The notes under the pieces are model-generated. The model was given only the letters and a program-made list of their open reading frames with translations. It did no database searches and was not told the origin of the DNA. A stretch of 64,000 nt of DNA from Minisyncoccia bacterium. GTDB lineage: Bacteria; Patescibacteriota; Minisyncoccia; Phycocordibacterales; CALRBL01. Where the stretch lies: positions 114,667-178,666 of the forward strand of contig JBBRNV010000001.1 in the NCBI GenBank assembly GCA_038230075.1. The letters are read 5' to 3'. Made by a program: the position numbers and the translations under genes. Below, piece after piece: positions 1-64,000 of the stretch; position 1 is the first letter of the stretch, and every line of letters starts with the position of its first letter.

Positions 1-284
1 AGGCTAGTTTGGAAACATTAGCTATTGTTCTCTATAGAGGTCCGGCAAATCGTCGAGAAATAGAACATATTCGAGGAGTAAATTGTCAAAGCATCTTACG
101 ATCACTTGAAACAAGAGGCTTAATTGAGCGAGTTGATGAAAGTGGAAGAAGTCCTAAATATAAAGGATCAATGGAATTATTGTCGATGCTTGGTATCAGT
201 TCTTGGAATGATATGCCTGAATTTGAAACTATTCAAAAGGAATTAACAAAAGTTGTAGAGGTGGTGATAACAGAACAGGAGTAA
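1..284 (+). CDS. scpB: Segregation and condensation protein B, C-terminal part; the 5' end lies outside the window
   Basis: The translation ...ETLAIVLYRGPANRREIEHIRGVNCQSILRSLETRGLIERV... matches the ScpB winged-helix repeat pattern. The frame is open to the window edge. Confidence 0.7.
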   Translation, partial: ASLETLAIVLYRGPANRREIEHIRGVNCQSILRSLETRGLIERVDESGRSPKYKGSMELLSMLGISSWNDMPEFETIQKELTKVVEVVITEQE

Positions 285-285
285 T

Positions 286-1227
286 ATGAATAAGCGATGG
301 TCATTATACATAGTCTCACTACTTACCATCGTTACTCTTTCGGTGCTTGTTGTATATATTCCTCAAAAACAACACGCAGAGGAAGAAAGACAGGCTCAAA
401 TTGCGTACGAACAAAAAGTTGCTGAGTGGAAAACACTTAGTCAACTCACTTTCAAAAACACACCGACTCAAGCAAAAGCTATTGCGATTTATAATATTGA
501 ACGAAAAGAACTTTTATACGGACAAAATGAAAATACTCCGCTTCCACTTGCTTCAATTACAAAGTTAATGACAGCACTTGTTTCAGCAATGAATTTAGAT
601 AGAAATGAAGTGGTAACCGTAACAGACCAAGCACTACAAGAAGAGGGTGAATACGGATTACAAAAAGATGAACGATGGAGTAGGGGACAACTTAACGATT
701 TCACTCTTATTAATTCATCAAATGACGGAGCAAAAGCTCTCGCAATTGCAACGGAAATAAAAACAGGGAGAAGATTTGAAAAAAGTATGAATGAAGAAGC
801 GACGTTACTTCAACTAAAAAGTATGCATTTTAATAATCCAACAGGTTTAGACATTGAAGAAGTACATCGAGCAGGTGGATACGGAAGCGCGCTCGATGCT
901 GCAAAACTAGAAGCTTATATACTAGACGCATATCCAGACGTTCTTGAGAAAACTTCAACTGCACACACAACAATTACATCACTTGCCGGTATTCCTCATT
1001 TTGCTGACAATACAAACGAAGCGATTACTCAAATACCAAACATAATTGCGTCGAAAACTGGCTTTACCACATTAGCAGGAGGAAACTTAGTCTTCACCAT
1101 ACGCATTAACAACGAACGATATGTAATCTCAATATTAGGCTCTACCAAAGATGCACGCTTTAGTGATGCAATCGCACTGGCATCATCCACAAGAGCAGTT
1201 TTGCAAAATCAGCCAAAAAGCCTATAA
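286..1227 (+). CDS. Serine-type D-Ala-D-Ala carboxypeptidase (peptidase S11, PBP5/6-like)
   Basis: N-terminal TM or signal sequence. SxxK motif (SITK), SxN motif (NSSNDGAKALA) and KTG motif (SKTGFT) in the canonical order. Confidence 0.8.
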   Translation: MNKRWSLYIVSLLTIVTLSVLVVYIPQKQHAEEERQAQIAYEQKVAEWKTLSQLTFKNTPTQAKAIAIYNIERKELLYGQNENTPLPLASITKLMTALVSAMNLDRNEVVTVTDQALQEEGEYGLQKDERWSRGQLNDFTLINSSNDGAKALAIATEIKTGRRFEKSMNEEATLLQLKSMHFNNPTGLDIEEVHRAGGYGSALDAAKLEAYILDAYPDVLEKTSTAHTTITSLAGIPHFADNTNEAITQIPNIIASKTGFTTLAGGNLVFTIRINNERYVISILGSTKDARFSDAIALASSTRAVLQNQPKSL

Positions 1228-1234
1228 TTGAGCC

Positions 1235-2302
1235 ATGATTTTAAGCGTAGTCAAAGTCTTTATTCCAGCCGTCTTATCGTTTTTTATTGGCATCGCAACA
1301 ACTCCTTTCTTAACAGACTTTTTCTACAGACATAAACTGTGGAAACGACGACCTCGAAGTATTGAAAGAACAGAAGAATGGAAAGATCAACTCTCACCAG
1401 ATTTTAAAAAAATTCATGATAGGGAAAAAGAATTATCAACTCCTCGAGTGGGGGGAATCATTATTTGGCTTTCGGTCTTAATCACTATTATTCTTTTGTA
1501 TCTTAACGGTATTATTTTTAAAACTGATCTTTCACTTAAATTAAACTTCTTAAGTAAGAATCAAACAATTCTTCCACTCATCGCTTTATTTTTTGGTTCA
1601 ATCATTGGATTATTTGATGACCTCCTTCAAATTTACGGAGATGCAACTATTCATGCCGACGGCCTTTCTCGTAAGTATCGCATCTGGATCATTCTTCTTA
1701 TTGCATCAGTGAGCGCGTGGTGGTTTTTCTTTAAACTAGGAAGTTTCTCAACCCATATTCCATTTGTTGGCGATATTGATCTTGGCCTCTTTTTCATTCC
1801 ATTCTTTATTCTGGTTATGCTTGGAGTATTTTCAGGATCAGTCATTGATGGAATTGATGGCTTAGCCGGCGGGGTAATGGCATCTATTTTTGGAGCATAT
1901 ATGGTGATTGCATTCATGCAGAGCCAAATCGACATAGCAGCATTTTGTGCCGTAGTTATTGGAGGAATATTGGCTTTTCTTTGGTTCAACATTCCGCCAG
2001 CTCGATTTATTATGGGTGAAACCGGTATGTTAGGACTTACCGTAACGATTTCAATCGTGGCATTCTTAACAAAACAAGTACTGGTACTTCCTATCATTGC
2101 GTTTCCACTGTTAGCGACATCACTTTCATCAAGTATTCAAATGTTTTCAAAGAAGTATTTCAAGAAAAAAGTATTTCTTGTTGCACCGCTTCATCATCAT
2201 TTCGAAGCATTAGGGTGGCCATCATATAAAGTAACAATGCGATACTGGATCATTTCAATCATCTGCGCAATGCTTGGTATCATGTTTGCATTGGTTGGTT
2301 AA
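1235..2302 (+). CDS. mraY: Phospho-N-acetylmuramoyl-pentapeptide transferase
   Basis: Polytopic membrane protein with the APLHHHFEALGW motif typical of MraY. Size is ~355 aa. Adjacent to ftsW and murG. Confidence 0.9.
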   Translation: MILSVVKVFIPAVLSFFIGIATTPFLTDFFYRHKLWKRRPRSIERTEEWKDQLSPDFKKIHDREKELSTPRVGGIIIWLSVLITIILLYLNGIIFKTDLSLKLNFLSKNQTILPLIALFFGSIIGLFDDLLQIYGDATIHADGLSRKYRIWIILLIASVSAWWFFFKLGSFSTHIPFVGDIDLGLFFIPFFILVMLGVFSGSVIDGIDGLAGGVMASIFGAYMVIAFMQSQIDIAAFCAVVIGGILAFLWFNIPPARFIMGETGMLGLTVTISIVAFLTKQVLVLPIIAFPLLATSLSSSIQMFSKKYFKKKVFLVAPLHHHFEALGWPSYKVTMRYWIISIICAMLGIMFALVG

Positions 2303-2343
2303 AAGTTTACTCGGTTTGTGTTAGCGGCGAACAGAACATTATC

Positions 2344-3462
2344 ATGTCATCACTTCTTTCAAAAAAATTACACGTCGATCGACCACTTCTCATTGGAGTA
2401 TTTGTGCTCATTGTTGTTGGTCTTCTTGTCTTTAGTTCAGCGTCACTGGGTCTTCTTGCTCGAAATCCTGAAATCTTTAAGTCGGTAAAAATGAATCAAC
2501 TTGTTCTTGGTTTAGGATGCGGATCTATTGCTATGTTTATTGCTGTGAGACTTCCGTATCGAATCTATCGAACATACGCTTTATGGATTTATATTATAGG
2601 AATTATTTCACTTATCGCAGTTTTTATTCCACATATTGGAATGAATCACGGAGGAGCACGTCGTTGGGTGGATATAGGATCATTTTCATTTCAGCCATCA
2701 GAAGTATACAAACTGGCTTTCATTATTTATTTCGCAACGTGGCTTGCGGGAGTTAAACAAAAAGTCACAACTTTTAAATACGGCATGCTTCCGTATCTTA
2801 TTGTTACTGGAATTTCAGGTGCGCTTATTTTGGCCCAACCAGACACCGCAACATTTGGAGTAATCGCCATGGCAGGAACTGCAATGTATATAAGTGCCGG
2901 AGCAAAGTGGCGTTATATTTTTGCCATGGGTTTAATTGGAATATTGGCAATTGGAATTCTTGCGCTCACGAGACCATATATTAGAGATCGAATTCACACC
3001 TTCATTAATCCAACCAATGATCCAAGTGGTAAAGGATATCAAATTCAACAATCATTAATTGCCATAGGATCAGGTGGTGTGCTTGGAAGAGGCTTCGGAC
3101 AAAGTGTGCAAAAATTTGGATTCGTTCCTGAACCAATTGGAGACTCAATTTTCGCAATCGCAGGAGAAGAGTTCGGTTTTGTTGGCTCATCGCTTATTAT
3201 TTTGCTCTATCTCTTTTTTGCACTTCGAGGTCTCGTTATTGCGTCTCGAATTCAAGACGCATTTGGTAGACTGCTTATCATTGGAATTGTTATACTAATA
3301 ACCGCAGGTTCAATGGTAAATATTGCCTCCATGCTCGGTATCATTCCACTGTCAGGTATTCCGCTTTTGTTTATGAGCCACGGAGGAACAGCTTTATTCT
3401 TTACCCTTATCTCAGTTGGTATCATGTTGAACGTCTCAAAATATCAAGTCAAAAAAATATAA
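2344..3462 (+). CDS. ftsW: SEDS-family peptidoglycan glycosyltransferase FtsW/RodA
   Basis: About 10 TM segments, ~370 aa, located between mraY and murG. SEDS-like conserved loops are present (e.g. PEPIGDSIFA). Confidence 0.85.
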   Translation: MSSLLSKKLHVDRPLLIGVFVLIVVGLLVFSSASLGLLARNPEIFKSVKMNQLVLGLGCGSIAMFIAVRLPYRIYRTYALWIYIIGIISLIAVFIPHIGMNHGGARRWVDIGSFSFQPSEVYKLAFIIYFATWLAGVKQKVTTFKYGMLPYLIVTGISGALILAQPDTATFGVIAMAGTAMYISAGAKWRYIFAMGLIGILAIGILALTRPYIRDRIHTFINPTNDPSGKGYQIQQSLIAIGSGGVLGRGFGQSVQKFGFVPEPIGDSIFAIAGEEFGFVGSSLIILLYLFFALRGLVIASRIQDAFGRLLIIGIVILITAGSMVNIASMLGIIPLSGIPLLFMSHGGTALFFTLISVGIMLNVSKYQVKKI

Positions 3463-3463
3463 T

Positions 3464-4621
3464 ATGAAAATCTTATTAACAGGAGGAGCAACAGGTGGTC
3501 ACTTTTATCCACTCATTGCAGTTGCTGAGGAAATCAGAGAAGTGGCACGAGAACGAAAACTACTTTCACCAAAACTCTATTTCATGTCGAACACTCCATA
3601 TAACCCGAGTATCTTATTTGATAATGATATTACATATGTGTATGCCGGGGCAGGGAAGATACGAAGAAACATGGGTCCGCTCAATTTGATTAAAAACTTC
3701 TTTGATCTTTTCGCAACTTTTTTTGGCATCGTCAAAGCAACTATTACCATGTTCTCAATTTATCCAGACGTTGTTTTTGGAAAAGGAGGATATGCAAGTT
3801 TTCCAGCTCTTTTTGCAGCAAAACTTCTTCGAATTCCCGTTGTCATTCACGACAGCGATTCACAACCTGGCATGGTTACAACGTGGGCTGGAAAGTTTGC
3901 AGAGCGAGTTGCACTTTCATATCCTGATGCTGCAGATTACTTTCCCATCGCAAAAAAGAAAAATCGAATTGCTTGGACGGGAAATCCTATTCGACGAGAA
4001 ATAATTACGCCCATCACCTCTGGTGCACATGAATTTTTAAATCTCGAAGAAAATACTCCTGTTATTTTAGTCTATTGTGGTTCACAAGGTTCTCAATTTA
4101 TTAACGATGCAATTCTTCGAGCACTTCCAAAATTAGTTGAGAAATTTCAAATCATTCACACAACAGGAAAATTAAATTATAAAGAAGTGAAGGGTGAGGC
4201 AGATGTTATTTTAGAAGGAAACTTAAAGAGCGGGCGATACAAAGCATTCGATTATTTAAACGCATTATCACTTCGAATGTCAGTTGGTGTTTCAAATCTT
4301 GTCATCGCGCGAGCTGGATCTTCTATTTTTGAAATTGCTGCGTGGGGGCTTCCAAGTATTATTGTTCCCATTCCAGAAAGCGTCAGTCACGATCAGAAAC
4401 ATAATGCATTTAACTATGCACGAACAGGAGCAGCTGTAGTAATTGAACAAAACAATCTAACGCCTGAAATATTAATTTCTGAATGTGAACGAATTATTGA
4501 AAACAAAGAAAAGACTCAAAAAATGAGTGATGCCGCAAGAAAATTCGCCAAATTAGATGCAGGCAAGAAAGTAGCAGAAGCTATCATAGAAATTGCTTTG
4601 AAACACGAGAGTAAAGACTAA
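3464..4621 (+). CDS. murG: Undecaprenyl-PP-MurNAc-pentapeptide UDP-GlcNAc transferase
   Basis: N-terminal GGTGGHFYP motif and GT-B fold length (385 aa). Start overlaps the ftsW stop. Confidence 0.9.
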   Translation: MKILLTGGATGGHFYPLIAVAEEIREVARERKLLSPKLYFMSNTPYNPSILFDNDITYVYAGAGKIRRNMGPLNLIKNFFDLFATFFGIVKATITMFSIYPDVVFGKGGYASFPALFAAKLLRIPVVIHDSDSQPGMVTTWAGKFAERVALSYPDAADYFPIAKKKNRIAWTGNPIRREIITPITSGAHEFLNLEENTPVILVYCGSQGSQFINDAILRALPKLVEKFQIIHTTGKLNYKEVKGEADVILEGNLKSGRYKAFDYLNALSLRMSVGVSNLVIARAGSSIFEIAAWGLPSIIVPIPESVSHDQKHNAFNYARTGAAVVIEQNNLTPEILISECERIIENKEKTQKMSDAARKFAKLDAGKKVAEAIIEIALKHESKD

Positions 4622-4650
4622 TCGTAACTTTGCGAGATTAAAGATATTTC

Positions 4651-6087
4651 TTGTCTAAAAAGCATGATATAGTAGGCCTACAGCGCCCAAACAGGGCCAT
4701 AAAAGACACAATGGATACATTACACTCAAATACTCAAAAGGTAGTCACACGCTTCGCTCCAAGCCCTACAGGCCTTTTCCACTCTGGTAGCTATCGAACA
4801 GCTGTATTTTCATATTTATATGCCAAAAAATATAATGGTGAATTCATACTTCGAATCGAAGATACCGACAAAGAGCGTTCAACAAAAGAATATGAAGAAA
4901 ATATTATTGAAAGTTTGAAATGGCTCGATCTTCCACATGACCATTTCTATCGACAATCAGATAATGTTGCGCGTCACAAAGAAGTCTTGCTGCAAATGAT
5001 TGCAGACGATAAAGCCTACATTTCAAAAGAAGAACCAAAAGTTGAAGGTGGCAGAACCGAAGTAATTCGATTTCGAAATCCAAATCGAGTTGTAACTTTT
5101 CACGACATCATTCGAGGAGACATCAGCTTCGATACAACTGAATTAAAAGATTTTGTCATTGCAAAAAGTTTCGACGAACCACTTTTTCACCTTGCAGTTG
5201 TTGTTGATGACTTTGATGAAGGAGTAACTCACATCATTCGAGGAGAAGATCATATTTCAAATACTCCACGGCAAATTCTTATTCAAGAAGCAATTGGCGC
5301 AGCAACTCCTATGTATGCACATCTTCCACTTGTTCTTGCAGCTGATCGAACAAAACTTTCAAAACGAAAAGGAGCACTTTCAATGACTGAGTATCGAAAA
5401 AAAGGATACGAAGCTGCTGCGTTATTAAATTATATGTCACTTATTGGTTGGAATCCTGGCACTGATCGAGAATATTTTACAAAAGACGAATTAATCGTTG
5501 AATTCGATCTTGCACGTGTACAAAAAAGTGGAGCAATATTTGATGATGTAAAACTACAATCAATCAACAGACATTATCTTTTAGAACTTAGTGATGAAGA
5601 ATTTGAAAAGCGAACAAAAGAATTCTTACCGGAATCGATCACTTCACTTCCTACATTTAATACTCGAAAGGAAAAGTTCTTCAAGAATCTTCGAGAGCGC
5701 ATTTCATATTTCGGAGAAGTCACAACTCTTTCTGATCTTGGTGAATTTGATTACTTCTTCTCAGACCCCGTGTATGCAGTCGAACAACTCTTGTGTTCAG
5801 AAAAGATGAGAAAAAACGTGGTAATTACCATGTCTGATATTTCAACATATCTATCTGGTGTCGTCGAAGTTCTTGAAAATTTGAACAATGAAGCATTTGA
5901 TCATTCAGAAACGGTCAAGGAAGCATTAATGCCTTATGCAGACTCACTTCATCGAGGTGGGGTATTATGGGCTACTCGAATGGCATTATCAGGAAAGGAA
6001 AAGTCTCCTGATCCATTCACCCTTATCTCACTATTTGGAAAAGATGATTCTATAACTCGTTTAAAGGCTGCGGTTGCCAAAATCTAG
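4651..6087 (+). CDS. gltX: Glutamyl-tRNA synthetase
   Basis: RFAPSPTG...H HIGH-type motif and KLSKRKG KMSKS motif. The true start may be an internal Met near 4711. Confidence 0.9.
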   Translation: MSKKHDIVGLQRPNRAIKDTMDTLHSNTQKVVTRFAPSPTGLFHSGSYRTAVFSYLYAKKYNGEFILRIEDTDKERSTKEYEENIIESLKWLDLPHDHFYRQSDNVARHKEVLLQMIADDKAYISKEEPKVEGGRTEVIRFRNPNRVVTFHDIIRGDISFDTTELKDFVIAKSFDEPLFHLAVVVDDFDEGVTHIIRGEDHISNTPRQILIQEAIGAATPMYAHLPLVLAADRTKLSKRKGALSMTEYRKKGYEAAALLNYMSLIGWNPGTDREYFTKDELIVEFDLARVQKSGAIFDDVKLQSINRHYLLELSDEEFEKRTKEFLPESITSLPTFNTRKEKFFKNLRERISYFGEVTTLSDLGEFDYFFSDPVYAVEQLLCSEKMRKNVVITMSDISTYLSGVVEVLENLNNEAFDHSETVKEALMPYADSLHRGGVLWATRMALSGKEKSPDPFTLISLFGKDDSITRLKAAVAKI

Positions 6088-6105
6088 AGATAGAATTGTT
6101 ATTTA

Positions 6106-7437
6106 TTGTATACTAGAACGATGAAGAAAGGCTTTTTATACATTCTTTTCATCGCAATTTCTTTTTCACTTATTCTTTCAAAGGATAGTCTTTATACTGC
6201 TGGATTTTCTTCGACACCAGTATATGCAGATGATGCAGCAGATCTTAAAAAGCAGATCGATGAACGAAATAAGAATATTGCACAACTTGAACAAGAAATT
6301 GCTGAATATACAAAATTGGTTGATAAAACAAGTGGACAAGCAAAAACACTTGCAACAAGTATTAAATCACTTCAAACACAAGGAAAAAAACTTGATCTTG
6401 ATATTAAGCTTACCAATACAAAAATCACCAACACACAACAGAAAATTACACTTCTAACCGACGATATTTCTCAAAAACAACAAGATATTGATAGAGAAAA
6501 GTCTGCTTTAATTGAAACAATAAATGCAATAGATCAGATCGACTCAACACATCCTCTTATTGCGTTTGCGAGCGCTGAAGGTGGACATTCAAAAATTGAT
6601 GGTTTATTTCAAAATGCATATTTAGGAAGCGCTATTCGTGACGATATTCAAAATCTTTTAGTTTTGAAAACAGATCTGCAAGGCAAACAAAAAGATTCAA
6701 TCGCACAGAAAGCAGATCTCATGACACTTCAAGACAATTTGAAAGATCAAAAAAGTTTAGTCTTAGATAATCAGAAACAACAAGATCAACTATTAAAAGA
6801 TACAAAAAACCAAGAATCAACGTATCAACAAATTGTGGTAGATAAACAAAAAAAGAAGGCACAGTTTGAAAAAGAGTTGTTCGACTATGAAGCTCAGCTT
6901 CAATACATTTTAAATCCTTCAAGTCTTCCAACCTCAGGATCAAGTCCACTTGCATGGCCACTTGATTCAATTTACATCACTCAACTTTTTGGAAAAACAG
7001 AAGCATCAGGAAGATTGTATGTGTCAGGAACGCATAACGGTGTCGATTTTAAAGCGACACAAGGAACAGCAGTTAAAGCAATGGGCTCAGGAACTGTTCT
7101 TGGGGTAGGTGACACCGATGTTACTTGTCCTCGGGCATCATTTGGAAGATGGGTTTTTATTAAATATAACAACGGCCTTTCTTCAACATTCGGACACCTT
7201 TCAGTTATCAAAGCTCAAATAGGAGACAAAGTAAAAACAGGGGATATTGTTGGATACAGCGGAAACACCGGATATTCAACTGGTGCCCATCTTCACGTTT
7301 CTATCTATGCTTCAGACGGGGTAGAGGTACAAACACTTCCAAGTAAGGCATGTAATGGAAAGCTCTACACTATGCCAATAGCCGCACTTAACGCCTATCT
7401 TGACCCAATGTTGTATTTTCCTCCCTATAAGAAATAA
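6106..7437 (+). CDS. M23-family metallopeptidase with N-terminal signal/TM and coiled-coil (EnvC-like)
   Basis: Long Q/K/E-rich coiled-coil region, then HNGVDF and GYSTGAHLH metal-ligand motifs of peptidase M23. Confidence 0.8.
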   Translation: MYTRTMKKGFLYILFIAISFSLILSKDSLYTAGFSSTPVYADDAADLKKQIDERNKNIAQLEQEIAEYTKLVDKTSGQAKTLATSIKSLQTQGKKLDLDIKLTNTKITNTQQKITLLTDDISQKQQDIDREKSALIETINAIDQIDSTHPLIAFASAEGGHSKIDGLFQNAYLGSAIRDDIQNLLVLKTDLQGKQKDSIAQKADLMTLQDNLKDQKSLVLDNQKQQDQLLKDTKNQESTYQQIVVDKQKKKAQFEKELFDYEAQLQYILNPSSLPTSGSSPLAWPLDSIYITQLFGKTEASGRLYVSGTHNGVDFKATQGTAVKAMGSGTVLGVGDTDVTCPRASFGRWVFIKYNNGLSSTFGHLSVIKAQIGDKVKTGDIVGYSGNTGYSTGAHLHVSIYASDGVEVQTLPSKACNGKLYTMPIAALNAYLDPMLYFPPYKK

Positions 7438-7491
7438 GAATGGAATATCGGCAAGTATCAGAAGTAGAGCCTAATATGCTATTGTGTAGCA

Positions 7492-9363
7492 ATGTGTGGA
7501 ATCGCAGGAATACTAGGAAAAACCAATAAAGGCGAGCATTTAATTCACGAAATGGTGGATGCAATAACGCATCGTGGACCAGATGAGTTCGGATACTATA
7601 CTGACAAAGATTTTTCAATGGGAATGAGGCGGCTAAGTATTATCGATCTTGGCGGAGGTCATCAACCAATTGAAAATGAAGATGGAAATCTAACCATTGT
7701 TTTCAACGGAGAAATTTATAACTATCGAGAGCTTCGAAAGACTCTTAAACAGAAAGGTCATCAGTTTACAACTCAAAGTGATACAGAGGTTGTTCTTCAT
7801 CTATATGAAGAATATGGATCGAAAATGTTAACACTTCTTCGAGGAATGTTTACGTTTGCAATTTACAACAAAACAACCAAAGAAGTTTTTATCGCTAGAG
7901 ATTACTTTGGTATCAAACCACTTTACTATTTAGTTGATAGAAACAATGTCGTAGCCTTCGCTTCAGAAATTAAAAGTTTACTACTTCATCCAGCTGCACG
8001 AAAAGAAGTAAATGAAGAAGCGATCTTTCAATATCTTTCATATCAATATAATCCTCTTCAAGAAACATTCTTCAAAAATATTTGGAAATTGCCCCCAGGA
8101 CATTTTCTTCGAGTAAATATTGCTGAGCTTAAAGTGTGCGAACAACAGTATTGGGGCTATCAATTTCATCAAGAAAACATTTCTGAAAAAGTATTAGCAA
8201 AACAACTTCTTGAACACCTGCGAGAAAGCGTTCGTGCTCACATGATTGCCGATGTTCCTGTTGGAGCATTCCTAAGTGGAGGAATCGACAGTGCTGTCAT
8301 TGTTTCATTAATGGCCAGAGAAACGGAGCAGAAAATTAATACCTTTACGGTAACCTTCGATTCAGTCAGCGAAGCAAATGAAGCTCGTGTCATCGCAAAA
8401 GCCTTAAAGACAAACCACCAAGAAATAAATGTTACTCGAGCTGATTTCATGAACGCGCTTCCTAACATGGTGTGGCATTTTGACGAACCTGTCGCAGACC
8501 CTTCTGCGGTTGGTCTTTATTTCTTAGCAAAAGAAGCTCGAAAGAAAGTAAAGGTTGTTCTTTCTGGCGAAGGATCAGATGAATTATTTGGTGGTTACAA
8601 TATTTATCGAGAGCCACTTGCGCTTTCTGTTAGTAACTTTATTCCGAAGTTTTTACGAAAATTGATTATCAAACCTCTTGTTACTTCAAGTCTGAACTTC
8701 TACGGAAAGAACTATCTAAAACGTTTTTTAACACCTGTCGAAGAACGATATATTGGAAATGCTCGCGTCTTTCAACCAGATGAAGTCAAAAAGCTATGGA
8801 GAGGAAGAAACTATATTCAAGAGGCAGGTTCATTTGAAAAAACTCTTCCCAGTATGCAAGCGTACAAACAAGCTGAACGAAATGGAGCCCATTCAGATTC
8901 TGCCAAAATGCAATACATCGATATTAATTATTGGATGCCAGGAGACATTCTTCAAAAGGCTGACAAAATGACCATGGCTCATTCACTCGAACTACGAGTG
9001 CCGTTTCTCGATATAGATATTGCTCGAATTTCTTCACGAATTCCAGATTCACTCAAGTATAAGAATGGCATGACAAAGTATATTCTTCGTCGAGCAGTCA
9101 GGGGCATTATTCCTAAAGAGTCTTCAAACAGAAAGAAACTTGGCTTTCCAACAGCGCTTAAATTGTGGCTTCGAGAAGATCCAGTGATGCTCAAAACTAT
9201 TCGTGATACAATTTCATCTAACAGACATTTAAAGAAATATATCGATCTTGCCTCAGTTATGGGAATGATTGAAGAACACAGTAAAACAAATGCTGATCAT
9301 TCACGAAAAATATATTTACTGTACATCTTGTCGTTATGGTTTAATAAATTTTTAGATAAGTAA
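7492..9363 (+). CDS. asnB: Asparagine synthetase (glutamine-hydrolysing) family amidotransferase
   Basis: N-terminal MCGIAG Ntn-nucleophile and SGGIDS PP-loop ATP pyrophosphatase motif. Length 623 aa. Confidence 0.85.
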   Translation: MCGIAGILGKTNKGEHLIHEMVDAITHRGPDEFGYYTDKDFSMGMRRLSIIDLGGGHQPIENEDGNLTIVFNGEIYNYRELRKTLKQKGHQFTTQSDTEVVLHLYEEYGSKMLTLLRGMFTFAIYNKTTKEVFIARDYFGIKPLYYLVDRNNVVAFASEIKSLLLHPAARKEVNEEAIFQYLSYQYNPLQETFFKNIWKLPPGHFLRVNIAELKVCEQQYWGYQFHQENISEKVLAKQLLEHLRESVRAHMIADVPVGAFLSGGIDSAVIVSLMARETEQKINTFTVTFDSVSEANEARVIAKALKTNHQEINVTRADFMNALPNMVWHFDEPVADPSAVGLYFLAKEARKKVKVVLSGEGSDELFGGYNIYREPLALSVSNFIPKFLRKLIIKPLVTSSLNFYGKNYLKRFLTPVEERYIGNARVFQPDEVKKLWRGRNYIQEAGSFEKTLPSMQAYKQAERNGAHSDSAKMQYIDINYWMPGDILQKADKMTMAHSLELRVPFLDIDIARISSRIPDSLKYKNGMTKYILRRAVRGIIPKESSNRKKLGFPTALKLWLREDPVMLKTIRDTISSNRHLKKYIDLASVMGMIEEHSKTNADHSRKIYLLYILSLWFNKFLDK

Positions 9364-9367
9364 TATT

Positions 9368-9586
9368 ATGAAAAGAAATACACAACAAGGAGGTTTTATT
9401 CAACTATTAGTTTTTTTAGTAATTGTTATCTTACTTATTAAGTTTACTCCTGTTGGAAATTTCTTCACAAAAATTGTTCCTGTTGATGCATTAAACTATT
9501 TTGTAAACTTTGTTATTGGCATTTTGAAAACAGTCTTTGATTTATTTATTAAAGTTCTTGAATATTTAAAAAGTTTGATTAGTTAA
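9368..9586 (+). CDS. Small hydrophobic protein, unknown function
   Basis: 72-aa ORF with two hydrophobic segments, directly following asnB. No recognisable family. Confidence 0.4.
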   Translation: MKRNTQQGGFIQLLVFLVIVILLIKFTPVGNFFTKIVPVDALNYFVNFVIGILKTVFDLFIKVLEYLKSLIS

Positions 9587-9596
9587 TGAAAATGTA

Positions 9597-9986
9597 ATGA
9601 ACTTTGACTTACCAACACCTGAAAGACACATATCTGAAACTGAGTGGGAATCTGTATTTGAAGAATGCTCAGTCATTCTTGAGAAGATTAAAGCTAAACC
9701 TGGGCCAGTAAGTTCAAGCTTTGAACACATCACAAACAATTGGCTCTCTACACTTAATTTTAAAGAATATTCAAAAGACATACCAGACATGAGAAGTCCA
9801 AAAATGTATGATGCTATTGTTAGTACAGTCAAAAAAGCAAAAAAATATCTAGCTCTTTTAGAAGAATTTCCCGATTTTGCCGCGAAAGAATTAAGTGAAG
9901 GAAGAGGATGCTTTCCAGAAATATACGACGAAACTCCTGATACAGAGCGACTTATTGATGGATACGAAGCGAGGTTGAGACAATAA
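9597..9986 (+). CDS. Hypothetical protein
   Basis: 129-aa ORF with coding-like composition, followed by the hairpin ataacaaaa...ttttgttat at ~10027-10060. Confidence 0.45.
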   Translation: MNFDLPTPERHISETEWESVFEECSVILEKIKAKPGPVSSSFEHITNNWLSTLNFKEYSKDIPDMRSPKMYDAIVSTVKKAKKYLALLEEFPDFAAKELSEGRGCFPEIYDETPDTERLIDGYEARLRQ

Positions 9987-10199
9987 AAATTCCTCAAAGA
10001 AACAATAGGGAAGTGAGTCCCCTACAAAATAACAAAAACTGTTTACGGTAATTTTGTTATAGATTTATTGAGTTAGAAGAACAGTAAAAAAGTATTTTGA
10101 TAATTCTGCTACCAGAATCTCATAGTTTAAACATGAATGTAGTCTAGACTTAACAGACCACACAGAGATTATTAAATTTAATTACACATAGAAGGTATG

Positions 10200-10700
10200 G
10201 GCTATATAGTAATGTCGCAAAAGATATATTGTGCGACATAGATATGTAGACTAACCGCTCGAGGATACATACACCTGTTAAGGTTTCGTACAATCCCCGA
10301 GCGATTCTGACGATGGTGAAATTTTAAAATACCAGGTGATTGAAAGTTAACGTCGCTTGACGGTAACTGGGATAGCCAAACCGCCAGCTCGACTGTGAAG
10401 GTACACAGGGTACGGCACGAAACGTTTGATCGACGGAAGGATCGTGATTTCGTCACCTTGAAGAGTTACGACCTCTTGCAGGTTCAGATATTCTGTTACA
10501 CGAGCAGTATGTGGTCCGAACCTTCGTGTCGCTCTCCTACCCAAGCGCCGTCTGATTTCGAAGTTGAACTGACCTTCAGATATCGTTTTGTTCGTTCCCC
10601 GAGGTTTTTGCTGACGCAGCACTTCGAGACATGCTCCAAAGACGATTCGAAGATCTTTTGGCAATCCTTTGCCATTTTGGTGATCATGTGATCTGTATTT
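10200..10700. other. GC-elevated ORF-poor island; candidate structured RNA or decayed gene
   Basis: About 500 nt with visibly higher GC than the flanks. Multiple local hairpins (atgtcgca/tgcgacat; cgtc..gacg; ggtac..gtac). Only short overlapping ORFs on both strands; no recognisable protein. Confidence 0.3.
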
Positions 10701-10762
10701 ATTATGCAACTAACAGTACTTGACGTAAAGTGTTATGTGTGTTGTTTCGTTTTATATGTACA

Positions 10763-12253
10763 CTACGCTTCAGCAAAGATTTCAACATCCTTACTTCCCT
10801 CCTCCTCTTTTTTACTAACTCTAATAAAGAGTGCGAGTATTGCTCCAAGTACTAACAATGCCGCTGCGCATTCAAACACGATTGCATATGAGGAAATTTG
10901 AGCTTTAAGAATAATAAGTGCCACAAACTGTTTATAGTTATCGGTAGTTTTAACAACGAGCTGACTCACTTCACTAATTCGTTGCACGTTTCCTTCAATA
11001 GTGTTTGTAAGGAGTGTTGCAAATATTGCTACCCCAAAGGCTCCTGCAATATTTCTAACAAGAGCAAGCACCGACGATGCCATTCCAATTTCAGATATCG
11101 GAACTGCAGAAGCAATAGCTTGGGTTCGTTGTGCCATTCCAAGTCCAAGGAAAAAGGCCATGATACCGAGAGGGATCATGATGTCATATGCAGACGATCG
11201 AGCATCAAGAAATGAAAAGAGAAACATTCCAACTGCTGCCCCAAATGTACTTATTGCAATTACATATCGTGCTTGAATCTTTCCAATTAAACTACTGCCG
11301 AATGGAGCTGCAACGAGAAGACAAAATGCCATCGGAATAAATAGGTATCCCGCATGAGTGGCGTCGTATCCTAAAAATGTTTGTGCAAAAAGTGGAATAA
11401 GAAAGACTACTCCAATGAGGCCCATAAATGAAAGGAAATTATTAAGCAGCGTAAGTACAAATACTCGATTCTTGAAAAAGTTCAAATTAACCATTGGCTC
11501 TGGAGCTTTTATTTCTGTAAAGTAGAAATATACAGAACTAACAACCAGCACTACATATGAAATAAGACTCTTTACTGATACCCATCCCCAATCTGTTCCC
11601 TTGTCGAGCACGAGCACCATTGCAGAGAGAGCGATGCCTAGCGAAATTGCACCCGCCCAATCAAAATACATACTCTTCTTTTCAGAAACAGACTCCTTAA
11701 TGTATCGAAGTGCCATGACCAATCCAATAACTCCTATGGGAAGATTAACGAGAAAAACTGATCTCCATCCAAATGAATCAATAAGTGGTCCTCCTAAAAG
11801 CGGACCGAACACAGAAGCAGCTGCAAATGATGATGACCAAATTCCAAGTGCGCGGGCTCGTTCTTTTCCTTCACCAAAAGTAACTGCCAAAATTGCCATA
11901 GCTGTTGGATAATCGGCAGAACCAGCAATAGCTTGAATCACTCGAAACACAATCATTGATGAAAGATTCCAGGCAAAACCTGCAAGTACTGATCCAACAA
12001 TAAAGAGTGTGAATCCCCAGATATATACTTTCTTTCTCCCCCATGTGTCCCCTAACTTTCCCCAAATAGGAACAAAAATAGCATTTGCAAGAATATATGC
12101 TGTTGCAATCCAACCACCAGAAGTAACTGAGATTCCAAAATCGGAAACAATTTTAGGAAGTGCTAAATTAACAATAGTTTGATCAAGTCTTCCAAGAAAA
12201 GTTCCAACAATAACAGTAATTAAAATAAGCCACTTTGTTCGTTGTGATGGCAT
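10763..12253 (-). CDS. MFS transporter, 14-TMS drug:H+ antiporter (DHA2/EmrB-like)
   Basis: 496 aa, ~14 hydrophobic segments and the MFS signature GKLGDTWGRKKV. Confidence 0.85.
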   Translation of the reverse strand: MPSQRTKWLILITVIVGTFLGRLDQTIVNLALPKIVSDFGISVTSGGWIATAYILANAIFVPIWGKLGDTWGRKKVYIWGFTLFIVGSVLAGFAWNLSSMIVFRVIQAIAGSADYPTAMAILAVTFGEGKERARALGIWSSSFAAASVFGPLLGGPLIDSFGWRSVFLVNLPIGVIGLVMALRYIKESVSEKKSMYFDWAGAISLGIALSAMVLVLDKGTDWGWVSVKSLISYVVLVVSSVYFYFTEIKAPEPMVNLNFFKNRVFVLTLLNNFLSFMGLIGVVFLIPLFAQTFLGYDATHAGYLFIPMAFCLLVAAPFGSSLIGKIQARYVIAISTFGAAVGMFLFSFLDARSSAYDIMIPLGIMAFFLGLGMAQRTQAIASAVPISEIGMASSVLALVRNIAGAFGVAIFATLLTNTIEGNVQRISEVSQLVVKTTDNYKQFVALIILKAQISSYAIVFECAAALLVLGAILALFIRVSKKEEEGSKDVEIFAEA

Positions 12254-12259
12254 TGTTTT

Positions 12260-12928
12260 TTACTTTTTATAAATAACAATCTTTGCTGACATTCCCTGCT
12301 TTAATTCAGGATATGCGTTTTGATCGTATCCAATTTTGATATCAAATTGCTTAACTTCTCGTTTATCAGAAATATTAAATACGACATCATTTTGATGAGT
12401 TGCTTCACTGATTGAATATACTGTTCCGTCAAATTTCTTTCCAGGAAATGCATCGACGGTAAATGATGCGTCTTGTCCAACATGAATTTGATCGAGTCCT
12501 TTATCTTCATCTAAATGCCCTACGATTCGAAGTTTTGATGGATCAATCATTTGAACCACTGTTTGAGAAGGAGCGAAAATTTCACCGATAGTATTTTGAA
12601 CACTGATAACGATTCCACCTGTTTGAGTTTTAATGAGTGCATCCCCTACCCGAGCAACTGGCTGAAACGGAAGAACAGTATCACCTTCAGATACATATAA
12701 TTCTTTCAAAACTCCAGGGTTTGCAGGCGCCAAGTTAATAACTGGCGCAGATACTTCTGACTTATCAATTGAAATTCGAGTTTGAACAACCAACACATAG
12801 TAGAGACCAACCGCGAGAGCTAGTAAACCCAAAACCACACCCCCAATTATGAGAATGTTGCTTCGAGACCCGTCTCCTGCTTCTTTTTTATGTTCTTGCT
12901 CTGTTTTATGTGTTGTTTCTTGTGCCAT
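12260..12928 (-). CDS. HlyD-family membrane-fusion (periplasmic adaptor) protein, short form
   Basis: N-terminal TM followed by beta-barrel/lipoyl-like sequence. Immediately downstream of the MFS gene and co-oriented with it, i.e. an EmrAB-like pair. Confidence 0.7.
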   Translation of the reverse strand: MAQETTHKTEQEHKKEAGDGSRSNILIIGGVVLGLLALAVGLYYVLVVQTRISIDKSEVSAPVINLAPANPGVLKELYVSEGDTVLPFQPVARVGDALIKTQTGGIVISVQNTIGEIFAPSQTVVQMIDPSKLRIVGHLDEDKGLDQIHVGQDASFTVDAFPGKKFDGTVYSISEATHQNDVVFNISDKREVKQFDIKIGYDQNAYPELKQGMSAKIVIYKK

Positions 12929-13011
12929 ATAAGTGAATACTGTTGATGGTTGACTTGTTAACTATCATACTAAATTACTCGAAATAAGGCAAATGTATTC
13001 ATATAAATGAA

Positions 13012-13046
13012 GAGACCGAGGAGCGACAGGTGCGCGCCTCGGTCTC
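13012..13046 (-). terminator. Perfect 10-bp GC-rich hairpin (GAGACCGAGG...CCTCGGTCTC) flanked by A/T tracts
   Basis: Read directly from the sequence. Lies 3' of the 13100..13420 minus-strand ORF. Confidence 0.5.
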
Positions 13047-13099
13047 GAAAGACTGAAGAAAAAAACTGGGGGTAAAAAAGAACTGGTGGTGAGGTGATG

Positions 13100-13420
13100 C
13101 TAGGCGGCCACAAAGCCCTTGCTGGGGACGCACCTGATCTGCTTCAGCGTCTCGAGGGCAATGAGCGCCTTCTGGACCCACGAATCGCGAACCCGTCCGA
13201 AAACGGCCTTCAACGTCTCGATAATCCGAGTGCGTCCGATGGGGTGACTGAACGACTTGATGCACGCCAGGACTTTCGCCTTAATGTGCATGTGAAGCTC
13301 GTTGGGAGCAGTCTCCAGATGGGAGTGCTTCTTGGCGAGCTTACGGAGATTCGCTTCCGGCACCACATCAGTGGCGAGGTGTCCGGAGGAGTGGTTACCA
13401 ACAGAGGGCTTTGAAGCCAT
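13100..13420 (-). CDS. Small protein of unknown function in a GC3-rich island
   Basis: 106-aa ORF with GC3 ~75% in a ~35% GC genome. It has its own downstream hairpin. No confident family assignment. Confidence 0.5.
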   Translation of the reverse strand: MASKPSVGNHSSGHLATDVVPEANLRKLAKKHSHLETAPNELHMHIKAKVLACIKSFSHPIGRTRIIETLKAVFGRVRDSWVQKALIALETLKQIRCVPSKGFVAA

Positions 13421-13563
13421 GGATGCTTAATTTTACTAGGTGGGAACAAGAACCTTCGCGCAATGGCGCTTAAGTTCGGTGATGGAATCAAACTGACTTC
13501 CAAGGTAAAATGATACCTTACCTTTTAAAAAGGTCAAGGTGTGAATAGTATTTAATGTATATT

Positions 13564-14721
13564 TTAAGCCAAATCAATTAACACGATTTCTGATTTTGTA
13601 AATGTTCGAATTGGTGGTCCCCAGGTTCCTGCACCACTAGAAGTAATTACCTGTAAATCCCCCACTGGCTTTATGCCATAGTCATATCCTTTGAATACTT
13701 TTCTTGTGAGGTATCTAAATGGCCACACCTGACCTTGGTGAGTGTGTCCTGACATTTGAATTCCATTTCCAATTTGCTTAGACAAATCAATATTATCAGG
13801 AACATGTTTTAAATATAAAACAGGAGCTGCAAAAGGAATTTCTTCATCTTCTTTAAGAGTCACAATATCGTCTGCCAATTTTTCTATTTCTTCTGCAAAT
13901 AAATTTCGAGTTTCAGTAGTTTTATAACTTGAGCCTGCAATCACTAATCCATCAACCACAACTGCATTGTCTTCGAGTACTTTAATGCCTGCATTATCAA
14001 GCGCTTTAACATACAACTGATCATCTCCAAAACTTTCATGGTTCCCTGTGATGGCATATATACCAAATGGTGCATTAATTTTGGCGAACTCTAATGCTAA
14101 TTCGTCAACACTCACTTTCATTCCGTCGTAAAAATCGCCCCCATGAAGCACAATATCGGGCGAGAGGCCTTGAATAATACCAACAAGTTTCTTTGCAGTT
14201 CCCAACCTTCTCACTTGCCCGAAATGGGTGTCTGAGATAAAAACAACCTTTCTCCCCTTCCACTGTTCAGGAAGGTTTGGAAGCGATACTGAATACCTTG
14301 TTACCACCACTTTATTAGCGTTTAAAATGCCGTACACTGTAAGCGCAACAGGGATAATGAGAAGTAGTGCAAAAACAACTGGATCGATTGTTATAAACGA
14401 AGATACGAGGCCTAAAATAATTGAAAAACCGAATAGATAGAAAAAGAGTCCCATCCATCCTACCGATATTTTATAGAATATTCGAGAAAATGTATTATCT
14501 TTATATCGAGTCAAAACGGTTGAGATCAAGAAAATAAAACTCAAAACAAAGAATTTAACCATGCCATAAGTTGCCCATACTCCTGTAAGACCAAGCCCTT
14601 GAACGATCACTTTTCCTGTAAGCCAATGAGTGCTAAGTAAAATAACTTGTACTAACACAATAAAAAAAATGAAAAAGGTAGGCATTACGGCGATTGTAAC
14701 ATAAAACAAAAAGCCTCTCAC
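13564..14721 (-). CDS. Membrane-anchored calcineurin-like metallophosphoesterase
   Basis: Four N-terminal TM helices, then DxH (SDTHFG), GD (HGGDFYDG), GNHE and GHTH motifs in order. Confidence 0.85.
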   Translation of the reverse strand: MRGFLFYVTIAVMPTFFIFFIVLVQVILLSTHWLTGKVIVQGLGLTGVWATYGMVKFFVLSFIFLISTVLTRYKDNTFSRIFYKISVGWMGLFFYLFGFSIILGLVSSFITIDPVVFALLLIIPVALTVYGILNANKVVVTRYSVSLPNLPEQWKGRKVVFISDTHFGQVRRLGTAKKLVGIIQGLSPDIVLHGGDFYDGMKVSVDELALEFAKINAPFGIYAITGNHESFGDDQLYVKALDNAGIKVLEDNAVVVDGLVIAGSSYKTTETRNLFAEEIEKLADDIVTLKEDEEIPFAAPVLYLKHVPDNIDLSKQIGNGIQMSGHTHQGQVWPFRYLTRKVFKGYDYGIKPVGDLQVITSSGAGTWGPPIRTFTKSEIVLIDLA

Positions 14722-14757
14722 ACGAGAGGCTTTTTGTTTGGTTTTTTATTTCTTATA

Positions 14758-15369
14758 TTAACTATTACTTACACTTGATGTCTTATCGATACTCGCAGTA
14801 AATGAAGGAGCTTTTTGCTCTTTCTTAGTTTGTGAGTGATCCCAACATGGAGCTGATGCACTCCAAGGAGCTACACCTTGCTGATCATATAGATACTGAG
14901 CGTATTGCAAGTTTCCTTTGAGAGTATAGATATCATATCCCATACTCTTAGCGGTTTTAGCGTGATATCTTTCGTTGATCTGCATTACTCCAACATCTCT
15001 AGGGTTTACGATTCCTCGTATGATTGAGCCTGTTGTAGTGAATTGTCGAAATTCAGATTCACATCGAGCAACTTCTGCCAAAATAGGAGTATCTTCGAAA
15101 AAGTCTCGAACAAACTCTTCGACTGACTTTTTAAAGGTTATCTGACCATTTGGAAATGTTGCTGTGGTGCTTGCATTTATCACTGCAGAAGTAAAAATCG
15201 CTGTTTTTATCTTGTTCTGTTTGTCGTCGTTTGAACTAGTAAAGGCTGAAACGTTCAAGATAGGACTTGAAAGATTGTTAGCCAATATTTTAGTTGATGA
15301 ACCGTCTACTGAAACCGCATAGACCTCTGGTACGCCGCTCACAAGCGAGCTTAGCATAACAATAGCCAA
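14758..15369 (-). CDS. Secreted lytic transglycosylase (SLT/lysozyme-like domain) protein
   Basis: Signal peptide. C-terminal CESEF ... GVMQI ... AQYLYD pattern resembles the SLT family-1 catalytic Glu and GLMQ motifs. Confidence 0.6.
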   Translation of the reverse strand: MAIVMLSSLVSGVPEVYAVSVDGSSTKILANNLSSPILNVSAFTSSNDDKQNKIKTAIFTSAVINASTTATFPNGQITFKKSVEEFVRDFFEDTPILAEVARCESEFRQFTTTGSIIRGIVNPRDVGVMQINERYHAKTAKSMGYDIYTLKGNLQYAQYLYDQQGVAPWSASAPCWDHSQTKKEQKAPSFTASIDKTSSVSNS

Positions 15370-15623
15370 TAGATATTTAGAAAACTTGATTCGTAAAATA
15401 AGCCTAGATTTAGCTGATAATGCACATGTCGTTACTCAATCGTGTTGTGTGCTTCATCTCGTCTTACAGAAGTTCCGGGAACCGAAGTTCGAGGAGCGAG
15501 AAATAAAAAACCAGAGCTGTTCTGGTATGTCCAGATAATAGCAGTTTTCAGTCAAAAAGTCAATCATGAGACACGGGAAAACGACCATACGACTACGTCA
15601 AAAATGGCTCTATATATGAATAT

Positions 15624-16085
15624 TTACTTCATTCCAAGCTTTACAATTTTATCAAAGTGTGACCTAATAACTGGCATCACTGAGAGTCTCATTCCCCGCT
15701 TCGCAACGAGCATGTTTTTGAGGTCAGAATCAAACTTAATGTGGGTCAAAAGTACTGGTTTTTTGAAGGAATATTTGTATGAAATGTCTGCCCCAAACCA
15801 AATTGGCTTATCTTTCGTAGCCTTTGGGTCAAAATGTTCATCTTTCTTATCGAGACCTGTTAAGTCAGGGTGTGCAGCACCAACGACTTCAGCAACTCCA
15901 ACAATTCCTGTCTCCTCTCCCCCATTTGAATGATAGAAAAGAATAAGATCGCCGACTTTCATGTCATTAGTCATGTAATTTCGGGCTTGATAGTTTCGAA
16001 TGCCTGTCCATTGAGTAACCTTAGCCTTCTTTAAGTCGTCGATGGAATAACAAGCCCCTTCAGATTTGAGTAACCAATAGTTCAT
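15624..16085 (-). CDS. EVE (PUA-like) domain protein
   Basis: MNYWLLKSE...YSIDDL...W.GIRNYQARNYM...GDLILFYHS... is the canonical EVE / thymocyte-nuclear-protein-like pattern. 153 aa. Confidence 0.8.
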   Translation of the reverse strand: MNYWLLKSEGACYSIDDLKKAKVTQWTGIRNYQARNYMTNDMKVGDLILFYHSNGGEETGIVGVAEVVGAAHPDLTGLDKKDEHFDPKATKDKPIWFGADISYKYSFKKPVLLTHIKFDSDLKNMLVAKRGMRLSVMPVIRSHFDKIVKLGMK

Positions 16086-16247
16086 CTCGTTAGTATATCA
16101 AATACAACTCGATTTGACTGAAATCAAATAATGTTGCAATATCTGTGAAAGGTAGTTCATTTAAAAGGCTTTGGTTTAGGGATAGATTTTTGAAACCAAT
16201 ATTGGTGCTGAAAATCTGTCTCTCAACCATCAACCCGAATCGCAGTT

Positions 16248-16631
16248 ATGCAAACCACTACTCAACCCCACAAAGCCGTTGCTTCGCTCGAAGGCTTCGT
16301 TGTTTTTATGATCTTCATCACAACCTTTAGTGCCGGCATTGGCATGACAGGATTCATTCAAGCTCCCGTTCTCTTCATCGGTGTCGCCATGTTGGCCACA
16401 CTGAATCGAAAGGTTACGTTGGTTTTCCTGGTCATCGTCGCCATTGTTAGTAGCCAAGGTTGTCTTGTCTGGCTTCATCATCACTACCGAAACTCCGACT
16501 TTTTCGTGATGCATTTTGCCTCGATGATCGCAACCGTCACCGCGTGCGCATCGGGTTACAACATCGCACCCCACATCGGTTGGATCCGAAGGTTTATCGC
16601 ACACATTAAAAGCGAAGACAGGAGGGTCTGA
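16248..16631 (+). CDS. Small membrane protein (uncertain strand; mirrored by a 141-aa antisense ORF)
   Basis: Three hydrophobic helices. A hairpin (aatcctccg...cggaggatt, 16672-16700) plus T-run lies downstream. The antisense ORF 16230..16655 is Asp/Glu/Asn/His-rich, as expected for the shadow of a hydrophobic ORF. Confidence 0.35.
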   Translation: MQTTTQPHKAVASLEGFVVFMIFITTFSAGIGMTGFIQAPVLFIGVAMLATLNRKVTLVFLVIVAIVSSQGCLVWLHHHYRNSDFFVMHFASMIATVTACASGYNIAPHIGWIRRFIAHIKSEDRRV

Positions 16632-16707
16632 CCACCTCAAATTGTCACGAGTCAAAACAACAAAATCCTCCGCCTAGCACCCGGAGGATTTGCAGTTTTC
16701 AGTGTAG

Positions 16708-16801
16708 GAAAATAAAAATACCTTGTTTGGAACGATTCCGCAGACCCTGTTCAAATTTATGGGTCGAGGACTTAGTAACAAAACAAGGTATTTTTATTTT
16801 C
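16708..16801. repeat. Long-stem/conserved-loop palindromic element, copy A
   Basis: 21-bp perfect AT-rich inverted repeat (gaaaataaaaataccttgttt / aaacaaggtatttttattttc). It encloses a 52-nt loop, GGAACGATTCCGCAGACCC...GGGTCGAGGACTTAGTAACA. It ends 3 nt from the rpmA stop. Confidence 0.6.
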
Positions 16802-16804
16802 TAT

Positions 16805-17077
16805 CTAGACAATGTGAACGATTTTTCGAACAGTTGTTGAACCGTCAAAATTTCCTTTTCGCTTCTTTCCAAATTCAACTTTTCCGTCTTTGAGAGCAAA
16901 GAGTGTGTGATCTCGTCCTACTCCAACATTCTTTCCAGCCATGATTTTTGTTCCTCGTTGTCGCACAATAATAGAGCCCGTCTTAGCGATTTCTCCATCA
17001 TACAATTTAACACCAAGAAACTTTGGTTTTGAGTCTGTTAGGTTTTTAGCTGTTCCTCCTGCTTTTTTACTTGCCAT
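16805..17077 (-). CDS. rpmA: 50S ribosomal protein L27
   Basis: MASKKAGG...[23 protein letters not shown] matches L27 end-to-end. Confidence 0.95.
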
Positions 17078-17117
17078 AGTGTGAGTATAGTAATAGATTA
17101 GGCCCTTTTATGCAAGC

Positions 17118-17564
17118 TTACGCTGCGGCCTGAACTATAAGTTTAAATGTTGCTGTTTTATCTTGAACTTTGACTTCCATATCAAATTCTCCAACTTCTT
17201 TGATAGGCTTTGGCATAACAAGGTAGTCTGCCAATACATCGACATGTGTCTGTTCTTTGATCGCAGGAATAATTTCTTCTTTGTGAATACCGGCAAAAAG
17301 ATGACCTTTTTCATTGGCTGAATGAGTAACGGTAACAGTAACTCCTTCAATGCTTTTGAGGTTCTTAATAAGAAGGTCTTCGTGAATTGACCGATCTGCA
17401 TCGTGCACAGCCTTCATTTTATCGAGTCGGGCCATTGCCTTATCTGATGCCATTTCTGCTAATTTTTTAGGAAAGAGAAAGTTCAAAGCATGGCCATCTG
17501 CCACGTCTTTTACTTCAAATCGCTTGCCAACTGCTGGAACGTCTTTTAACAAAATTACTTTCAT
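17118..17564 (-). CDS. rplI: 50S ribosomal protein L9
   Basis: MKVILLKDV..G..G..V.V..GHALNFLFP N-domain plus a C-domain of the right length (148 aa). This is L9, not L21. Confidence 0.85.
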   Translation of the reverse strand: MKVILLKDVPAVGKRFEVKDVADGHALNFLFPKKLAEMASDKAMARLDKMKAVHDADRSIHEDLLIKNLKSIEGVTVTVTHSANEKGHLFAGIHKEEIIPAIKEQTHVDVLADYLVMPKPIKEVGEFDMEVKVQDKTATFKLIVQAAA

Positions 17565-17607
17565 AGGTTAGTTAGTATATCGATTTTTAGCCATTTGTCT
17601 ACCAATC

Positions 17608-18936
17608 TTATTTACCTGTTTTTACGAACTCAACTGCTCGGTCTAATTGTGGATCTTTAGCGTTAGTAAAGTCGTCTCGGGTCAAATCAACGTTAATATC
17701 AGGGCTTAGTCCTCCATCTGAGATAGAAACGCCATTTGGAGTCAACCATCGGGCTACAGTGACCTTGAGCATAGTGTCAGAAGTGATAGGAACAAGCTCT
17801 TGAACAGATCCTTTTCCAAATGATCGAGTTCCAATTAATTTCGCCTTTCCGTATTCACTAAGTGCACCAGCTAAGATTTCTGAAGCAGATGCTGAACCTC
17901 CGTTGATAAGAATAGCAAACTTCAAATCGTCGGTGAAAATGTCATACCCCTTACTTCGTGAATCTTTTTCATCACTTCCCTTACTTGAAACTTCTCGAAC
18001 TACCACTTTTCCATTTGGAAGGAACCATGAGGCAATATCAACTGCAGCATCTAGGTATCCTCCTGGATTTCCTCGAAGATCGAGAACAAGTTTATTTGAA
18101 TTTGAATTTACAAATTCTCGAAGTGCATTTCTAAACAAGTTTGGAGACTCTGCGGTGAAGCTATAGAGGCGAATGACGAATACTCCATCTGATCGAAGTT
18201 TGTAATCGATTGTTGGAATACTAATAGTATCTCGAACAACCTTAATCACACGTGGCTCTTTTTCATCTCCTCGAACAATACTAAAAACGACTTCTGTTCC
18301 TTTTGGACCCCGAATCAAATTAACCGCTTGATCTACTGAAAGACCTGCGGCCAGAGTGTCATTAATTTTGTATAACTTATCACCAGTTGTTAAGCCGGCT
18401 TTATCTGCAGGAGTACCAGGAAGCGCCGTCACCACAGTCAGAATGCCATCTTTAATACCCATTTCCATTCCCACCCCTTCAAAGTTGCCACTTATTTCAC
18501 TTTTGAAAATTTTTGATTCTTCAGGACTAAAGAAAACAGTGTACGGATCACCAAGAGAAGCAACCATTCCTTTAATGGCACCGAGTAATCGTTCTTTGGG
18601 TGTGTCTGATGTGAGTGGAGAACTTGTTGATGTTGATGAGGCATGATGAGTTGCTACATATTTTTTATCAATCAAAGCCCATGTTTGCCAAAAAGGAGAA
18701 AAATCAACAGTGTCTGACTGACCAACATCTTTCGAAACAACCGATGTTACGTCGAGGGCTGGATCGTGATGTGAATGTCCGATGTATACACCAACTCCGA
18801 ACGCTCCAGCGACTAAGAGAATTGCACAAAGTGGAAAAATAATTTTTGAAACGAACGAGCCAGAAGAATTCATATCGTTGAGTATCTCAAATTGAGATGA
18901 CGAGGTCAATCGATTGCGATATAATAGTTTGCACAT
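17608..18936 (-). CDS. ctpA: Carboxyl-terminal processing protease (S41) with PDZ domain
   Basis: N-terminal TM, PDZ region, RGNPGG and GGSASASEI catalytic-domain motifs. The start may be at the internal Met ~18873. Confidence 0.85.
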   Translation of the reverse strand: MCKLLYRNRLTSSSQFEILNDMNSSGSFVSKIIFPLCAILLVAGAFGVGVYIGHSHHDPALDVTSVVSKDVGQSDTVDFSPFWQTWALIDKKYVATHHASSTSTSSPLTSDTPKERLLGAIKGMVASLGDPYTVFFSPEESKIFKSEISGNFEGVGMEMGIKDGILTVVTALPGTPADKAGLTTGDKLYKINDTLAAGLSVDQAVNLIRGPKGTEVVFSIVRGDEKEPRVIKVVRDTISIPTIDYKLRSDGVFVIRLYSFTAESPNLFRNALREFVNSNSNKLVLDLRGNPGGYLDAAVDIASWFLPNGKVVVREVSSKGSDEKDSRSKGYDIFTDDLKFAILINGGSASASEILAGALSEYGKAKLIGTRSFGKGSVQELVPITSDTMLKVTVARWLTPNGVSISDGGLSPDINVDLTRDDFTNAKDPQLDRAVEFVKTGK

Positions 18937-19858
18937 GGTTAAAAAACATCAGTACAAAGATTTGGTTTGGTATGATCTTGAAAAACCAACACATGACGAA
19001 GTTCGAGAACTGATGGAAGCTTTTAATATTGATCCTCTCGCTGCAGAAGAGTTGCTCACAAAAACTGTGAAGCCAAAAGTAGACATGACTGAAGATCATA
19101 TTTATATGGTGCTTCACTTCCCCATGATTCATCAAAACATGCATCGTGGCCTACAATCTGAAATAAGCCAAGAAATAGACTTTATTATTGGTGAAAAATT
19201 TCTTATCACTGCCCACTATGACCACATCGATGCCCTCGATAATTTCTCTCATATATTTGAAACAGAAGGAAGATTAGCAAAACATCGATTTGGAAATCAC
19301 GCTGGATATATCTTCTTTTATATTTTACGCGACCTCTATCGATCAATGGTGCATGAACTTGAATCAATTCGTGAATCACTTCGAAGTATTGAAAATAAAA
19401 TTTTTCATGATGAAGAAAAAAAGATGGTGTACAGTTTGTCACGAATCAATCGAGATCTTTTAACTTTCAAAGAAGCGACCAATCTACACAAAAGTGTTTT
19501 GGAATCATTTGAAATTGCCTCAAAGAAATTATTTGGCGACGATTTCGCTCCTCAAATGCAAAGTATTATGAATGAATACTATCGAAATCATGCAGCAATT
19601 CAAGAAAGTAAAGAATTTCTAGACGAACTTCGAAAAACAAATGACTCACTTCTCGCAGCAAGACAGAACGAAACAATCAAAATCTCAAATATTTTAGCAA
19701 CCATTTTCCTTCCCCCCTCTTTTATTTTGTGGCTTTTTTCAATTCGATCACCTATCCCCTTCCTTGAGCATGAATATTCATTCTGGATTGTAGCCGCATG
19801 TCTTTTTGTCTTAGGGTGTTGTATCTTTGTATTCTACAAATTCAAACGCTGGCTTTAA
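18914..19858 (+). CDS. CorA-family divalent-cation transporter-like protein (lacks the GMN motif)
   Basis: CorA-like N-terminal domain (VWYDLEKPTHDEVRELMEAFNIDPLAAEEL) and two C-terminal TM helices. The canonical YGMNF is absent. Confidence 0.65.
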   Translation: MRYNSLHMVKKHQYKDLVWYDLEKPTHDEVRELMEAFNIDPLAAEELLTKTVKPKVDMTEDHIYMVLHFPMIHQNMHRGLQSEISQEIDFIIGEKFLITAHYDHIDALDNFSHIFETEGRLAKHRFGNHAGYIFFYILRDLYRSMVHELESIRESLRSIENKIFHDEEKKMVYSLSRINRDLLTFKEATNLHKSVLESFEIASKKLFGDDFAPQMQSIMNEYYRNHAAIQESKEFLDELRKTNDSLLAARQNETIKISNILATIFLPPSFILWLFSIRSPIPFLEHEYSFWIVAACLFVLGCCIFVFYKFKRWL

Positions 19859-19888
19859 TACTAAATAAGAGAATAATAGAGACATCAT

Positions 19889-21319
19889 ATGAAAGATATC
19901 CCCATCAAGCTTCACAACACCTTAACTGGAACAACTGACACCTTTTCTTCTCTCACCGACCATCGTGTTGGTATGTATCATTGTGGTCCGACGGTATATC
20001 ACTATGCACACATTGGAAACCTTCGTTCATATATATTAGCCGACACACTTAGACGAATGTTTGAAGTTAACGGATATTCAGTAAATCAAGTTATCAACCT
20101 CACCGATGTTGGACACCTCACCGGCGACAACTTAGGTGATGCTAATAGCGGTGAAGATCGAGTTGAAAAAGAAGCAAAGAAAGAAGGAAAAACTGCACAA
20201 GAAATTACCTCATTTTATATTGATGCTTTTTTCAAAGACTTACAAGCACTCAATATTGAAACTGAAGGAACACATTTTCCAAAACCAACTGATCATATTC
20301 CTGAGCAAATTAAAATGATTCAAGAACTTGAAGCAAAAGATGCTGTATACAGAATTTCAGACGGTATGTATTTTGATACATCAAAATATCCTCACTATGG
20401 AAAACTAGGTAATATCAATATCGAAGGACAAAAAGAAGGGGCACGTGTTGAAAGTACAGGAGAAAAACGAAATCCTTCAGACTTTGCGTTGTGGAAATTC
20501 TCTCCCGAAAATGAAAAACGGCAACAAGAGTGGGAATCTCCATGGGGAATTGGTTTTCCTGGTTGGCACATTGAGTGCTCTGCCATGAGTATGAAATATC
20601 TTGGCGAAACATTTGATGTTCACACTGGTGGTATCGATCATATTCCCGTACATCACAACAATGAAATTGCTCAATCTGAACTCGTGACAGGAAAACCTTT
20701 TGCCAACTACTGGCTACACAATGCCTTCGTTAATGTTAATGGAGGAAAGATTGGAAAATCTCTTGGTACCAGCGTGCTTCTTCAAGAAATTATTGAGAAG
20801 GGCTACTCTCCTCTTGATTATCGATATCTTCTTTTGCTTGCTCGATATAGTCAGCAAGTAAATTTTACCTATGAAATTTTAGATGCCGCTCGTGCAGCGA
20901 GAGAACGATTAGTAAAACATGCAAGTATGATTATTAATAAAGTCGACAATTCAAAATTAGAGTATGTTGAAAAATTTGTTGAGATCATTAATAACGACCT
21001 TGATACTCCTCAATTGATTGCCGAACTCTGGAATTCTCTCAAAAACGAATCAATTTCTGATGAAGAAAAACTAAATTACATTTATACCGTTGATAAACTT
21101 ACAGGACTTACCTTACTTACATCTGCAAAAGAATTGGCTCAAAAAGTGGTATCTCACATTCCTGAAAATATTATGTCGCTTATTCAACAACGCCTCGCTG
21201 CTCGTGAACAAAAAGCTTGGACAACATCAGACAAATTACGAGACCAAATCAATTCATTAGGTTACGATATCAAAGATATCCCAGACTCTCCTTTTTACAT
21301 TCTCGAATCAACACAATAA
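19889..21319 (+). CDS. cysS: Cysteinyl-tRNA synthetase
   Basis: MYHCGPTVYHYAHIGN HIGH motif, Zn-ligand Cys, KIGKSLG KMSKS motif. 476 aa. Confidence 0.95.
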   Translation: MKDIPIKLHNTLTGTTDTFSSLTDHRVGMYHCGPTVYHYAHIGNLRSYILADTLRRMFEVNGYSVNQVINLTDVGHLTGDNLGDANSGEDRVEKEAKKEGKTAQEITSFYIDAFFKDLQALNIETEGTHFPKPTDHIPEQIKMIQELEAKDAVYRISDGMYFDTSKYPHYGKLGNINIEGQKEGARVESTGEKRNPSDFALWKFSPENEKRQQEWESPWGIGFPGWHIECSAMSMKYLGETFDVHTGGIDHIPVHHNNEIAQSELVTGKPFANYWLHNAFVNVNGGKIGKSLGTSVLLQEIIEKGYSPLDYRYLLLLARYSQQVNFTYEILDAARAARERLVKHASMIINKVDNSKLEYVEKFVEIINNDLDTPQLIAELWNSLKNESISDEEKLNYIYTVDKLTGLTLLTSAKELAQKVVSHIPENIMSLIQQRLAAREQKAWTTSDKLRDQINSLGYDIKDIPDSPFYILESTQ

Positions 21320-21411
21320 AACACACATAGTACAGATGGAGCGATTCCGCACGCCTTCTATTAGATTTTCTAGACCGAAGACTTAGTGACACTGTGTACT
21401 ATATGTGTTTT
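21318..21411. repeat. Long-stem/conserved-loop palindromic element, copy B
   Basis: About 17-bp imperfect inverted repeat (aaaacacacatagtacag / ctgtgtactatatgtgtttt). It encloses a 56-nt loop, GGAGCGATTCCGCACGCC...GACCGAAGACTTAGTGACA, sharing the core with copy A. It starts inside the cysS stop codon. Confidence 0.55.
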
Positions 21412-22928
21412 GTTATGTTGATAACTCAGTGGACAACCTGTTCAAAACTCTTCTCATTCTTACTTTGTCCCCCTCCTTCGCTTCGTGTTACAATCACCTC
21501 AACATGCAGCCTGATATCCAAACTCAAAACTTCCCTAAAAACAGAACTGCTACTTTAAATATGACAGGTGTTCGTCTTCCCCCTCAAAATCTCGACTCTG
21601 AAAAAGCTTTTCTTGGTTCTATTATGCTTCGACCAGAATCAATTCATGAAGTAATGGATGTGATTAGTTACGAAACATTCTATTCTGATCGACATCGAAT
21701 CATTTATACAGCTATGCTCGATTTGTTTAATAAAGGCGAACCAATCGACTTTGTTTCCCTTTCTGCAAAACTTCGAGAAAAAGGATTATTCGAACAATCA
21801 GGTGGAGCAAGTTACTTAACTGAACTTGTTCACATTGTTCCCTCATCAGCAAACATCAAACACTATGCAGGCACCATCGACAAAAAGCATCGAATGCGAA
21901 AGTTGATTGAAGCTGCAGAACATATTGAAAGAATTGGATACGACGAAAGCGGTGAGATTGAAGAATTACTCGACGAAGCAGAAAAAAAGATTTTCTCTGT
22001 TACAAACTATCAAGGAACTCACAAATTTATTCACCTCAAAGACACACTCGGAGAAGCACTCGAAAGACTCGATACGCTTCATAAAAACCAAGATCAAGTA
22101 CGAGGTGTACGAACAGGATTCAAAGATCTTGATAGTAAACTCTCTGGATTTCAAAAATCAGACCTTGTTATTCTTGCTGCTCGACCTTCTATGGGAAAAA
22201 CATCTCTCGCCCTCGATCTCGCTCGAAATGCAGCTGTGCAACACAATCATCCTGTAGCAATCTTCTCTCTTGAAATGAGTTCTCAGCAATTGGTTGATCG
22301 TATGCTTGCGGCTCAAGGAAACGTTGACTCATGGAAAATTCGAACAGGACACGGCACAACTGAAGACGATTTCATGCGACTTCGAGATGCAAGTGACAAA
22401 CTTTCAAAAGCTCCTATATTCATTGATGACCAACCTGGAAATAATATTGTAAAAATGAGAGCAGTTTGCAGACGACTGAAAGCTGAACACGGGCTCGATA
22501 TGATTATCGTCGATTATTTGCAGCTCATGAATCCAGTTTCTAATAGATTTGCTGACAGTATGGTGAATCAAGTAACAGAAATTTCTAAATCACTAAAACA
22601 ACTCGCCCGAGAAATGGACGTGCCTGTTATTGCACTTTCTCAGTTAAACCGAGCAGTTGAAGCTCGAGGTGGAGAACCTCGACTATCTGACCTTCGAGAT
22701 TCAGGTTCTATTGAACAAGATGCTGACGTTGTTATGTTTATTCACCGAGAAGATAAATACAATAAAGAATCTGATAAACCAGGTATTGCAAGAATCATGA
22801 TTGAAAAACATCGAAATGGTCCGACAGGTGCTGTTGAGCTCTACTTCAACGAAAAGAAAACCTCATTTCAAAATATTGATAAGAGTGAATTTAATATGGG
22901 AAGTGCTGGAGCCTTCGGTTCGTTTTAG
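21405..22928 (+). CDS. dnaB: Replicative DNA helicase DnaB (start uncertain; possibly ~21505 or ~21562)
   Basis: DnaB N-domain (LPPQNLDSEKAFLGSIML), Walker A (RPSMGKTSLALDLA), RecA-like C-domain. The first ~50 codons overlap element B and are probably not translated. Confidence 0.9.
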   Translation: MFCYVDNSVDNLFKTLLILTLSPSFASCYNHLNMQPDIQTQNFPKNRTATLNMTGVRLPPQNLDSEKAFLGSIMLRPESIHEVMDVISYETFYSDRHRIIYTAMLDLFNKGEPIDFVSLSAKLREKGLFEQSGGASYLTELVHIVPSSANIKHYAGTIDKKHRMRKLIEAAEHIERIGYDESGEIEELLDEAEKKIFSVTNYQGTHKFIHLKDTLGEALERLDTLHKNQDQVRGVRTGFKDLDSKLSGFQKSDLVILAARPSMGKTSLALDLARNAAVQHNHPVAIFSLEMSSQQLVDRMLAAQGNVDSWKIRTGHGTTEDDFMRLRDASDKLSKAPIFIDDQPGNNIVKMRAVCRRLKAEHGLDMIIVDYLQLMNPVSNRFADSMVNQVTEISKSLKQLAREMDVPVIALSQLNRAVEARGGEPRLSDLRDSGSIEQDADVVMFIHREDKYNKESDKPGIARIMIEKHRNGPTGAVELYFNEKKTSFQNIDKSEFNMGSAGAFGSF

Positions 22929-22946
22929 ACATATTCATAAATTTAA

Positions 22947-23585
22947 ATGGATCCAATCACCCGACTCTCAGAAATATTTCGACACTTTCCAGGAATTGGT
23001 CCGCGGCAAGCAAAACGTTTCGTCTACTATCTTCTAACACGTGACAAAAAAGTATTAAAAGAATTATCTGACCATCTTCTTGAACTACGAGACATTGTTC
23101 GAATGTGTGAAGATTGCTATCGATTTTTTGAATTCAAACCACACACATCTGCAACATCAGATGCCAAATGCTCAATTTGTCGAAACACTCATCGTGATCG
23201 AACACTTATTATGATTGTGGCTAAAGATCAAGATTTAGAAACTATTGAAAAAAGTAAAACATTTCATGGGGTGTACTTTGTACTTGGTGGAACGATTCCC
23301 TTATTAGATAAAGCGCCTGAACAAGCAGTTCGATTACGTGAATTTCGAAAACGAATTGAAAAAGGAATCAAAGAAGACAATTTGGCTGAAGTAATTATTG
23401 CTCAAAACATGAATACTGAAGGAGAATATACTTCAAGTTTTATTCAAGGAGAATTGGAAGAAATGAAACAGAAACATCCTTTTATTATTTCCCTTCTTGG
23501 CCGAGGTCTTTCAACAGGCACCGAACTTGAATATTCTGACTCTGAAACACTTAAATTTGCACTAGGTTCAAGAATTAAGCGATAA
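22947..23585 (+). CDS. recR: Recombination protein RecR
   Basis: HhH (FPGIGPRQAKRFVYYLL), C4 zinc finger (CEDC...CSIC), Toprim domain. Confidence 0.9.
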   Translation: MDPITRLSEIFRHFPGIGPRQAKRFVYYLLTRDKKVLKELSDHLLELRDIVRMCEDCYRFFEFKPHTSATSDAKCSICRNTHRDRTLIMIVAKDQDLETIEKSKTFHGVYFVLGGTIPLLDKAPEQAVRLREFRKRIEKGIKEDNLAEVIIAQNMNTEGEYTSSFIQGELEEMKQKHPFIISLLGRGLSTGTELEYSDSETLKFALGSRIKR

Positions 23586-23597
23586 GATAAAGTCTCA

Positions 23598-23678
23598 CTA
23601 AAATAACAAAAGACCTTTCTTCAACGTCCTCGGCCTTACAGCCTGCGAATGCTTCAGAAAGGTCTTTTGTTATTTTAG
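23598..23678. repeat. Long-stem/conserved-loop palindromic element, copy C (short-loop variant, inverted)
   Basis: 23-bp perfect inverted repeat (ctaaaataacaaaagacctttct / agaaaggtcttttgttattttag) with a 35-nt loop. The reverse complement of the loop (GAAGCATTCGCAGGC...GGCCGAGGACGTTGA) resembles the A/B core. It sits between the convergent recR and rplU stops. Confidence 0.5.
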
Positions 23679-24152
23679 CTATGCTAACTTTTCAATCTGA
23701 ACTTGAAAGAATGGCTGTCGGTGTCCGTTTTTCTTGAAGTATCTACTCTTCTGTTTGTATTTGATGATAGTAACTTTTGCATGTCGTCCGATCTTCACAA
23801 GCTTTGAAGTAACCTTTGTTCCAGTAAATGGAGCTCCAACAGTTGTTGTTGTTCCAGTGTTTGAAAGAAGTACATTATCGAATGAGATAGTATCTCCTTC
23901 TTTGTATTCTCCAAGCATCTTTTCAATCTTTAAAAGATCACCAACATGAACTACATATTGCTTTCCACCTGTCATGATAATAGCGAAATCTGTAGCATTT
24001 TCTGCCTTTTCTGCTTTTTTATAATGTTTGATCAAAGATTTAGAAGTTGTTGATGCCGTTGTTTCTGTAGAAACTGTTGCAACATCTGCCTTTTTAGCCT
24101 TTGGAGCTGCTTTTTTCTTAGTTATTTCTTTTGCCATAAGTTCAAGCATCAT
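23679..24152 (-). CDS. rplU: 50S ribosomal protein L21 with ~55-aa Lys/Ala-rich N-terminal extension
   Basis: FAIIMTGGKQYVVHVGD...RHAKVTIIKYKQKSRYFKKNGHRQPF matches L21. It is preceded by a KKAAPKAKK-type tail. Confidence 0.85.
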   Translation of the reverse strand: MMLELMAKEITKKKAAPKAKKADVATVSTETTASTTSKSLIKHYKKAEKAENATDFAIIMTGGKQYVVHVGDLLKIEKMLGEYKEGDTISFDNVLLSNTGTTTTVGAPFTGTKVTSKLVKIGRHAKVTIIKYKQKSRYFKKNGHRQPFFQVQIEKLA

Positions 24153-24249
24153 AACCTAAAAGGTTAATTGGCGCAATATATACCCTTCCTTTATAAAAAC
24201 TGACAACCGCCCGACCCTCAACGAAGAGAGTGGGCGGTCAAAGATCGGC

Positions 24250-24588
24250 TTATCGCCGGTCTGGGTGAATGGGGAGACGTCTTACGCGCCAATTATAGCG
24301 GTGGGAACGAACGTCCATAGCGTGACAACTTGGACACTCTGACCTAACTGTTGCCATTTGTTTTCCACAACCGTCGTCCGGTTCGTAAAACAATTCAATC
24401 ACCTTCTCCTTCTTAAGAAGACTGCTGCATTTCAAACACTTCGGAAGTGAGAGGAAGTGAAGCAGAAGCCAAAGTGCCGAGCCAGCCAAAAGAATAAGGC
24501 TTACCCAACTTAGAAACATGAGGAATTGCATTGTATTAGAAACCGAGGTGTTCTGTTTCGCGATCGAGACAGCAAAGATTTCGAGCAT
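24250..24588 (-). CDS. Small membrane protein with C-terminal zinc-ribbon (CxxC...CxxC); start probably internal
   Basis: TM helix (LMFLSWVSLILLAGSALWLLL), then CLKC ... CPSC. The 3' end overlaps nested inverted repeats, so the C-terminal tail is doubtful. Confidence 0.4.
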   Translation of the reverse strand: MLEIFAVSIAKQNTSVSNTMQFLMFLSWVSLILLAGSALWLLLHFLSLPKCLKCSSLLKKEKVIELFYEPDDGCGKQMATVRSECPSCHAMDVRSHRYNWRVRRLPIHPDRR

Positions 24589-24673
24589 TGGAAAAAGGGG
24601 TTGAGGTGAACCAATTTAAAAAACAGCTTTCAATACTATACAATAAGTTCAAGCTTTGTACAGAAAAACTCTA

Positions 24674-25762
24674 TTACTCCCCTCCCTCAATTAATGGTTT
24701 TTCAATCGTATTAATTTCAAGTTCAACCGTTGAACCAGTGATGCGTGTAATATCTTTATTTATTTTCTTAAATTCTTTGTTGGTCGCATTGAAATGATTA
24801 ACCACCGTTCCAAGTGCTCCACCAAGTTTTGTATGATATTCCTCATAGCTTCGAAGATGTCGTGCAAGCTCTTCAACATTTTCTCGGATTTCTTTTGCTG
24901 ATTCTTCAACCTGAAGCGCTTTCAATCCTTGAAGAACAGTTTGAAGATATGCCAAAAACGATGTTGGAGAAACAATAATCACTCTTTTATCTTTAAAGGC
25001 ATATTCAATTAAATCTCTCGTATTCATTTTTACCGCACCCACCTCTGATACGAGAAGATCATAATAAAGTGCTTCGTGTGGAATAAACATGAAAGCGAAA
25101 TCCATTGTTCCCTCACTTGGTTTTACATACTTAGCAGTTTCATCAATTCTATTTTTTAGATCTGCTTTAAATGCTCGTTCAAGTCGTTCTTGTTCTGATG
25201 GATCATGCGCACCAAGCAAACGATTATAGTTTTCAAGAGAAAATTTTGAGTCGATAGGAATAATTTTTTCTTTAATAAACACCACCGCATCAACTATTGT
25301 TCCGTCTTTAAATGTGTACTGCATTTGATAGCTTCCTGTTGGTAATACATTTTTAAGAAGTGTTTCTAAATAGTATTCACCTAAAATTCCTCGCTGTTTT
25401 GGATTCTTTAGAATGTCTTGAAGTGACTGCAACTGATCAGCGAAAGAAACAACTTGTTTATTAGTCTCGTCGAGGCGTGTTAATTTTTCAGTGATATCTC
25501 GAACAATTTTTACTGTCTCACCCGCTTGAAATCGCATTGATTCCTGCATATCTTTCGCTGATGTTCCAATCTTGTGATCAACAGTTCGTGAGAGTTCATT
25601 CATTTGAGCAAGAATCAGTTCGAGTCCTTTGTCGTTTCCATTCATTTTTTCGAGATCATTGCGTGTTCCAATCTTTTTACTCATGAACCACAAGATTCCA
25701 CCAACAATAAGAACTTGCAGAATGATAACCACTGCAACAATGAGAATGAAAGATGAATTCAT
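24674..25762 (-). CDS. rmuC: DNA recombination protein RmuC
   Basis: N-terminal TM, long coiled-coil, C-terminal nuclease-like domain with FMFIPHEALYYDLL (RmuC signature). Confidence 0.8.
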   Translation of the reverse strand: MNSSFILIVAVVIILQVLIVGGILWFMSKKIGTRNDLEKMNGNDKGLELILAQMNELSRTVDHKIGTSAKDMQESMRFQAGETVKIVRDITEKLTRLDETNKQVVSFADQLQSLQDILKNPKQRGILGEYYLETLLKNVLPTGSYQMQYTFKDGTIVDAVVFIKEKIIPIDSKFSLENYNRLLGAHDPSEQERLERAFKADLKNRIDETAKYVKPSEGTMDFAFMFIPHEALYYDLLVSEVGAVKMNTRDLIEYAFKDKRVIIVSPTSFLAYLQTVLQGLKALQVEESAKEIRENVEELARHLRSYEEYHTKLGGALGTVVNHFNATNKEFKKINKDITRITGSTVELEINTIEKPLIEGGE

Positions 25763-25805
25763 GTGGTCAGTATATCAAAAAGTGAAGGTATGCTAAAATT
25801 CACTT

Positions 25806-26276
25806 ATGAATCAAGACACCGTACAACAATCAATTAAAAATCAGATTAAAGATGCAATGCTCGCAAAAGACGCACTTCGACTAAGTGTGCTTCGCGGACT
25901 CGCATCAATGTTCACAAACGAACTCGTTGCAAAAGGATTAAAGCCTCAAGAAGTATTGAAAGACGAAGATGCTCTTGCTGTTATTAGACGAGCTATTAAA
26001 CAACGAAAAGACTCTATCGAACAGTTTGAGAAAGGAGGACGAGCAGATTTAGCCGCAGACGAAAAAGCGGAATTAGCAATTCTTGAAACATTTGTTCCTG
26101 CTCAAATGAGCAAAGAAGATGTAGAAAAGGTTGTTGCCGCTAAAAAGGCTGAAATGGGAGCTGACGGTGCTGATAAGACCAAAATGGGCCTATTAATGCG
26201 TGCTGTGATGACAGAACTCAAAGGAAAGGCTGATGGAATGGTGGTTAAAGAGGTAGTTGACTCTTCTTTCAATTAG
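25806..26276 (+). CDS. yqeY: GatB/YqeY domain protein
   Basis: Typical YqeY layout (IKDAMLAKDALRLSVLRGL...) and size (156 aa). Confidence 0.8.
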   Translation: MNQDTVQQSIKNQIKDAMLAKDALRLSVLRGLASMFTNELVAKGLKPQEVLKDEDALAVIRRAIKQRKDSIEQFEKGGRADLAADEKAELAILETFVPAQMSKEDVEKVVAAKKAEMGADGADKTKMGLLMRAVMTELKGKADGMVVKEVVDSSFN

Positions 26277-26351
26277 TGGGATAATTGAGGCCAGATAGCA
26301 GCACTTTGTTATTCCCCTTCTACATTTGCTCACCAACAAACTCCAAACAAA

Positions 26352-26555
26352 ATGCCCGAACAGAACACCCTTGAAGGAGCCTTGGCCCGCCTTCGTTCCA
26401 CAATGAAAGACGTTGGCGAAGTGCGAGCAACAGCTCAACAACTTCAGACAAGAAAGCACACTTTCGTCTCAGGGGCGTGGAAAAACGCCACCCGAATCGA
26501 AAGATCGCAACCACGCGACTCTCTCGATTATCTCATCGAAAAAGACGGTTGGTGA
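26352..26555 (+). CDS. Small hypothetical protein (67 aa) in a GC-elevated segment
   Basis: Coding-like codon pattern, followed by two hairpins including a strong intrinsic terminator. No family recognised; could alternatively be an ncRNA. Confidence 0.3.
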   Translation: MPEQNTLEGALARLRSTMKDVGEVRATAQQLQTRKHTFVSGAWKNATRIERSQPRDSLDYLIEKDGW

Positions 26556-26575
26556 AAACCAACCGAAACCAAGGA

Positions 26576-26607
26576 GCCCGACCTCGCGTCGGGCCTTTCC
26601 TTTTTAT
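26576..26607 (+). terminator. Rho-independent terminator (GCCCGAC CTCGC GTCGGGC + CTTTCCTTTTTATAT)
   Basis: Perfect 7-bp GC stem followed by a T-tract. It also lies 3' of the convergent SGNH hydrolase gene. Confidence 0.7.
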
Positions 26608-26613
26608 ATAAAA

Positions 26614-27213
26614 CTATTTCAACAAACTTTTAAGAACTGGATACACTCGATCGGCAATCTTTGCATATCCAATATCATTAGGATGCACTGCGTCAGACAT
26701 ATATTCTGAATGAGTCACCAAACCATCAAGCACATTTGAAACATACCCAACTCCCTTTCGCTTCGCTAAGTCTTTAAATAATGATTCAAACTGGTCTGAG
26801 AAAATTCCTCCTTGAACACCGAGAAGTAACACAATAGAACCTGACTCTTGAAGCTTAGTCACGATAGTTTCTAAATTTTTAAATGTTTGTTCTTTAGGAA
26901 CTTTCTTTAAATAATCATTTCCTCCAAGAAGCACGATCACTATTTGTGGCTTCATTTCAATCACCGCATCAATTCGCGCAAGACCGTCTGCTGTTGTGTT
27001 TCCAGATACTCCAAGATTAACAATTGGTTGTGCTATCTTTTTTGAGAGATCACTAACTAAATCGTTTCCATTTGTTGCGCCAATTCCTTCAATTAAGCTA
27101 TCACCGCGAAGTCTGTCGACTTGATGTCGAAAGAAGTCACCGTAAGACTGATCAACGCCTACTGAGAAGAAGTGGATCGGTTGGTTAACCCAAAGGGCGG
27201 TGCGCATACGCAC
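26614..27213 (-). CDS. SGNH/GDSL-family hydrolase
   Basis: GGND block (IVIVLLGGNDYL) and C-terminal DxxH (DAVHPN). The N-terminal Ser block is degenerate. Confidence 0.6.
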   Translation of the reverse strand: MRMRTALWVNQPIHFFSVGVDQSYGDFFRHQVDRLRGDSLIEGIGATNGNDLVSDLSKKIAQPIVNLGVSGNTTADGLARIDAVIEMKPQIVIVLLGGNDYLKKVPKEQTFKNLETIVTKLQESGSIVLLLGVQGGIFSDQFESLFKDLAKRKGVGYVSNVLDGLVTHSEYMSDAVHPNDIGYAKIADRVYPVLKSLLK

Positions 27214-27248
27214 CGCCCTTTGTTTGTTATTATTTTTTTATTGAATGA

Positions 27249-27977
27249 TTACTTCAAACTATCGATGTGAAAAGTGACTACATAATCTTCTTGATTCAAT
27301 TTTATTGTTGAATATTTTGTAGGAGAAACATCACTGATTCCTATCTTGTATCTACTGAATGAATATGTTGGTTGGTTTGAAATCAAGTCAAATGTTCTTG
27401 TTACCGTGCTATCTGTTAATGTGACATTTACCGTAACTGAGCCTGCTTGAATACACTGAACATCAACAGCACAACGACTGTCACTTACAATTCCATTTAG
27501 TTTTATTCTGACATCCGAATTTTCTACCGTTGTTGCAGCTCCAACTTTTAATGAAATATTTGCTGAGACGTATCCTGTACTTGTTGCAACAGGAGTTGTT
27601 CCTTCTCGAACAACAAATGAAAGAATAGTTGGAATTCCCTGCGAATCAATTGTGTAAGTGAAATCAGCTACATACGCATTGTGGCCATCTTCGTATGAGA
27701 CAGCACCGACTCCTTTATGTGATTCAATGTGGGTAACATAGAATGTTCCACCAAGTGTTGGAGACTTTGGAGAAAGATTTGAAATATTCGTTGTGATATA
27801 TGTTTCGATAGTTTGGCTTTCAACTGGAATTTGTACTTGAGCTCCTGTTGAGGTTGAAGTTTGATTTCCGACAATTCCCGTACTTATCAAACTATTACTT
27901 GCGATATAGGCATAGACAAAAAGCCCGACGATAATAACGGTAATAATTGAAAGAGTGAGTGTAATGTTTTTAGTCAT
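27249..27977 (-). CDS. Membrane-anchored Thr/Ser-rich beta-rich protein, unknown function
   Basis: N-terminal TM, then a T/S/V-rich extracellular region with a Cys pair (CAVDVQC). Confidence 0.5.
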   Translation of the reverse strand: MTKNITLTLSIITVIIVGLFVYAYIASNSLISTGIVGNQTSTSTGAQVQIPVESQTIETYITTNISNLSPKSPTLGGTFYVTHIESHKGVGAVSYEDGHNAYVADFTYTIDSQGIPTILSFVVREGTTPVATSTGYVSANISLKVGAATTVENSDVRIKLNGIVSDSRCAVDVQCIQAGSVTVNVTLTDSTVTRTFDLISNQPTYSFSRYKIGISDVSPTKYSTIKLNQEDYVVTFHIDSLK

Positions 27978-28047
27978 GTTTATGCAGTAAATATAATAAG
28001 GTCTACCTAGTTAAGACGGTTGAATACGTGAAGCATGACAATGTCTG

Positions 28048-28119
28048 CGACCCTACAGGGAGTCGAACCCTGCTTTAAGCCTTGAGAAGGCTTCGTCCTA
28101 ACCGATAGACGATAGGGCC
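28048..28119 (-). tRNA. tRNA-Glu (anticodon CUC)
   Basis: Manual cloverleaf: acceptor GGCCCUA/UAGGGUC, D-stem GUCU/GGAC, anticodon stem AAGCC/GGCUU with loop UUCUCAA, T-arm CAGGG-UUCGACU-CCCUG. CCA is not encoded. Confidence 0.85.
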
Positions 28120-28224
28120 ATTACTGGCAGAGTAACTTTATACCATTAAAAGCCCTGTAGCAAAGCCAAGGTGTTTACGAAATAAAATAAGAGTATACTT
28201 ATAAAAGCTTTCTGTTCCCTATGT

Positions 28225-28515
28225 ATGAAGCGAAGAACTCATAGAGCTTCTCGAGTTTTACAGAGTCAACTTGAAACACAACTTGGTCATCCGTTTGTTG
28301 TGTATCATAAGAAGCTTGTTTACGAATTGGGATTCACCCTTTACGCAATTAGACTTCAGACTCGTTTTAACTTACGACGAAGCGCATTGTTAATTAGATA
28401 CCATCAACCAATGGATGAAGAAACGCGAGAAATTGCTCGGCGTCAATATGGCGAGACGTGTGTCATCGGCCACTATTTGTGGCAATTGTATCTAGGCGAT
28501 TCAACGCCGCCTTAA
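28225..28515 (+). CDS. Hypothetical basic protein (96 aa)
   Basis: ORF followed by a plus-oriented terminator; no family recognised. Confidence 0.3.
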   Translation: MKRRTHRASRVLQSQLETQLGHPFVVYHKKLVYELGFTLYAIRLQTRFNLRRSALLIRYHQPMDEETREIARRQYGETCVIGHYLWQLYLGDSTPP

Positions 28516-28540
28516 TATCACCCTCAATCGAAGACGTAGA

Positions 28541-28566
28541 GGCGCGTACAAAAACGCGCCTTTTAC
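28541..28566 (+). terminator. Rho-independent terminator (GGCGCGT ACAAAAA ACGCGCC TTTTAC)
   Basis: 7-bp GC stem followed by a T-run on the plus strand. Confidence 0.65.
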
Positions 28567-28575
28567 AATAACGAA

Positions 28576-30285
28576 CTACCGATCAGGTGGAATTTGATAA
28601 TAGTTAATCAAAAACTTGGTGAGATCAACGAATGCAGGACCGAGTGATTCTGATGAGTACTGCGCTCCCTTAGGATCAGTAACGTACAGGAGCACTAAAA
28701 ACTTTGAATCGAATGCGGGAAGGTATCCGAAGAAGGTGTGGAGATACTTATCTTCGTAATACCCTTTTCCATTAGGAAGTGCAATTTGAGCTGTTCCTGT
28801 TTTTTCTGCAATAGTGTATCGATCATTTTTTGACTTTCCATTTTGAAAATATTGATCGAAGTCAGTCACAAGCATTCGTGTAATATCTTCTGAGGTTTGC
28901 TGTTTAATAACCTGTTCACCAATTGGATACTGAATGTCTTTGGTATATCCAAGCGAATATCTGATTGATTTAGCAATGTGAGGTGTCACTAAGTATCCAC
29001 CATTTGCAAGTGCTGCGACGGCTCGTGCAGCAGCAACAGGAGTGAAAGCAATTCCCTGTCCGAATGATGCAGTAGCATATTCAATTTCTCGCGGACTATT
29101 TAAGTTATCAATCAACCCCCTCGCTTCATTCGGCAAATCGATGCCGGTTTTTTCACCCAAACCAAACGCTTTAAAATATTTCGCAAGATTTTCTTTTCCA
29201 ATTGCGCGTTCAATATATACGAAACCAGTGTTTAAAGACTGTCCAAGCGCTTGTTGCAATGTAATGGTTCCTCTTCCTTTTTTGTCGAAGTTATAGATAG
29301 TACTTTTTTCAACATTCACATACCCTTTGTCATCATAGGTACTATTTGCAGTTAGCTTTCCTGAATCAATGCCAGCTGCCATAGTGAGAGGTTTAATAAT
29401 CGAACCCATCTCTTTCACCGTCTCAACAACATCATTACTATAAATTGCTGGATTAGTCTGAAGATTTGATTCATTTAAATTAAATGAAGGACGAAGTGAC
29501 ATGGCATATATCTCTCCATTTTTTGGATTCATAATAATTCCTCCGGCATTTTCTGCATTATACTTTTCTTTAACAGCTTGAAGTGTTTCATCGAGATTTG
29601 CCTGAACACTTGGTTCAATGGTGGTCACAATGTCTCCTTCGAGCGAATCGTCACTTGAGATACTTTTTTTAATATTTGAAAACATTTCTGCGAAGTAGTT
29701 TGTAAAACTATTATCGTTCGTTCTTCGAAGTGTTGTTTCGTATGTTCGCTCTACGCCATATCTTCCTTCCAAATTATCTTTATTATATGCAACAAAGCCA
29801 ACTGTTTGTGATGCTAATGCATCACCAGGATAATATCTCCACTTTTCCTTGTAGATAATGACACCAGGAATTTTTGCGTTCACTACTGGTGTAATTTCAC
29901 TTTCATCTATTCGCTTAGTAATTTCTTCATATGAATCACCTTTCTTACTTGCCTTTGCCACAAATTGAACACAATCAAGTTCGAGTACGCTTTTTTTAAT
30001 TGTTGCACATACTTTTTCAGGATCAACTATTTTTGTTGGAGTAATGGCAATTGAATATCCTGTTTTTAATGTTGCAGCAGAAACTTCGTTTCCATCTTTG
30101 TCGGTAAAATAAATAGAGCCACGATCAAACACGGCTTGGCTTGTGTGAACATATTGTCTGTCCCCTTTCTCTTTCAACTCTGATCCGTGAACAATCTGAA
30201 GAATATATAATTTAGAAATAAGAATAAGAGCAACGAAGGCAATGACTCCAGAAATCAACCTAATACGGAAACGAACATCTTTCAT
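28576..30285 (-). CDS. ftsI: Peptidoglycan D,D-transpeptidase (class B PBP, FtsI/PBP2-like)
   Basis: N-terminal TM, then SxxK (SIIKP), SxN (QSLNTGF) and KTG (KTGTA) motifs. Downstream of ftsL and rsmH. Confidence 0.9.
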   Translation of the reverse strand: MKDVRFRIRLISGVIAFVALILISKLYILQIVHGSELKEKGDRQYVHTSQAVFDRGSIYFTDKDGNEVSAATLKTGYSIAITPTKIVDPEKVCATIKKSVLELDCVQFVAKASKKGDSYEEITKRIDESEITPVVNAKIPGVIIYKEKWRYYPGDALASQTVGFVAYNKDNLEGRYGVERTYETTLRRTNDNSFTNYFAEMFSNIKKSISSDDSLEGDIVTTIEPSVQANLDETLQAVKEKYNAENAGGIIMNPKNGEIYAMSLRPSFNLNESNLQTNPAIYSNDVVETVKEMGSIIKPLTMAAGIDSGKLTANSTYDDKGYVNVEKSTIYNFDKKGRGTITLQQALGQSLNTGFVYIERAIGKENLAKYFKAFGLGEKTGIDLPNEARGLIDNLNSPREIEYATASFGQGIAFTPVAAARAVAALANGGYLVTPHIAKSIRYSLGYTKDIQYPIGEQVIKQQTSEDITRMLVTDFDQYFQNGKSKNDRYTIAEKTGTAQIALPNGKGYYEDKYLHTFFGYLPAFDSKFLVLLYVTDPKGAQYSSESLGPAFVDLTKFLINYYQIPPDR

Positions 30286-30289
30286 GCCT

Positions 30290-30625
30290 TTATTCTACCC
30301 GAGAAGCGACGAGAGAACTATCTGCGCGACCAAGTGTTGTTCGGTTAACGAACGAAGTATTTTGTGCAGTCAACTCTTTAAATCCCATCTTACGTGCATC
30401 AGCAATATTAACTGCTTGTTTTTTACTCATGTATTCTGATTCTAATTTTCCAATATCACTATGTAAATCAGCGAGCTTATTTTCAAGTGTTTGTCGTGAA
30501 GCGACATTCCAAACAGTTTGATTAACGAAGTACACATATACCGAAACCAACATGGCAAGAACGCCTAAAAGGCTAAAAAAGATCATGCCGCTATATTTTG
30601 TGTTTTTATATAAAATTTTCTTCAT
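30290..30625 (-). CDS. ftsL: FtsL-like cell-division protein
   Basis: 111 aa, single TM plus coiled-coil, in the canonical slot between rsmH and ftsI. Confidence 0.55.
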   Translation of the reverse strand: MKKILYKNTKYSGMIFFSLLGVLAMLVSVYVYFVNQTVWNVASRQTLENKLADLHSDIGKLESEYMSKKQAVNIADARKMGFKELTAQNTSFVNRTTLGRADSSLVASRVE

Positions 30626-30634
30626 TGTATTCGT

Positions 30635-31546
30635 TTATCGCTTACTGATTACTCGCAATTTCGCGCTCCGTGACCGGGGGTTTCTTTGCACCTCTTCATC
30701 TGTTGGAATGAGAGGCTTTTTTGTGACGATATCCGCTTTTCCTTCATCACTCCATTTTTTAAATGTTTGCTTAACAATTCTGTCTTCTAAACTATGAAAT
30801 GATATGACAGCGATTCTTCCTTCAGGCCGTAATGCAACGAAGGCTTTTTCTAAACCTTGTGACACCGCCTGTAGCTCATCATTAACCGCAATGCGAAGTG
30901 CTTGGAACGTTTTAGTTGCAGGATGAATCTTTCGCATCCACGAAGGCATTTTGCCAACAGTGTTTTCAATGATGCGAACCAAGTCTCCTGTTGTTTCAAG
31001 TGGTTGAGCATATCGCGCCTCAACTATTGCTTTTGCAATCTTTCGAGCCTTTGTTTCTTCACCATATCCGTAAATAACATTTGCAATACTTTCTTCGCTC
31101 CATGTATTTAAAATATCTTTTGCAGTAAAACCTGTACCTTTCTTTTCACCGAAGGTCATAAGAAGCGGTTCGTCTTTTTGAAAACTAAACCCTCTTCCTG
31201 ATGCTTCAAGTTGAAATGATGAGAAACCAAGATCAAGAATCATTCCTCCGATGTGTTCAATTCCTAATTCAGCAAGAACAACATCAAGATTTCTATATGA
31301 ATCATGAACAAGGGTGAAGTGACCAACAACTTTTGATAGTCTATCGGTTGTTTTATTAATGGCATGTTCGTCCCAATCTAATCCGATGATTCGAATTGAT
31401 GTGCCGAACTTTTTTGCGAGCGCTTCAGTGTGACCTCCACCTCCAAGCGTACCATCAATAACAACATCTCCTGGTTTCAAGATGAGTGAATCGACTGTCT
31501 CTTGTAAAAGAACTGAAACGTGTGATGCATTCTCGTATGGATTCAT
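30635..31546 (-). CDS. rsmH: 16S rRNA (cytosine1402-N4)-methyltransferase
   Basis: LDGTLGGGGH SAM-binding motif, 303 aa, follows mraZ. Confidence 0.9.
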   Translation of the reverse strand: MNPYENASHVSVLLQETVDSLILKPGDVVIDGTLGGGGHTEALAKKFGTSIRIIGLDWDEHAINKTTDRLSKVVGHFTLVHDSYRNLDVVLAELGIEHIGGMILDLGFSSFQLEASGRGFSFQKDEPLLMTFGEKKGTGFTAKDILNTWSEESIANVIYGYGEETKARKIAKAIVEARYAQPLETTGDLVRIIENTVGKMPSWMRKIHPATKTFQALRIAVNDELQAVSQGLEKAFVALRPEGRIAVISFHSLEDRIVKQTFKKWSDEGKADIVTKKPLIPTDEEVQRNPRSRSAKLRVISKR

Positions 31547-31550
31547 ATAA

Positions 31551-31985
31551 TTAGAGCGCGCCGATTTCTCCTAACTTTTCGGCTAATTCATCGGCGTGTT
31601 CCATAACAGACTTTTTGTATGTAGCCCAACGTTCTTCATTCCATAATTCCACTCGATTGTGAACACCAGCAAATACAACTTTCTGACCAAGTGAAGCAAA
31701 TTCTTTTAAAAAATCAGGAATCAAGATACGACCTGCGCTATCTACATCAATTTCAGCGGCACCTGCGAGCATGAATCTATTGAATCCTCGGGTGTTTGCC
31801 TGACCAATTGAGAGATTGCCTAACTTCTCAGATATTTTTTGCCATTCTTTTAGTGGGTACAAGAATAAACAATTATCCAAGCCGTGAGTGATCACCACTT
31901 TCTTCCCTACCTCTTTTCGAAACTTAATCGGCAAAGAGATACGTTTCTTTTCATCTTGGCTGTGTGTGTATTCACCTATTAACAT
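31551..31985 (-). CDS. mraZ: Transcriptional regulator MraZ
   Basis: 144 aa with the duplicated MraZ fold pattern (MLIGEYTHSQDEKKRISLP...; second half GRILIP). First gene of the minus-strand dcw-like cluster. Confidence 0.85.
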   Translation of the reverse strand: MLIGEYTHSQDEKKRISLPIKFRKEVGKKVVITHGLDNCLFLYPLKEWQKISEKLGNLSIGQANTRGFNRFMLAGAAEIDVDSAGRILIPDFLKEFASLGQKVVFAGVHNRVELWNEERWATYKKSVMEHADELAEKLGEIGAL

Positions 31986-32070
31986 ATTTCATTCTGACCG
32001 GGCTAACGATATCGCTAACGTGAGCCATTTTTAATTATTCCAACACCAACTTTCTTACGTTTTTCTATTT

Positions 32071-32086
32071 ACCACTCTTTCCCACT
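32071..32086 (-). promoter_or_regulatory. Candidate MraZ operator (GTGGG-N5-GTGGT direct repeat) upstream of mraZ
   Basis: The minus strand reads aaGTGGGaaagaGTGGTaaa about 85 nt upstream of the mraZ start. MraZ proteins are known to bind spaced GTGG repeats in their own promoter. Confidence 0.3.
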
Positions 32087-32314
32087 TGAAGACACTATAT
32101 AACAGTACTTACTACCCAACAACATACTTATCCACAAAAATTCACCAATTGTGCACAAGGACACGATTTGAGGAAAGTGAAAGTGAACGATCGTACATAG
32201 AAAAAAACAGCAGATATGTAGTTTGAGGTGAATTCGCAGGCTTTTGTTCCGCAAAGAACAAAGACCGAGGACTTAATGACAAACTACATATCTGCTGTTT
32301 TTTGTGATCTCAGA

Positions 32315-33781
32315 CTATCGTGGGCGCATTGTTGGGAAGAAAATCACTTCCTTAATATTCTTTGTATTTGTAAGAAGCATGACCAGTCTATCGATTCCGA
32401 TACCAACTCCTCCCGCAGGTGGCATACCGTGTTCCATTGCTTCAATAAAATCTTCATCTAAACTTTGTGCGTCTTTCTCGCCCTCAGCCTTACTCTTCTC
32501 CTGTTCCTCAAATCGAGATCGTTGATCAATAGGATCATTCAACTCTGAAAAAGCCTTAACGAGTTCAACTCCTGCAATTACAAGTTGAAATGCTTCAACG
32601 AATTGTGGTGCTGATTTTTTTCGTTTCGCCAAAGGAAGATATTCTGCGGGATAATCGATAATGAAGGTTGGTTGAATCAGTGCCGGTCGTGCTGATTTTT
32701 TATACAAATTATCAAGCATTTTTGCACGTGAGTCTCCTTTATCTACCGTTATTCCATATTCATGGCACTTTTCAGTAAGATCAGCGAGTGAGATAGTTTC
32801 TGGATCAGATATTCCTGCAAATTTATTGAGAAGACTGAAATATGAAACAACACTAAATTCTTTTGAGAAATCAACACTGTTTTCTCCAAGTTCGAGAACT
32901 TCAGTCTTTAGAACATCTTTAACGATTCTTCGAATCATTTGCTCAGTAAATTTCATTTGTTTATCGGCATCGCTATATGCCTCGTAGAATTCGAGCATGG
33001 TAAATTCTGGATTATGTGTCATATCAATTCCTTCATTTCTAAAATCTCGAGCGATTTCATATACTTTTGGAAAACCAGCTACGAGCATTCTCTTGAGATA
33101 TAACTCATCAGAAATTCGAAGATATAAACGCATATCGAGTGCGTTGTGATGTGTTACAAAAGGTTCAGCTGAAGCTCCTCCATATAAAGGTTGTAGAGCA
33201 GGAGTTTCAACTTCTAAATACCCTGCTCCGTCGAGAATAGTTCTAATTAGTGTAACTATTTTTGATCGAACAATGAAGCGTTCTCGAACTTCATCTGCCA
33301 TGAGTGCATCAAGATATCGTTTTCGGAATCGTTCTTCAACATCTTGTAGGCCGTGCCATTTTTCAGGAAGTGGAAGTAAGCTCTTTGAGAGCATGTTCCA
33401 TGTTTGAACTTGAACAGTCTGCTGACCTCGTTTTGTAGTAAACAATGTTCCAGTTACTTCGACAAAATCTCCAATGTCGACAGTGTCATTAAACAAGTCG
33501 AACATTCCTTCAACTGATTCATCTTTTTTAAGGAGTGATTGAAAGCGAGCAGTTCCATCGAAAAGATCAAAGAAGATTAATCCTCCTTGTGCACGAAATG
33601 ACATAACTCGCCCCCCAACAGTTACTGATGTTTGAGCTGCTGACCATGTATCGAAATTCTTCTGAGTGTCGAGAAGTGAATGTTCAATGTGAGATGTTGC
33701 AGGATATGCATCAACTCCTTTTTCTTTTAAAAGGCTCAGTTTTGCAAGCCGTGATTGTCGTTGTTCTTCAAGAGATGCCAT
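32315..33781 (-). CDS. lysS: Lysyl-tRNA synthetase (class II)
   Basis: N-terminal OB anticodon-binding domain and class II motifs 1-3. 488 aa. Confidence 0.95.
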   Translation of the reverse strand: MASLEEQRQSRLAKLSLLKEKGVDAYPATSHIEHSLLDTQKNFDTWSAAQTSVTVGGRVMSFRAQGGLIFFDLFDGTARFQSLLKKDESVEGMFDLFNDTVDIGDFVEVTGTLFTTKRGQQTVQVQTWNMLSKSLLPLPEKWHGLQDVEERFRKRYLDALMADEVRERFIVRSKIVTLIRTILDGAGYLEVETPALQPLYGGASAEPFVTHHNALDMRLYLRISDELYLKRMLVAGFPKVYEIARDFRNEGIDMTHNPEFTMLEFYEAYSDADKQMKFTEQMIRRIVKDVLKTEVLELGENSVDFSKEFSVVSYFSLLNKFAGISDPETISLADLTEKCHEYGITVDKGDSRAKMLDNLYKKSARPALIQPTFIIDYPAEYLPLAKRKKSAPQFVEAFQLVIAGVELVKAFSELNDPIDQRSRFEEQEKSKAEGEKDAQSLDEDFIEAMEHGMPPAGGVGIGIDRLVMLLTNTKNIKEVIFFPTMRPR

Positions 33782-33816
33782 ATATGATTTCTATAAATTA
33801 ATGTCTCTATTATAAC

Positions 33817-33847
33817 AGAAAACAACGATTGTGAATCGTTGTTTTCT
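33817..33847 (-). terminator. 14-bp hairpin (agaaaacaacgatt gtg aatcgttgttttct) 3' of greA
   Basis: Read directly; lies between the greA stop and the lysS start. Confidence 0.55.
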
Positions 33848-33876
33848 AAAGCATTCGTCAGTCTTTTAGTGTCTTT

Positions 33877-34344
33877 TTATGCAATATCAACAACGGAGTA
33901 TGAGACTTCTCCTTTTGGAGCTTTGAAACTAAACTTATCACCCTTCTTCTTTCCCATCATTGATTCTCCGAGTGGAGATTTAAATGAAAGTTTTTCTGTG
34001 GCCATGTCTGCTTCTTCAGCACCTACAATTTTAAAAGTTTGCTTTGTTTTTTCTCCCACCTTCTGAACAGTTACTGTTGAACCGATATCAACTAGTGTGC
34101 TGTGGTGATGAGTAATAATTTCTGCCTGTTTAAGAATTGATTCAATTTTTGCGATTCGATCTTCAACCTCAGCTTGTTCTTCTCGAGCTTCATGGTATTC
34201 AGCATTTTCTGAAAGATCACCCAAAGATTTAGCAAACTCAAGTTTGTCTGCAACTTCTTTACGACGACTCGAAATAAGAGCGTCATGCTCTTTTACTAGT
34301 TGGTCATATTTTTCTTTTGTTAAATATTCCCTGTCGTTGTTCAT
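33877..34344 (-). CDS. greA: Transcription elongation factor GreA
   Basis: N-terminal coiled-coil (YLTKEKYDQLVKE...) and C-terminal FKBP-like domain. 155 aa. Confidence 0.9.
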   Translation of the reverse strand: MNNDREYLTKEKYDQLVKEHDALISSRRKEVADKLEFAKSLGDLSENAEYHEAREEQAEVEDRIAKIESILKQAEIITHHHSTLVDIGSTVTVQKVGEKTKQTFKIVGAEEADMATEKLSFKSPLGESMMGKKKGDKFSFKAPKGEVSYSVVDIA

Positions 34345-34475
34345 TTCTGTGAGATTAGTTAATAAAAATACCTAGCATTCCAGCTGGGCTGTTAAAAGCA
34401 AGATATATAATATACGGGCTGATTCTACTTCTTTTACTATCAAAGTCAATTTCGGAATATATGAAAAAGTGTGGT

Positions 34476-35771
34476 CTAATGCGGAGGACTATCAACATAC
34501 TGCACATTCTTTTTGATGTAATCGAGAAGTGCCGCAATATCATGATCTCTGTCATCACTTTTTAAAATAACGAGAGCAAATGTTTTTGTGATCAATTTTG
34601 GAGCAACAGCAACTTTTTTTGGAAGAGTCGAAGATGAAGATGTTGCTATTGTTGAAGATGCTTCGAGTAGAATTTCAGGAATTTGAACATCAAACAATGA
34701 TACAGTTGTTTTTTTTGCTTCATCAATAAAACCATTCTTCCCTCCTTTGAAGTTGGAGTACGTAAGTGAGTGATTTTGGTTTTTCCATGCATGTTTAAAA
34801 ATAGTGTATTCTCGAACTCGTGTTATGTCCCAAATCTCAGGGTGATTCTTTTTTACATATTGTCCTAATCTAAATAGATCAGTTACAGTGCTTACATTAT
34901 TTGGAGAAAGCCCACTTGGGTCTTCATAGAAAGTACTTGCCATACCAATTTCTGCTGCTTTTAGATTCATGAGATTCATAAAATCTTGATGACCATAATC
35001 ATATGCCAACACCTCTGCTCCTTTATTACTTGATTCAATTAATAATGGATACATTAAATCTCCTGTTAGTATTTGTTCACCTGGATTTAGTTCTCCTTCA
35101 TTTCCAAATGTTGCATACGCTTCTTTGGTGACCACTGCTTCATGTTGAAGATCAATGTTTTCTTTGGTCACTACCGCGGTCATTAATTTACTGACCGATG
35201 CCATCGGAGAAACGAGAGTTTCATTTTTTGAGATAACCACTTCTCCTGTATTTATATCTCCAATTAAATATGCAGGACTAAACATTTGGAGAGATTTTTT
35301 TGTATCTATCAATTCGTAATGAGTATTGTCTTTGGTTACGGGATAATCGGTTGTAACAACATCGTCGTCTGATCCTAATCCATTTGTTACTCCTGAATTT
35401 CGAGGAAGTAGCGTAAAGCTAGTTGATGTTGCTTGAATTGCCAAATTGGTTTCAGGATTATTTCTATGAATATATCCACCAACAATTGCAACAGTTTTTT
35501 GAAGACCTTCAGTTGCTGCCCCCCCAATAATAACAGCGAATAATACCCAAATAAGAACTCCTAATCGTTTAGTTTCGCTTTGAACAGGAATGACCACCTT
35601 CTTCACATATTTTTCAATTCGTTTTTGTTCTATCTTTTCCTTAATCAATTCTTGATCTTTTGTGTGCGGACCAAGACTTCCATAGAATGTCCGTTGTTTG
35701 TTTACATCAAGAATACTTAAATCTTCTTCAAGATTTGGCATGTCGTGATCGTGTATTGTTTCGTCATTCAT
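34476..35771 (-). CDS. Membrane-anchored serine-type D-Ala-D-Ala carboxypeptidase (peptidase S11), second copy
   Basis: N-terminal TM, then SxxK (SVSKLMTAVV), SxN (SSNKGAEVLA) and KTG-like (KGGKNGF) motifs. Confidence 0.8.
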   Translation of the reverse strand: MNDETIHDHDMPNLEEDLSILDVNKQRTFYGSLGPHTKDQELIKEKIEQKRIEKYVKKVVIPVQSETKRLGVLIWVLFAVIIGGAATEGLQKTVAIVGGYIHRNNPETNLAIQATSTSFTLLPRNSGVTNGLGSDDDVVTTDYPVTKDNTHYELIDTKKSLQMFSPAYLIGDINTGEVVISKNETLVSPMASVSKLMTAVVTKENIDLQHEAVVTKEAYATFGNEGELNPGEQILTGDLMYPLLIESSNKGAEVLAYDYGHQDFMNLMNLKAAEIGMASTFYEDPSGLSPNNVSTVTDLFRLGQYVKKNHPEIWDITRVREYTIFKHAWKNQNHSLTYSNFKGGKNGFIDEAKKTTVSLFDVQIPEILLEASSTIATSSSSTLPKKVAVAPKLITKTFALVILKSDDRDHDIAALLDYIKKNVQYVDSPPH

Positions 35772-35774
35772 ATA

Positions 35775-36668
35775 TTAATGTGTTGTCGAAGCAGTTGAAG
35801 TTGATGTGATGCTCGTTGTGGTTCCTCGTGGGAGATAAAAAATCTTATTACCATATCTCGCATCAATATAGTATGCACTTCGAACTTCTGATTGAGATAA
35901 GATCATTTTAATATTTTCAAGCGTTTTATCATAGGGGCGTTGATCTGAAAATTTGAGACTTTCATTATTATCAAAAAAGAGTTCATATTCACCAATTGAA
36001 GGAGACACTAATCGAACGGGTTTAATTCCATAATTTCTTGTGTAATCACCGACGTCTTTAATAAATGTCGTTAAATCATGATACGCCTGTGGTAAAACAT
36101 AGTGCTGTCTTATTGCATCTCCATCTTTTAAAGATCCTTCGAAAATTAGAAATGTTGAGCTGATACCACTATCACTTTCAGAAGTGAGGCTCGAGGTTCC
36201 AAAAACATATCCATCTTTATCCATAACAAAACACGACTCAGGACTCTCTAGAACACCCTCACACCACAATGCCGTCGCTCTTCGTTCATTAACAAAAGCT
36301 CGAATTGAAGGATGTTCAGAAAAACTCCACACCGAATTAATGGCGACTGATTCTATTTCAGGAAATTGATTAAGTAACTCTCCTTGAACTCGAGCATGAG
36401 ATGAAAAAACAATATTATTGGTTGATATAAAATGTAGAATTTTATATTTTAATGTTGTATTGATCGATGAAACAACTTCATCTTTCGAAACAAGATTGGT
36501 TCCTTCTACTTGTATATCACCGTAGGCAAGTCGCTCGGTAATAAAATAATATATTCCAAAAAGCACAGATAGAAGAAATATCAAAAGAAGAGTGATTCGA
36601 ATAATTCGGCTTCTTCTTCGCTGTCTTTGACGATCGCGAATTGTTAATGGCTTTTTCAGTCCCCTCAT
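35775..36668 (-). CDS. ftsQ: FtsQ/DivIB-like cell-division protein (POTRA)
   Basis: Arg-rich cytoplasmic N-terminus, single TM, then an I.V.G...VS..EV pattern typical of the FtsQ POTRA domain. It is not adjacent to the other fts genes. Confidence 0.5.
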   Translation of the reverse strand: MRGLKKPLTIRDRQRQRRRSRIIRITLLLIFLLSVLFGIYYFITERLAYGDIQVEGTNLVSKDEVVSSINTTLKYKILHFISTNNIVFSSHARVQGELLNQFPEIESVAINSVWSFSEHPSIRAFVNERRATALWCEGVLESPESCFVMDKDGYVFGTSSLTSESDSGISSTFLIFEGSLKDGDAIRQHYVLPQAYHDLTTFIKDVGDYTRNYGIKPVRLVSPSIGEYELFFDNNESLKFSDQRPYDKTLENIKMILSQSEVRSAYYIDARYGNKIFYLPRGTTTSITSTSTASTTH

Positions 36669-37930
36669 TTAATGTGTGTTCTGCCACCCATATATGGTCG
36701 AAGAACTTCTGGAATAAGAATTGATCCGTCTGCTTGCTGGTAGTTTTCAACAATCGATACCAACACTCGTGGGGTGGCAATTGCAGTGTTGTTCAGTGAA
36801 TGCACAAATTTCATCTTTCCATCATCATCTCGATATCGAATATTTAATCGTCGTGTCTGAAAATCATGAAAATATGAAGCTGAATGAGTTTCTCTATATG
36901 TTCCTTCAGATGGAACCCACGCCTCGATATCGTATTTCTTTACTTGTCCGAGCCCAAGATCTCCTCCACAAATTAAAAGAAGTCTATGCGGTAAATTAAG
37001 TGCCTGCATTAATTCTTCTGCATTTGCTGTTACTTCTTCATGAAATGTAACAGATGTTTGATGGTTGGCTTCGCATAAAATAACTTGTTCAAGTTTAAAA
37101 AATTCATGCACTCGAATAAGACCTTTCGTATCTTTTCCATGACTTCCCGCTTCTCTTCGAAAACAAGGTGAGAAAGAAATAAACTTTAAAGGAAGGTCTT
37201 CTTTTTTAATAACTTCATCTGAATAATATGACATTGTTGCAACCTCTCCGGTTCCTGCTAAATAATCACCGTCTTGAGTTTTATACAAATCTTCTTCACC
37301 TTGAGGAATATAACCACTTCCAACCAATGTCTCTCGCCGAACAAGTGATGGGACAATCATCGGCTGAAAGTTTTTCTTAACCAATGAATCAAGAACAAAC
37401 TGCCACACTGCAAAGTTAAGAAGTGCTCCGTCGTTTTTAAGAAAATAGCCTCGAAAACCTGAAACTTTTGTTCCTCGTTCAAGATCGATCATGTTGAGTT
37501 TGGTCATCAAATCAACATGACTCTTTGGAACGAAATCAAATTTTGTTGGTTTTCCCCACACTTTGTATTCTTGATTTTCTTTTTCAGTGGCTCCTTCAGG
37601 AACTGACATGTCGGGAACATTAGGAACCGCAACCATCAATTTTTGCCACTCTTTCATAATTTCTCGAAGTTCATCTTCTTCTTTCTGAAGATGTTCTTTA
37701 ACAATTCGCATCGAGTCAATCAGTTCTTGTCGCTTCTCACCTTGAGGTGTATTAACGATCATGTCACCGACTGCATTTTGTTCTGCTTTTTTTGCTTCAA
37801 CCTGTGTCAGTTTTTCTCGCCGTTTATCGTCGAGTGCAATTAAGGCGTCAACATCAAATTCAATATGCTTTTTTCGAGCACCTTCTTTCACCACCTCTTT
37901 ATTTTCGCGAATAAATTTTATATCGAGCAT
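36665..37930 (-). CDS. serS: Seryl-tRNA synthetase
   Basis: N-terminal coiled-coil arm plus class II core. 421 aa. Confidence 0.95.
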   Translation of the reverse strand: MLDIKFIRENKEVVKEGARKKHIEFDVDALIALDDKRREKLTQVEAKKAEQNAVGDMIVNTPQGEKRQELIDSMRIVKEHLQKEEDELREIMKEWQKLMVAVPNVPDMSVPEGATEKENQEYKVWGKPTKFDFVPKSHVDLMTKLNMIDLERGTKVSGFRGYFLKNDGALLNFAVWQFVLDSLVKKNFQPMIVPSLVRRETLVGSGYIPQGEEDLYKTQDGDYLAGTGEVATMSYYSDEVIKKEDLPLKFISFSPCFRREAGSHGKDTKGLIRVHEFFKLEQVILCEANHQTSVTFHEEVTANAEELMQALNLPHRLLLICGGDLGLGQVKKYDIEAWVPSEGTYRETHSASYFHDFQTRRLNIRYRDDDGKMKFVHSLNNTAIATPRVLVSIVENYQQADGSILIPEVLRPYMGGRTHIK

Positions 37931-38039
37931 ATAGTTTCTTCAGTTTTATTTTAGTTTCACTTTCTATACTAACGTAACTTCAATATATCCATACTATCAG
38001 GAAAAAGAAGGCCTAACAATATGCCAATAATTTAGATTT

Positions 38040-38927
38040 ATGAACATTTCAACCATCACACACAACCTGTTTCCTCCCCTTTTACAAGAAATATATGATC
38101 CTCCGGAAGATTTATCGATCCGTGGGGTCGATTTCTGGAATTCACCCAAATATGAAAACACCACATTTCTTACCGTTGTTGGCACTCGTCACGCAACAAC
38201 ATATGGAAAAGAAGTTGTAAATAAACTAGTGAGCGATTTGCAAGGTCTCGATATTTGCCTCGTTTCAGGATTAGCCTATGGCATTGATACAGAAGTTCAT
38301 AAAGCTGCTTTAGAATATAATCTCAAAACAATTGCAGTGCTAGGTTCTGGTCTACATGATTCAGTGTTGTATCCAAAAGTGAATGTGAGGTTGGCACATG
38401 CAATTATTGAGTCGGGTGGCGCACTAATTTCTGAAAGTGACACCTACTTTCAGGCACAAACGTGGTCTTTTCCAAAACGAAACAGAATTATGGCAGGAAT
38501 GTCAGAAGCCACCCTGGTTATTGAAGCATCACTTGAAAGTGGAACGTTGGTCACTGCACATTTAGCACTCGATTATAATAGAGAGGTCTTAGCCGTTCCC
38601 GGATCAATCTTTTCATCACAAAGTAAAGGTGTTCATTATTTACTCAAAGAAGGAGCAACATGTATTGAACATTCAAAAGATCTTCTGTATGCACTTGGCT
38701 TTAGTGAAGAAGAATCTACGGAGCAAAAACTTGAAACCAGCGTCGCCAACCTATCTCGTGAAGAGCAATTAATGCTTGAAGAAATAAACGACGGAATTTC
38801 AAAAGAAGCCTTGATTCAAAAACTTTCCACAACTCAAAGTATTTCACAAGTTGTGGTTTGTATTTCAAAATTAGAGATAGAAAATATCATTAAGGAAGAA
38901 GGAGGATATATACGAAAAGTACACTAA
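38040..38927 (+). CDS. dprA: DNA-processing protein DprA/Smf
   Basis: Rossmann-like DprA core (GTRHATTYGKEV...GLAYGIDTEVHKAAL...). 295 aa. Confidence 0.85.
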   Translation: MNISTITHNLFPPLLQEIYDPPEDLSIRGVDFWNSPKYENTTFLTVVGTRHATTYGKEVVNKLVSDLQGLDICLVSGLAYGIDTEVHKAALEYNLKTIAVLGSGLHDSVLYPKVNVRLAHAIIESGGALISESDTYFQAQTWSFPKRNRIMAGMSEATLVIEASLESGTLVTAHLALDYNREVLAVPGSIFSSQSKGVHYLLKEGATCIEHSKDLLYALGFSEEESTEQKLETSVANLSREEQLMLEEINDGISKEALIQKLSTTQSISQVVVCISKLEIENIIKEEGGYIRKVH

Positions 38928-39011
38928 TTATTTTTTATGTTTTTATTGCGTTGTTTGTAAAAAGAAAGGAAATCGTGTAATACTGCAAAGAACAAGCAAT
39001 AAAAACAACTC

Positions 39012-41333
39012 ATGGCAAAAAAATCTTCAGCAGAAAAAACAAATAAAATGAAACTCCTTATTGTAGAGTCTCCGGCCAAAGCAAAAACAATTGCTGGCTA
39101 TTTAAATGAGATGAAAGAACCAGGAGTCACCTACAAAGTAGTAGCCTCTGTTGGTCATGTTCGCGATCTTCCAAAGAACAATAAAAAAGCTATCGACATT
39201 GAACATGGCTTTACTCCCCATTACGAAATTTCTGCCGGAAAAGAGAAGGTTATTGCTGAAATTAAGCATTTAGCAAAAGAGGCTGACGAAGTCATTCTTG
39301 CGACTGACCCCGACCGAGAAGGAGAAGCTATTGCGTGGCACATTAAAGAAGCAGTTGGTCTTAAAAATCCTAAACGCGTTGTTTTTCACGAAATTACAAA
39401 AGACGCGGTACAAGAAGCAATCAAACACCCACGAGATATTGATGACAACTTAAAACAGGCGCAAGAAGCACGACGAGTACTCGATCGACTTGTAGGCTAC
39501 GATCTCTCTGGTCTTATTTGGAAAAAAGTTCGATACGGACTATCTGCAGGACGAGTACAATCTCCTGCCTTACGAATTCTCATGGAACGAGAACGTGAAA
39601 TTCGAGCATTCATTCCTGAAACATATTTTGCAATTACCGCAAACACTCATCTTGGAAAAAATTCTAAAGAAGTAACAGTTTTTAATTGTGCTGAAGAACC
39701 TCGTGACAAAAAAGAGGCTGAACGAATTGTTGAACTTGGAAATAATGCCGCAAAAAAGAATGAATGGACAATTACCGATGTCGCCGAAAGTGAAGTTAAA
39801 AGATCTCCAAAAGCTCCCTTCATTACTTCAACACTTCAACAAGCAGCTAGTTCACGATTGGGTTTTAGTCCTTCGCGAACCATGGGCTTAGCTCAACGAC
39901 TATATGAATCGGGATACATCACGTATATGCGAACAGACAGCCCAAACTTAAGTAAAGTTGCTATTGGTCAAACAGCCACATATATAGAGAAGGAATATGG
40001 AAAAAATTATCTCCAGATTCGCGCATATGCATCAAAGAGTAAAAATGCGCAAGAAGCACACGAAGCTATTCGACCAACAAACATGAGTGCACTTAGTCTT
40101 GGAGCTGATGAATCACAAAAAAAGCTCTATGAACTCATTTGGGCTCGAACTGTGGCATCTCAGATGAAAGATGCGCTTCTTTCTCGAACAAAAATCACCG
40201 CAAACATTTCTGACTCATTTCTAAAATCACAAAAAGAAAAAGAAATTCCTGACTTTTCAGTTACTGGTTCTCGAATTATGTTCGACGGATGGTTAAAAGC
40301 CGACCCAGGAGCGCGAGGTGAAGATGTTATTCTTCCTCAGGTCAAAAAAAATGAGTCACTCGATGTAACTGAGGTTATTTCTGAACAGAAACAAACTGAA
40401 CCTCCTTCTCGATATTCAGAAGCTGGTCTCATTAAAGAATTAGAAAAACGAGGCATTGGTCGCCCATCAACCTATGCTGCTATTATTAAAACTATTGAAG
40501 AACGAGGGTATGTTGAGAAAATCAACAAATCACTCAAGCCAACAGACACAGGAGATGTGGTAAGTAGTTTCCTTGAATCAAACTTCACCGATTACATCAG
40601 TGACTCATTCACTGCCGAAATGGAAGACAAACTCGACAATATTGCAGACGGAAAAGCAGAATACATTAAAACTCTTTCAGATTTCTATGGTCCATTTTTG
40701 AAAGATGTTAAAGCAAAAGACAAAATAGAAAAACTAACAAACTTGGGTGACGCTGATCCAAAGTTCACTTGTCCAAAATGTGGATCAGCTATGGTTATCA
40801 AACTTAGTCGTGGAGGAAAGTTTGTTTCTTGTTCACGATTTCCCGAATGTGATGGAGCACTTACTATTGATGGTCAACAAATTAAACGAGATGAGCCTCT
40901 TGGAAAAGATCCAGAAACTGGAATGGATATTTTTGTAAAAATCGGACGATTTGGCCCTTATGTACAATTAGGTGATGGAACTCAATTAGAAGAAGTGGAG
41001 AAGGTTTCGAAAAAAGGAAAGGTGACAAAAAAGAAAGTGAAAGCTAAACCAAAGATGGCTAGTATTCCAAAAACAGTAAAACCTGAAGAAGTTACGATTG
41101 AACAAGCTCTTACTTACCTCACCCTTCCTCGAGATTTAGGAAAGCATCCAGTTACCGGAAAAAAGATAGTTGCGAATGTTGGAAGATTTGGTCCGTACAT
41201 TATGCATGATGGAGATTTTCGATCATTGAAGACAGATAACGTATACACAATTACTACTGAACGAGCATTGGCGATTTTAGCTGAAGAAAAAAAGGTGCGA
41301 CGTGGTGGGTTTAAGAAAAAAGAAAACAGCTAA
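39012..41333 (+). CDS. topA: DNA topoisomerase I
   Basis: Toprim (LLIVESPAKAKTI), catalytic Tyr region, C-terminal zinc ribbons (CPKCG...C..C) and Lys-rich tail. 773 aa. Confidence 0.95.
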   Translation: MAKKSSAEKTNKMKLLIVESPAKAKTIAGYLNEMKEPGVTYKVVASVGHVRDLPKNNKKAIDIEHGFTPHYEISAGKEKVIAEIKHLAKEADEVILATDPDREGEAIAWHIKEAVGLKNPKRVVFHEITKDAVQEAIKHPRDIDDNLKQAQEARRVLDRLVGYDLSGLIWKKVRYGLSAGRVQSPALRILMEREREIRAFIPETYFAITANTHLGKNSKEVTVFNCAEEPRDKKEAERIVELGNNAAKKNEWTITDVAESEVKRSPKAPFITSTLQQAASSRLGFSPSRTMGLAQRLYESGYITYMRTDSPNLSKVAIGQTATYIEKEYGKNYLQIRAYASKSKNAQEAHEAIRPTNMSALSLGADESQKKLYELIWARTVASQMKDALLSRTKITANISDSFLKSQKEKEIPDFSVTGSRIMFDGWLKADPGARGEDVILPQVKKNESLDVTEVISEQKQTEPPSRYSEAGLIKELEKRGIGRPSTYAAIIKTIEERGYVEKINKSLKPTDTGDVVSSFLESNFTDYISDSFTAEMEDKLDNIADGKAEYIKTLSDFYGPFLKDVKAKDKIEKLTNLGDADPKFTCPKCGSAMVIKLSRGGKFVSCSRFPECDGALTIDGQQIKRDEPLGKDPETGMDIFVKIGRFGPYVQLGDGTQLEEVEKVSKKGKVTKKKVKAKPKMASIPKTVKPEEVTIEQALTYLTLPRDLGKHPVTGKKIVANVGRFGPYIMHDGDFRSLKTDNVYTITTERALAILAEEKKVRRGGFKKKENS

Positions 41334-42409
41334 AGAGAAAAATTCCTCACTGAATAAATATCAGGATCCTCTTCTTTCTCTTTAGGAACTTCAGGTATTG
41401 GTTCTGCAATATCTTTGTCGGTAAGTGGAACTTCCTCAGAAATGTATTGCTCTGAACTTTGTGCTTCAACTTGTGGTGAATTGGCGTTAGCCTCAGCAGA
41501 ACTTGCGATACTTGCCTGCACAGTTTTCATAATATGTTCAACATGTTTATCTAACATATTTTCTGGTGCCTTGATTTTATTAGTGTGAATCAAACTCAGA
41601 ATAGTTCGAAGATCTTCTGCAGAAAAGAAGTCGATAGTTACTTTTCCTCCACTTCCTTCTTGTTTGGTTTCAATTTGTACACGAGTACCTAAACTTTCGG
41701 TGAGTTTTTCTTCAAGTTCGATAATTTCAGGATCAAGCACTCTCTCTTTCTTTCGAGCGCGATCTGTTGCGATCTTTCGAGCAATCAGTTCTGCTTCTCG
41801 AACATTTAATTTTTTATATAAAATTTCTTTAAACAAAGTGTCTTGTTCAAGTGGTCGGTCAGTTAACATCAGAAGTGGTCGAGTGTGTCCTTCGCTAATT
41901 TTTTGTTCTGAAAGTGCTTGGAGCATGTGTTCAGGTAAAAGCAAAATTCGAAGTGTGTTTGAAACGTACTCTCGACTCTTTCCAACCTTATCTGCAACTT
42001 CGACATGTTTGAATCCAAATTCTTTCACCAATTGTTGAAATGATTTAGCTCGATCAACAGGATTCAGATCTTCTCGTTGAATATTTTCAATAATAGCGAG
42101 CTCAAGCTTCATTAAGTTATTCTCTTCTCCTGATCTTATAAGAACAGGTACTTGTGCAAGACCTGCGAGCTTTGATGCACGAAGTCGTCTCTCTCCTGCG
42201 ATAAGTTCATACTCAACAGCGATGCCTCCATCTTCTTTTTGAATTTCTTTTCGAGTCACCACAAGAGCCTGAAGAACTCCGTATTGTCTAATCGAATCCG
42301 CGAGGCTTTGTAATGCGACTGGATCGAATTCCCGTCGTGGTTGATAGGGGTTGGGTTTGATCTTGTCGACCTCAACCCAGAAAATTGCATCGTTATAAAA
42401 CTGTGACAT
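41330..42409 (-). CDS. parB: ParB/Spo0J-family partition protein with acidic/Pro-rich C-terminal extension
   Basis: ParB box (KIKPNPYQPRREFD; LIAGERRLRA), HTH, then a ~70-aa low-complexity tail. Overlaps the topA stop by 4 nt (convergent). Confidence 0.9.
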   Translation of the reverse strand: MSQFYNDAIFWVEVDKIKPNPYQPRREFDPVALQSLADSIRQYGVLQALVVTRKEIQKEDGGIAVEYELIAGERRLRASKLAGLAQVPVLIRSGEENNLMKLELAIIENIQREDLNPVDRAKSFQQLVKEFGFKHVEVADKVGKSREYVSNTLRILLLPEHMLQALSEQKISEGHTRPLLMLTDRPLEQDTLFKEILYKKLNVREAELIARKIATDRARKKERVLDPEIIELEEKLTESLGTRVQIETKQEGSGGKVTIDFFSAEDLRTILSLIHTNKIKAPENMLDKHVEHIMKTVQASIASSAEANANSPQVEAQSSEQYISEEVPLTDKDIAEPIPEVPKEKEEDPDIYSVRNFSL

Positions 42410-42547
42410 GGAGTGAGTATATCATGATGAATACTTCCGCAACATTTTACTTTTAACCAATTTAGTTTTAGAATCGAGTCCGATAGTCTTTTATCTCATT
42501 TCACAAAAAGTCAGTCAAAAGACCTTCAAAATAGAATAGGAAAACAT

Positions 42548-42629
42548 GCCAGAGTGACGAAATTGGTATACGTACTCGACTCAAAATCGAGCGTCGAAAG
42601 ACATGAGGGTTCGACTCCCTCCTCTGGCA
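42548..42629 (+). tRNA. tRNA-Leu (anticodon CAA), class II long variable arm
   Basis: Acceptor GCCAGAG/CUCUGGC, anticodon loop CUCAAAA, 14-nt variable arm, GGGTTCGACTCCC T-arm. Close overall match to canonical tRNA-Leu(CAA). Confidence 0.9.
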
Positions 42630-42652
42630 CATGTGTTGGGAATCTGCTGTTT

Positions 42653-43720
42653 CTACAGATAGAAAATTTCAGGTTCAATTTCAAGATCTAATCCAAATTC
42701 TTTTTTTACCCTGTCTTTTATATAGTCTGATAAAGTGAACAACTCATCAGTTTGAGCATTACCATTTGAAGTAAGAACAAGTGCGTTTTTTTCATATACA
42801 CCAACATTCCCTCTTTGATATCCCTTAAGTCCAACCTGTTCAATCAACCAACCTGTTGGAATTTTTACTGTCTTTTCGTCTATATAAAATAAAGGAATAT
42901 TTGGATATGCATTTTTTAATACTTCGGCAACGTTTATTTCAACCAAACAATTCTTAAAGAATGATCCAACATTTGGAATCACTTGTGGTTTTGGAAGCTT
43001 CGACCAACGAATATCAGTAATGACATTTCGAATCTTTTGCTGAAGCGACATCGCAGACAAGTTGCCTGACCTTTCTTGCTCAATAAGACTTAATTCAAAC
43101 TTTTGAATTGCTTCTTGGACACCTGTATACGTTGGCATAATAGGTTGTCTTTTAGTCAGCTTATATCGAACTGAAGTAATTAACACTCTTCCTTTTTCGA
43201 ATCTTTTAAAAACACTATCTCGATATGAAAACTGACACTCTTCATTTGTCATCATTATTACTTTTCCTGTCACCATGTCAAAAATTTCTACCTCATGGAT
43301 AACTTCTGAAACCTCTTTTCCATACGCTCCAATATTTTGTATAGGACTTGCGCCAACAGTTCCTGGAATTGCAGACAACGCTTCGACTCCTGACAAATTG
43401 TGGATAACGGCGTACTCAACAAAGTCGTCCCACACTTCACCTGACGCAACTTCAATAATTGCAAAGTCTTCATTTTCTTCGATAATATGTATTCCTTTGT
43501 TTTCTATTTTGAGTGTGCATATTTCTGGGAGCACATCTTTAACGACAACGTTTGATCCTCCCCCCAGTATAAAAAGTGGAACATTCAATTCTTTTAATTT
43601 TTCCTTAAGTTCTGGAAGATCTTGTGTGTTTTGTAATCGAGAGAAGTAGAGCGAGTTCCCTCCAAGTTTTAAGGTCGTGAAATCGCGAAGGAGAACGTTT
43701 TTTTCAAGAAATAAGGCCAT
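42653..43720 (-). CDS. murB: UDP-N-acetylenolpyruvoylglucosamine reductase (long form)
   Basis: FAD-binding N-domain (ILGGGSNVVV) and MurB C-domain. 355 aa. Confidence 0.85.
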   Translation of the reverse strand: MALFLEKNVLLRDFTTLKLGGNSLYFSRLQNTQDLPELKEKLKELNVPLFILGGGSNVVVKDVLPEICTLKIENKGIHIIEENEDFAIIEVASGEVWDDFVEYAVIHNLSGVEALSAIPGTVGASPIQNIGAYGKEVSEVIHEVEIFDMVTGKVIMMTNEECQFSYRDSVFKRFEKGRVLITSVRYKLTKRQPIMPTYTGVQEAIQKFELSLIEQERSGNLSAMSLQQKIRNVITDIRWSKLPKPQVIPNVGSFFKNCLVEINVAEVLKNAYPNIPLFYIDEKTVKIPTGWLIEQVGLKGYQRGNVGVYEKNALVLTSNGNAQTDELFTLSDYIKDRVKKEFGLDLEIEPEIFYL

Positions 43721-43727
43721 GCATTGA

Positions 43728-43760
43728 ATATATCATACATGATATATTTGTGATATATTA
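43728..43760. promoter_or_regulatory. Interrupted palindrome ATATCAT-AC-ATGATAT plus downstream TGATATAT repeat in the murB/murA divergent promoter region
   Basis: Read directly. Lies 5-40 nt upstream of the HTH-murA start. Confidence 0.3.
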
Positions 43761-43766
43761 CTTTTT

Positions 43767-45302
43767 ATGAAAACAACGAGCACAGCGAAAGAAAGCCCCG
43801 TAAAGAAGATTGGTTTTTTTATAAAAACACTACGAGAGGATAAAGGAATTACACAGGCAGATTTTGCGAAGGCACTTTCAACTTCACAGAGTGCTGTTGC
43901 TCGAATGGAAAAAGGCGAACAAAACTTTAGTACCGAGCAACTCTCAAAAATAAGTAAGGTGCTTGGACGAAGTTTAATGCGACTTGAAAACTCAACAGAT
44001 GATTTTGAAATTAATGGTGGAAAAAAACTATCAGGAACGATTCAAACTAACTATTCAAAAAACGGCGCGCTCGGGCTTTTTTGCGCCGCACTATTAAACA
44101 AAGGAATCACTACTCTTCATGGAATTCCTCGAATTGAAGAAATTGCTCGTATTGTTGAAATCTTTGAAAGTATCGGTGTAGAAGTTAAGTGGATGGGAAA
44201 AAACACAGTGTGCATAACTCCTCCAAAAGTTTTCTGTCTTGAAAACATGAATCATGGTGCAGCCGCTCGTATTCGATCTGTTCTTATGATGATTGGATCG
44301 CTCACTCACCACATTCCTTCATTTTCAATCCCTCATGCTGGTGGATGCAAAATGGGACAACGAACAATTGCTGCCCATCGATATGCACTTGAAGCACTTG
44401 GCATTAATATTTCAACCAAATCAGACAGATACACTATTAATCGAAAGAAATTTAAACCTGCAGATGTGGTTATGTACGAAGCAAGTGACACCGCAACAGA
44501 GAACGCCATTATTGCAGCTGCACTTATTCCTGGAAAAACCACTCTTCGTTTTACTCCTCCAAATTATCAGGTGCAAGAAGTATGTTTCTTTTTAGAAAAA
44601 TGTGGGGTGAAGATTGAAGGAGTTGGATCAACTACTCTAACAATTCATGGCATCAAAGAAATTGACATGACAATTGAGTACACCAACAGTGAAGATCCTG
44701 TTGAATCAATGATGTTTTTGTCTGCTGGAATTGTGACTGAATCAACACTAACGGTTACTCGATGCCCCATCGAATTTCTTGCTGTTGAACTTTTAAAATT
44801 AGAAAAGATGGGTTTGAAATATACCTCAACAAAAGAATATTTCGCAGAGAATGGAAGAACAAAATTGGTAGACATCACTATTCATCCATCAAAACTGAAA
44901 GCGCCGTTAGACAAAATTCATGCTCTGCCATATCCTGGAATTAATACTGACAACCTTCCCTTTTTTGTTCCTATCGCAACCTTGGCTGTTGGAACAACAC
45001 TTATTCACGACTGGATGTGGGAAAATCGCGCAATCTATTTCACTGAACTTAACCGCCTCGGTGCAAATGTGGTTTTAGCAGACCCTCACCGAGTATTTGT
45101 CCAAGGTCCAACCAAACTTCGAGGATCTCAAATCGTATGCCCTCCAGCGCTTCGTCCTGCCATGATTATCTTAATCGCCATGCTTGCAGCTGAAGGAACC
45201 TCGATTTTGCGAAACGTATATGCTATAAATCGCGGATATGAAGATATTGCAGAACGCCTCAACTCGATTGGAGCAGACATCAGCATCATCAGCGACTTCT
45301 AA
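43767..45302 (+). CDS. murA: XRE-family HTH domain fused to UDP-N-acetylglucosamine 1-carboxyvinyltransferase (MurA)
   Basis: Residues ~15-70 are IKTLREDKGITQADFAKALSTSQSAVARMEKGEQNFSTEQLSKISKVLG, a Cro/C1-type HTH. The remaining ~436 aa are MurA, including the active-site Cys in GGCKMGQR. Confidence 0.85.
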   Translation: MKTTSTAKESPVKKIGFFIKTLREDKGITQADFAKALSTSQSAVARMEKGEQNFSTEQLSKISKVLGRSLMRLENSTDDFEINGGKKLSGTIQTNYSKNGALGLFCAALLNKGITTLHGIPRIEEIARIVEIFESIGVEVKWMGKNTVCITPPKVFCLENMNHGAAARIRSVLMMIGSLTHHIPSFSIPHAGGCKMGQRTIAAHRYALEALGINISTKSDRYTINRKKFKPADVVMYEASDTATENAIIAAALIPGKTTLRFTPPNYQVQEVCFFLEKCGVKIEGVGSTTLTIHGIKEIDMTIEYTNSEDPVESMMFLSAGIVTESTLTVTRCPIEFLAVELLKLEKMGLKYTSTKEYFAENGRTKLVDITIHPSKLKAPLDKIHALPYPGINTDNLPFFVPIATLAVGTTLIHDWMWENRAIYFTELNRLGANVVLADPHRVFVQGPTKLRGSQIVCPPALRPAMIILIAMLAAEGTSILRNVYAINRGYEDIAERLNSIGADISIISDF

Positions 45303-45312
45303 ATCTGACTCG

Positions 45313-46218
45313 ATGCAAAACAATACGAAGTTGCCTAAAGTTGTTGCTGTTATCGGACCAACAGCAACGGGAAAGACATCTATCTCAATTCGATTAGCAA
45401 AACTCTTTAATGGAGAGATTGTGTCTGCTGATTCGAGACAAGTATATAAAGGAATGAATCTTGGCACCGGAAAGGTCCTAAAAAAAGAAATGGAAGGAAT
45501 CAAACATCATCTTTTAGATGTTGCATCACCCACTAAGCAATACACCGTCGCAAAATATAAAAACGATTCAGAGAAAGCAGTTCTTCAAGTGTTCAAGAAT
45601 AATCACCTCCCCATTATTTGTGGTGGTACAGGATTTTATGTTGATGCACTTCTTGAAGGAATAATTCTTCCAGAAGTAAAAGTGAATCTTGCTTTTAGAA
45701 AAAAATTAGAGAAGTTAAGTGTAGAGGAACTATTTGCAAAGCTTATCAAATCAGATCCTGAGCGAGCAAAATCTATCGACCACCACAATAAAGTTCGCAT
45801 TATTCGCGCGCTTGAAATTGTTCAAGCTGTAGGAAAAGTTCCAAAAGTAAAAACTGAGAAAAAGTATGATGTCCTCTATGTAGGAATTGATCTTCCTGAT
45901 GAAGTACTCAAAGAAAAAATTTACACTCGCCTTAACGACAGAATGAAGAAGGGAATGCTTCGTGAAGTTGTACGCTTACATGCTAATGGTATGAGTTGGA
46001 AACGAATGTCTGAGATGGGCCTTGAATATAGATACCTTGCACTTCTTGCTCAGAAGAAAATAACAAAAGAAGAATGTTTAAAACAATTAGAGGTCGAAAT
46101 TTGGCACTACGCAAAGCGACAACGGACATGGTTCAAGCGAAATCAGAACATCGAATGGTTTAAGCACACAGACCTCAACAAAATATCAAGAAAAGTTAAA
46201 ACTTTCCTAAAAGAATAG
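45313..46218 (+). CDS. miaA: tRNA dimethylallyltransferase
   Basis: P-loop VIGPTATGKTS at the N-terminus. Start taken at ATG 45313 (the 45238 ORF extension overlaps murA). Confidence 0.9.
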   Translation: MQNNTKLPKVVAVIGPTATGKTSISIRLAKLFNGEIVSADSRQVYKGMNLGTGKVLKKEMEGIKHHLLDVASPTKQYTVAKYKNDSEKAVLQVFKNNHLPIICGGTGFYVDALLEGIILPEVKVNLAFRKKLEKLSVEELFAKLIKSDPERAKSIDHHNKVRIIRALEIVQAVGKVPKVKTEKKYDVLYVGIDLPDEVLKEKIYTRLNDRMKKGMLREVVRLHANGMSWKRMSEMGLEYRYLALLAQKKITKEECLKQLEVEIWHYAKRQRTWFKRNQNIEWFKHTDLNKISRKVKTFLKE

Positions 46219-46897
46219 CTTTTCGTCTTTTTTCCTCAACTCGTTCGATTGCGTATCGAAGAGTGGTTCGAGCAAGGTTTGAATAATGTTTTTTAAGAAA
46301 TACAAGCATTCTCTTTTCGTCTTTCTTCCCCGCTTCTCGTAACACCCATCCAACTGCTTTATGCATCAAATCATGTTTTTCTTTAAGAAGAGCTTCCGCA
46401 ACTTTATATGGTAGATCAAGACTCTTCATTTTCACAAAATGAAGCATTGAAACAATTGAGATTCTGCGCTCCCACATATTCTTTGATTTTGAAAGTTTCC
46501 AAATCATCTTTTCATCTTTTAAGTTATTAAAAACGTAATGACCTAGAATATAAGAGGCTGACGAATCAACTAAATCCCAATTGTTGATACCTGCAGTATT
46601 TGCCAAATAAAATGTAACAATGTGCTTCTGCATCTTTGGATCAGCTTTTGTATATCGCATTTCAAGAATCTCAAGAGAGCATGAACGTTCTTCATGAATT
46701 TTACTTTTAAGAAGCTCTGCGATTTCCTCAAGTGGTAAGTCTTTGTACTCTTTTGCAACAGAACTAACACCAGCACTGTTGATTCCTATGAAAATATCAC
46801 CTTCTCCATATTCTCCTTTTCCCGTCTTAAAGTACTTAGCAACAGCTAGTGCCTTTTCTTTATTTGCTAGTTTTTTGAGAGTTGAAGAAACTGACAT
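46196..46897 (-). CDS. DNA alkylation repair enzyme (AlkD/AlkC-like HEAT-repeat glycosylase family)
   Basis: YFKTGKGEYGEGDIFIGI signature of the DNA-alkylation-repair family. 233 aa. Confidence 0.8.
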   Translation of the reverse strand: MSVSSTLKKLANKEKALAVAKYFKTGKGEYGEGDIFIGINSAGVSSVAKEYKDLPLEEIAELLKSKIHEERSCSLEILEMRYTKADPKMQKHIVTFYLANTAGINNWDLVDSSASYILGHYVFNNLKDEKMIWKLSKSKNMWERRISIVSMLHFVKMKSLDLPYKVAEALLKEKHDLMHKAVGWVLREAGKKDEKRMLVFLKKHYSNLARTTLRYAIERVEEKRRKAILLGKF

Positions 46898-46901
46898 ATT
46901 G

Positions 46902-46973
46902 CGGGCCCAGTAGGACTCGAACCTACAACTACAGTTTTGGAGACCGTTGTTTTACCATTGAAACTATGGACCC
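46902..46973 (-). tRNA. tRNA-Trp (anticodon CCA)
   Basis: Acceptor GGGUCCA/UGGGCCC, anticodon stem ACGGU/ACUGU with loop CUCCAAA, T-arm GUAGG-UUCGAGU-CCUAC. Confidence 0.85.
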
Positions 46974-47075
46974 GTATCTTACTCAAATAAAGACTTTCGA
47001 ATTCGAGTGATGCCTCACAATAACAAAAAATCCCCTCTTTTGAAAGGGATCTCCGCTCTGGCTTTTTTCTGCTAA

Positions 47076-47231
47076 TTATTTCTTAGCTTCTTTGAATTTA
47101 ACGTGTTTTCGAAGTTTTTTACTATACTTACTAAGCTCAATTTTTCGTTGAACTTTTCTTCGGTTTTTACGAGTGTTGATCACTTCGCCCGTTTCCTTAT
47201 TTCGAAGCATGATGAGGTTATCTTGTGACAT
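47076..47231 (-). CDS. rpmG: 50S ribosomal protein L33
   Basis: A 51-aa ORF not in the supplied track (below 60 aa): MSQDNLIMLRNKETGEVINTRKNRRKVQRKIELSKYSKKLRKHVKFKEAKK. This is the L33 pattern. A terminator-like hairpin lies at ~47030-47060. Confidence 0.8.
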   Translation of the reverse strand: MSQDNLIMLRNKETGEVINTRKNRRKVQRKIELSKYSKKLRKHVKFKEAKK

Positions 47232-47324
47232 GGGGGTTACTATAGCCTACTTCTTTCGAAAAATCAAACATCAATTTTTGGGTAATGAGGCCTGGTTTTC
47301 GCCTTCAAATCAGATCATTCATTG

Positions 47325-47408
47325 TGCGCAGGGAAGGATTCGAACCTTCGTAGGCCATAGGCCGACAGATTTACAGTCTGTTGTAATTGACCGCTCTACC
47401 ACCTGCGC
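47325..47408 (-). tRNA. tRNA-Tyr (anticodon GUA), long variable arm
   Basis: Acceptor GCGCAGG/CCUGCGC, anticodon loop CUGUAAA, long variable arm, GGTTCGAATCC T-loop. Confidence 0.9.
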
Positions 47409-47506
47409 GTAGCCTCCACGGTATCATAAAATATGAAGGCTGGAAAGCACAAAATCACTAGTGTTGCTAGTGATTTTGTTGCCAAATATTAAGTTTATTG
47501 ATCGAC

Positions 47507-50191
47507 TTAAACAGTTACCTCCTCTGTCTCTTTAAGCTGAAGACTCTTTCTTCCTTTCTTAACATCGAAGATGAATTCCCCTGTTTTCGTATTCATGCCC
47601 ACTTTTACTGAACCTCCCTTTCCTACTCCATCTTTTACAATATGAGAAGCAACAGTCGTGAGAATCTTATTTTGAATTAATCGCTTAAGTGGTCGAGCTC
47701 CGTATTTAGGATCGTACCCTTCTTTTGCAAGATAAACCAAAACATCTTTTGATACTTCGAGATTAATTTCTTTTTGTGCCAACCGCTCAATCACTCGTTT
47801 AACTTCAATTCCTACAATTGTTTCAATACTTTCAGGACTGAGCACATCGAACATAACAATTTCATCGAGTCGGTTAATGAATTCTGGTCGGAAATAATCT
47901 TTCATACTTTCAAGCACTTTTCCTTTCACCTCATCATAATTTTGCTTTTCTGTTTGATCGGTGCTGAAGCCAATCTTTTCCATTTTGTCGATAAACTGAG
48001 CACCAATGTTTGATGTCAGAATAATAACAGTGTTTTTAAAGTTTACTGTTTTGCCTTTTGCATCAGTTAGTCGACCGTTGTCGAGTACTTGTAAGAGCAA
48101 GTTGAACACTTCAGGATGAGCTTTTTCAATTTCATCGAAAAGAATAACAGAATATGGTCTGTGACGAACCATTTCAGTGAGTTGACCTCCTTCTTCGTAT
48201 CCAACATATCCAGCTGGTGCACCAATTAACTTTGAGACTGAGTGCTTTTCCATAAATTCAGACATGTCTACTCGAATGAGAGCTTTGTCGTCATCGAAAA
48301 GAAATTCTGCGAGTGCCTTGGTGAGTTCTGTTTTTCCAACTCCAGTAGGACCAAGAAAAATAAATGAACCAATCGGTCGACTAGGATCAGCCACACCTGC
48401 ACGAGATCGTTTAATGGTGTCGGTAATTTTCTGAACCGCATTGTCTTGCCCCACCACTCGCTGTTTCAAATGTTCATCCATTCGATTTAATTTTTGTCTT
48501 TCTTCTTCAAGCATTCGAGAAACAGGAATTCCCGTCCAACGAGAAACTACATCTGCAATTTCATTTGCTGTTACTTCTTCTTTCAAAATTCTTCGCGAGC
48601 TCTGAAGTTTTTTTAATTTTTTTGATTTAATTTCTAAATCTTTTTCAAGTGCGGGAATTCTTCCATATCGAATTTCAGCAGCTTTTGAAAGATCGGCACG
48701 CGCTTCTGCTCCTTCTGCCTCTAATCGTGACGTTTCTAGCTGTTTTTTGATGGTTTTGATTTCTGAATACGTCTCTTTTTCATTCCTCCATTTAAGCTCA
48801 ATGTCGCCAGTTTTATCTTTCAAATTGGCAATTTCTTCTTGAATTTCTTTCAGTCGTTCTTTTGTTGCTTTGCTTCCATTGTGTTCATTTGCTAATGCTT
48901 CTTTTTCAATTTCGAGTCGAGTGATTCGTCGATGTGCTTCTTCAAGAGCTTGCGGTTTATTTTCAAGAGAAATTTTCAAGTGTGATGCAGATTCATCAAT
49001 TAAGTCGACAGCTTTATCAGGAAGGAATCTATCAGCAATATATCGTGATGAAAGTTCAACTGCGGCAACAAGTGCGTCGTCAGTGATATGAACTCCATGA
49101 TATAGCTCGTATTTTTCTTTCAAACCTCGAAGAATTGAAACAGCATCTTCAATTGAAGGCTCATTAACATATACAGGTTGAAATCGTCGCGTAAGTGCCG
49201 GGTCTTTTTCAATATATTTTTGATATTCTTTAATTGTTGTTGCGCCAATTGCTCGAAGTTCACCTCGAGAAAGTGCTGGTTTTAACATATTTGATGCATC
49301 AAGTGAGCCTTCGGCTGCACCTGCGCCTACAATGGTGTGAATTTCATCGATGAAAAGAATAACCTTGTCCCCTGCTCGCTCGATTTCTTTCAAAATATTC
49401 TTAAGTCGCTCTTCAAATTCTCCTCGATATTTTGTTCCAGCAACAAGTGATCCCATATCAAGCGATACAAGATCTTTGTCTTTTAATGATTCAGGAACAT
49501 CGCCAAGTGCAATTCTATTAGCCAATCCTTCAACGATGGCAGTTTTTCCAACTCCCGCTTCTCCAATTAGTATTGGATTATTTTTTGTTCTTCGTGACAA
49601 AATTTGAATGACACGATTAATTTCTGAGTCTCGGCCAATAACAGGGTCCAACTTATTATCTTTTGCCAGTGCGGTTAAATTGCGAGTGTATTTATGAAGC
49701 GCTTTAAACTTTTTGTTTCCTCCTGTTGATTCTCCGTGACCTTTTCCTGCTTTTATTTCTTCAAGTACTGCAACAATAGAATGTTTGTCGAGTTTGAACT
49801 TTGTCATTAATTCTCGTGCCGGACTCGGTGTGTCGAAAAAGGCTAGAAACAAGTGTTCTACTGAAACAAACTCTTCTTTCATGGCAATAGCCACTTTTTC
49901 TGAGTTCTCTATAATATGAGCGAGTTCTGGAGTGAGATAAAGCTGATATGAGGCCGAAAGAGTGGCTCCTGTCTCTCCTGATTCGATTGATTCCAAGAGT
50001 GAATCTGATAATAAAATGGTATCTATCTCTAACTTATCGAGCACAGACGAAATAACACTCTCTTCTTGAATAATGAGAGCGGTAAGCATATGAAGAGGGT
50101 TAACATGGTTCTGTCCTCGTTCAATGGCTAATTCGTGGGCTCGTCTAATTGCTTCCTTGGCTTTTGTTGTAAATTTTTGAAATGGTGGCAT
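47507..50191 (-). CDS. clpB: ATP-dependent chaperone ClpB
   Basis: N-domain, two AAA+ modules with Walker A motifs ([16 protein letters not shown]) and a long M-domain coiled-coil between them. 894 aa. Confidence 0.95.
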
Positions 50192-50269
50192 GTATATATG
50201 TTTGTTTTATATGATTCTTCCTCCATTATAACACCCCTGTCAAGTCTTTCGCCAAATTACCAATATTTC

Positions 50270-50680
50270 TTATTTATTGATCAAAGCATCTCTCTCAACA
50301 ATTGCCTTAGCAAGTGTTGAGTTAGTATTTAAATACTCTATATAGAGTATATGTGATTTATTGATATCGAGGGTTGATTTTGGTGATTGTGGCTCTTCTT
50401 GAAGTGACAACACCTGAAGACTTTGAGCACCTGTTGTTGTTGCCCCATCTTGAGGTCGTACATAGTACACGTGTCGAAGTGTGACCGTGTCACTAAATGG
50501 AAGCCACCATCCCTTTCCAAAATAAACTTGACCGTTATCAATAAAAACAGCTTTCCATGAAGATGCACTTGAAATCAAGCCAACAAAAAACCACAAAATA
50601 AGAACCACAATAGCAATCAAACTGATTCTTGAGATAAGTGGTTTTTTTAAAAAAACAAAGATGTTGTTGATGTATTTCAT
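50270..50680 (-). CDS. Small membrane-anchored protein, unknown function (last gene of the surface locus)
   Basis: N-terminal TM. Co-directional with the giant gene and immediately 3' of it. Confidence 0.45.
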   Translation of the reverse strand: MKYINNIFVFLKKPLISRISLIAIVVLILWFFVGLISSASSWKAVFIDNGQVYFGKGWWLPFSDTVTLRHVYYVRPQDGATTTGAQSLQVLSLQEEPQSPKSTLDINKSHILYIEYLNTNSTLAKAIVERDALINK

Positions 50681-50721
50681 ATATATGATTTCTACTATAC
50701 CCTATTTTTTATGATTAATGT

Positions 50722-53700
50722 CTATGTTGATGAACCTGTATCTGACGGCGCAGCCGGAGCTGTATCTACTGGTGCGGAAGGTGTCGAATCTGCAGGTGTT
50801 GTCGCAGGTGTCGCAGGTTCGGGCGTTGGCGTTGGATCAGTAACCGTTTGCTGAGTGTTATTAACCGGAGTATCAGCAGATGGAGTTATCACAGGATCAT
50901 TCGAATGATCGACAGGTGAAGTGGTTGTTCCAGACGATGTTGCATTTCCAGGATCTGATCCATTAATAGTTGTTGAGGCAGATGTTGTTGTTGAAGTTTC
51001 TACAGGCGCTGCAACATAATCACCATCAGATGAAACATTCGTTATTGTTGTAGTTCCAACTGAAGATGTTGTGGAGCTATTATCTTCAATAGTAATAATT
51101 GGAGGTGTACTTGTTCCTGTTGAGCTAGCATTCGCAGTTTCTGGGTCGTACGTATTGATCATGAACCAACTGAAGGTGACGACATTTGTTTGAGATCGTG
51201 CCATTCGAACCGTGAATCCTACTCCTGGAGTAATGTCTGTTACATAAAGAGGACTATCCACGGCTGATGTTGGAGTGATTGAAATCAAACTTCCTTCTGT
51301 CACTTGTCGATTTGAAATTGTAACCATAAATTGTCCTTCAGGAATACTTCCACTTCCAGCAATTTGCTGAGAACCTCGAGGAATGGTTAGTGTTCCACCA
51401 GGAATAACAGTTAAGTCTTTTACAAAGAGTGATGAAATATTAGCAACAAGTGCAGACATTTTATTAGTGATGAAGTATGCCAAGTTATCTGCTTTATTGA
51501 GAACCATGAATGCGATGTCACTGATTGCAGTATTTACTGATTCAACAAATTCTCCAACGGTTCCATTTGTTCCTGAAGATAATTCATCAGTTACTGCAGC
51601 TGCATCTGTTCGAGCTTGCTGAATATCATTCCATGTCACACTTTCGACACCGAGAAACACTGTTACTGATGGATCTTCTCCTTCAGCTCCACTATATGGT
51701 GACAACGCTCGTCCAAGAACTCGTCCTGGTTTTGTTGCTTTTGCTCCAACTCCACCAACTGTTGAAGCGGTGATGTAATCTCCAATTGCAATTGGACCAT
51801 TTTCTAAGCTCACCGTTACTGGTACTCGTCCAGCAAGAGCAATAGGAATTGCACGTGCACCGTCAATTAGTGTTGAACTCTGACTTAATCTGAAAGCAGG
51901 ATCTTTTGAATACACTCCAATAACATATGCATCATCTTTTCCAACTGATTTTCGAACCATTCCTTTTTCTCGCGTATCAATACTTACAATGTCGCCTGCG
52001 GCCAAACTGTCGTCTCGAGTTGGATAATCTTCAGCAACGTCGTACGCACCAATAGCAGAGGTTATTCCGTGACTGAAAACAAACTTACCGTTGTTAGTAT
52101 TTCCTGTTCCATCACTATTTGTGTTTCCTGCAACAAACTTAATATCACCGTAGTTTTTAAATCCGTTAAGTTCTGACTCTGAAGTTGTTGCTGCAGCATT
52201 AAATTCAAGAGCATATGATTCAGAGTCTGCCACGTTATAACTAAACACTTGTGTTGCACTTACTTTTTCTGTTCCAACAAACAAACTGTCTCCAGCTTGA
52301 ACGAGTGCAGTGACACCGTCGGCTGTTGTTGAAGCATTTACTTTTGAAACATATCCAGCGGTACTACTTGAAACTCGAGTCCAATTTGTTCCACCAGAAT
52401 ACTTATACAAAATCGCGCCGGCTGGTTCGTATATACCCACATACAATGAATCTTTATATATACTCATCGCAGATACTCTGTCGAGGTTTTGTGTAGCAAC
52501 ATTTGTTTCAATCGTACCAACAGTTGAACTTGAGACTTGTGTAAATGAGTTTCCAGCCGCTACTGTTCCGTCGAATCGAACCACTTGTGCAGTATTTGCA
52601 CCATCGTCGATACCAATATACGTAGCACCATTGTACACAGCCATGGTTCTAATATTGTCGACAGCAGTTGAGGCGCCGAATGTTCCTACTGCACTATTCA
52701 TCAAAAGCATCGGGGTTGCAGCGTTCGAACCTTCATATCGATATACCGCAGCGGAGTTCAATTTTGAAACACCGACATATAGCGCTCCATTATCAATAGA
52801 CATCGCATTAACACTATTCACAAGAGTAGCGGCTCCGAATGTTCCCGCGCCTGTTGCAACAACGGTGTTGTTTACACGTGTCCATTGTGTAGACGAAGAA
52901 GTATTCAATCCGTTAAATCGATACACTTCAGCACCACCTGTTTTAGCGGTTCCGATATAAAGTTGTCCATTATAGATGGCCATCGCACTGACAGAGTCAA
53001 TTGCAGTTGTTGTTGCATTTCCTCCGATTGATCCGGCGGTCGTACTTGAAACTTTCGTCCATGTACTATTTCCTTCGTATCGATACACTTCAGCGCCTCC
53101 AGTTTTAGCGGTTCCGATATAAAGTTGTCCGTTATACACCGCCATTGAAGCAATTGAGGCAATGGTGTTCGTTTGTGTACCCGATCCTCCGATAACTCCA
53201 GCTGTTGTACTTGAAACTTTTGTCCAACCTGTTCCTCCGTTGTATCGATACACTTCTGCAGCTCCTGTTTTCATCACACCGGCATATACTGATCCGTTCC
53301 AAACAGCCATGGCTGTTGTAGTAGAGAGTGATGCAGTTCCTCCTGATTGAATAGTTCCTGTAGTATTGATTAAATCAGTATAAGTTCCTGTAGCGTTAAC
53401 ACGTTTTCCAATAAGCACATTTCCTCCTTCAATAGTTAATCGTTCAGTTGGAGATGTTGTTCCAATTCCAACATTACCTGTAGTTCCATCCGTGAAAATA
53501 CTGGTGACGTTTGAAGTGGTACTGAATACGCTAAATGTTCCAGCGGTAGTCAGTGTTTGTGCTGCTGATGTTGTTCCGATACCAACCGAACCATTAGTAC
53601 CATTAAAATAAATATTTGTTCCACTCGTTGTCCATTGTGTTCCTGAACCGTTTGTTGCAACAAGGGTTCCGTTTTGATACAAGTTTCCTGTGAAGTTAAT

Positions 53701-56700
53701 GTCTCCAGCAACACCAAGTTTAAATGTTGCTGTTGGAGTTGTTGTACCAACTCCAACTGTTCCGTTTGCCAATACTGTCAACAACGTTGAACCTGTTGTT
53801 GATGCAACAGTGAAGAGTGATGTTGTTGGTGCGGTTGTCGTTCCTTGAATCGTAAAGACAGATGAAGTTGATGTGGTTCCAAGTGAAATATTTCGAGCGA
53901 TCAAATCTCTCCATGTTCCGAGTGTTCCATTATTAACTTCAAGTATTCCTTGGCCAGTTCTTCCAAGACCTGTTGCAACTTGGAATGAGTAATTTGAACC
54001 ATCATTTGAGAATGTTACCAATCCGTTACTTGTAACTTGTACTGCCGCAGAACCTCCGGCAAATCCAGCACCAATGCCAAAAAACGGAGCATTGTTAAAT
54101 GACAACGTTTTATTGTATACCTGCGTAGAGTAACTTCCTCCGTTCACGTAGACAAGTGTCACATCCCAAGAACTTACACCGTCCGAAATAAATTCATATC
54201 GAACAAAGTTTCCTGTTCCTGATGGTCCTTGAAATTGTGTGTTTGTATCAGTTGTTAACCCTCCCAACGTATCAGAACCTCCTCTTATAAATTTAAGGTA
54301 ATTTGAAATTGTTGGTTTACCATTTGAATAGACATAAAGCTTTCGTCCATTTGTATAACTACTAGCAGCTGGGAGAGTAATAGTTCGAATAGCAGTAAAT
54401 GCCGCCGTAAGATTCAAAACATCTGTTGTTGTTGCAACTGTTTTGTTAGCGTCTCCCATTGTATCAAGTGTATTGATATCGTATGCGTTTGAAACAGCAA
54501 CAGCTGCACCTCCACCGTTTCCTTTTAGTACAGAACTTGTTGTTGGGATAATTCCAAGTGATGAGGTTGCAACCCATTGAGTAACAGATCCTGTAGTTTG
54601 AAGTATTTGTCCGTTTGATCCTGCTGAACCATTTGCTTTAAATGCGCCAGTTAAGTTGAATGAGCCGGTGACTGAGAGTGTGTCTGATGGAGATGAGGTA
54701 CCAATCCCCACATTACCTGCAAAATAGTTGTTACCAGAACCATAAGTTCTAATAATTCCGTTTGTTGTATCTTTCAAATCAAGTTGACCACTTGTAAAAA
54801 GATTCATTACGTCACTTCCATTTGAAGCATCTCCTGATGAATCACTGTTTCTCCAGCTAAATTTACCTACTCCTGGGTTTCCCGGATCCATATACATTGC
54901 AAATGTCCACTCTTGAATTCCGAATCCCCATCGTTGACCTCCACCGCCGCTGTAAAGATTTATTTTGTCTCCAAGGGATGTGGCGAAAGTAAGAGGTGCA
55001 TCAGGACTAGTAATACCAATCCCCACATTTCCGTTTTGAAGAATCGTAAATAAATTTAATCCTGTTGAAGAAGCAACTGCAAAAGGATTGAGGCCTGCTG
55101 AGCCCTTCACGTTAAATGTTGTTGCTGAAGATGTTGCATTCACTCCTGCAACTGTTCCGTCGTCGATGAATAATCCTGTTGAAAGTGTTGAAGCTCCCGT
55201 CCATCGAGCAAGGTATCCGTTGGTTCCTCCTGATAATCCAGCACCACCAGAAATTCCAAGGGAAGAAGTGGCAACCCATTGTGTTCCTGATCCTGTAGTC
55301 TGAAGAACCATTCCACTTGATCCTGCTGATCCGTTTGCTTTGAAAGCGCCGGTTAAGTTGAATGAGCCGGTGACTGAGAGTGTGTCTGATGGAGTTGACG
55401 AACCAATTCCAAAGTTTCCATTTTGAAGAAGGGTTAAAAGGTGAGTTCCTGTTGATGATGCGATGATGAAAGGATTTGTTCCTCCAGTTCCAGTAAGGGC
55501 AAGTTGCGCAATTGGAGACGATGTTCCGATTCCAACATTTCCCTGAACAATGAGTCCATTTGTTGGTGCAGCGATTCCCGCATATGACGCTCCAATACCT
55601 GCTCGCCCATTTAAACTGAGAGTGTTTGTGGTGGTGGTTGTTCCAACCCCAATTGCTCCACCAGTACTTATAACAAATCTGTCGACATAGCCCGTACCAT
55701 CATATGATTGGAAGGTAAGATTTCCAGTAGGATGAACACTTCCTTGAATTGGAACAAGAAACGCCCTAAACGACACTGGTGAACTTGCTGGATCAAATGT
55801 TTCGTAACCATTACCCATCCATGTGATTGCAGGAGAATATTGTTGAAAGCCGTTTGTTGCGACAGTTGTGTTTGTTAATGCAATTCCATTTGTTGCAGCG
55901 CCAAGAGTTGGTGAAGTTGTTGTGCCTAATCCGTCAGATCGAATTTCAAGTTTTGCATAAAATGGATTTGTAATTCCAATTCCAACATTTCCATTTTGAG
56001 CAACAGTAAACAAACTCAAACCAGTCGATGATGCAACATTAAAAGCATTAACTCCGGCATTACCCGCAACATTAAATGTCGTTGTTGAAGATGTTGCGTT
56101 GATTCCAGAAACAGTTCCGTTGTCGATGAATAATCCTGTCGATAATGTTGAAGCTGATGTCCACCGAGCAACATAGCCAAGTGTTCCTCCTGAGAGCGAT
56201 GCTCCAATACCGAGTGATGATGTTGAGACCCATTGTGTTCCTGTTCCTGTTGTTTGAAGTATTTGTCCGTTTGATCCTGCTGAACCATTAGCTTTGAAGG
56301 CTCCGGTTAGATTCATCGATCCCACAACAGTAAATTTGTCTGATGCAGTAGTTGTACCTACTCCAACATTTCCGCCTGCTGTTGCCAAACTAATTTTTCC
56401 GTACACACCACCAGCAACTCCAGCATTAATTACTACATTTCCTCCGAAGGCACCGAATCCCCCGGCACCTCCTCCTGTAATATTTACATTTCCTCCGTAA
56501 GCACTCGATCCACTGAGTCCTGCTGTAAAGTTTAAATCTCCTCCTGTACCTCCTGATGCTGATGCATCACCTCCCGTTAAATTAATGGCACCTCCTGTAC
56601 CATCACTTCCTCCTCCTGCTTTAATATCAATATATCCTCCGGCACCAGAAGCTGCATTTCCTGATCTTAAAATAATATTTCCTCCAGACACTGCACCAGA

Positions 56701-58602
56701 TGCACCGTATACAGCAAGAGCGTCGGGAACAAATCCACCAATTCCTCCTGAGGTAGGTCCAACGAGCGAGAGTGTTGCGTTAGGAGATGAAGAGCCGATG
56801 CCAACATTTCCATTTGCAAGAACTGAAACGTATGATGCACCTGATGATGAAGCAATGCTTAACAATGAAACATTTGGCGAAGTAGATGCTCCTTGAATAT
56901 TAAATAAAGACACCCCGGTTGAAGTACCAATATTTACTGTTGCACCTTTCAAAAGCAGATTTCTATTTACTCCTGTTCCAAGAGCGGTTACACCAACCTC
57001 TAAAACATTCCCATTCCAGTTAATTGAACCTCGTTCGTAGTTCGTTGTGTTTGTGTATGCATTATATAATTCCAATCCTCCAGATGAGATGGTTGATCCC
57101 GACCCATCTGTAAATCTGACACCCGCACCGAAGGTTGCTGCAGGGTACATAAAATTCCCACTTAAGGCAAATGGATTTCCTGAAATTCTTCCACCTGATA
57201 TATTTCCAGTATTCGTTGTAAAGTTTCCAGTTACTGAGACGTCTCCGTTTTGTTCAATCGTAAATAAGTTTGTTCCCGTCGATGATGCAACGGCAAATGG
57301 GTTGAGCCCTGCTGTTCCTCGAATATTAAATGTCGTTGTTGCACTTGTTGCATTAATTCCTGCAACTGTTCCGTCGTCGATGAATAATCCTGTTGAAAGT
57401 GTTGAAGCTCCCGTCCATCGAGCAAGGTATCCGTTGGCACCTCCTGATAAACCAAACCCCAATGATGATGTCGACACATATGTTGGAATTCCTGTAGGTC
57501 CCGTTGACTGAAGAAGTTGTCCTGCAGTTCCTGCAGAACCACCAGCGTTAAGTGGTCCACTGAAAGAAAGTCCTCCAGAAAACGTTCCTGTTGCCGCTGT
57601 TAAATTTCCGCCATTTAAGTTAAGTGGTGTTGCTCCTCCTGATGCCAAGAAGCCAAGGTTGATTAGGCCTTGTCGGAGATCAGTGTTGTTTGCTAATTGA
57701 ACAATAGGAGTTGCACCAAAGAAACCGAGTTTTTGATTTGTTGCGGTACCAAGTTGTGTTCCTGTGCCTGTTCCTAACACAATATTTTTTGCATCAGCGA
57801 TTGAGAGACCATTGCTTGCAGTGATGAGTCCTGCAGCAGATAAGGCATTTGAGAATGTTGAAGTTCCTGTTGTTGATGCTGAGGTGATAATTCCAGTGAA
57901 ATACGCATCACCATTCACTGTTAACTTTGAAAAAGGCGTCGACGACCCCACCCCCACATTCCCATTGTTCAAAAGTGACAACACTGATGTTGTTGCTGGT
58001 CCGAAAAACTCAGCGAGCTTTCCTGCTCCGTTTTGTTGCACTTGAAAAAAGGTTGCAGCAGATGATGTTGAATTAAGTACATCACTTCGAAGAAATTGTT
58101 GATCGCTGTATCCGTTCAGTGAGAGTGCAGTGAGCGCAGAAGGAGCTGATGCAAGTGCTTTTCGTGGTGACATTTCTCCATCCCACGCAGGAGATGATGT
58201 TCCCCCAATGTTCACTGAGAGATAGAGTTGTTGATTGAAGTTAATTGAAGCAAGAGAAGTGACATTTCCAAGAAGAACACTAAAGAGTCCGTTTGTGACG
58301 GTGACTTTGTTTGCACTGGTTCGACTTTCAACCCATAAACACTGGGCGTCTCCAGAACATGTTCCTTGAGAAGAACCGACCGAGGTTGATGACGCATAGA
58401 GTTTGAACTCAATGTTGTATGTTCCGTTTGGAACAGCAACACTTGATGAGGCGTATAGCTTTCCTTGGTAGTTGATGGTTTGGGGGGCTGCTGCTTCAAC
58501 TTTTGCAACAGAAAAAGACGTTCCCAGTAAGCCGAAGGCTGGCCCAAAAATGAGAGAAAAGATGACAGAAAAAACAGTAATTTTGAAGGCGTGCAACTTC
58601 AT
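50722..58602 (-). CDS. Giant secreted repeat protein (2626 aa), putative surface adhesin/fibre
   Basis: 7.9-kb uninterrupted ORF with a signal peptide and Gly/Thr/Ser/Asn-rich beta-repeat modules. One ~100-aa module occurs at least three times (LSGGTNGYLARWTGASTLSTGLFIDDGTVAGINATS...). There are ~6 propeller-like repeats (AEVYRYEGNSTWTKVSSTTAG) and a Pro/Thr-rich C-terminal tail. Confidence 0.85.
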   Translation of the reverse strand: MKLHAFKITVFSVIFSLIFGPAFGLLGTSFSVAKVEAAAPQTINYQGKLYASSSVAVPNGTYNIEFKLYASSTSVGSSQGTCSGDAQCLWVESRTSANKVTVTNGLFSVLLGNVTSLASINFNQQLYLSVNIGGTSSPAWDGEMSPRKALASAPSALTALSLNGYSDQQFLRSDVLNSTSSAATFFQVQQNGAGKLAEFFGPATTSVLSLLNNGNVGVGSSTPFSKLTVNGDAYFTGIITSASTTGTSTFSNALSAAGLITASNGLSIADAKNIVLGTGTGTQLGTATNQKLGFFGATPIVQLANNTDLRQGLINLGFLASGGATPLNLNGGNLTAATGTFSGGLSFSGPLNAGGSAGTAGQLLQSTGPTGIPTYVSTSSLGFGLSGGANGYLARWTGASTLSTGLFIDDGTVAGINATSATTTFNIRGTAGLNPFAVASSTGTNLFTIEQNGDVSVTGNFTTNTGNISGGRISGNPFALSGNFMYPAATFGAGVRFTDGSGSTISSGGLELYNAYTNTTNYERGSINWNGNVLEVGVTALGTGVNRNLLLKGATVNIGTSTGVSLFNIQGASTSPNVSLLSIASSSGASYVSVLANGNVGIGSSSPNATLSLVGPTSGGIGGFVPDALAVYGASGAVSGGNIILRSGNAASGAGGYIDIKAGGGSDGTGGAINLTGGDASASGGTGGDLNFTAGLSGSSAYGGNVNITGGGAGGFGAFGGNVVINAGVAGGVYGKISLATAGGNVGVGTTTASDKFTVVGSMNLTGAFKANGSAGSNGQILQTTGTGTQWVSTSSLGIGASLSGGTLGYVARWTSASTLSTGLFIDNGTVSGINATSSTTTFNVAGNAGVNAFNVASSTGLSLFTVAQNGNVGIGITNPFYAKLEIRSDGLGTTTSPTLGAATNGIALTNTTVATNGFQQYSPAITWMGNGYETFDPASSPVSFRAFLVPIQGSVHPTGNLTFQSYDGTGYVDRFVISTGGAIGVGTTTTTNTLSLNGRAGIGASYAGIAAPTNGLIVQGNVGIGTSSPIAQLALTGTGGTNPFIIASSTGTHLLTLLQNGNFGIGSSTPSDTLSVTGSFNLTGAFKANGSAGSSGMVLQTTGSGTQWVATSSLGISGGAGLSGGTNGYLARWTGASTLSTGLFIDDGTVAGVNATSSATTFNVKGSAGLNPFAVASSTGLNLFTILQNGNVGIGITSPDAPLTFATSLGDKINLYSGGGGQRWGFGIQEWTFAMYMDPGNPGVGKFSWRNSDSSGDASNGSDVMNLFTSGQLDLKDTTNGIIRTYGSGNNYFAGNVGIGTSSPSDTLSVTGSFNLTGAFKANGSAGSNGQILQTTGSVTQWVATSSLGIIPTTSSVLKGNGGGAAVAVSNAYDINTLDTMGDANKTVATTTDVLNLTAAFTAIRTITLPAASSYTNGRKLYVYSNGKPTISNYLKFIRGGSDTLGGLTTDTNTQFQGPSGTGNFVRYEFISDGVSSWDVTLVYVNGGSYSTQVYNKTLSFNNAPFFGIGAGFAGGSAAVQVTSNGLVTFSNDGSNYSFQVATGLGRTGQGILEVNNGTLGTWRDLIARNISLGTTSTSSVFTIQGTTTAPTTSLFTVASTTGSTLLTVLANGTVGVGTTTPTATFKLGVAGDINFTGNLYQNGTLVATNGSGTQWTTSGTNIYFNGTNGSVGIGTTSAAQTLTTAGTFSVFSTTSNVTSIFTDGTTGNVGIGTTSPTERLTIEGGNVLIGKRVNATGTYTDLINTTGTIQSGGTASLSTTTAMAVWNGSVYAGVMKTGAAEVYRYNGGTGWTKVSSTTAGVIGGSGTQTNTIASIASMAVYNGQLYIGTAKTGGAEVYRYEGNSTWTKVSSTTAGSIGGNATTTAIDSVSAMAIYNGQLYIGTAKTGGAEVYRFNGLNTSSSTQWTRVNNTVVATGAGTFGAATLVNSVNAMSIDNGALYVGVSKLNSAAVYRYEGSNAATPMLLMNSAVGTFGASTAVDNIRTMAVYNGATYIGIDDGANTAQVVRFDGTVAAGNSFTQVSSSTVGTIETNVATQNLDRVSAMSIYKDSLYVGIYEPAGAILYKYSGGTNWTRVSSSTAGYVSKVNASTTADGVTALVQAGDSLFVGTEKVSATQVFSYNVADSESYALEFNAAATTSESELNGFKNYGDIKFVAGNTNSDGTGNTNNGKFVFSHGITSAIGAYDVAEDYPTRDDSLAAGDIVSIDTREKGMVRKSVGKDDAYVIGVYSKDPAFRLSQSSTLIDGARAIPIALAGRVPVTVSLENGPIAIGDYITASTVGGVGAKATKPGRVLGRALSPYSGAEGEDPSVTVFLGVESVTWNDIQQARTDAAAVTDELSSGTNGTVGEFVESVNTAISDIAFMVLNKADNLAYFITNKMSALVANISSLFVKDLTVIPGGTLTIPRGSQQIAGSGSIPEGQFMVTISNRQVTEGSLISITPTSAVDSPLYVTDITPGVGFTVRMARSQTNVVTFSWFMINTYDPETANASSTGTSTPPIITIEDNSSTTSSVGTTTITNVSSDGDYVAAPVETSTTTSASTTINGSDPGNATSSGTTTSPVDHSNDPVITPSADTPVNNTQQTVTDPTPTPEPATPATTPADSTPSAPVDTAPAAPSDTGSST

Positions 58603-58669
58603 GAATTTACATCACAAATTATAGCACGTAAAATTTAAAAAAACCTTAGTTATCAACAGAAAATCGAAA

Positions 58670-59635
58670 TCAGAGAACGTATCGAACGAAGACAAAACTG
58701 AGTATAAAAATAGTCAAAATAAGGAGTAAATATTCGAGCACATTTTGATACACAAATGTCATCAAAAGTGACCACTTCGAAAGAGGGGTTGACTGATAAA
58801 GAAATTTATATTGCATTGTACTTGTAGGAGTGATGATCATTGTTCCAGTTTGTGTACTTCGTAGGCTAGAAGTTGAGTTTCTTAAATTTAAATCGAAAAA
58901 TGACGTGTCAACACCAAATCCATTTTGATCTATAGTATTAAATGTTTTATCTTGACTCGATATTGAGATATTTGAACTAGAAGTAGACGTATCAGTATTT
59001 TGTTTCATAATTTTACTCACAAAAACTGATGCATATGAACCCCAAGAATATTTTCCTGTAGATGGATCTTTTACAAACAATGAGTAAAAGTAGCGAATTC
59101 CATTTTCGACATCAGTATCAAAAAATGTTGTCCCCCTTCCTTCATATACAACAATTCCTTCATCAAGAGGACCTGTAGGGAACCCTGTCGTACTTCGAAG
59201 TATTCGAACAAATGGATTTGGCTGAAGAAATGAAGGTACGAGAGGATACTCATTCAACCTTGGAGGTGTCCACAACAAAAGAACATTGCCGAAAAAGTTA
59301 TATGCATAGAAATCTTTTGCCATGTTTAAACTTTGTCGTATCTGTTCCTCACTTCCTCTTGAAGTTCCTCCTATGGGTGCAGATTGAATAGGTGCTTCAG
59401 GAATTATAGAAGGAGTAGAAGTAGAACTTGTTGCAACAGCTTCGCAATCTGATGGACACGAATCGAATACTTCTCCAGCATCACACATGAGATCGTAATT
59501 ACATTGAACAACATTCAACTGCACATTTATTGAGTTAATATTTCTTGCTTGTGCCGAAACTTGCATTGGTGAATGAAGAAAAAGTAAAAAAAATCCTATT
59601 GTAGTGATTAAAATTGTAGAAAATATTCTACTCAT
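58670..59635 (-). CDS. Secreted protein with C-terminal TM anchor, unknown function
   Basis: Signal peptide, Cys cluster (CNYDLMCDAGEVFDSCPSDCE), Ser/Thr-rich region, C-terminal hydrophobic anchor. Confidence 0.6.
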   Translation of the reverse strand: MSRIFSTILITTIGFFLLFLHSPMQVSAQARNINSINVQLNVVQCNYDLMCDAGEVFDSCPSDCEAVATSSTSTPSIIPEAPIQSAPIGGTSRGSEEQIRQSLNMAKDFYAYNFFGNVLLLWTPPRLNEYPLVPSFLQPNPFVRILRSTTGFPTGPLDEGIVVYEGRGTTFFDTDVENGIRYFYSLFVKDPSTGKYSWGSYASVFVSKIMKQNTDTSTSSSNISISSQDKTFNTIDQNGFGVDTSFFDLNLRNSTSSLRSTQTGTMIITPTSTMQYKFLYQSTPLSKWSLLMTFVYQNVLEYLLLILTIFILSFVFVRYVL

Positions 59636-60390
59636 GGAGCAATTGCAGTTACAATAACTGTTGCCTGATAATTTGCCGCATCCTGAATTTTTGAACTTCC
59701 AACTCCTGCAACAAAACGAACGGTTGTAGTTGCTCCAATAGGATAATTGGCAGCAACAACCGAACTAATCAGTCTATCAGTGGTACTTAATCCATCATAA
59801 CAAGTGTTGGTATTATTTCCTGACCCTGTATTACATGCAGATCCGTTATCTTTATATCTTGAAACGATATCATTTCCTTCGGGTGAAAAACCGAATGTCG
59901 AAGATGCGGCACCAACAGTAAATGCGTAGTCGGGCGAAGCGCCTGTCGGAACATAATCAGCAAAACTAGAATTTGTCGTAGTTGCCTTAAGTGATGGAGA
60001 CGAAGTTGAACGAATATACAACGAATATCCTACTGGATCATTTGTTGAAACATTCCACGAAGCGGTTCCTGATGCTTGGTTTGCTCCAATACCACTAATC
60101 GATGAGAGAGTAAGGTTTGGGGCCACGGAAATTGCAATAAAATAAGTATCGTTCTGCTGATATCCGGCACTAATTGAATAATTGGTACTTGAAGAATCAC
60201 CAGTCGAAAGCTCTCCTAGCGTATCTTCGGTTCCGTAATTTGTACTTGAAGAAATGACTCCTCCTGAGTTTATTGAATCGAAGTTAATACTATAATTTGA
60301 GCTTTGCATTACCTGCGCATACGAAGCGTACATCGTTGAAAGATATACCGTAGCACACATTATACATATTGCTTGGATAAGAAACTTCAT
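59632..60390 (-). CDS. Small secreted beta-rich protein, paralog B (SCPU-pilin-like / WxL-like)
   Basis: Signal peptide, S/T/A/N-rich, an internal Cys pair, an ASWNV motif and the C-terminus ...NYQATVIVTAIAP. Paralogous to 61472..62131. Confidence 0.65.
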   Translation of the reverse strand: MKFLIQAICIMCATVYLSTMYASYAQVMQSSNYSINFDSINSGGVISSSTNYGTEDTLGELSTGDSSSTNYSISAGYQQNDTYFIAISVAPNLTLSSISGIGANQASGTASWNVSTNDPVGYSLYIRSTSSPSLKATTTNSSFADYVPTGASPDYAFTVGAASSTFGFSPEGNDIVSRYKDNGSACNTGSGNNTNTCYDGLSTTDRLISSVVAANYPIGATTTVRFVAGVGSSKIQDAANYQATVIVTAIAP

Positions 60391-60406
60391 TTTTTAATTG
60401 TGTAAA

Positions 60407-61384
60407 TTACTTTCGTCTGATGTCAAAGTTTCTGAAAACGTATCTAAATATAACCAACATGAGAATGATCAGAATAAATATCGCGAGCAAGATTTTCCAT
60501 GGAATAACAACAAAGGTAATTGTTTTTGAATCAATTTCATCTTTATGACCTGGGTTATTATATGCTTTATGTAATTCTAAATGAGCTCGATAAATACCGA
60601 AGAGCCCTGATCCATCAATGTTTACTTGCCGATATCGTTTTGATTGAGGAAGAGAATAGTATGCATCAATAGGAGCACTTGCTACCGTTTTACCAAAAAT
60701 ATTGTTAACGGTTACTTGTCCGTATGGTGCGAGGTGTACATTTCCTGTGTTTGAAAACATTGTTTCAAAGCCGAAAGTTCCTGGTTCGTAAATAAAATGA
60801 TGTGGAGTGATTCTAAAGTCTTCTACCTTTCCTTCTTCTTTTGCTTCTCCGTTAACTCGAATAAAAAGAAGTGAGCCTGCACGGGAAACCGCATGAGTCG
60901 TTGCCCCTTCACTTCCACCCTTCGCTTGCCCTATCTCATTTGAAACAATAATAGAAGTGTAAAAACCACCAGGTGCCGCGTCTGCAGGAACTTTAATCGT
61001 TACGGGAATAGTTATTCTCTCACCAAATTTTAAATTAAATTGAGTAACTTCAGGAATGATACTGTCTCGAATTGAAAGAGGGTTTTTATCTGCTCCCATC
61101 AGTTGAATAGGGTTATCAATTTGATCAGTACCACCAAAGTCTTCAAGGTCAATTTTAAAGGTCGTAGGCTCTGTCACACGGCTTGTGACAGTTATTTCTT
61201 TAGTAACAGTCTCTCCTGGGTTAATAAAGATTTCTTGTCGAGCAGGACCAACCACAAAGTCTTGTAAAGGGTCTACTTTTCCCATATTAAAAATAGTAAC
61301 TGCTTGAGTAAATTGAGGAATCAAAAACGCACCAAGTAGTAATAGAGAAATGCGCCTTGATGCGCCGTAGCCAATTGATTTCAT
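60407..61384 (-). CDS. Secreted Ig/beta-sandwich-like protein with C-terminal TM anchor and basic tail
   Basis: Signal peptide, beta-rich ectodomain, C-terminal TM (ILLAIFILIILMLVIF) plus RYVFRNFDIRRK. The layout recalls the DUF916-type partners of WxL proteins. Confidence 0.65.
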   Translation of the reverse strand: MKSIGYGASRRISLLLLGAFLIPQFTQAVTIFNMGKVDPLQDFVVGPARQEIFINPGETVTKEITVTSRVTEPTTFKIDLEDFGGTDQIDNPIQLMGADKNPLSIRDSIIPEVTQFNLKFGERITIPVTIKVPADAAPGGFYTSIIVSNEIGQAKGGSEGATTHAVSRAGSLLFIRVNGEAKEEGKVEDFRITPHHFIYEPGTFGFETMFSNTGNVHLAPYGQVTVNNIFGKTVASAPIDAYYSLPQSKRYRQVNIDGSGLFGIYRAHLELHKAYNNPGHKDEIDSKTITFVVIPWKILLAIFILIILMLVIFRYVFRNFDIRRK

Positions 61385-61471
61385 ATTGCTTCAATTGTAC
61401 ATGAGTATTATTAATAAAACAAAAGATCTCCTTGTGGAGATCTTTTGTTTTATGCTTGACTAGTAGCTTTT

Positions 61472-62131
61472 TTATTGTGCGATAGCGGTAGCAGTAATTG
61501 TTGCGTTATATGTTCCTGATGGAATATAGATTCCTTTCTGCTCAACTGCGTAACAAACTGTTGCTGTTTCTCCAGCTGTTGTAGTAGTTGCCGTTGATGA
61601 GGCGATTGCTCTATCAGTAGTTTTAAAGTTTTGATATTTAAGAGTCGTACTTGGATCATTTCCGGTACCTCCTGAACACACTGCTCCGGTTCCCCATGTT
61701 GCTGTTGGAACTTTTGTTCCAAAAGCAGAGTATCCAAATACTGCAGTTCCTGCACCTGGATTCCATAATTCTGGAACATCAGTACCTCCTGGTGCATAGT
61801 TTGCAATTGATGACGTTGCGCTATTCATAGCTGGTGTAGAACTTGCCCGAACATAGAGAATGTATCCTCCTCCGGCATTTGTTCGAACTGTCCATGAAGA
61901 TGTTGCAACTGCAGTATTTGCAACCGAGTCAAGATTTCGACTCATTGTTGTATTTGTTGCTGCTGTGATTGTGATGTCTGAAAGCACTGTTAATGTAACA
62001 ACGATAGTGTTAGAAGCGCTTGTTGCTGCTGCAATTGCAGTATCGACCTGAAGAGATTGATATGCAAACGGACTAAGTATTGTTAGTACTAATGCGAAAG
62101 CAACAATTTCATAAAACTTTCTTAAATTCAT
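61472..62131 (-). CDS. Small secreted beta-rich protein, paralog A (SCPU-pilin-like / WxL-like)
   Basis: Signal peptide, an alternating hydrophobic/Thr N-terminal strand (TIVVTLTVLSDITITAAT), an SSWTV motif, a Cys pair and the C-terminus ...TYNATITATAIAQ. Confidence 0.65.
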   Translation of the reverse strand: MNLRKFYEIVAFALVLTILSPFAYQSLQVDTAIAAATSASNTIVVTLTVLSDITITAATNTTMSRNLDSVANTAVATSSWTVRTNAGGGYILYVRASSTPAMNSATSSIANYAPGGTDVPELWNPGAGTAVFGYSAFGTKVPTATWGTGAVCSGGTGNDPSTTLKYQNFKTTDRAIASSTATTTTAGETATVCYAVEQKGIYIPSGTYNATITATAIAQ

Positions 62132-62227
62132 AAATAATGATTACAGACAACTAATAATTTTTCTTAAATACTTTTACGTATGAAAATAGTATACCACTCT
62201 TTACGTTTAGAATGATTTTGAAATAAG

Positions 62228-63430
62228 CTATTCTGTGGATAACTTCTTTAAGATATCTATTGTTTTTATAATATCTTTTTTTGTTGTTTCTCTTCCCATT
62301 GAAAATCGTATTGATGAACTTGCACATTCTTTTTTTCCAATCGCTTCAAGTACATATGACGAAGAATCTTCATTCAAATTTTGACAACTACTCACCGCAG
62401 AACAAGAAACATTATGAACATCAAGAGAAATAACTAGAAATTCTGAATCTCTTCCCTTAAAACAAACATTGAGTATATTTGGTAGCATATTCGGGCCATT
62501 TTCTCCGTTTATTTCAACATGTTTGATATTTGTTTTTACTTCTTCGATAAAAAAATCTTTCAAGGTTTGCATTCGAACAGATTCGGTGCTTTTGAGAGAA
62601 ATGGCTATAGATAACGCTTCAGCAAAGCCTATAACTAAAGGAATATTCTCAGTTCCAGGTCGTAATCCTGCTTCCTGCCCACCTCCAAACAGTATTGGCT
62701 GAAGTGTGGTTGTTCGTTTTTTAAAAAGCATTCCAACACCTCTTGGGCCATACATCTTCATTCCATCAAGTGTCATAAGATCTAATCCCAAACTCTGTAC
62801 TGAAATATCGAGGTAACATGTTACCTGACTAGCATCAGTATGTAGATATGGAAAATCAGTTAGTGTTCTTTTGTGTTCGTGTTTAAAATTTCTGATAAAC
62901 TTTGCAAGTTCTTTTACAGGTTGAATTGTTCCGATTTCATTATTCGCAAGCATTATTGTCACAAGTATTGTTTCAGCGGTGAGAGCTTGGGCAACATCTT
63001 TTGCCGAAACGAATCCTTTTTCATTTGGAGCAACATGCGTTACTCGACCACCCTTCATTTCAATTTCTTTTAATACATTTCGAACTGATGAATGTTCAAT
63101 AGATGATGCAACAATGTGTGGTGTTTGTATTCCTCTTTTTTTTGCTTCTTCAAAAACTCCGAGAAGTGCAATATTATTTGCTTCTGTTCCACCTGAAGTA
63201 AAAATAATCGTATCAGGTGTTGTGTGTAAAAGATCAGCAACTTTTTTTCGAGATTGATCGAGTACAATTTTTGCCTCCACTCCTTCTTGAGAAAGCGACG
63301 AGGGATTACCAACATAATTAACTAAATAAGGCTGCATTACCTTAAAGACCCGCTTATCGAGTGGTGTGACTGAAGCGTAATCAAGATAAATCCTTTTTCT
63401 ACCAAACATAGATTGTAAGCCCTTATACAT
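62228..63430 (-). CDS. Cysteine desulfurase (class V aminotransferase, NifS/IscS-like)
   Basis: PLP-fold with SGGTEANN, the PLP-Lys region LDGMKMYGPRGVG and a C-terminal active-site Cys region. The start may be the internal Met 9. Confidence 0.85.
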   Translation of the reverse strand: MYKGLQSMFGRKRIYLDYASVTPLDKRVFKVMQPYLVNYVGNPSSLSQEGVEAKIVLDQSRKKVADLLHTTPDTIIFTSGGTEANNIALLGVFEEAKKRGIQTPHIVASSIEHSSVRNVLKEIEMKGGRVTHVAPNEKGFVSAKDVAQALTAETILVTIMLANNEIGTIQPVKELAKFIRNFKHEHKRTLTDFPYLHTDASQVTCYLDISVQSLGLDLMTLDGMKMYGPRGVGMLFKKRTTTLQPILFGGGQEAGLRPGTENIPLVIGFAEALSIAISLKSTESVRMQTLKDFFIEEVKTNIKHVEINGENGPNMLPNILNVCFKGRDSEFLVISLDVHNVSCSAVSSCQNLNEDSSSYVLEAIGKKECASSSIRFSMGRETTKKDIIKTIDILKKLSTE

Positions 63431-63538
63431 AACAATATGCTAACATATTTTAGCAATATGGCTAAAAATCAAGCTATCTTTGAGCTTTAAGCCTTGCAAA
63501 ACCTTGATTTTCGTTATATTGTGAAATTCCAACATCCT

Positions 63539-64000
63539 CATGTCTCAATCTAAAACATCACAAACAAATAGCTCAGTTCCCCGCCCACCAGTTGTCGTTA
63601 TTCTTGGTCATATCGACCACGGAAAATCAACTCTGCTCGATTACATTAGAAGCTCAAATATTGTAGACAAAGAAGTAGGAGGAATCACTCAGCGAATGTC
63701 AGCCTATGAAGTGATTCACAAGACATCAGACAATAAAGAACAAAAAATAACCTTTATCGACACACCAGGTCATGAAGCCTTTCAAGAACTTCGAGGACAA
63801 GGAGCAAAAGTGGCAGACGTTGGCGTTCTTGTCGTATCAGCTGAAGACGGAGTAAAACCTCAAACGCTTGATGCGTATAAAGCAGTGGTAGCAGCAAAAA
63901 TTCCTTTCATTGTGGCAATTAATAAAGTTGATAAACCAGCAGCAAATGTTGAAAAAACAAAACAAAGTTTGGCTGAAAGTGAAATATTAGTAGAAAGCTA
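63539..64000 (+). CDS. infB: Translation initiation factor IF-2, N-terminal part (short form starting at the G domain); 3' end outside the window
   Basis: [17 protein letters not shown]...GGITQ...DTPGHEAF...NKVDKP are the G1-G4 GTPase motifs of IF-2, beginning ~15 aa after the start. Confidence 0.85.

Follow-up and report, generated by a model that had tools for sequence, protein, structure and literature searches.

We report an island of raised GC content of about 500 bp in a window of 64,000 nucleotides (the whole stretch of a Minisyncoccia bacterium contig that was analysed), and we hold, with roughly as much confidence as doubt, that it is a single-gene transcription unit of the minus strand: a cassette that is not private to this genome and that would encode a small basic putative DNA-binding protein. 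The unit appears to be placed between a phosphoesterase gene and the genes for an HlyD-like protein and an MFS pump, and would comprise a leaderless -10 box of the host type (maybe with a second promoter upstream), a gene of 106 codons and a strong terminator hairpin. Since two distant relatives (loci L033 and L034) have genes in this slot that are just as odd and cannot be aligned, we take the island to be neither a misassembly nor simply a single recent import; the pattern of the slot points to a single-gene cassette that is either long-standing or repeatedly refilled. The features are listed in Table 1.

Table 1. Features of the island and of the corresponding slots in two relatives (positions in the window, except for the last two rows, which refer to the loci named)
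Feature	Position	Strand	Basis or remark
GC-rich stem-loop, probable intrinsic terminator	13012..13046	-	inverted repeat, fold energy
Stop-codon-proximal segment, GTGGCCGCC TAG CATCACCTCACCACC	13072..13102	-	resembles GTCGCGGCC TGA ACATCACCCACGACC of L034
Mirror ORF, 106 aa, GTG start, public gene call P0121	13094..13414	+	exact look-up; most probably the shadow of the gene on the other strand
Probable CDS, orphan protein of 106 aa, ATG start	13100..13420	-	ORF listing, codon-position profile, periodicity
5' flank (promoter/leader), similar to those of the L034 and L033 counterparts	13421..13510	-	local alignment
-10-like hexamer TAAAAT, ending 9 nt before the ATG	13430..13435	-	leaderless spacing of the host
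Alternative sigma-70-like promoter TTGACC-16-TATCAT, upstream	13510..13537	-	consensus scan, 10/12 matches; prediction only
AT-rich near-palindrome of 26 bp, ACCTTACCTTTTAAAAAGGTCAAGGT	13516..13541	.	read directly from the sequence
Slot ORF of L033	11218-11544		GC1/2/3 0.48/0.34/0.68
Slot ORF of L034	4308-4778		GC1/2/3 0.63/0.47/0.77

The preliminary description of this DNA had put the island at about 500 bp and the GC3 of its minus-strand ORF at about 75%, and both estimates hold, as does the translation of the ORF quoted there. The GC content is 0.540 at positions 13001-13500 against a mean of 38.6% for the window, and all other 500-nt blocks stay at or below 0.456; over segments of 321 nt (mean 0.386, sd 0.038) the peak is 0.586, at 13089-13409, and the runner-up is 0.511. 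The ORF at 13100-13420 has a GC content of 0.58, compared with 0.37-0.40 in the neighbouring genes, and its GC1/2/3 values are 0.57/0.42/0.74 (GC3 0.74-0.75). GC3 is 0.24-0.40 in seven neighbouring genes, the pump genes being at 0.24-0.27, and 0.264±0.032 with a maximum of 0.37 among 42 host ORFs of 150 aa or more, which places the island ORF at z=+14.9. The surplus GC is carried by the coding region, mainly at third codon positions, and by the hairpin; the GC content is 0.45 on the 5' side of the gene (13421-13503) and 0.42 in its 3' spacer (13047-13099).

A comparison of codon usage, suggested in the same description, also indicates a strongly foreign composition: a CAI-like index on host codon usage is 0.32 for the island ORF versus 0.65±0.034 for host genes. 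Codons rare in the host recur in the gene, namely TCC (1% of host Ser codons; three uses), CCC (8% in the host; four of the five Pro codons) and CTG (3% in the host; three uses). A3 is only 6%, T1 is low, C2 exceeds G2, and AAG stands to AAA as 10:1. In the protein, Ala is abundant and Tyr and Asn are scarce, a bias seen in GC-rich genomes. Both the codons and the residues used are those of a genome with about 58-60% GC, against 38% in the host.

The minus strand is probably the coding strand of the island, as judged from the codon-position statistics, the -10 box and the 3' hairpin. Three-base GC periodicity in the minus-strand ORF is pronounced (chi-square p=8e-6), the frame fits the sense-frame profile of the host at positions 1 and 2, with GC3>GC1>GC2, and the neighbouring genes are all on the minus strand. 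An exact look-up in a protein collection finds the mirror ORF and does not find the minus-strand ORF; the mirror ORF covers almost all of the island, and its record lists both NCBI and Logan as sources, with a contig of 203 kb. The probable true protein is thus absent from protein databases because the public gene call took the mirror ORF, which is open for the sole reason that the sense gene avoids A-ending codons.

That the plus-strand ORF is the real gene we regard as quite improbable. It is what the automated annotation recorded, and a purine-rich GGTGGTGAGG precedes its GTG/ATG start; however, Shine-Dalgarno sites are not in use in the host, and the sequence, read directly, offers a GTG start with no -10 box at leaderless spacing. 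Its composition (GC1/2/3 of 0.75/0.40/0.58, G2>C2, T1 6%) is atypical for real genes and is that of a normal gene mirrored. The two products differ as well: the pI is 10.2 for the minus-strand protein and 6.0 for the mirror one, and the AlphaFold pTM is 0.47 versus 0.26, the mirror product being modelled as a single long helix; homology searches with the latter return no homologue apart from the mirror ORF itself. Public calls for the two relatives likewise miss the GC3-rich frame, as would be expected of a gene caller whose training was on AT-rich genes. The public call of the mirror ORF is, we conclude, probably wrong.

We also considered that the island is a GC-rich structured non-coding RNA, of the kind that rRNA, tRNA and RNase P genes represent in AT-rich genomes, and that its ORF is open by accident. 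The GC elevation of the entire unit in an AT-rich genome, the strong hairpin and the openness of both strands speak for it; yet Rfam is empty for the island both at the gathering threshold and at E<=10, ARAGORN finds no tRNA or tmRNA in it, and the fold z is only -2.35 and -2.09 with the terminator hairpin included. Together with the three-base periodicity and the long in-frame ORFs found in all three genomes, this makes such an RNA very improbable. RNase P and tmRNA were rejected in particular: the GGCGAAAGUCC motif occurs at chance frequency, and neither ARAGORN nor Rfam gives a match.

The -10-like hexamer of the unit is placed as in the host, where 27 of 43 long ORFs have such a hexamer with its end 6-12 nt ahead of the ATG and a Shine-Dalgarno-like motif is missing in 39 of 43 genes. 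In the relatives, as read from their sequences, TAGAAT ends 11 nt before the ATG (L033) and AACAAT 12 nt before it (L034). From the alternative promoter, transcripts would start with a leader of about 83 nt; the region has no more promoter-like sites than shuffled sequences do. Its -35 element overlaps the AT-rich near-palindrome, which lies just 3' of the phosphoesterase stop codon and could be the terminator of the phosphoesterase gene or an operator. Two small hairpins are predicted in the 5' flank, and a structure common to the leaders of the window, L033 and L034 is unsupported.

On the 3' side, the perfect 10-bp GC hairpin noted earlier is confirmed. Its arms occupy 13012-13021 and 13037-13046, the extended arms of 14 nt are 93% complementary, and the folding energy is -27.4 kcal/mol (z=-5.4 versus shuffles). 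It sits 54 nt past the stop codon, is followed by UUCAUUUAUAU, and is probably the intrinsic terminator of the unit. The hairpins 3' of the slot ORFs in the relatives reach -34 kcal/mol (z -3.8) in L034 and -26 kcal/mol (z -3.4) in L033. A simple terminator scan listed none of the three hairpins.

The minus-strand protein had been described as having no assignable family, and this is upheld by the protein, family and cluster libraries, which were searched without a homologue. Searches of Pfam, PHROGs, NCBIfam, PADLOC and PDB sequences gave no match, and neither did a word-indexed comparison with 5.8 billion clusters or a phmmer run over 1.84 billion representatives. Viral and metagenome contigs, scanned with the back-translated ORF, gave nothing either, nor did blastn against phages and plasmids or tblastn against phages. 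The single-sequence AlphaFold model, whose confidence is low (pLDDT 61), contains four helices of 10, 18, 17 and 15 residues; it has no Foldseek match.

The best tblastn match is to residues 36-116 of a GntR/FCD regulator of Rhizobium etli, WP_040142200.1 (30% identity over 82 aa with one gap). The match is weak: its database-wide E is 0.6, versus 2-3 for the reversed-sequence and mirror-ORF controls, and its pairwise E is 7e-8. All eight GntR matches belong to one orthologous group. The alignment is in register from helix 1 through the wing of the first winged helix-turn-helix of the regulator; VPSKGFVAA in the window protein faces the C-terminal VPNKGFVAA of the matched segment, which itself passes the Pfam GntR model with 35.7 bits. 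The modelled helices at 39-56, 60-76 and 81-95 fall at the expected places of alpha1-alpha3, and the protein is basic. Unlike GntR regulators, neither the full window protein nor its residues 41-106 match Pfam GntR (PF00392, 27-bit cut-off), and no Pfam family is found at E<=10; hhalign against ten canonical GntR domains yields E=0.087 across 22 columns, a value that the mirror control equals, so that the protein fails the profile-profile test too. The database-wide E of 0.6 is near the noise of the controls. The single-sequence model, at pLDDT 61, contains no beta wing, and residues 98-106 are unmodelled (pLDDT <50). The known regulators further differ by their effector or oligomerisation domain (FCD, UTRA, etc.), of which the window protein has none: its 106 residues end where the putative winged helix-turn-helix ends. 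It is possible that residues from about 45 to 106 form a GntR-like winged helix-turn-helix, the lead being marginal.

We presume that the product is a small, basic, mainly helical protein that may bind DNA, most likely via such a divergent GntR-like winged helix-turn-helix without an effector domain. It could then be a small regulator or a nucleoid-associated factor, with its own promoter region or the neighbouring genes as possible targets. The earlier hint at a histone fold is not supported: there is no Pfam histone match at E<=10, and the helix lengths (10/18/17/15) do not follow the short-long-short pattern. A histone or H1-like fold was rejected on the same grounds (the Pfam comparison including histone and CBFD_NFYB_HMF), and BLASTP against the globular domain of linker histone H5 produced no alignment.

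The context of the island can be followed in other genomes. The order L27-EVE-~190 aa-phosphoesterase is kept in the nearest syntenic relatives, L033 and L034, where the phosphoesterase is 45-50% identical to that of the window; phosphoesterase loci of at most 43% identity (L001-L004, L035, L038-L064 and L067-L069) are non-syntenic or without an island. Directly downstream of the phosphoesterase and on its strand, both relatives carry a GC3-rich (0.68-0.77) basic orphan ORF, and within each locus no other ORF of 80 aa or more combines GC3>=0.6 with GC3>GC1>GC2. A3 is 6-13% in the three slot genes, and the pI of their proteins is 10.2-10.6.

The flanks are more alike than expected by chance (p≈0.0005-0.005), between the window and L034 on both the 5' and the 3' side and between the window and L033 on the 5' side only. 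For the 5' flank, the local alignment score is 18 with L034, versus 8.1±1.5 for shuffles (1/2000 of which reach it), and 14 with L033 (p≈0.005). The stop-proximal segment scores 14 with L034, versus 7.4±1.4 for shuffles (p≈0.002), and the proteins of the window and of L034 both end in -VAA. The comparison of the L034 and L033 flanks gave no significance. With plain blastn the three cassettes show no significant match; only the position-restricted flank alignments stood out.

BLASTP and phmmer find no similarity among the three slot proteins, nor between them and the 3,950 ORFs of all fetched loci, and tblastn against plasmids and viral-contig scans with the L033 and L034 counterparts are empty. 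As the proteins show no detectable similarity, the case for homology of the slot genes is made by their position, composition and charge, together with the short alignments of the flanks. The look at orthologous loci that had been proposed finds GC3-rich orphans in the slots of both relatives, but with coding sequences that cannot be aligned. The observation named beforehand as speaking against transfer, a homologue of similar GC3 in many related low-GC genomes, is approached but not reached in full, since the coding sequences are not demonstrably homologous.

These comparisons bear on the origin of the island. The preliminary description had allowed for an assembly chimera, and the abrupt shift of composition over about 500 bp is what a chimera or a contaminant insert would give. 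This we consider hardly probable at all: the syntenic gene order of the relatives continues on both flanks, the mirror ORF is on record with NCBI and Logan as sources, and what is inserted amounts to precisely one promoter-gene-terminator unit, which has the -10 spacing of the host and fits between two genes. No plasmid or phage match was found, and the anomaly recurs in two independent samples. The suggestion of an assembly error is thus not borne out.

Recent acquisition by this genome, from a donor of about 58-60% GC and with composition that has not yet drifted to that of the host, was the other earlier proposal. We find it improbable, although the composition is foreign as proposed (GC3 z≈+15, CAI-like index 0.32). 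The extreme GC3, the raised GC1 and GC2, and the Ala-rich, Tyr- and Asn-poor protein agree with it; the sole protein similarity, a weak one, leads to regulators from Rhizobiaceae, which are GC-rich, and the unit is self-contained like a phage moron (PMC3594210). On the other hand, no donor-like homologue is found among 1.84 billion representatives or in scans of metagenome and viral DNA, and the -10 box is spaced as in host leaderless genes. The proposal is also weakened by the GC3-rich orphans in the same slot of two distant relatives and by the window flanks, which are like theirs above chance.

A fast-evolving orthologue inherited vertically, whose GC-rich, host-rare codons are kept by selection (for throttled or gated translation, or for mRNA structure or stability), would fit the slot, orientation, charge and terminator common to the three genomes, the likeness of the window flanks to those of the relatives, the low A3 in all three slot genes and the systematic use of TCC, CCC and CTG. 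We nonetheless think it unlikely, if worth keeping in mind: the raised GC1 and GC2 suggest a past in a GC-rich genome and not selection at synonymous sites alone, the coding sequences are unalignable among the three genomes, and the RNA fold z is only about -2, mostly from the hairpin. Under the cassette reading that we prefer, the unit would be either an old cassette that retained its odd composition or the latest occupant of a slot repeatedly refilled from a GC-rich gene pool.

Several mobile-element signatures were tried and rejected. A diversity-generating retroelement target is not indicated, as blastn of the island against the 64-kb window gives the self-match and two matches of 13-16 nt. 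For an integron gene cassette, there is no repeated hairpin family in 12.6-13.9 kb and no integrase among the neighbours at 9.3-16.7 kb. A 12-nt imperfect direct repeat (12933-12944/13541-13552) surrounds the unit; it was not taken as a target-site duplication because about 0.4 such matches are expected by chance, by our estimate.

Among known systems, phage morons are single-gene, independently transcribed insertions (PMC3594210). The island resembles them in having one small ORF with promoter candidates of its own (by consensus only) and a terminator hairpin between syntenic genes, and in a GC content unlike that of its neighbours. It differs in lying among chromosomal genes (the housekeeping genes for L27, EVE, phosphoesterase and asparagine synthase, and the HlyD-like and MFS genes) and in that the slot is filled in three divergent genomes, with the window flanks like those of each relative; no meaningful PHROG match, phage DNA or protein match, or viral-contig relative links it to a phage. 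The lack of homologues, small size, odd composition and position in a variable stretch between conserved genes recall the taxonomically restricted orphans attributed to horizontal transfer. Acquired DNA is more usually AT-rich, whereas here the anomaly is toward higher GC and recurs at one position in long-diverged relatives.

It is also tempting to compare the gene with the EmrR/MarR regulators found upstream of EmrAB-like pumps, considering that a small putative winged-helix gene is directly upstream of the HlyD-like and large MFS genes and co-oriented with them. However, the window protein has no MarR Pfam match, a probable terminator separates the gene from the pump, its GC3 is 0.74 against 0.24-0.27 in the pump genes, and the counterparts in L033 and L034 occur without any pump.

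Taken alone, the single case would be an ordinary small orphan gene of foreign composition. One compositional anomaly at one position in three genomes is contrary to the expected drift of acquired genes toward host composition, and the persistence of a GC3 of about 0.7 while the neighbouring enzyme falls to 45-50% identity is not accounted for by neutral evolution. Recurrence over such a distance suggests a site-specific cassette hotspot or selection for host-rare codons. A broader proposal, which we put forward as doubtful, is that, in this AT-rich leaderless lineage, the position after the phosphoesterase gene serves as a conserved landing pad, where GC-rich single-gene cassettes for small basic DNA-binding proteins may be exchanged, or held at host-rare codons by selection, while gene callers miss them. 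Since public annotation picked the mirror strand or a wrong frame in three of the three genomes, homology searches of protein databases cannot find such genes, which is a practical warning for orphan-gene surveys of AT-rich uncultured bacteria. If the landing-pad proposal is true, a class of proteins would be systematically missing from protein databases.

We conclude that the island at about 13.0-13.5 kb is genuine: a single orphan gene of foreign composition, forming its own cassette and probably mis-annotated. The elevated GC over about 500 bp, noticed in the preliminary description, sets it apart in the window: block 13001-13500 has a GC of 0.540 vs at most 0.456 in all other 500-nt blocks, and in 321-nt windows (mean 0.386, sd 0.038) the peak of 0.586 falls at 13089-13409. 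The minus-strand ORF (the slot gene, which follows the phosphoesterase gene directly and in the same orientation) has a GC3 close to the 75% described initially and lies at z=+14.9 relative to host genes (0.264±0.032; 42 ORFs of at least 150 aa); the seven neighbour genes range from 0.24 to 0.40. The codon-usage distance, also suggested there, is considerable: a CAI-like index is 0.32 vs 0.65±0.034 for host genes. Most of the GC excess falls within the coding region and the 3' hairpin, which is real (-27.4 kcal/mol, z=-5.4); the 5' region has a GC of 0.45, and the 3' spacer, 0.42. Considering that GC1 and GC2 are raised besides GC3 and that the protein is Ala-rich, Asn-poor and free of Tyr, the gene looks to have evolved in a genome of ~58-60% GC.

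Coordinates of the features discussed (L033 and L034, contigs of relatives; L070 and L071, Rhizobiaceae plasmid loci)
Feature	Locus	Position (strand)	Length	GC1/2/3
Slot ORF	window	13100-13420 (-)	106 aa	0.57/0.42/0.74
Recorded call (mirror ORF, P0121)	window	13094-13414 (+)	106 aa	
Hairpin 3' of slot ORF	window	13012-13046		
Palindrome	window	13516-13541	26 bp	
Direct repeat, imperfect	window	12933-12944 / 13541-13552	12 nt	
Slot ORF	L033	11218-11544	108 aa	0.48/0.34/0.68
Recorded call	L033	11178-11405		
Basic ORF after slot gene	L033	11756-12265	169 aa	
Slot ORF	L034	4308-4778	156 aa	0.63/0.47/0.77
Recorded call	L034	4245-4691		
Comparable basic ORF	L034	4960-5430	156 aa	
GC-elevated orphan ORF	L034	2500-2811 (-)	103 aa	GC3 0.58
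GC-elevated stretch	window	10000-10760		
ORF within it	window	10347-10709 (-)	120 aa	
Its mirror ORF	window	10395-10691		
GC-elevated stretch	window	16090-16800	~700 nt	
Membrane-like ORF within it	window	16248-16631 (opposite)	127 aa	GC3 0.59
Hairpin after this ORF	window	~16664-16692		
ORF and terminator in a GC peak	window	26352-26606		
ORF within it	window	26352-26555 (+)	67 aa	
GntR/FCD regulator, Rhizobium etli pRetIE4771d	L070	696-1742		
GntR/FCD regulator, Ensifer adhaerens	L071	735-1703		

By exact look-up, the publicly annotated gene is the mirror ORF, which is open over the same length on the plus strand, and the minus-strand protein is absent from the protein collection. In our view the minus strand is the likelier coding strand and the public call a probable error, judging from the base profile, periodicity, spacing of the -10 hexamer, terminator, neighbour strand and AlphaFold models. 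The minus frame has GC3>GC1>GC2 and C2>G2, and its profile at positions 1 and 2 is near the one seen in host genes. With GC1 of 0.75, G2>C2 and T1 of 6%, the plus frame shows the pattern of a normal gene in mirror image. Three-base periodicity in the island is strong (p=8e-6). The terminator hairpin is 3' of the minus ORF on the minus strand, where the neighbour genes all lie as well. TAAAAT ends 9 nt 5' of the ATG. Of the 43 host ORFs in the window that reach 150 aa, 27 have a -10-like hexamer, commonly TGATATACT or TATAAT, whose end lies 6-12 nt 5' of the ATG (exactly 6 nt in 10), and 39 lack a Shine-Dalgarno-like motif, so that most host genes appear to be expressed from leaderless mRNAs. 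With single-sequence AlphaFold, the minus protein is predicted as a compact four-helix fold (pLDDT 61, pTM 0.47), whereas the mirror protein is modelled as one long helix (pLDDT 57, pTM 0.26); this predicted contrast lends modest support to the minus strand. The mirror frame is open because the sense gene nearly avoids A-ending codons (A3 of 6%), which removes stop codons from it.

An RNA gene was considered and rejected: Rfam gave no match on the island at the gathering threshold or at E<=10, ARAGORN found no tRNA or tmRNA within it, and the fold z-scores of the whole unit are just -2.35 and -2.09, the terminator hairpin counted in. The assembly chimera proposed initially is not borne out either, since the mirror ORF, which spans the island, is recorded with both NCBI and Logan as sources, the island is exactly one unit of (predicted) promoter, gene and terminator between two genes, and the gene order is that of relatives.

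Apart from an identical copy, the relatives of the window phosphoesterase in the collection are all distant; those on contigs L033, L034 and L035 are 50%, 47% and 43% identical to it in a four-sequence alignment (48%, 45% and 43% by BLASTP). The order L9-L27-EVE-~190 aa-phosphoesterase is shared with L033 and L034, while L035 keeps part of it (EVE-180 aa-phosphoesterase); past a variable stretch, asparagine synthase is reached in L033 and L035. In L033 and L034 the slot is filled, on the same strand, by a GC3-rich orphan, which is the sole ORF of at least 80 aa with GC3>=0.6 and GC3>GC1>GC2 in either locus. The L033 locus has a GC of 0.37; in L034 the GC is 0.61-0.63 at the slot, with a locus mean of 0.42 and ~0.37-0.41 in flanking windows. 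All three slot genes have low A3 (6-13%), a strong 3' hairpin and a -10-like hexamer 9-12 nt 5' of the ATG (TAGAAT in L033 and AACAAT in L034, as read from the sequence), and their products have a pI of 10.2-10.6. The public call misses the GC3-rich frame in all three: it lies on the mirror strand for the window and L034, and in a different frame for L033. Protein collections therefore lack the true slot proteins. More distant phosphoesterase loci have no such island. L034 also has a GC-elevated (0.53) orphan ORF just upstream of the phosphoesterase gene, with no counterpart in the window or L033.

No mutual similarity was detected among the three slot proteins. Some of the flanks are similar: for 90 nt 5' of the ATG, the window and L034 align with a score of 18 (shuffles 8.1±1.5; 1 of 2000 reaches 18), and the window and L033 with a score of 14 (p≈0.005); the stop-codon region scores 14 between the window and L034 (shuffles 7.4±1.4, p≈0.002), whose slot proteins share a C-terminal -VAA. 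Flank comparisons of L034 with L033 were not significant. The foreign composition agrees with the horizontal transfer suggested in the preliminary description, but a recent import private to this genome is made less likely.

The window contains other GC-elevated stretches. The one between the EVE-domain and L27 genes (GC ~0.47-0.50), with its membrane-like ORF and subsequent hairpin (AATCCTCCG...CGGAGGATT), looks like another inserted single-gene unit, since in L033 and L034 no more than 81-96 nt separate EVE from L27. The one flanked by the MFS gene and a 129-aa ORF (GC 0.47-0.50) has no confident gene; its 120-aa ORF, with a pI of 11.1, shows weak similarity (pairwise E=8e-4) to the basic ORF after the L033 slot gene, and its frame is uncertain because the mirror ORF has a higher GC3. 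Within a GC peak between two host genes that is gene-free but for it, a 67-aa ORF (GC ~0.51; no Pfam match) is followed by a textbook terminator (GGAGCCCGACCTCGCGTCGGGCCTTTCCTTTTT); this may be a further small inserted unit or an sRNA. An imperfect direct repeat (GTGAATACTGTT / GTGAATAGTATT) brackets the whole slot unit; it is not taken as a target-site duplication, since by our estimate ~0.4 chance matches of such quality are expected.

With a pI of 10.24 the slot protein is basic, and its predicted structure is helical. That no family could be assigned to it holds on a wider search: no homologue was found in Pfam, PHROGs, NCBIfam, PADLOC, PDB sequences, 5.8 billion clusters or, by phmmer, 1.84 billion representatives, and Foldseek found no structural match for the model. 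The earlier hint of a histone fold is not supported by Pfam, the AlphaFold helices or comparison with linker histone H5. A single lead emerged, from tblastn against plasmids: there, 8 of 12 records at E<=10 are one orthologous group of Rhizobiaceae GntR/FCD regulators. Residues 25-106 align with 36-116 of Rhizobium etli WP_040142200.1 (30% identity, 54% positives, one gap), in register with GntR helices 1-3 and the wing and ending in VPSKGFVAA vs VPNKGFVAA; the target segment is a Pfam-verified GntR winged helix (35.7 bits). The statistics are weak: E=0.6 database-wide, with controls at E=3 (reversed sequence) and E=2 (mirror ORF). The Pfam GntR model does not match the slot protein, and hhalign against ten canonical GntR domains (all ten pass Pfam GntR) aligned the right 22 columns, but its E=0.087 does not improve on the mirror control. 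A divergent stand-alone GntR-like winged helix is our tentative best guess, with the odds slightly against it, and not a membership call. The regulators in the two plasmid loci each have two GntR winged helices in tandem, and both of these pass Pfam; the plasmid table carries no annotation for the Ensifer orthologue.

We presume that the slot protein would be a small basic DNA-binding protein, winged-helix-like and dimeric, expressed as an independent unit. Its target could be the palindrome, which overlaps the upstream promoter candidate, or, just downstream, the promoter region serving the HlyD-like/MFS pump genes. The position beside these genes recalls emrR-emrAB; however, the L033 and L034 counterparts have no adjoining pump, so pump regulation is unlikely as a conserved role.

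A phage moron is a single ORF of deviant GC equipped with a promoter and a terminator of its own (PMC3594210). The island resembles this in its single ORF and deviant GC, with a predicted promoter and a probable terminator, but it is surrounded by housekeeping genes and lacks phage relatives; searches of phage and plasmid DNA gave no match to it. We take it to be a horizontally derived orphan or moron-like unit, and possibly a stand-alone winged-helix regulator. A private recent import is argued against by the filled slot in three long-diverged genomes, the related flanks and the host-type promoter spacing. Two readings remain: an old cassette with host-rare codon usage held by selection, or a hotspot refilled from a GC-rich gene pool with its flanks conserved. 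Acquired genes ameliorate, and neutral drift toward the host composition should erase a GC3 of 0.7 over such divergence; its persistence is the unexplained core of the finding. The main interest is that the anomaly recurs at one slot across three genomes, together with a systematic failure of gene calling that hides such proteins.

Follow-up and report, generated by a model that had tools for sequence, protein, structure and literature searches.

REP/REPIN sequences, among the described elements closest to those reported here, are short hairpin-forming intergenic repeats that lie just past stop codons in either orientation, are sometimes clustered or arranged as inverted pairs, are presumably recognised in a folded, single-stranded form of their DNA and are tolerated as look-alikes of terminators or mRNA stabilisers; they are mobilised by RAYT, a Y1 HUH transposase whose gene usually has REPs on its flanks. 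Integron attC sites, very variable in sequence and conserved in structure, begin within or at the preceding gene's stop codon, are recognised as one folded DNA strand via extrahelical bases and an unpaired spacer, and have a variable apical structure. IS1397/ISKpn1, IS110/IS1111-family elements in REPs and terminator-targeting class C group II introns use a hairpin or terminator as landing site. MITEs (Neisseria Correia), RUP and BOX are small, non-autonomous and dispersed, often near terminators, and form hairpins when transcribed, while the inverted pairs of Neisseria DUS or Haemophilus USS place a short motif inside post-gene terminator hairpins independently of orientation. IS200/IS605-type PATE carry a left-end and a right-end hairpin, both subterminal and in direct orientation, together with tetranucleotides for guiding and cleavage, and the genome encodes a TnpA.

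The hairpin module described here comes from a 64-kb window (the whole stretch of DNA under analysis) of a Minisyncoccia bacterium (Patescibacteria) with a small genome, and resembles all but the last of these systems in the traits just listed, mobilisation by RAYT aside, with clustering and inverted pairing occurring in Pinirhizobacter. REP/REPIN, however, have a conserved stem with a 5′ GTAG or CGTC tag and a variable loop or spacer, whereas the module has a conserved centre and variable arms and apex; its arms differ between copies and have no shared GTAG/CGTC tag at the stem foot, no RAYT (Y1 transposase) was found among the ~57 ORFs of the window, and its core is common to different phyla, unlike the species-specific REP families. 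Whereas attC sites have a conserved stem base (RYYYAAC/GTTRRRY) and form co-oriented cassette arrays next to an integrase, the module has its conserved part inside, long extra outer stems, mixed orientation and housekeeping neighbours, with neither R″/R′ boxes at the stem base nor an integrase in the window. A hairpin or terminator as landing site would explain the host-specific flanking arms and the gene-end location, but the insertion sequences and introns that use one are autonomous, 1–2.5 kb long and encode a transposase or reverse transcriptase, as opposed to 35–55 nt without coding capacity. In DUS/USS the motif forms the arms and saturates the genome, whereas the module has an asymmetric centre and a patchy phyletic pattern.

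The preliminary description of this DNA had suggested a MITE-like family, which is apt as regards dispersal and turnover between related genomes. A classical MITE was nevertheless rejected, the conserved part being central and the outer ends the most variable part: MITEs have terminal inverted repeats, target-site duplications and a resemblance to parent insertion-sequence ends, and the module has none of the three (no direct repeat flanks the window copies A–D or copy L140a of the related locus L140, and no conserved junction sequence was found). PATE was likewise rejected, since the architecture is one nested hairpin, no tetranucleotide is conserved in the flanks and the window has no Y1 transposase. 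Rfam, plasmid, viral and literature searches gave no match to the module, which has the look of a tiny mobile element, not described before, that resides inside transcription terminators.

Four gene-end hairpins share one structured insert

Four gene-end hairpins of the window share one structured insert of roughly 40–55 nt. These copies and their adjoining genes are as follows.

16707–16802, plus strand: copy A, full-length type (covariance model 67.2 bits; z = −8.9)
16805–17077, minus strand: rpmA (ribosomal protein L27), abutted by copy A
19889–21319, plus strand: cysS, whose native C-terminal codons are the outer part of the copy B 5′ arm
21307–21422, plus strand: copy B (covariance model 55.8 bits)
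22947–23585, plus strand: recR, which converges on the copy C hairpin
23598–23678, minus strand: copy C, short type (24 bits, E = 4e-4, left out of model building; z = −10.5)
23679–24152, minus strand: rplU (ribosomal protein L21, N-terminal extension), abutted by copy C
31551–31985, minus strand: mraZ, downstream of lysS
32202–32303, plus strand: copy D (covariance model 62.8 bits; z = −9.7), missed in the preliminary description
32315–33781, minus strand: lysS (lysyl-tRNA synthetase, by sequence), abutted by copy D

When scored at every window position, the covariance model recovered exactly these four copies and none weaker; built without copy C, it still found that copy at E = 4e-4, and the best remaining match in the window reached 10 bits. 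Covariance-model E-values of 1e-12 to 1e-19 and a gap to noise of 14 bits were obtained. Nothing better than E = 0.3 emerged from 0.9 Mb of unrelated DNA scanned with the model. Moreover, the pattern TTCGCAGGC N4–34 CCGAGGAC matched twice in the window versus not once in 100 shuffles, and folding z-scores of the hairpins ranged from −5.3 to −10.5. The similarity among copies is far beyond chance.

In copy A, the 5′ arm (16707–16729) and 3′ arm (16780–16802), with perfect 21-nt arms at 16708–16728 and 16781–16801, enclose the conserved strands GAACGATTCCGCAG (5′, 16730–16743) and CGAGGACTTAGTAAC (3′, 16765–16779) and a P3 of GACCC(13-nt loop)GGGTC (16743–16765); the hairpin lies 3 nt from the rpmA stop (16805–16807) and is antisense to rpmA. 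Copy B, sense to cysS and upstream of dnaB (probable start 21504), has arms of ~17 bp with an imperfect extension to ~30 nt (21307–21335 and 21391–21422) around its core and P3 (21336–21390); the 5′ arm contains the last native cysS codons and the stop (21317–21319), and the distal 3′ arm pairs with the native cysS C-terminal codons. With two substitutions at otherwise invariant core positions (GCAC for GCAG; GAAGAC for GAGGAC), copy B is probably decaying, since it no longer folds into the family consensus. Copy C has perfect 23-nt terminator-like arms (23598–23620 and 23656–23678) and the minus-strand core GAAGCATTCGCAG-GGCTgtaaGGCC-GAGGACGTTGA, and lies between the convergent recR (stop 23583–23585) and rplU (stop 23679–23681), abutting the latter stop. 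Copy D, with 24-bp arms and the core AGGTGAATTCGCAG-(P3: GGCTTTTGTTC cgcaaa GAACAAAGACC)-GAGGACTTAATGAC, follows the lysS stop by 11 nt and runs antisense to lysS as well as to mraZ.

The preliminary description had recognised copies A–C, and their presence, their shared loop sequences, the short, opposite-strand form of C and their placement at stop codons are all as it reported. Further copies, for which it had proposed a search, were found as copy D, in related genomes and in Pinirhizobacter. What it took for a conserved loop is in fact an irregular helix with a small variable apical hairpin. It had also called the arms wholly different between copies; variable they are, except that A and C have in common an A-rich base typical of the terminators of this genome and that some inner-arm sequence is common to copies in different genomes.

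Each copy is a long hairpin with a variable outer stem, a conserved irregular middle helix and the variable apical hairpin P3, and RNAfold gave the same architecture in 16 copies from three lineages. From the base inward, the folded strand runs from the host or variable outer stem through a G–C pair, tandem G·A/A·G, A–U and C–G pairs, a small internal loop GAU/CUUA, an invariant 3-bp helix UCC/GGA with a bulged C, and a 3×2 loop GCA/GA to P3. The invariant minimum of the core is UCCGCAG-P3-CGAGGAC, to which most copies add GGAACGAU.../...CUUAGUGAC; short variants (C, L140b, L164, L165) lack half of the conserved nucleotides, and in copy L125(−) the tandem G·A pairs are replaced by U–A and C–G. 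Covariation, for which the preliminary description had proposed a test in the loop-internal helix, was observed in the helices: on 20 distinct sequences, in a sample of only about that size with many closely related Pinirhizobacter copies, 79% of cells were paired versus 32–52% with the 3′ partners slid by 1–3 columns, with covariation at 15–64 (AU, GC, GU) and 16–63 (CG, UA, AU). The sense strand folds better in 12 of the 16 copies, and several G·U pairs occur on the core strand only (B at 15–64, C and D in P2, the L140a arm), with only a modest excess of G·T wobbles (~7–8) over A·C mismatches (3) in the arms; strand-specific use of the module is suggested rather than proven.

Placement in and beside terminators, and turnover among relatives

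The arms of A, C and D have an A-tract 5′ and a T-tract 3′, as in ordinary terminators, of which the following served for comparison or adjoin a copy.

14704–14739, no strand assigned: ordinary terminator for comparison (A-tract, 16-bp stem, 4-nt loop, T-tract)
27191–27222, no strand assigned: further ordinary terminator of the genome, same comparison set
61414–61453, no strand assigned: further ordinary terminator of the genome, same comparison set
16660–16693, no strand assigned: ordinary short-loop bidirectional terminator directly beyond copy A

The G+C-containing stem, the T-tract and the position downstream of a stop are those of an intrinsic terminator. The between-arm length of 35–52 nt, which holds the conserved module, falls outside the 3–8 nt of a terminator loop, and a terminator scanner run on the window did not call A–D. 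The Pinirhizobacter copies have no T-tract. At copy A, gene stop, element hairpin and canonical terminator follow one another, and the same layout is found after secY in L140 and L164; the arms at the secY site take in the stop codon.

Comparison of filled with empty sites was informative. At the L140a site, L165 (SecY 88% identical to that of L140) has an ordinary terminator, AAAAAATCAAAACCTCCAC-aaatgc-GTGGAGGTTTTGATTTTG, with homologous basal arms and the same flanking genes. In L146, the closest syntenic relative of the window, the position of copy A is taken by an ordinary terminator abutting the rpmA stop, and at that of copy B cysS and dnaB are separated by just 19 nt; its 13 kb of syntenic DNA contain no copy. 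These comparisons span genomes 12–35% diverged in protein sequence, so that exact insertion boundaries are unreadable. Because orthologous sites in relatives are short-loop terminators with homologous arms, the outer stems are, on this comparative evidence, intrinsic terminators of the genome itself, at any rate in part. The preliminary description had set the hairpins apart from ordinary terminators, and the long insert and the scanner result agree with this, but the outer stems and the orthologous short-loop terminators do not; a terminator with a conserved apical insert describes them better than 'not a terminator'.

At the secY 3′ site, L140, L164 and L165 each have one copy in the same orientation, L165 with an extra half copy. 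The L164 and L165 copies are one subtype, with compensatory changes GAGC/GCUC versus GACC/GGUC, and L140 has a different subtype although it is closer to L164 (SecY 96% identity; flanks ~90%, by eye). The L165 secY copy has a 23-nt core plus P3 identical to that of L140a, at a different locus. The module is dispersed and turns over between related genomes. TTAA motifs flank the secY-site copies only and belong to the palindrome.

Sharing of the core across phyla

The core is also present in another Patescibacteria lineage and, nearly base for base, in Pinirhizobacter, a soil gammaproteobacterium of ~65% GC, within GC-rich stems of 23–55 bp; the GGAACGATTCCGCAGG...CGAGGACTTAGTGAC core is identical between Patescibacteria and Pinirhizobacter. 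The strict pattern matched Pinirhizobacter only among 185,579 species representatives, and in P. soli a ~330-nt unit with two copies is repeated at two loci. Beside the core, the inner arm CCAGGGAG is common to L140a and the L125 copy of Pinirhizobacter, with CCAGGGTG in L135a. The opposite arm of L140a has T·G wobbles (CTCTTTGG versus the perfect complement CTCCCTGG), which suggest C-to-T decay of this arm in an AT-rich genome and a GC-rich donor. The near-identical core, the shared inner arm and the T·G wobbles support a possible recent transfer between Patescibacteria and Pinirhizobacter. Viral contigs and plasmids yielded no copy that would point to a vector, and neither split half-cores nor a full-length relative of the module were found. 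Patescibacteria are considered epibionts of other bacteria, and the shared element could therefore mark physical host–epibiont pairing.

A proposed selfish hairpin module and its alternatives

We see about an even chance that these copies belong to a hairpin module that spreads selfishly and horizontally and is lodged immediately past stop codons, within intrinsic terminators or next to them. Modules of 35–55 nt, with a few bp of their own stem, would then sit at the apex of, or beside, intrinsic terminators as a selfish non-autonomous element, mobile DNA rather than a host-selected site, that spreads within genomes and between distant bacteria and would be tolerated because the terminator hairpin stays intact or even lengthens. 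The conserved irregular helix may be the recognition site of a putative trans-acting, structure-specific protein acting on the extruded single strand, for which single-stranded DNA at the apex of a hairpin or cruciform is the most plausible target, and intra-hairpin templated repair could later keep the arms perfect and extend them into flanking sequence. Family, fold, placement, filled and empty sites, turnover and cross-phylum sharing are observed; mobility as opposed to host selection, the single-stranded-DNA route and a cognate enzyme are inferred. Of the window ORFs, none is recognisable as a transposase, HUH or tyrosine-transposase, integrase or reverse transcriptase, and at related loci no enzyme is linked to any copy.

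A cis-acting structured RNA of the 3′ UTR, that is, an aptamer or protein platform on the terminator modulating termination, read-through or 3′-end stability, we consider unlikely. Conserved non-Watson–Crick positions between co-varying helices are typical of functional RNAs, and the more stable sense strand, the G·U pairs confined to the core strand, a location that would let such a module act, inside terminators and directly past stop codons, and the separation by copy B of cysS from dnaB also speak for it. Orientation is nonetheless independent of the adjacent gene, as the preliminary description had noted: four copies are sense and four antisense to the gene they abut (antisense are A, D, the secY-site copies and L122(+)), and an antisense share of one half makes a cis-acting role less likely. 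Copy D runs antisense to the genes on either side, with no apparent sense-strand promoter; the neighbours (rpmA, cysS, rplU/recR, lysS, secY, an ABC-transporter binding protein and COX3) have no functional theme; and stems perfect over 20–55 bp are unusual for RNA elements. Rfam 15 at gathering thresholds reported only four tRNAs in the window and, even at E ≤ 10, nothing but spurious sub-threshold matches of low score, to microRNA precursors and others, which the long stems produced. Of the functional structured element proposed in the preliminary description, the genuine family, the conserved unpaired or irregular positions and the co-varying stems stand, and the antisense copies tell against a cis-RNA role.

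Distinctly improbable, in our view, is a host-beneficial DNA site, kept by host selection and bound, as duplex or extruded core, by a conserved chromosomal protein in DNA organisation, replication or recombination, much as gyrase, IHF or polymerase I bind at REP/BIME elements. Were a universal host factor involved, a broad distribution would be expected, whereas the module is very patchy, with Pinirhizobacter alone matching the strict pattern among the species representatives and no copy in the syntenic DNA of L146; copy B seems to be in decay, and variants replace one another at one site among close relatives. In favour of such a site are the intergenic, multi-copy, orientation-independent location, a core strictly conserved across phyla, the failure to find a mobilising enzyme and long perfect palindromes that favour cruciform extrusion. 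The near-identical core across phyla and the compensatory stem changes fit a host-selected functional site equally well.

It is harder still to credit a small self-cleaving ribozyme or other catalytic RNA dispersed like bacterial hammerhead and twister, even with ~25–30 strictly conserved nucleotides in internal loops between variable helices, several copies per genome and presence in unrelated phyla: there is no Rfam match to hammerhead, twister, twister-sister, pistol, hatchet, hairpin or HDV-like classes, inspection of both strands revealed neither of the hammerhead motifs CUGANGA and GAAA, the fold is one continuous rod that lacks the junctions and pseudoknots of known classes, the short variants have lost half of the conserved nucleotides, and orientation poses the same problem as for a cis-acting RNA. 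Ordinary terminators with loops alike by chance or low complexity, which the preliminary description had named, for the observed AT content, as a possible refutation, are rejected with near certainty, since their A-tract and T-tract recur in the arms but no shuffle of 100 gave the core pattern, the covariance-model scores stand clear of noise by 14 bits and the ~65% GC genome has the identical core.

A more specific form of the selfish-module reading, which we put forward tentatively, is a new class of ultra-small mobile element that would integrate specifically at the apex of extruded hairpins via a putative structure-specific enzyme and would have moved recently between Patescibacteria and Pinirhizobacter. 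Should the selfish-module reading hold, the insert is a candidate mobile unit of very small size with neither gene nor terminal repeats, which would persist by sheltering in the only type of intergenic hairpin that a streamlined genome cannot do without. It would bring a new recognition logic beside those of REP, MITE and attC, with a conserved irregular middle helix and variable arms and apex, and would imply an undiscovered structure-specific nuclease or recombinase. In practical terms, such inserts alter operon boundaries (a relative has 19 nt between cysS and dnaB, the window a 115-nt hairpin) and terminator predictors would miss them, while UCCGCAG-hairpin-CGAGGAC provides a concrete, easily searchable marker of gene flow between Patescibacteria and Proteobacteria.

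Hairpins at gene 3' ends and their conserved fold

Three hairpins (copies A, B and C) had been placed at gene 3' ends in the preliminary description; the window sequence and arm coordinates bear out their positions, and gene calls agree with their location beside rpmA and cysS and between recR and rplU. All three are real, but taking them as the whole family gave too low a count, since the window has a fourth copy, D (32202-32303).

Copies of the element in the window and adjoining genes
16708-16728 and 16781-16801: copy A, perfect 21-nt arms
16805-17077, minus strand: rpmA, adjoins copy A
19889-21319, plus strand: cysS, stop codon within the copy B arm, dnaB next
21307-21335 and 21391-21422: copy B arms, 17-bp stem with imperfect extension to ~30 nt
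22947-23585, plus strand: recR, beside copy C
23598-23620 and 23656-23678: copy C, perfect 23-nt arms, core on the minus strand
23679-24152, minus strand: rplU, beside copy C
32202-32303: copy D, 11 nt past the stop of the lysyl-tRNA synthetase gene and upstream of mraZ

Alignment agrees that a core is shared between the arms of A and B, reading GGA(A/G)CGATTCCGCA ... CGA(G/A)GACTTAGT(A/G)AC, and that copy C carries a reduced form on the opposite strand. This likeness, for which chance had been the alternative, goes beyond it: the window has two occurrences of TTCGCAGGC N4-34 CCGAGGAC, against none in 100 shuffles, and a covariance model (R1) trained on A, B and D together with four copies found in other organisms, with C left out, gave 67 bits for A, 63 for D, 56 for B and 24 for C when applied at every window position, everything else reaching at most 10.5 bits. 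In unrelated contigs totalling 0.89 Mb and chosen for partial core matches, R1 gave no match below E=0.3, and against shuffles the folding of the hairpins is better by 5-10 standard deviations.

The conserved part (~35-55 nt; hereafter the element) had been described as a loop; instead, the stem continues through it, with one architecture in all 16 copies, each folded independently. From the arm inwards, a G-C pair is followed by tandem G.A/A.G, by A-U and C-G pairs, by an internal loop (5' GAU, 3' CUUA), by an invariant three-pair helix (UCC/GGA), by a bulged C, by a 3x2 internal loop (5' GCA, 3' GA) and by a G-C pair closing a variable apical hairpin, P3, whose stem varies in length from 3 bp (with a GAA triloop) to 11 bp and whose loops in C and D are GNRA-like. 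In our alignment of 20 distinct sequences, 79% of cells are paired, and shifting the 3' partners by 1-3 columns lowers this to 32-52%; above the tandem G.A, the first pair is AU (14), GC (4) or GU (2), and the second CG (18), UA (1) or AU (1). That the tandem G.A/A.G positions face each other follows from one Pinirhizobacter copy with U-A and C-G in their place. Short variants (C, and the copies L140b, L164 and L165 from related Patescibacteria) lack the GGAACGAU / CUUAGUGAC module and retain as a minimum UCCGCAG-P3-CGAGGAC, the strand bearing which we call the core strand; C and D have UUCGCAG instead, giving a U.G pair. No half-cores standing alone were found. Since copy B has substitutions at two positions invariant elsewhere and has lost the consensus fold, we read it as decaying.

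Other features of these genes were observed. The ribosomal protein L21 encoded at 23679-24152 (minus strand) has a ~55-residue N-terminal extension, the L21 profile covering only residues 56-156. Promoter-like TTGTCC-N18-(TG)TACAAT at 21465-21506 lies directly upstream of the probable dnaB start (21504), so that dnaB, downstream of copy B, may give an mRNA with almost no leader. An RmuC-family gene (24674-25762, minus strand) lies 1 kb from copy C; RmuC reportedly keeps inversions at short inverted repeats in check, and its proximity is probably coincidence, though notable given the long perfect palindromes of this genome.

Copies in other organisms, terminators and turnover

The window belongs to a Patescibacteria (Paceibacteria-like) genome. 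Named proteins most similar to its CysS are from that group, and an identical CysS is encoded on a recorded 203-kb contig. A strict pattern, run once on 185,579 species-representative genomes and once on metagenomes, returned true copies only from Pinirhizobacter soli, a Pinirhizobacter MAG, similar soil contigs and the AT-rich contig L140, a separate Patescibacteria lineage with no DNA similarity to the window. The core within inverted repeats, proposed earlier as something to seek in related genomes, was thus found in Pinirhizobacter and L140. Hairpins of Pinirhizobacter (Gammaproteobacteria) are ~55-68% GC, with perfect GC-rich arms of 23-55 bp enclosing a core, GGAACGATTCCGCAGGA-GGGCgaaGCCC-GACGAGGACTTAGTGAC, that matches the window consensus at essentially every conserved position. 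Viral contigs gave only chance matches, both with a 14-base pattern and, without flanking inverted repeats, in stricter scans; BLAST of plasmids with the core gave nothing significant; a literature search with the core sequence and related concepts found nothing relevant; and ~40 kb of Pinirhizobacter loci held no 'empty' palindromes with the same arms.

In Pinirhizobacter the element is found in inverted pairs ~145-300 nt apart. Two P. soli loci with different flanks (L122:2397-2741 and L121:1-335), one of them between COX3 and a hydrolase gene, share a ~330-nt unit in which a 145-nt spacer separates a hairpin from an inverted one; this conserved spacer contains CATTTCAAGCTGA and may represent a small gene, a small RNA or cargo. 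At L125:2589-2680, between two Pinirhizobacter hairpins, the sequence shows a run of N and then a long poly-C tract; the long palindromes have probably disturbed the assembly here.

Ordinary terminators in the window genome consist of an A-tract, a 14-18 bp stem, a 4-nt loop and a T-tract. The claim that the hairpins are not ordinary terminators holds in that ordinary ones have 4-nt loops, but the arm bases of A, C and D resemble those of ordinary terminators, and some orthologous sites hold such terminators. In L165, whose SecY is 88% identical to that of L140 and whose gene order is the same, an ordinary terminator, AAAAAATCAAAACCTCCAC-aaatgc-GTGGAGGTTTTGATTTTG, separates ABC-transporter binding-protein and permease genes; in L140 the corresponding site reads AAAAGTATAACAAAACACTCTTTGG-core-CAGGGAGTGTTTTGTTATACTG, with coding flanks that align and basal arms that are homologous. 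(A PemK/MazF-type toxin gene was noted at L165:7876-8232 amid duplicated ABC-transporter binding-protein and TrmB-regulator genes.) The closest relative of the window available, L146 (CysS 65% identical; DNA ~70% identical and syntenic over 10 kb), has no element copies at all at its locus: an ordinary terminator adjoins the rpmA stop at the place of copy A, and its cysS-dnaB gap is 19 nt, against copy B plus the dnaB promoter in the window. The element can also sit beside a terminator, not only within one, as seen beside copy A and after the secY genes of L140 and L164, where the stop codon is followed first by the element hairpin and then by a canonical terminator distinct from it.

At the secY site, L140, L164 and L165 each have a copy in the same orientation. 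Although L164 is closer to L140 (96% SecY identity, flanks ~90% identical by eye) than is L165 (88%), the L164 and L165 copies belong to a common subtype, marked by compensatory changes (GAGC/GCUC versus GACC/GGUC), and the L140 copy is of a different one, a mismatch that implies variant replacement at this site. The L165 secY copy and L140a, at another locus, have 23 identical nucleotides, P3 included. At L165:1410-1440 the complete secY-site copy has a truncated half copy directly beside it, made up of an arm and of the CGAGGAC half in reverse complement, which points to a hot spot that has taken up nested or repeated insertions.

Adjoining the core, L140a and the Pinirhizobacter L125 copy have exactly the same inner arm, CCAGGGAG, indicating that at least the inner ~9 bp of stem travel with the element; copy L135a has CCAGGGTG. 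The opposite arm of L140a, CTCTTTGG, pairs with CCAGGGAG via T.G wobbles, which we read as probable C-to-T decay in an AT-rich genome, since the perfect complement would be CTCCCTGG. On these sequences, transfer between phyla looks recent. Part of each arm is local sequence made palindromic, because the distal 3' arm of copy B (TTATGTTGAT) pairs with the last native cysS codons (CysS C-terminus ...YILESTQ*, aligned with ...YKILKKTE* of relatives) and the secY-site arms take in the stop codon. Such palindromes would fit hairpin-templated correction or extension. Arm mismatches on the core strand are ~7-8 G.T and three A.C, and that strand is the more stably folded in 12 of 16 copies, biases suggestive, not decisive, of strand-specific use.

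Orientation and comparison with known elements

Relative to the abutted gene, four copies are sense (B, C with respect to rplU, L140a and the minus-strand L122 copy) and four antisense (A, D, the secY site and the plus-strand L122 copy), so the earlier statement that core orientation is not tied to the adjacent gene stands. In a check for replication-strand bias, GC skew is uniformly negative over the region and the window copies divide three to one between the strands, too small a sample to interpret. A 3'-UTR RNA module is one rival, less likely reading; the 4:4 orientation and copy D, which is antisense to both neighbours and has no evident sense-strand promoter, argue against any such cis-acting RNA and against a small RNA gene, the latter having no suitably placed promoter upstream of A or D. 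A host DNA site and a new ribozyme are two further rivals, less likely still. On inspection we rejected single-strand origin or primosome assembly sites, rolling-circle nick sites and dif or Xer sites. Of known ribozymes, the hammerhead core (CUGANGA / GAAA) is absent from both strands, and likeness to hairpin-ribozyme loops A and B is superficial only (GGAA/AGUG versus AGAA/AGUC), the loop B counterpart being missing.

Rfam, run as had been proposed, matched the element to no family at gathering or permissive thresholds, 5S rRNA, tmRNA and SRP RNA included. Inspection also dismissed a K-turn (after the 3-nt bulge the bulged strand is AG instead of GA), the loop E/sarcin-ricin motif, the 11-nt tetraloop receptor, the tRNA T-arm and group II intron domain 5. 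Stop codons at element sites are TAA and TAG, against bacterial SECIS; an invertible promoter is countered by absent promoter-like hexamers and collinear orthologous Pinirhizobacter loci; and no split half-cores around a cargo gene were found. The suggestion of a functional structured element or MITE-like family is borne out as to structure, the fold being conserved across 16 copies, but MITE defining features are lacking, as are those of REP/REPIN, attC sites and IS200/IS605 miniature derivatives.

The ~57 window ORFs are housekeeping or unannotated, with no recognisable transposase, integrase or reverse transcriptase. Among them, a 2,626-aa ORF (50722-58602, minus strand) has no Pfam domain at E<=1e-4 and is followed on the same strand by three ORFs (321, 252 and 325 aa) and, past an ordinary terminator at 61414-61453, by a fourth (219 aa), all without Pfam matches. 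A MurA-like enolpyruvyl transferase ORF (43767-45302, plus strand) with an N-terminal Cro/C1-type helix-turn-helix domain (residues 16-70) is either a fusion of an unusual kind or a pair of genes taken for a single ORF.

A proposed hairpin module of terminators

Of the readings considered, that of a selfish, non-autonomous hairpin module has the best support. Such a module would colonise intrinsic terminators and other palindromes just past stop codons, spread inside and between genomes and be tolerated because the terminator hairpin stays preserved. The simplest role for the irregular helix, given its strict conservation, is that of a putative site at which a protein recognises a folded single strand; as this substrate we favour DNA rather than RNA, by analogy with REP-RAYT, attC-IntI and IS200/IS605. 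Small dispersed palindromic repeats share this theme, but here conservation is inverted, the centre being conserved and the arms and apex variable. The finding is real and bigger than first reported; no description of the element was found in the resources searched, and its cross-phylum distribution is unusual.

What the first reader, a model, noticed from the sequence alone, without database searches (positions are those of the whole stretch)
43728..45302. XRE-type HTH fused to MurA, with a palindrome in its own promoter region
The first ~75 aa of the 511-aa ORF form a Cro/C1-type helix-turn-helix (GITQADFAKALSTSQSAVARMEKGEQNFSTEQLSKISKVLG). The rest is a complete MurA with the active-site Cys intact. 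A DNA-binding domain fused to the first committed enzyme of peptidoglycan synthesis is unusual. It suggests direct transcriptional (auto)regulation coupled to enzyme abundance. The divergent murB/murA spacer carries an interrupted palindrome ATATCAT-AC-ATGATAT (43730-43745) plus a TGATATAT repeat. This is the right size for an XRE dimer operator.
Basis: partly seen in the sequence, partly recalled or inferred. Interest (0 to 1): 0.55.

Follow-up and report, generated by a model that had tools for sequence, protein, structure and literature searches.

The report
MurA enzyme fused to its own repressor
In a large group of tiny uncultured bacteria, the first enzyme of cell-wall synthesis (MurA) carries a DNA-binding domain, and an 18-base palindrome in its own promoter is conserved with it, so the enzyme very probably switches off its own gene and its neighbour murB.

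Summary

**The gene.** ORF 43767-45302 encodes an XRE-type HTH (aa 19-70), a flexible linker, and a full MurA domain with its catalytic signature intact.

**Not an artefact.**
- An independent assembly is identical over this region.
- All 120 best homologue clusters carry the fusion.
- 336 species-level Patescibacteria genomes encode a relative.

**The operator.**
- The palindrome is T-ATATCA-yATr-TGATAT-A. It lies upstream of the fusion gene in 67 of 71 relatives, whatever the upstream gene.
- It usually overlaps an extended -10 element placed 6-7 nt before a start codon with no Shine-Dalgarno sequence.
- The same 18-mer fronts Gp49/HTH toxin-antitoxin operons, whose antitoxin has nearly the same recognition helix.

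**A sister subfamily.** It keeps the HTH and the operator but has lost the MurA catalytic residues. It sits in the middle of mur gene clusters, four times divergent from a separate MurA that has the active-site Cys.

**Best reading.** The protein is a bifunctional enzyme and autorepressor. Control of DNA binding by a ligand is only inferred.

**Literature and correction.** Three full-text searches found no description of this fusion.

The parts
43767..45302 (+). HTH-murA fusion gene (511 aa plus stop codon)
   Evidence: It is a single ORF. Pfam finds HTH_3 and EPSP_synthase. The identical gene appears in an independent assembly.
43821..43976 (+). XRE/Cro-C1 type HTH domain (aa 19-70)
   Evidence: PF01381 E = 1.3e-13. 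The AF2 model has helices at 11-25, 30-36, 41-48 and 56-66.
43881..43910 (+). Recognition-helix segment TSQSAVARME (aa 39-48)
   Evidence: T39, S40, Q41, S42, A43, A45, R46 and E48 are invariant in 20 diverse homologues. The catalytically dead subfamily keeps the same motif, and Gp49-linked antitoxins carry T[TK]QSN[VI]AR[IM]E.
43965..43997 (+). Inter-domain linker (aa 67-77)
   Evidence: pLDDT is below 50 for residues 71-76 in the AF2 model. This stretch varies in the alignment.
43998..45290 (+). MurA (enolpyruvyl transferase) domain, aa 78-508
   Evidence: It aligns over its full length to solved MurA structures (5ujs, E = 6e-54). The signature K98, N99, R170, C194, R199, D395, R463, R489 is intact.
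44346..44348 (+). Codon of the active-site Cys194 (equivalent to E. coli MurA Cys115)
   Evidence: Translation of 44337-44363 gives AGGCKMGQR.
43729..43746 (.). 18-bp operator T-ATATCA-TACA-TGATAT-A (perfect palindrome extends to 43727-43748)
   Evidence: Found in the window. It is conserved upstream of the fusion gene in 67 of 71 relatives, with both arms close to 2 bits and sharp edges.
43727..43735 (-). Left operator arm, read on the minus strand as TGATATATT: the predicted extended -10 of murB, 6 nt before its ATG
   Evidence: The promoter scan finds a minus-strand site with TG plus TATATT ending at 43727. A TGnTAnnnT-N6/7-ATG arrangement recurs at the starts of eight of the 43 ORFs screened in this window.
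43751..43759 (+). Third copy of TGATATATT: the predicted extended -10 of HTH-murA, 7 nt before ATG 43767 (leaderless mRNA)
   Evidence: In 17 relatives the right operator arm itself sits in this position (TGATATAnT-N6-ATG).
42653..43720 (-). murB, divergently transcribed and sharing the operator region
   Evidence: Pfam finds FAD_binding_4 + MurB_C. The divergent murB arrangement is present in 38 relatives.

Best explanation
The 511-aa protein is most likely both an active MurA enzyme and the repressor of its own gene (a 'trigger enzyme').

**Mechanism.**
- Two N-terminal XRE helix-turn-helix domains bind the two arms of the 18-bp palindrome T-ATATCA-TACA-TGATAT-A (43729-43746). The half-sites are 11 bp apart, so both lie on one face of the DNA.
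- The genome has almost no Shine-Dalgarno sequences. Its promoters look like extended -10 elements (TGnTAnnnT) placed 6-7 nt before the ATG, which implies leaderless mRNAs.
- The left operator arm is the -10 of murB. The operator covers the region just upstream of the murA -10.
- Bound protein should therefore exclude RNA polymerase from both promoters. Expression of the first two committed steps of peptidoglycan precursor synthesis would then be held in check by the amount of MurA itself.

**What is shown and what is inferred.**
- Shown by comparison: the fusion, the invariant recognition helix, the conserved operator, its overlap with the predicted promoter, and the existence of catalytically dead paralogues that keep the HTH and the operator inside mur clusters.
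- Inferred: DNA binding itself, repression rather than activation, dimerisation, and enzyme activity.
- Speculative: that the ligand state of the MurA domain (UDP-GlcNAc, PEP or UDP-MurNAc, through its open/closed movement) modulates DNA binding.
For: **1. The fusion is genuine and widespread.**
- All 120 best homologue clusters carry PF01381 + PF00275 at about 500 aa.
- 336 GTDB species genomes encode a relative.
- An independent assembly is identical.

**2. The recognition helix is invariant**.

**3. The operator travels with the gene.**
- The core ATATCA-N4-TGATAT (at most 1 mismatch) lies within 200 nt upstream of the fusion gene in 67 of 71 loci. Only 15 other such hits occur in 575 kb.
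- It is present when the upstream gene is divergent murB (38 loci) and when it is a co-directional gene (17 loci).
- GC-rich genomes keep this AT-rich site.
- Positions not used to select the sites are nearly invariant: flanking T 67/67 and A 65/67, and the central A-T at 66/67 and 65/67. Information drops sharply outside the 18 bp, and the two arms are equally conserved.

**4. Geometry.**
- The commonest distance gives TGATATAnT-N6-ATG (17 loci), and 46 of 67 sites end within 12 nt of the ATG.
- The window has a Shine-Dalgarno sequence at 2 of 43 genes, and an extended -10-like element 6-7 nt before several first genes.

**5. Reverse test.**
- Of 120 metagenome loci holding the exact 18-mer, 41 have an HTH of this subfamily within 1.2 kb. 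The density is 0.183 per kb near the site against 0.0066 per kb elsewhere, a 28-fold difference.
- About 21 of the 41 are HTH-murA. About 19 are small XRE proteins; 15 exact-18-mer loci have a Gp49 toxin ORF starting at the site. Their helix is T[TK]QSN[VI]AR[IM]E.

**6. Catalytically dead subfamily.**
- It keeps the helix but lacks the Cys loop and 3-5 other catalytic residues.
- It lies divergent from murA-murB or mur-ligase operons, with the operator in the spacer.

**7. Single natural examples.**
- L055, which has no HTH, has the palindrome split by about 39 nt.
- L071 has a symmetric operator change together with an altered helix.

**8. The enzyme side.**
- The MurA domain aligns over its full length to solved MurAs.
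- 233 of about 245 fusion clusters keep the full catalytic signature.
- None of 81 loci has a second MurA homologue in the fetched flanks of up to 4 kb on each side.
Against: - There is no experimental evidence for DNA binding, repression or enzyme activity.
- The half-site TGATATA resembles this organism's own extended -10 consensus. Part of its conservation could therefore be promoter conservation.
- MurA is generally monomeric (own knowledge), and no dimer interface was modelled.
- The strict MurA equivalog model TIGR01072 is not reached.
- E. coli Asp369 is Ala here (family motif CPPALRP).
- Small XRE antitoxins with the same helix exist and could in principle bind the same site in trans.
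- Whether this is the only MurA in the genome could not be checked: only 64 kb of it was available.
Confidence: 0.72

Rival explanations
1. The palindrome is only two back-to-back extended -10 promoter elements for the divergent, leaderless murB and murA genes. It is not a protein operator, and the HTH does something else.
For: - TGnTAnnnT placed 6-7 nt before the ATG recurs at several first genes of this window, for example parB with TGATATACT-N6-ATG.
- The left arm is exactly in that position for murB, and the third copy is in that position for murA.
Against: - The full palindrome is kept in 17 loci where the upstream gene is co-directional, so no divergent promoter is needed there.
- The two arms are equally conserved and the element has sharp 18-bp edges.
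- The middle copy in the window serves neither predicted promoter.
- The same 18-mer precedes unidirectional Gp49-HTH operons.
- GC-rich genomes keep it.
- The HTH-less L055 keeps only the -10 half next to the gene.
Confidence: 0.1
2. The operator is real, but a separate small XRE protein binds it, for example a HigA-like antitoxin with the same recognition helix. The fused HTH would have a different role, such as tethering MurA to the nucleoid or contacting another protein.
For: Small XRE proteins with the helix T[TK]QSN[VI]AR[IM]E sit next to the identical 18-mer in metagenomes.
Against: - The operator co-occurs with the fusion gene itself in 67 of 71 genomes. No small XRE gene was noted beside it in those loci, but they were not specifically screened for one.
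- The fused helix is invariant across about 40% protein divergence.
- Catalytically dead paralogues keep the HTH together with the operator, which makes sense only if that HTH uses the site.
Confidence: 0.07
3. The MurA domain of the window protein is only a ligand sensor, and the working MurA is encoded elsewhere. The protein would then be a pure regulator, like the Cys-less subfamily.
For: - A pure-regulator subfamily exists beside a separate MurA.
- TIGR01072 is below its cut-off.
- Asp369 is replaced.
- The rest of the genome was not available.
Against: - The signature K98, N99, R170, G192, G193, C194, R199, D395, R463, R489 is intact in 233 of about 245 fusion clusters. This implies selection for catalysis.
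- None of 81 loci has a second MurA homologue in the fetched flanks of up to 4 kb on each side, whereas the dead subfamily has one next door in 4 of its 7 distinct contexts.
- The next enzyme of the pathway, murB, is the usual neighbour.
Confidence: 0.08
4. The palindrome acts as an RNA or DNA hairpin (attenuator, processing site or cruciform) and not as a protein-binding site.
For: The 46-nt spacer folds to -8.6 kcal/mol, z = -2.3 against shuffled sequences. One relative (L071) has a compensatory change on both arms.
Against: - The sequence is conserved, not just the pairing.
- The stem is almost entirely A-U.
- In the commonest geometry the right arm is the -10 element itself, so the palindrome would not be transcribed.
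- No terminator-like site was found.
Confidence: 0.03

Closest known systems
BzdR of Azoarcus (XRE-type HTH + shikimate-kinase-derived effector domain; PMC3602430)
   Same: An N-terminal HTH_3 domain is joined by a linker to a domain derived from a metabolic enzyme, and the protein acts on the promoter of the pathway it belongs to. NCBIfam PRK08154 (annotated 'anaerobic benzoate catabolism transcriptional regulator', which by my own knowledge is the BzdR-type architecture) is a weak hit to aa 4-77. The Cys-less subfamily found here is the direct analogue: its enzymatic residues are lost.
   Different: The enzyme fold is EPSP-synthase/MurA, not shikimate kinase. The window protein keeps every catalytic residue checked. 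It therefore resembles the synthetic bifunctional 'Q1 chimera' of that paper more than BzdR itself. The pathway is peptidoglycan synthesis, and the organisms are Patescibacteria.
Bifunctional enzyme-repressors ('trigger enzymes'): BirA, PutA, NadR (own knowledge)
   Same: One polypeptide has a DNA-binding domain and a catalytically competent enzyme domain, with the operator in the promoter of its own pathway genes.
   Different: The DNA-binding folds differ (winged HTH in BirA, ribbon-helix-helix in PutA), as do the enzyme and the pathway. For those proteins, ligand control of DNA binding has been demonstrated. Here it is only inferred.
Type II toxin-antitoxin antitoxins of the HigA/XRE type paired with Gp49 (PF05973) toxins
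   Same: They have the same 18-bp palindrome, TATATCATATATGATATA, at the operon start. Their recognition helix is nearly the same, and they share 41-52% identity over the HTH.
   Different: The window has no toxin partner. Here the HTH is fused to a 430-aa enzyme instead of being a small protein of about 100 aa.
Controller (C) proteins of restriction-modification systems, e.g. C.Esp1396I (3clc), and ClgR (3f51)
   Same: These are the closest solved HTH sequences (E = 5e-4 to 7e-5). By my own knowledge they are small XRE dimers that autoregulate through palindromic operators overlapping their promoters.
   Different: The similarity is weak and limited to the generic HTH_3 fold. They have no enzyme domain.
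Known control of MurA: ReoM/ClpCP/PrkA-dependent proteolysis in Firmicutes (PMC7286690, PMC8959180)
   Same: Both set the cellular level of MurA as the control point of peptidoglycan synthesis.
   Different: That control is post-translational and needs separate kinase, adaptor and protease proteins. Here control would be transcriptional and built into the enzyme itself.

Membership tests
XRE / Cro-C1 helix-turn-helix (Pfam HTH_3, PF01381) | Profile match above the curated cut-off | tested here: met
   51.1 bits against a cut-off of 23, aa 19-70.
XRE / Cro-C1 helix-turn-helix (Pfam HTH_3, PF01381) | Compact helical bundle with helix 2 - turn - helix 3 | tested here: met
   The AF2 model has helices at 11-25, 30-36, 41-48 and 56-66, with pLDDT 79-90 over aa 11-50 and 70-74 over aa 51-70.
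XRE / Cro-C1 helix-turn-helix (Pfam HTH_3, PF01381) | Sequence-specific binding to a two-fold symmetric operator | not testable with these tools
   Only comparative support is available: the conserved 18-bp palindrome and the same site at operons with a homologous HTH.
MurA (UDP-N-acetylglucosamine 1-carboxyvinyltransferase) | Full-length EPSP-synthase fold scoring above the MurA family cut-offs | tested here: inconclusive
   PF00275 scores 151 bits over positions 2-417 of 417. NF006873 scores 321.6, above its cut-off of 297. The equivalog TIGR01072 scores 311.3, below its cut-off of 392.7.
MurA (UDP-N-acetylglucosamine 1-carboxyvinyltransferase) | Catalytic and substrate-binding residues (E. 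coli K22, N23, R91, C115, R120, D305, R371, R397; list from own knowledge) | tested here: met
   They correspond to K98, N99, R170, C194, R199, D395, R463 and R489. E. coli D369 is Ala461 throughout the family.
MurA (UDP-N-acetylglucosamine 1-carboxyvinyltransferase) | Genomic association with the next pathway step | tested here: met
   murB is the divergent neighbour in the window and in 38 relatives, and lies downstream in 3 more.
MurA (UDP-N-acetylglucosamine 1-carboxyvinyltransferase) | Enolpyruvyl transfer from PEP to UDP-GlcNAc | not testable with these tools
   Needs an enzyme assay or genetic complementation.
Trigger enzymes / bifunctional enzyme-repressors (BirA, PutA, NadR type) | DNA-binding domain and catalytically competent enzyme domain in one polypeptide | tested here: met
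   at sequence level only.
Trigger enzymes / bifunctional enzyme-repressors (BirA, PutA, NadR type) | Operator in the promoter of its own gene or pathway genes | tested here: met
   The conserved palindrome overlaps the predicted -10 or start site of murA and of murB.
Trigger enzymes / bifunctional enzyme-repressors (BirA, PutA, NadR type) | DNA binding controlled by the enzyme's substrate or product | not testable with these tools
   No data. The only support is the existence of a sensor-only subfamily.
BzdR-type regulators (HTH + catalytically inactive enzyme-derived effector domain) | Loss of the enzyme's catalytic residues | tested here: not met
   The window protein keeps all of them. The sister subfamily (P0126, P0145, P0147, P0168, P0170, P0272-P0276) does meet this feature.
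Type II toxin-antitoxin antitoxin (HigA-like, Gp49 partner) | Small antitoxin gene next to a toxin gene in one operon | tested here: not met
   The neighbours are murB and miaA, with no Gp49/RelE-like ORF. Only the HTH subfamily and the operator sequence are shared.

The most novel reading that the evidence does not exclude
Patescibacteria would have a dedicated regulon for cytoplasmic peptidoglycan precursor synthesis, run by transcription factors derived from MurA.
- Members would be murA, murB, the mur ligases, ddl, and possibly glmS and a NUDIX/nucleotidyl-transferase pair.
- The large open-to-closed movement of the MurA fold on binding UDP-GlcNAc or UDP-MurNAc would switch the fused HTH on or off the 18-bp operator.
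- The family would preserve three stages of 'an enzyme becoming a regulator' in living genomes: the plain enzyme, the bifunctional enzyme-repressor (this window), and the catalytically dead pure regulator beside a separate MurA.
Probability: 0.35. Interest if true: 0.85.

Novelty: new variant of a known kind. Interest (0 to 1): 0.7.

Why it matters
- **A new control mode for MurA.** MurA is the committed step of cell-wall synthesis and the target of fosfomycin. Its known control is mainly post-translational (ReoM/ClpCP in Firmicutes). A MurA that represses its own promoter would be a different and very compact solution, which fits organisms with tiny genomes and few regulators.
- **An immediately testable regulator-operator pair.** Almost no transcription factor has a known site in the Candidate Phyla Radiation. 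This pair can be tested in vitro without culturing the organisms.
- **A natural example of enzyme-to-regulator evolution.** The catalytically intact fusion and the catalytically dead paralogue use the same operator. For BzdR, the bifunctional intermediate had to be built artificially (PMC3602430).
- **Annotation.** Every source name seen in these searches calls these proteins plain MurA, or in one case a hypothetical protein, including the Cys-less clusters that carry a name at all. That is probably wrong for the Cys-less ones.

Tried and rejected
**Literature.**
- Three full-text searches combining MurA with HTH, XRE, fusion and CPR/Parcubacteria/Patescibacteria found no description of the fusion.
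- One candidate paper, PMC8066302, concerns a Cys-to-Asp fosfomycin-resistant MurA and is irrelevant.

**Artefact.** Rejected.

**Internal start inside the HTH.** Met47 is not conserved.

**General-promoter explanation for TGATATATT.**
- The exact 9-mer is not common in the window: 4 copies, 3 of them here.
- The degenerate extended -10 form is common, so this rival was kept but rated low.

**Other operator sites in the window.**
- There is no other exact match. One 1-mismatch site lies inside murB coding sequence (43011) and was treated as chance.
- The fourth TGATATATT, at 57196, lies inside a 2,626-aa ORF and was treated as chance.

**DnaA-box cluster in the window.** None was found: 18 hits against 18.9 expected.

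**Source names for the Cys-less proteins.** The cluster look-up returned none.

**Flanking genes of the exact-18-mer loci without an HTH nearby.** 34 flanking ORFs of at least 110 aa were scanned. They are heterogeneous (WD40 and other families) and were treated as chance matches, with one exception, a glmS.

**Method note.** My first regular expression for the helix missed GC-rich relatives. Inspecting the ORFs directly showed that they do have both the HTH and the palindrome.

**Not run.** A fold search of the AF2 model was skipped, because the sequence match to solved MurA structures was already decisive.
Full report
**1. What is in the window**

- ORF 43767-45302 (+) encodes 511 aa.
- Pfam finds HTH_3 at aa 19-70 (E = 1.3e-13) and a full-length EPSP_synthase domain at aa 83-498.
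- The NCBIfam MurA subfamily model NF006873 is passed (321.6 against 297). The strict equivalog TIGR01072 is not (311 against 392.7).
- The MurA part aligns end to end with solved MurA structures (5ujs, E = 6e-54).
- The AF2 model has mean pLDDT 84 and pTM 0.78. It shows HTH helices at 11-25, 30-36, 41-48 and 56-66, a low-confidence linker (71-76), and MurA from residue 78.
- Divergent murB (42653-43720, minus strand; FAD_binding_4 + MurB_C) starts only 46 bp from the fusion gene.
It is really a perfect 10+2+10 palindrome at 43727-43748, followed by a third copy of TGATATATT at 43751-43759.
- Three of the four exact TGATATATT copies in the 64 kb window lie here. The core ATATCA-N4-TGATAT occurs exactly once in the window.
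- One detail of the finding is wrong. Codon 43893 is GCT. The only in-frame internal start is ATG 43905 (Met47), and that residue is Ile in many homologues.

**2. Not an artefact**

- An independent Logan assembly (SRR19962015) contains the identical 2,650-nt murB-murA segment.
- All 120 best homologue clusters (67-79% identity) carry PF01381 + PF00275 and are about 500 aa long.
- A scan of one genome per GTDB species found 336 genomes with a relative. Nearly all of the 80 loci it returned include the HTH.
- The named source lineages are Zambryski-, Jorgensen-, Yanofsky-, Uhr- and Nomurabacteria, Paceibacterota and Minisyncoccia. A second search adds Lipton-, Taylor-, Colwell- and Doudnabacteria.
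- The recognition-helix segment TSQSAVARME-G-QN is invariant or nearly so in 20 diverse members.

**3. The palindrome is a conserved cis-element tied to this gene**

- I took the upstream regions of the 80 related loci.
- The core ATATCA-N4-TGATAT (at most 1 mismatch in 12 positions) lies within 200 nt upstream of the fusion gene in 67 of 71 loci with an assignable start. Only 15 other such hits occur in 575 kb.
- The exceptions have explanations. In L007 the site is further upstream (-343). In L003 the contig is too short. In L066 the start codon lies inside the site. L071 has a symmetric variant. Allowing 2 mismatches within 600 nt gives 70 of 73 loci.
- Positions I did not use to select the sites are almost invariant: flanking T 67/67 and A 65/67, and the central Y-A-T-R with A 66/67 and T 65/67. 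Information falls to 0.1-0.6 bits immediately outside the 18 bp, and the two arms are equally conserved.
- The element follows the fusion gene, not murB. The upstream gene is divergent murB in 38 loci, another divergent gene in 11, and a co-directional gene in 17.
- GC-rich relatives keep this AT-rich site.

**4. Position relative to the promoter**

- The window has a Shine-Dalgarno sequence at only 2 of 43 long ORFs. Several first genes have TGnTAnnnT ending 6-7 nt before the ATG, including parB, murB, murA and the ORFs at 24674 and 25806. This implies extended -10 promoters and leaderless mRNAs.
- In the relatives, the commonest distance from the core to the ATG is 9 nt (17 loci). That geometry is TGATATAnT-N6-ATG, so the right operator arm is itself the extended -10. 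Forty-six of 67 sites end within 12 nt of the ATG.
- In the window, the left arm read on the minus strand is TGATATATT-N6-ATG of murB. The consensus scan also picks this site.
- The duplicated third copy is TGATATATT-N7-ATG of murA, and the palindrome sits immediately upstream of it.
- A protein bound to the palindrome would therefore cover the murB -10 and the upstream part of the murA promoter. I infer repression by occlusion. This has not been shown.

**5. Reverse test**

- I searched metagenomes for the exact 18-mer TATATCATATATGATATA.
- Forty-one loci have an HTH of this subfamily within 1.2 kb. The density is 0.183 per kb near the site and 0.0066 per kb elsewhere in the same loci, a 28-fold difference.
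- About 21 of the 41 are full HTH-murA genes that start 2-185 nt from the site.
- About 19 are small XRE proteins. Fifteen exact-18-mer loci have a Gp49 (PF05973) toxin ORF that starts at the palindrome.
- The antitoxin helix is T[TK]QSN[VI]AR[IM]E-G-QN, against TSQSAVARME-G-QN in the fusion.
- The same helix motif therefore goes with the same operator in two unrelated gene contexts. In one of them (type II antitoxins), autoregulation through a promoter palindrome is the established rule (own knowledge).
- The flanking genes of the remaining loci, where long enough to scan, are heterogeneous, and I treat those matches as chance.

**6. A catalytically dead sister subfamily**

- A search with the HTH plus linker turned up more distant fusions: P0126, P0145, P0147, P0168 and P0170. 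A follow-up search added P0272-P0276.
- They keep the helix TSQSA[VI]AR[IM]E-G-QN. They lack the GGC Cys loop and 3-5 of the other catalytic residues (equivalents of E. coli R91, R120, R371 and R397).
- By contrast, 233 of about 245 fusion clusters sampled keep the full signature K98, N99, R170, G192, G193, C194, R199, D395, R463, R489.
- The dead forms sit in the centre of mur clusters:

| Locus | Divergent operon | Downstream of the dead fusion |
|---|---|---|
| L203-205 | murA (438 aa) - murB | ddl, mur ligase |
| L206 | murA (452 aa) - murB | mur ligase |
| L209/L210 | murA (450 aa) - murB | mur ligase |
| L202 | unknown ORF - mur ligase - murA (438 aa) | mur ligase |
| L211, L212 | three mur ligases (including one MurD-like) | mur ligase in L211; ddl and mur ligase in L212 |
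| L208 | none; it is the third gene of a NUDIX - NTP_transferase operon | - |

. The L202 copy was translated and has the loop PGGCVLGVR; the L203 and L206 copies also keep the Cys loop.
- The operator is in the spacer. It is exact in L202, L203 and L211; in L211 it is ATATCATACATGATAT, identical to the window's core. It has one mismatch in L212 and L208. L206 and L209 have variants at the mirror positions 5/14.
- The only plausible role for these proteins is regulatory, with the MurA fold acting as a sensor. That supports a regulatory role for the HTH in the catalytic fusions too.
- None of the 81 catalytic-fusion loci has a second MurA homologue in the fetched flanks of up to 4 kb on each side.

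**7. Single natural experiments (n = 1 each)**

- L055 encodes a closely related MurA (76% identity) that starts at the linker and has no HTH. Its promoter keeps TGATATAAT-N6-ATG, but the left arm lies about 39 nt away.
- L071 has the operator TATAGCATATATGCTATA, a symmetric change, together with the helix TTQSTIARIE.

**8. Mechanism and rivals**

- Best reading, confidence about 0.7: the protein is a bifunctional MurA and autorepressor. It binds as a dimer to the 18-bp operator, whose half-site centres are 11 bp apart. It shuts down leaderless murA transcription and, in this genome, murB as well.
- Ligand control through the MurA open/closed transition is attractive. The sensor-only subfamily fits it, and MurA is known to bind UDP-MurNAc tightly (own knowledge). 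It remains speculative.
- Four rivals were considered:
 - The palindrome is only back-to-back promoters (0.10).
 - A separate small XRE protein is the real binder (0.07).
 - The MurA domain is only a sensor here as well (0.08).
 - The palindrome acts as an RNA or DNA hairpin (0.03; fold of -8.6 kcal/mol, z = -2.3).

**9. Comparison with known systems and novelty**

- The closest analogue by architecture is BzdR, an XRE HTH joined to a shikimate-kinase-derived domain. For BzdR, a bifunctional intermediate had to be built synthetically (PMC3602430).
- By logic, the closest analogues are BirA, PutA and NadR (own knowledge).
- By HTH sequence, the closest are Gp49-linked antitoxins and, among solved structures, C-proteins and ClgR.
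- Known MurA control in Firmicutes is proteolytic (PMC7286690, PMC8959180).
- Three literature searches found no description of an HTH-MurA fusion or of its operator. Every source name seen in these searches calls these proteins plain MurA, or in one case a hypothetical protein.
- I rate this a new variant of a known kind (enzyme-repressor fusion), with interest 0.7.

Noticed in passing
L004, L005, L014, L020, L039, L040, L041, L051 (upstream of HTH-murA); not in the window spacer: Exact DnaA-box-like 9-mers (TTATCCACA) flank the operator at fixed positions, -14/-15 and -70/-75 from the ATG. Seventeen of the 27 exact copies in 570 kb lie within the 150-nt upstream windows. Three of these are really murB codons (MIVDK). 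The pattern could mean DnaA co-regulation of murA or proximity to oriC.
   Followed up: partly
L077 7937-7952; L208 2686-2701 and 3242-3257; L141 2169-2186: Extra operator copies lie in front of genes that may supply UDP-sugar. In L077 the site abuts a NUDIX + NTP_transferase pair, and L208 has the same pair in one operon with a Cys-less HTH-MurA. In L141 the site lies 10 nt before glmS, in the same extended -10 geometry. This hints at a wider cell-wall precursor regulon.
   Followed up: partly
L102, L103, L124, L148, L149, L163, L166 and other metagenome loci: Gp49 (PF05973) toxin + HTH_3 antitoxin operons start exactly at the same 18-mer, TATATCATATATGATATA. Their antitoxin HTH is 41-52% identical to the HTH of the MurA fusion. 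The fusion's HTH and operator may derive from such a module.
   Followed up: partly
whole window (43 long ORFs): Only 2 of 43 ORFs have a Shine-Dalgarno-like motif. Eight have TGnTAnnnT ending 6-7 nt before the start codon, for example parB at 42409, the divergent pair at 25762/25806, and the ORF at 63430. This suggests widespread leaderless mRNAs driven by extended -10 promoters.
   Followed up: partly
L055 3988-5320 and its upstream 160 nt: A closely related MurA (76% identity) lacks the HTH and starts at the linker. The palindrome is split by about 39 nt, while the -10 half (TGATATAAT-N6-ATG) is kept.
   Followed up: partly
L071, L206, L209/L210 operators: Operator variants cluster at the mirror positions 5/14: TATAGCATATATGCTATA (L071), TATAACATATATGCTATA (L206) and TATAACTTATATGTTATA (L209). 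Only L071 also has a changed recognition helix.
   Followed up: partly
L203 5493-7082; L212 5563-7254: The D-Ala-D-Ala ligase downstream of the Cys-less regulator is fused to a Peptidase_C39_2 domain (529-563 aa).
   Followed up: no
window 50722-58602 (-): A very long ORF of 2,626 aa. The fourth exact TGATATATT of the window (57196) lies inside it and is probably a chance match.
   Followed up: no
window 42548-42630, 46901-46973, 47324-47408: tRNA-Leu(CAA) lies between parB and murB. tRNA-Trp and tRNA-Tyr lie downstream of the DNA-alkylation-repair gene.
   Followed up: no
window 45238-46218 (+): The mechanical miaA ORF overlaps the 3' end of murA by 65 nt. The gene call on the identical Logan contig starts miaA 11 nt after the murA stop (301 aa), so the overlap is probably an over-extended ORF.
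   Followed up: partly
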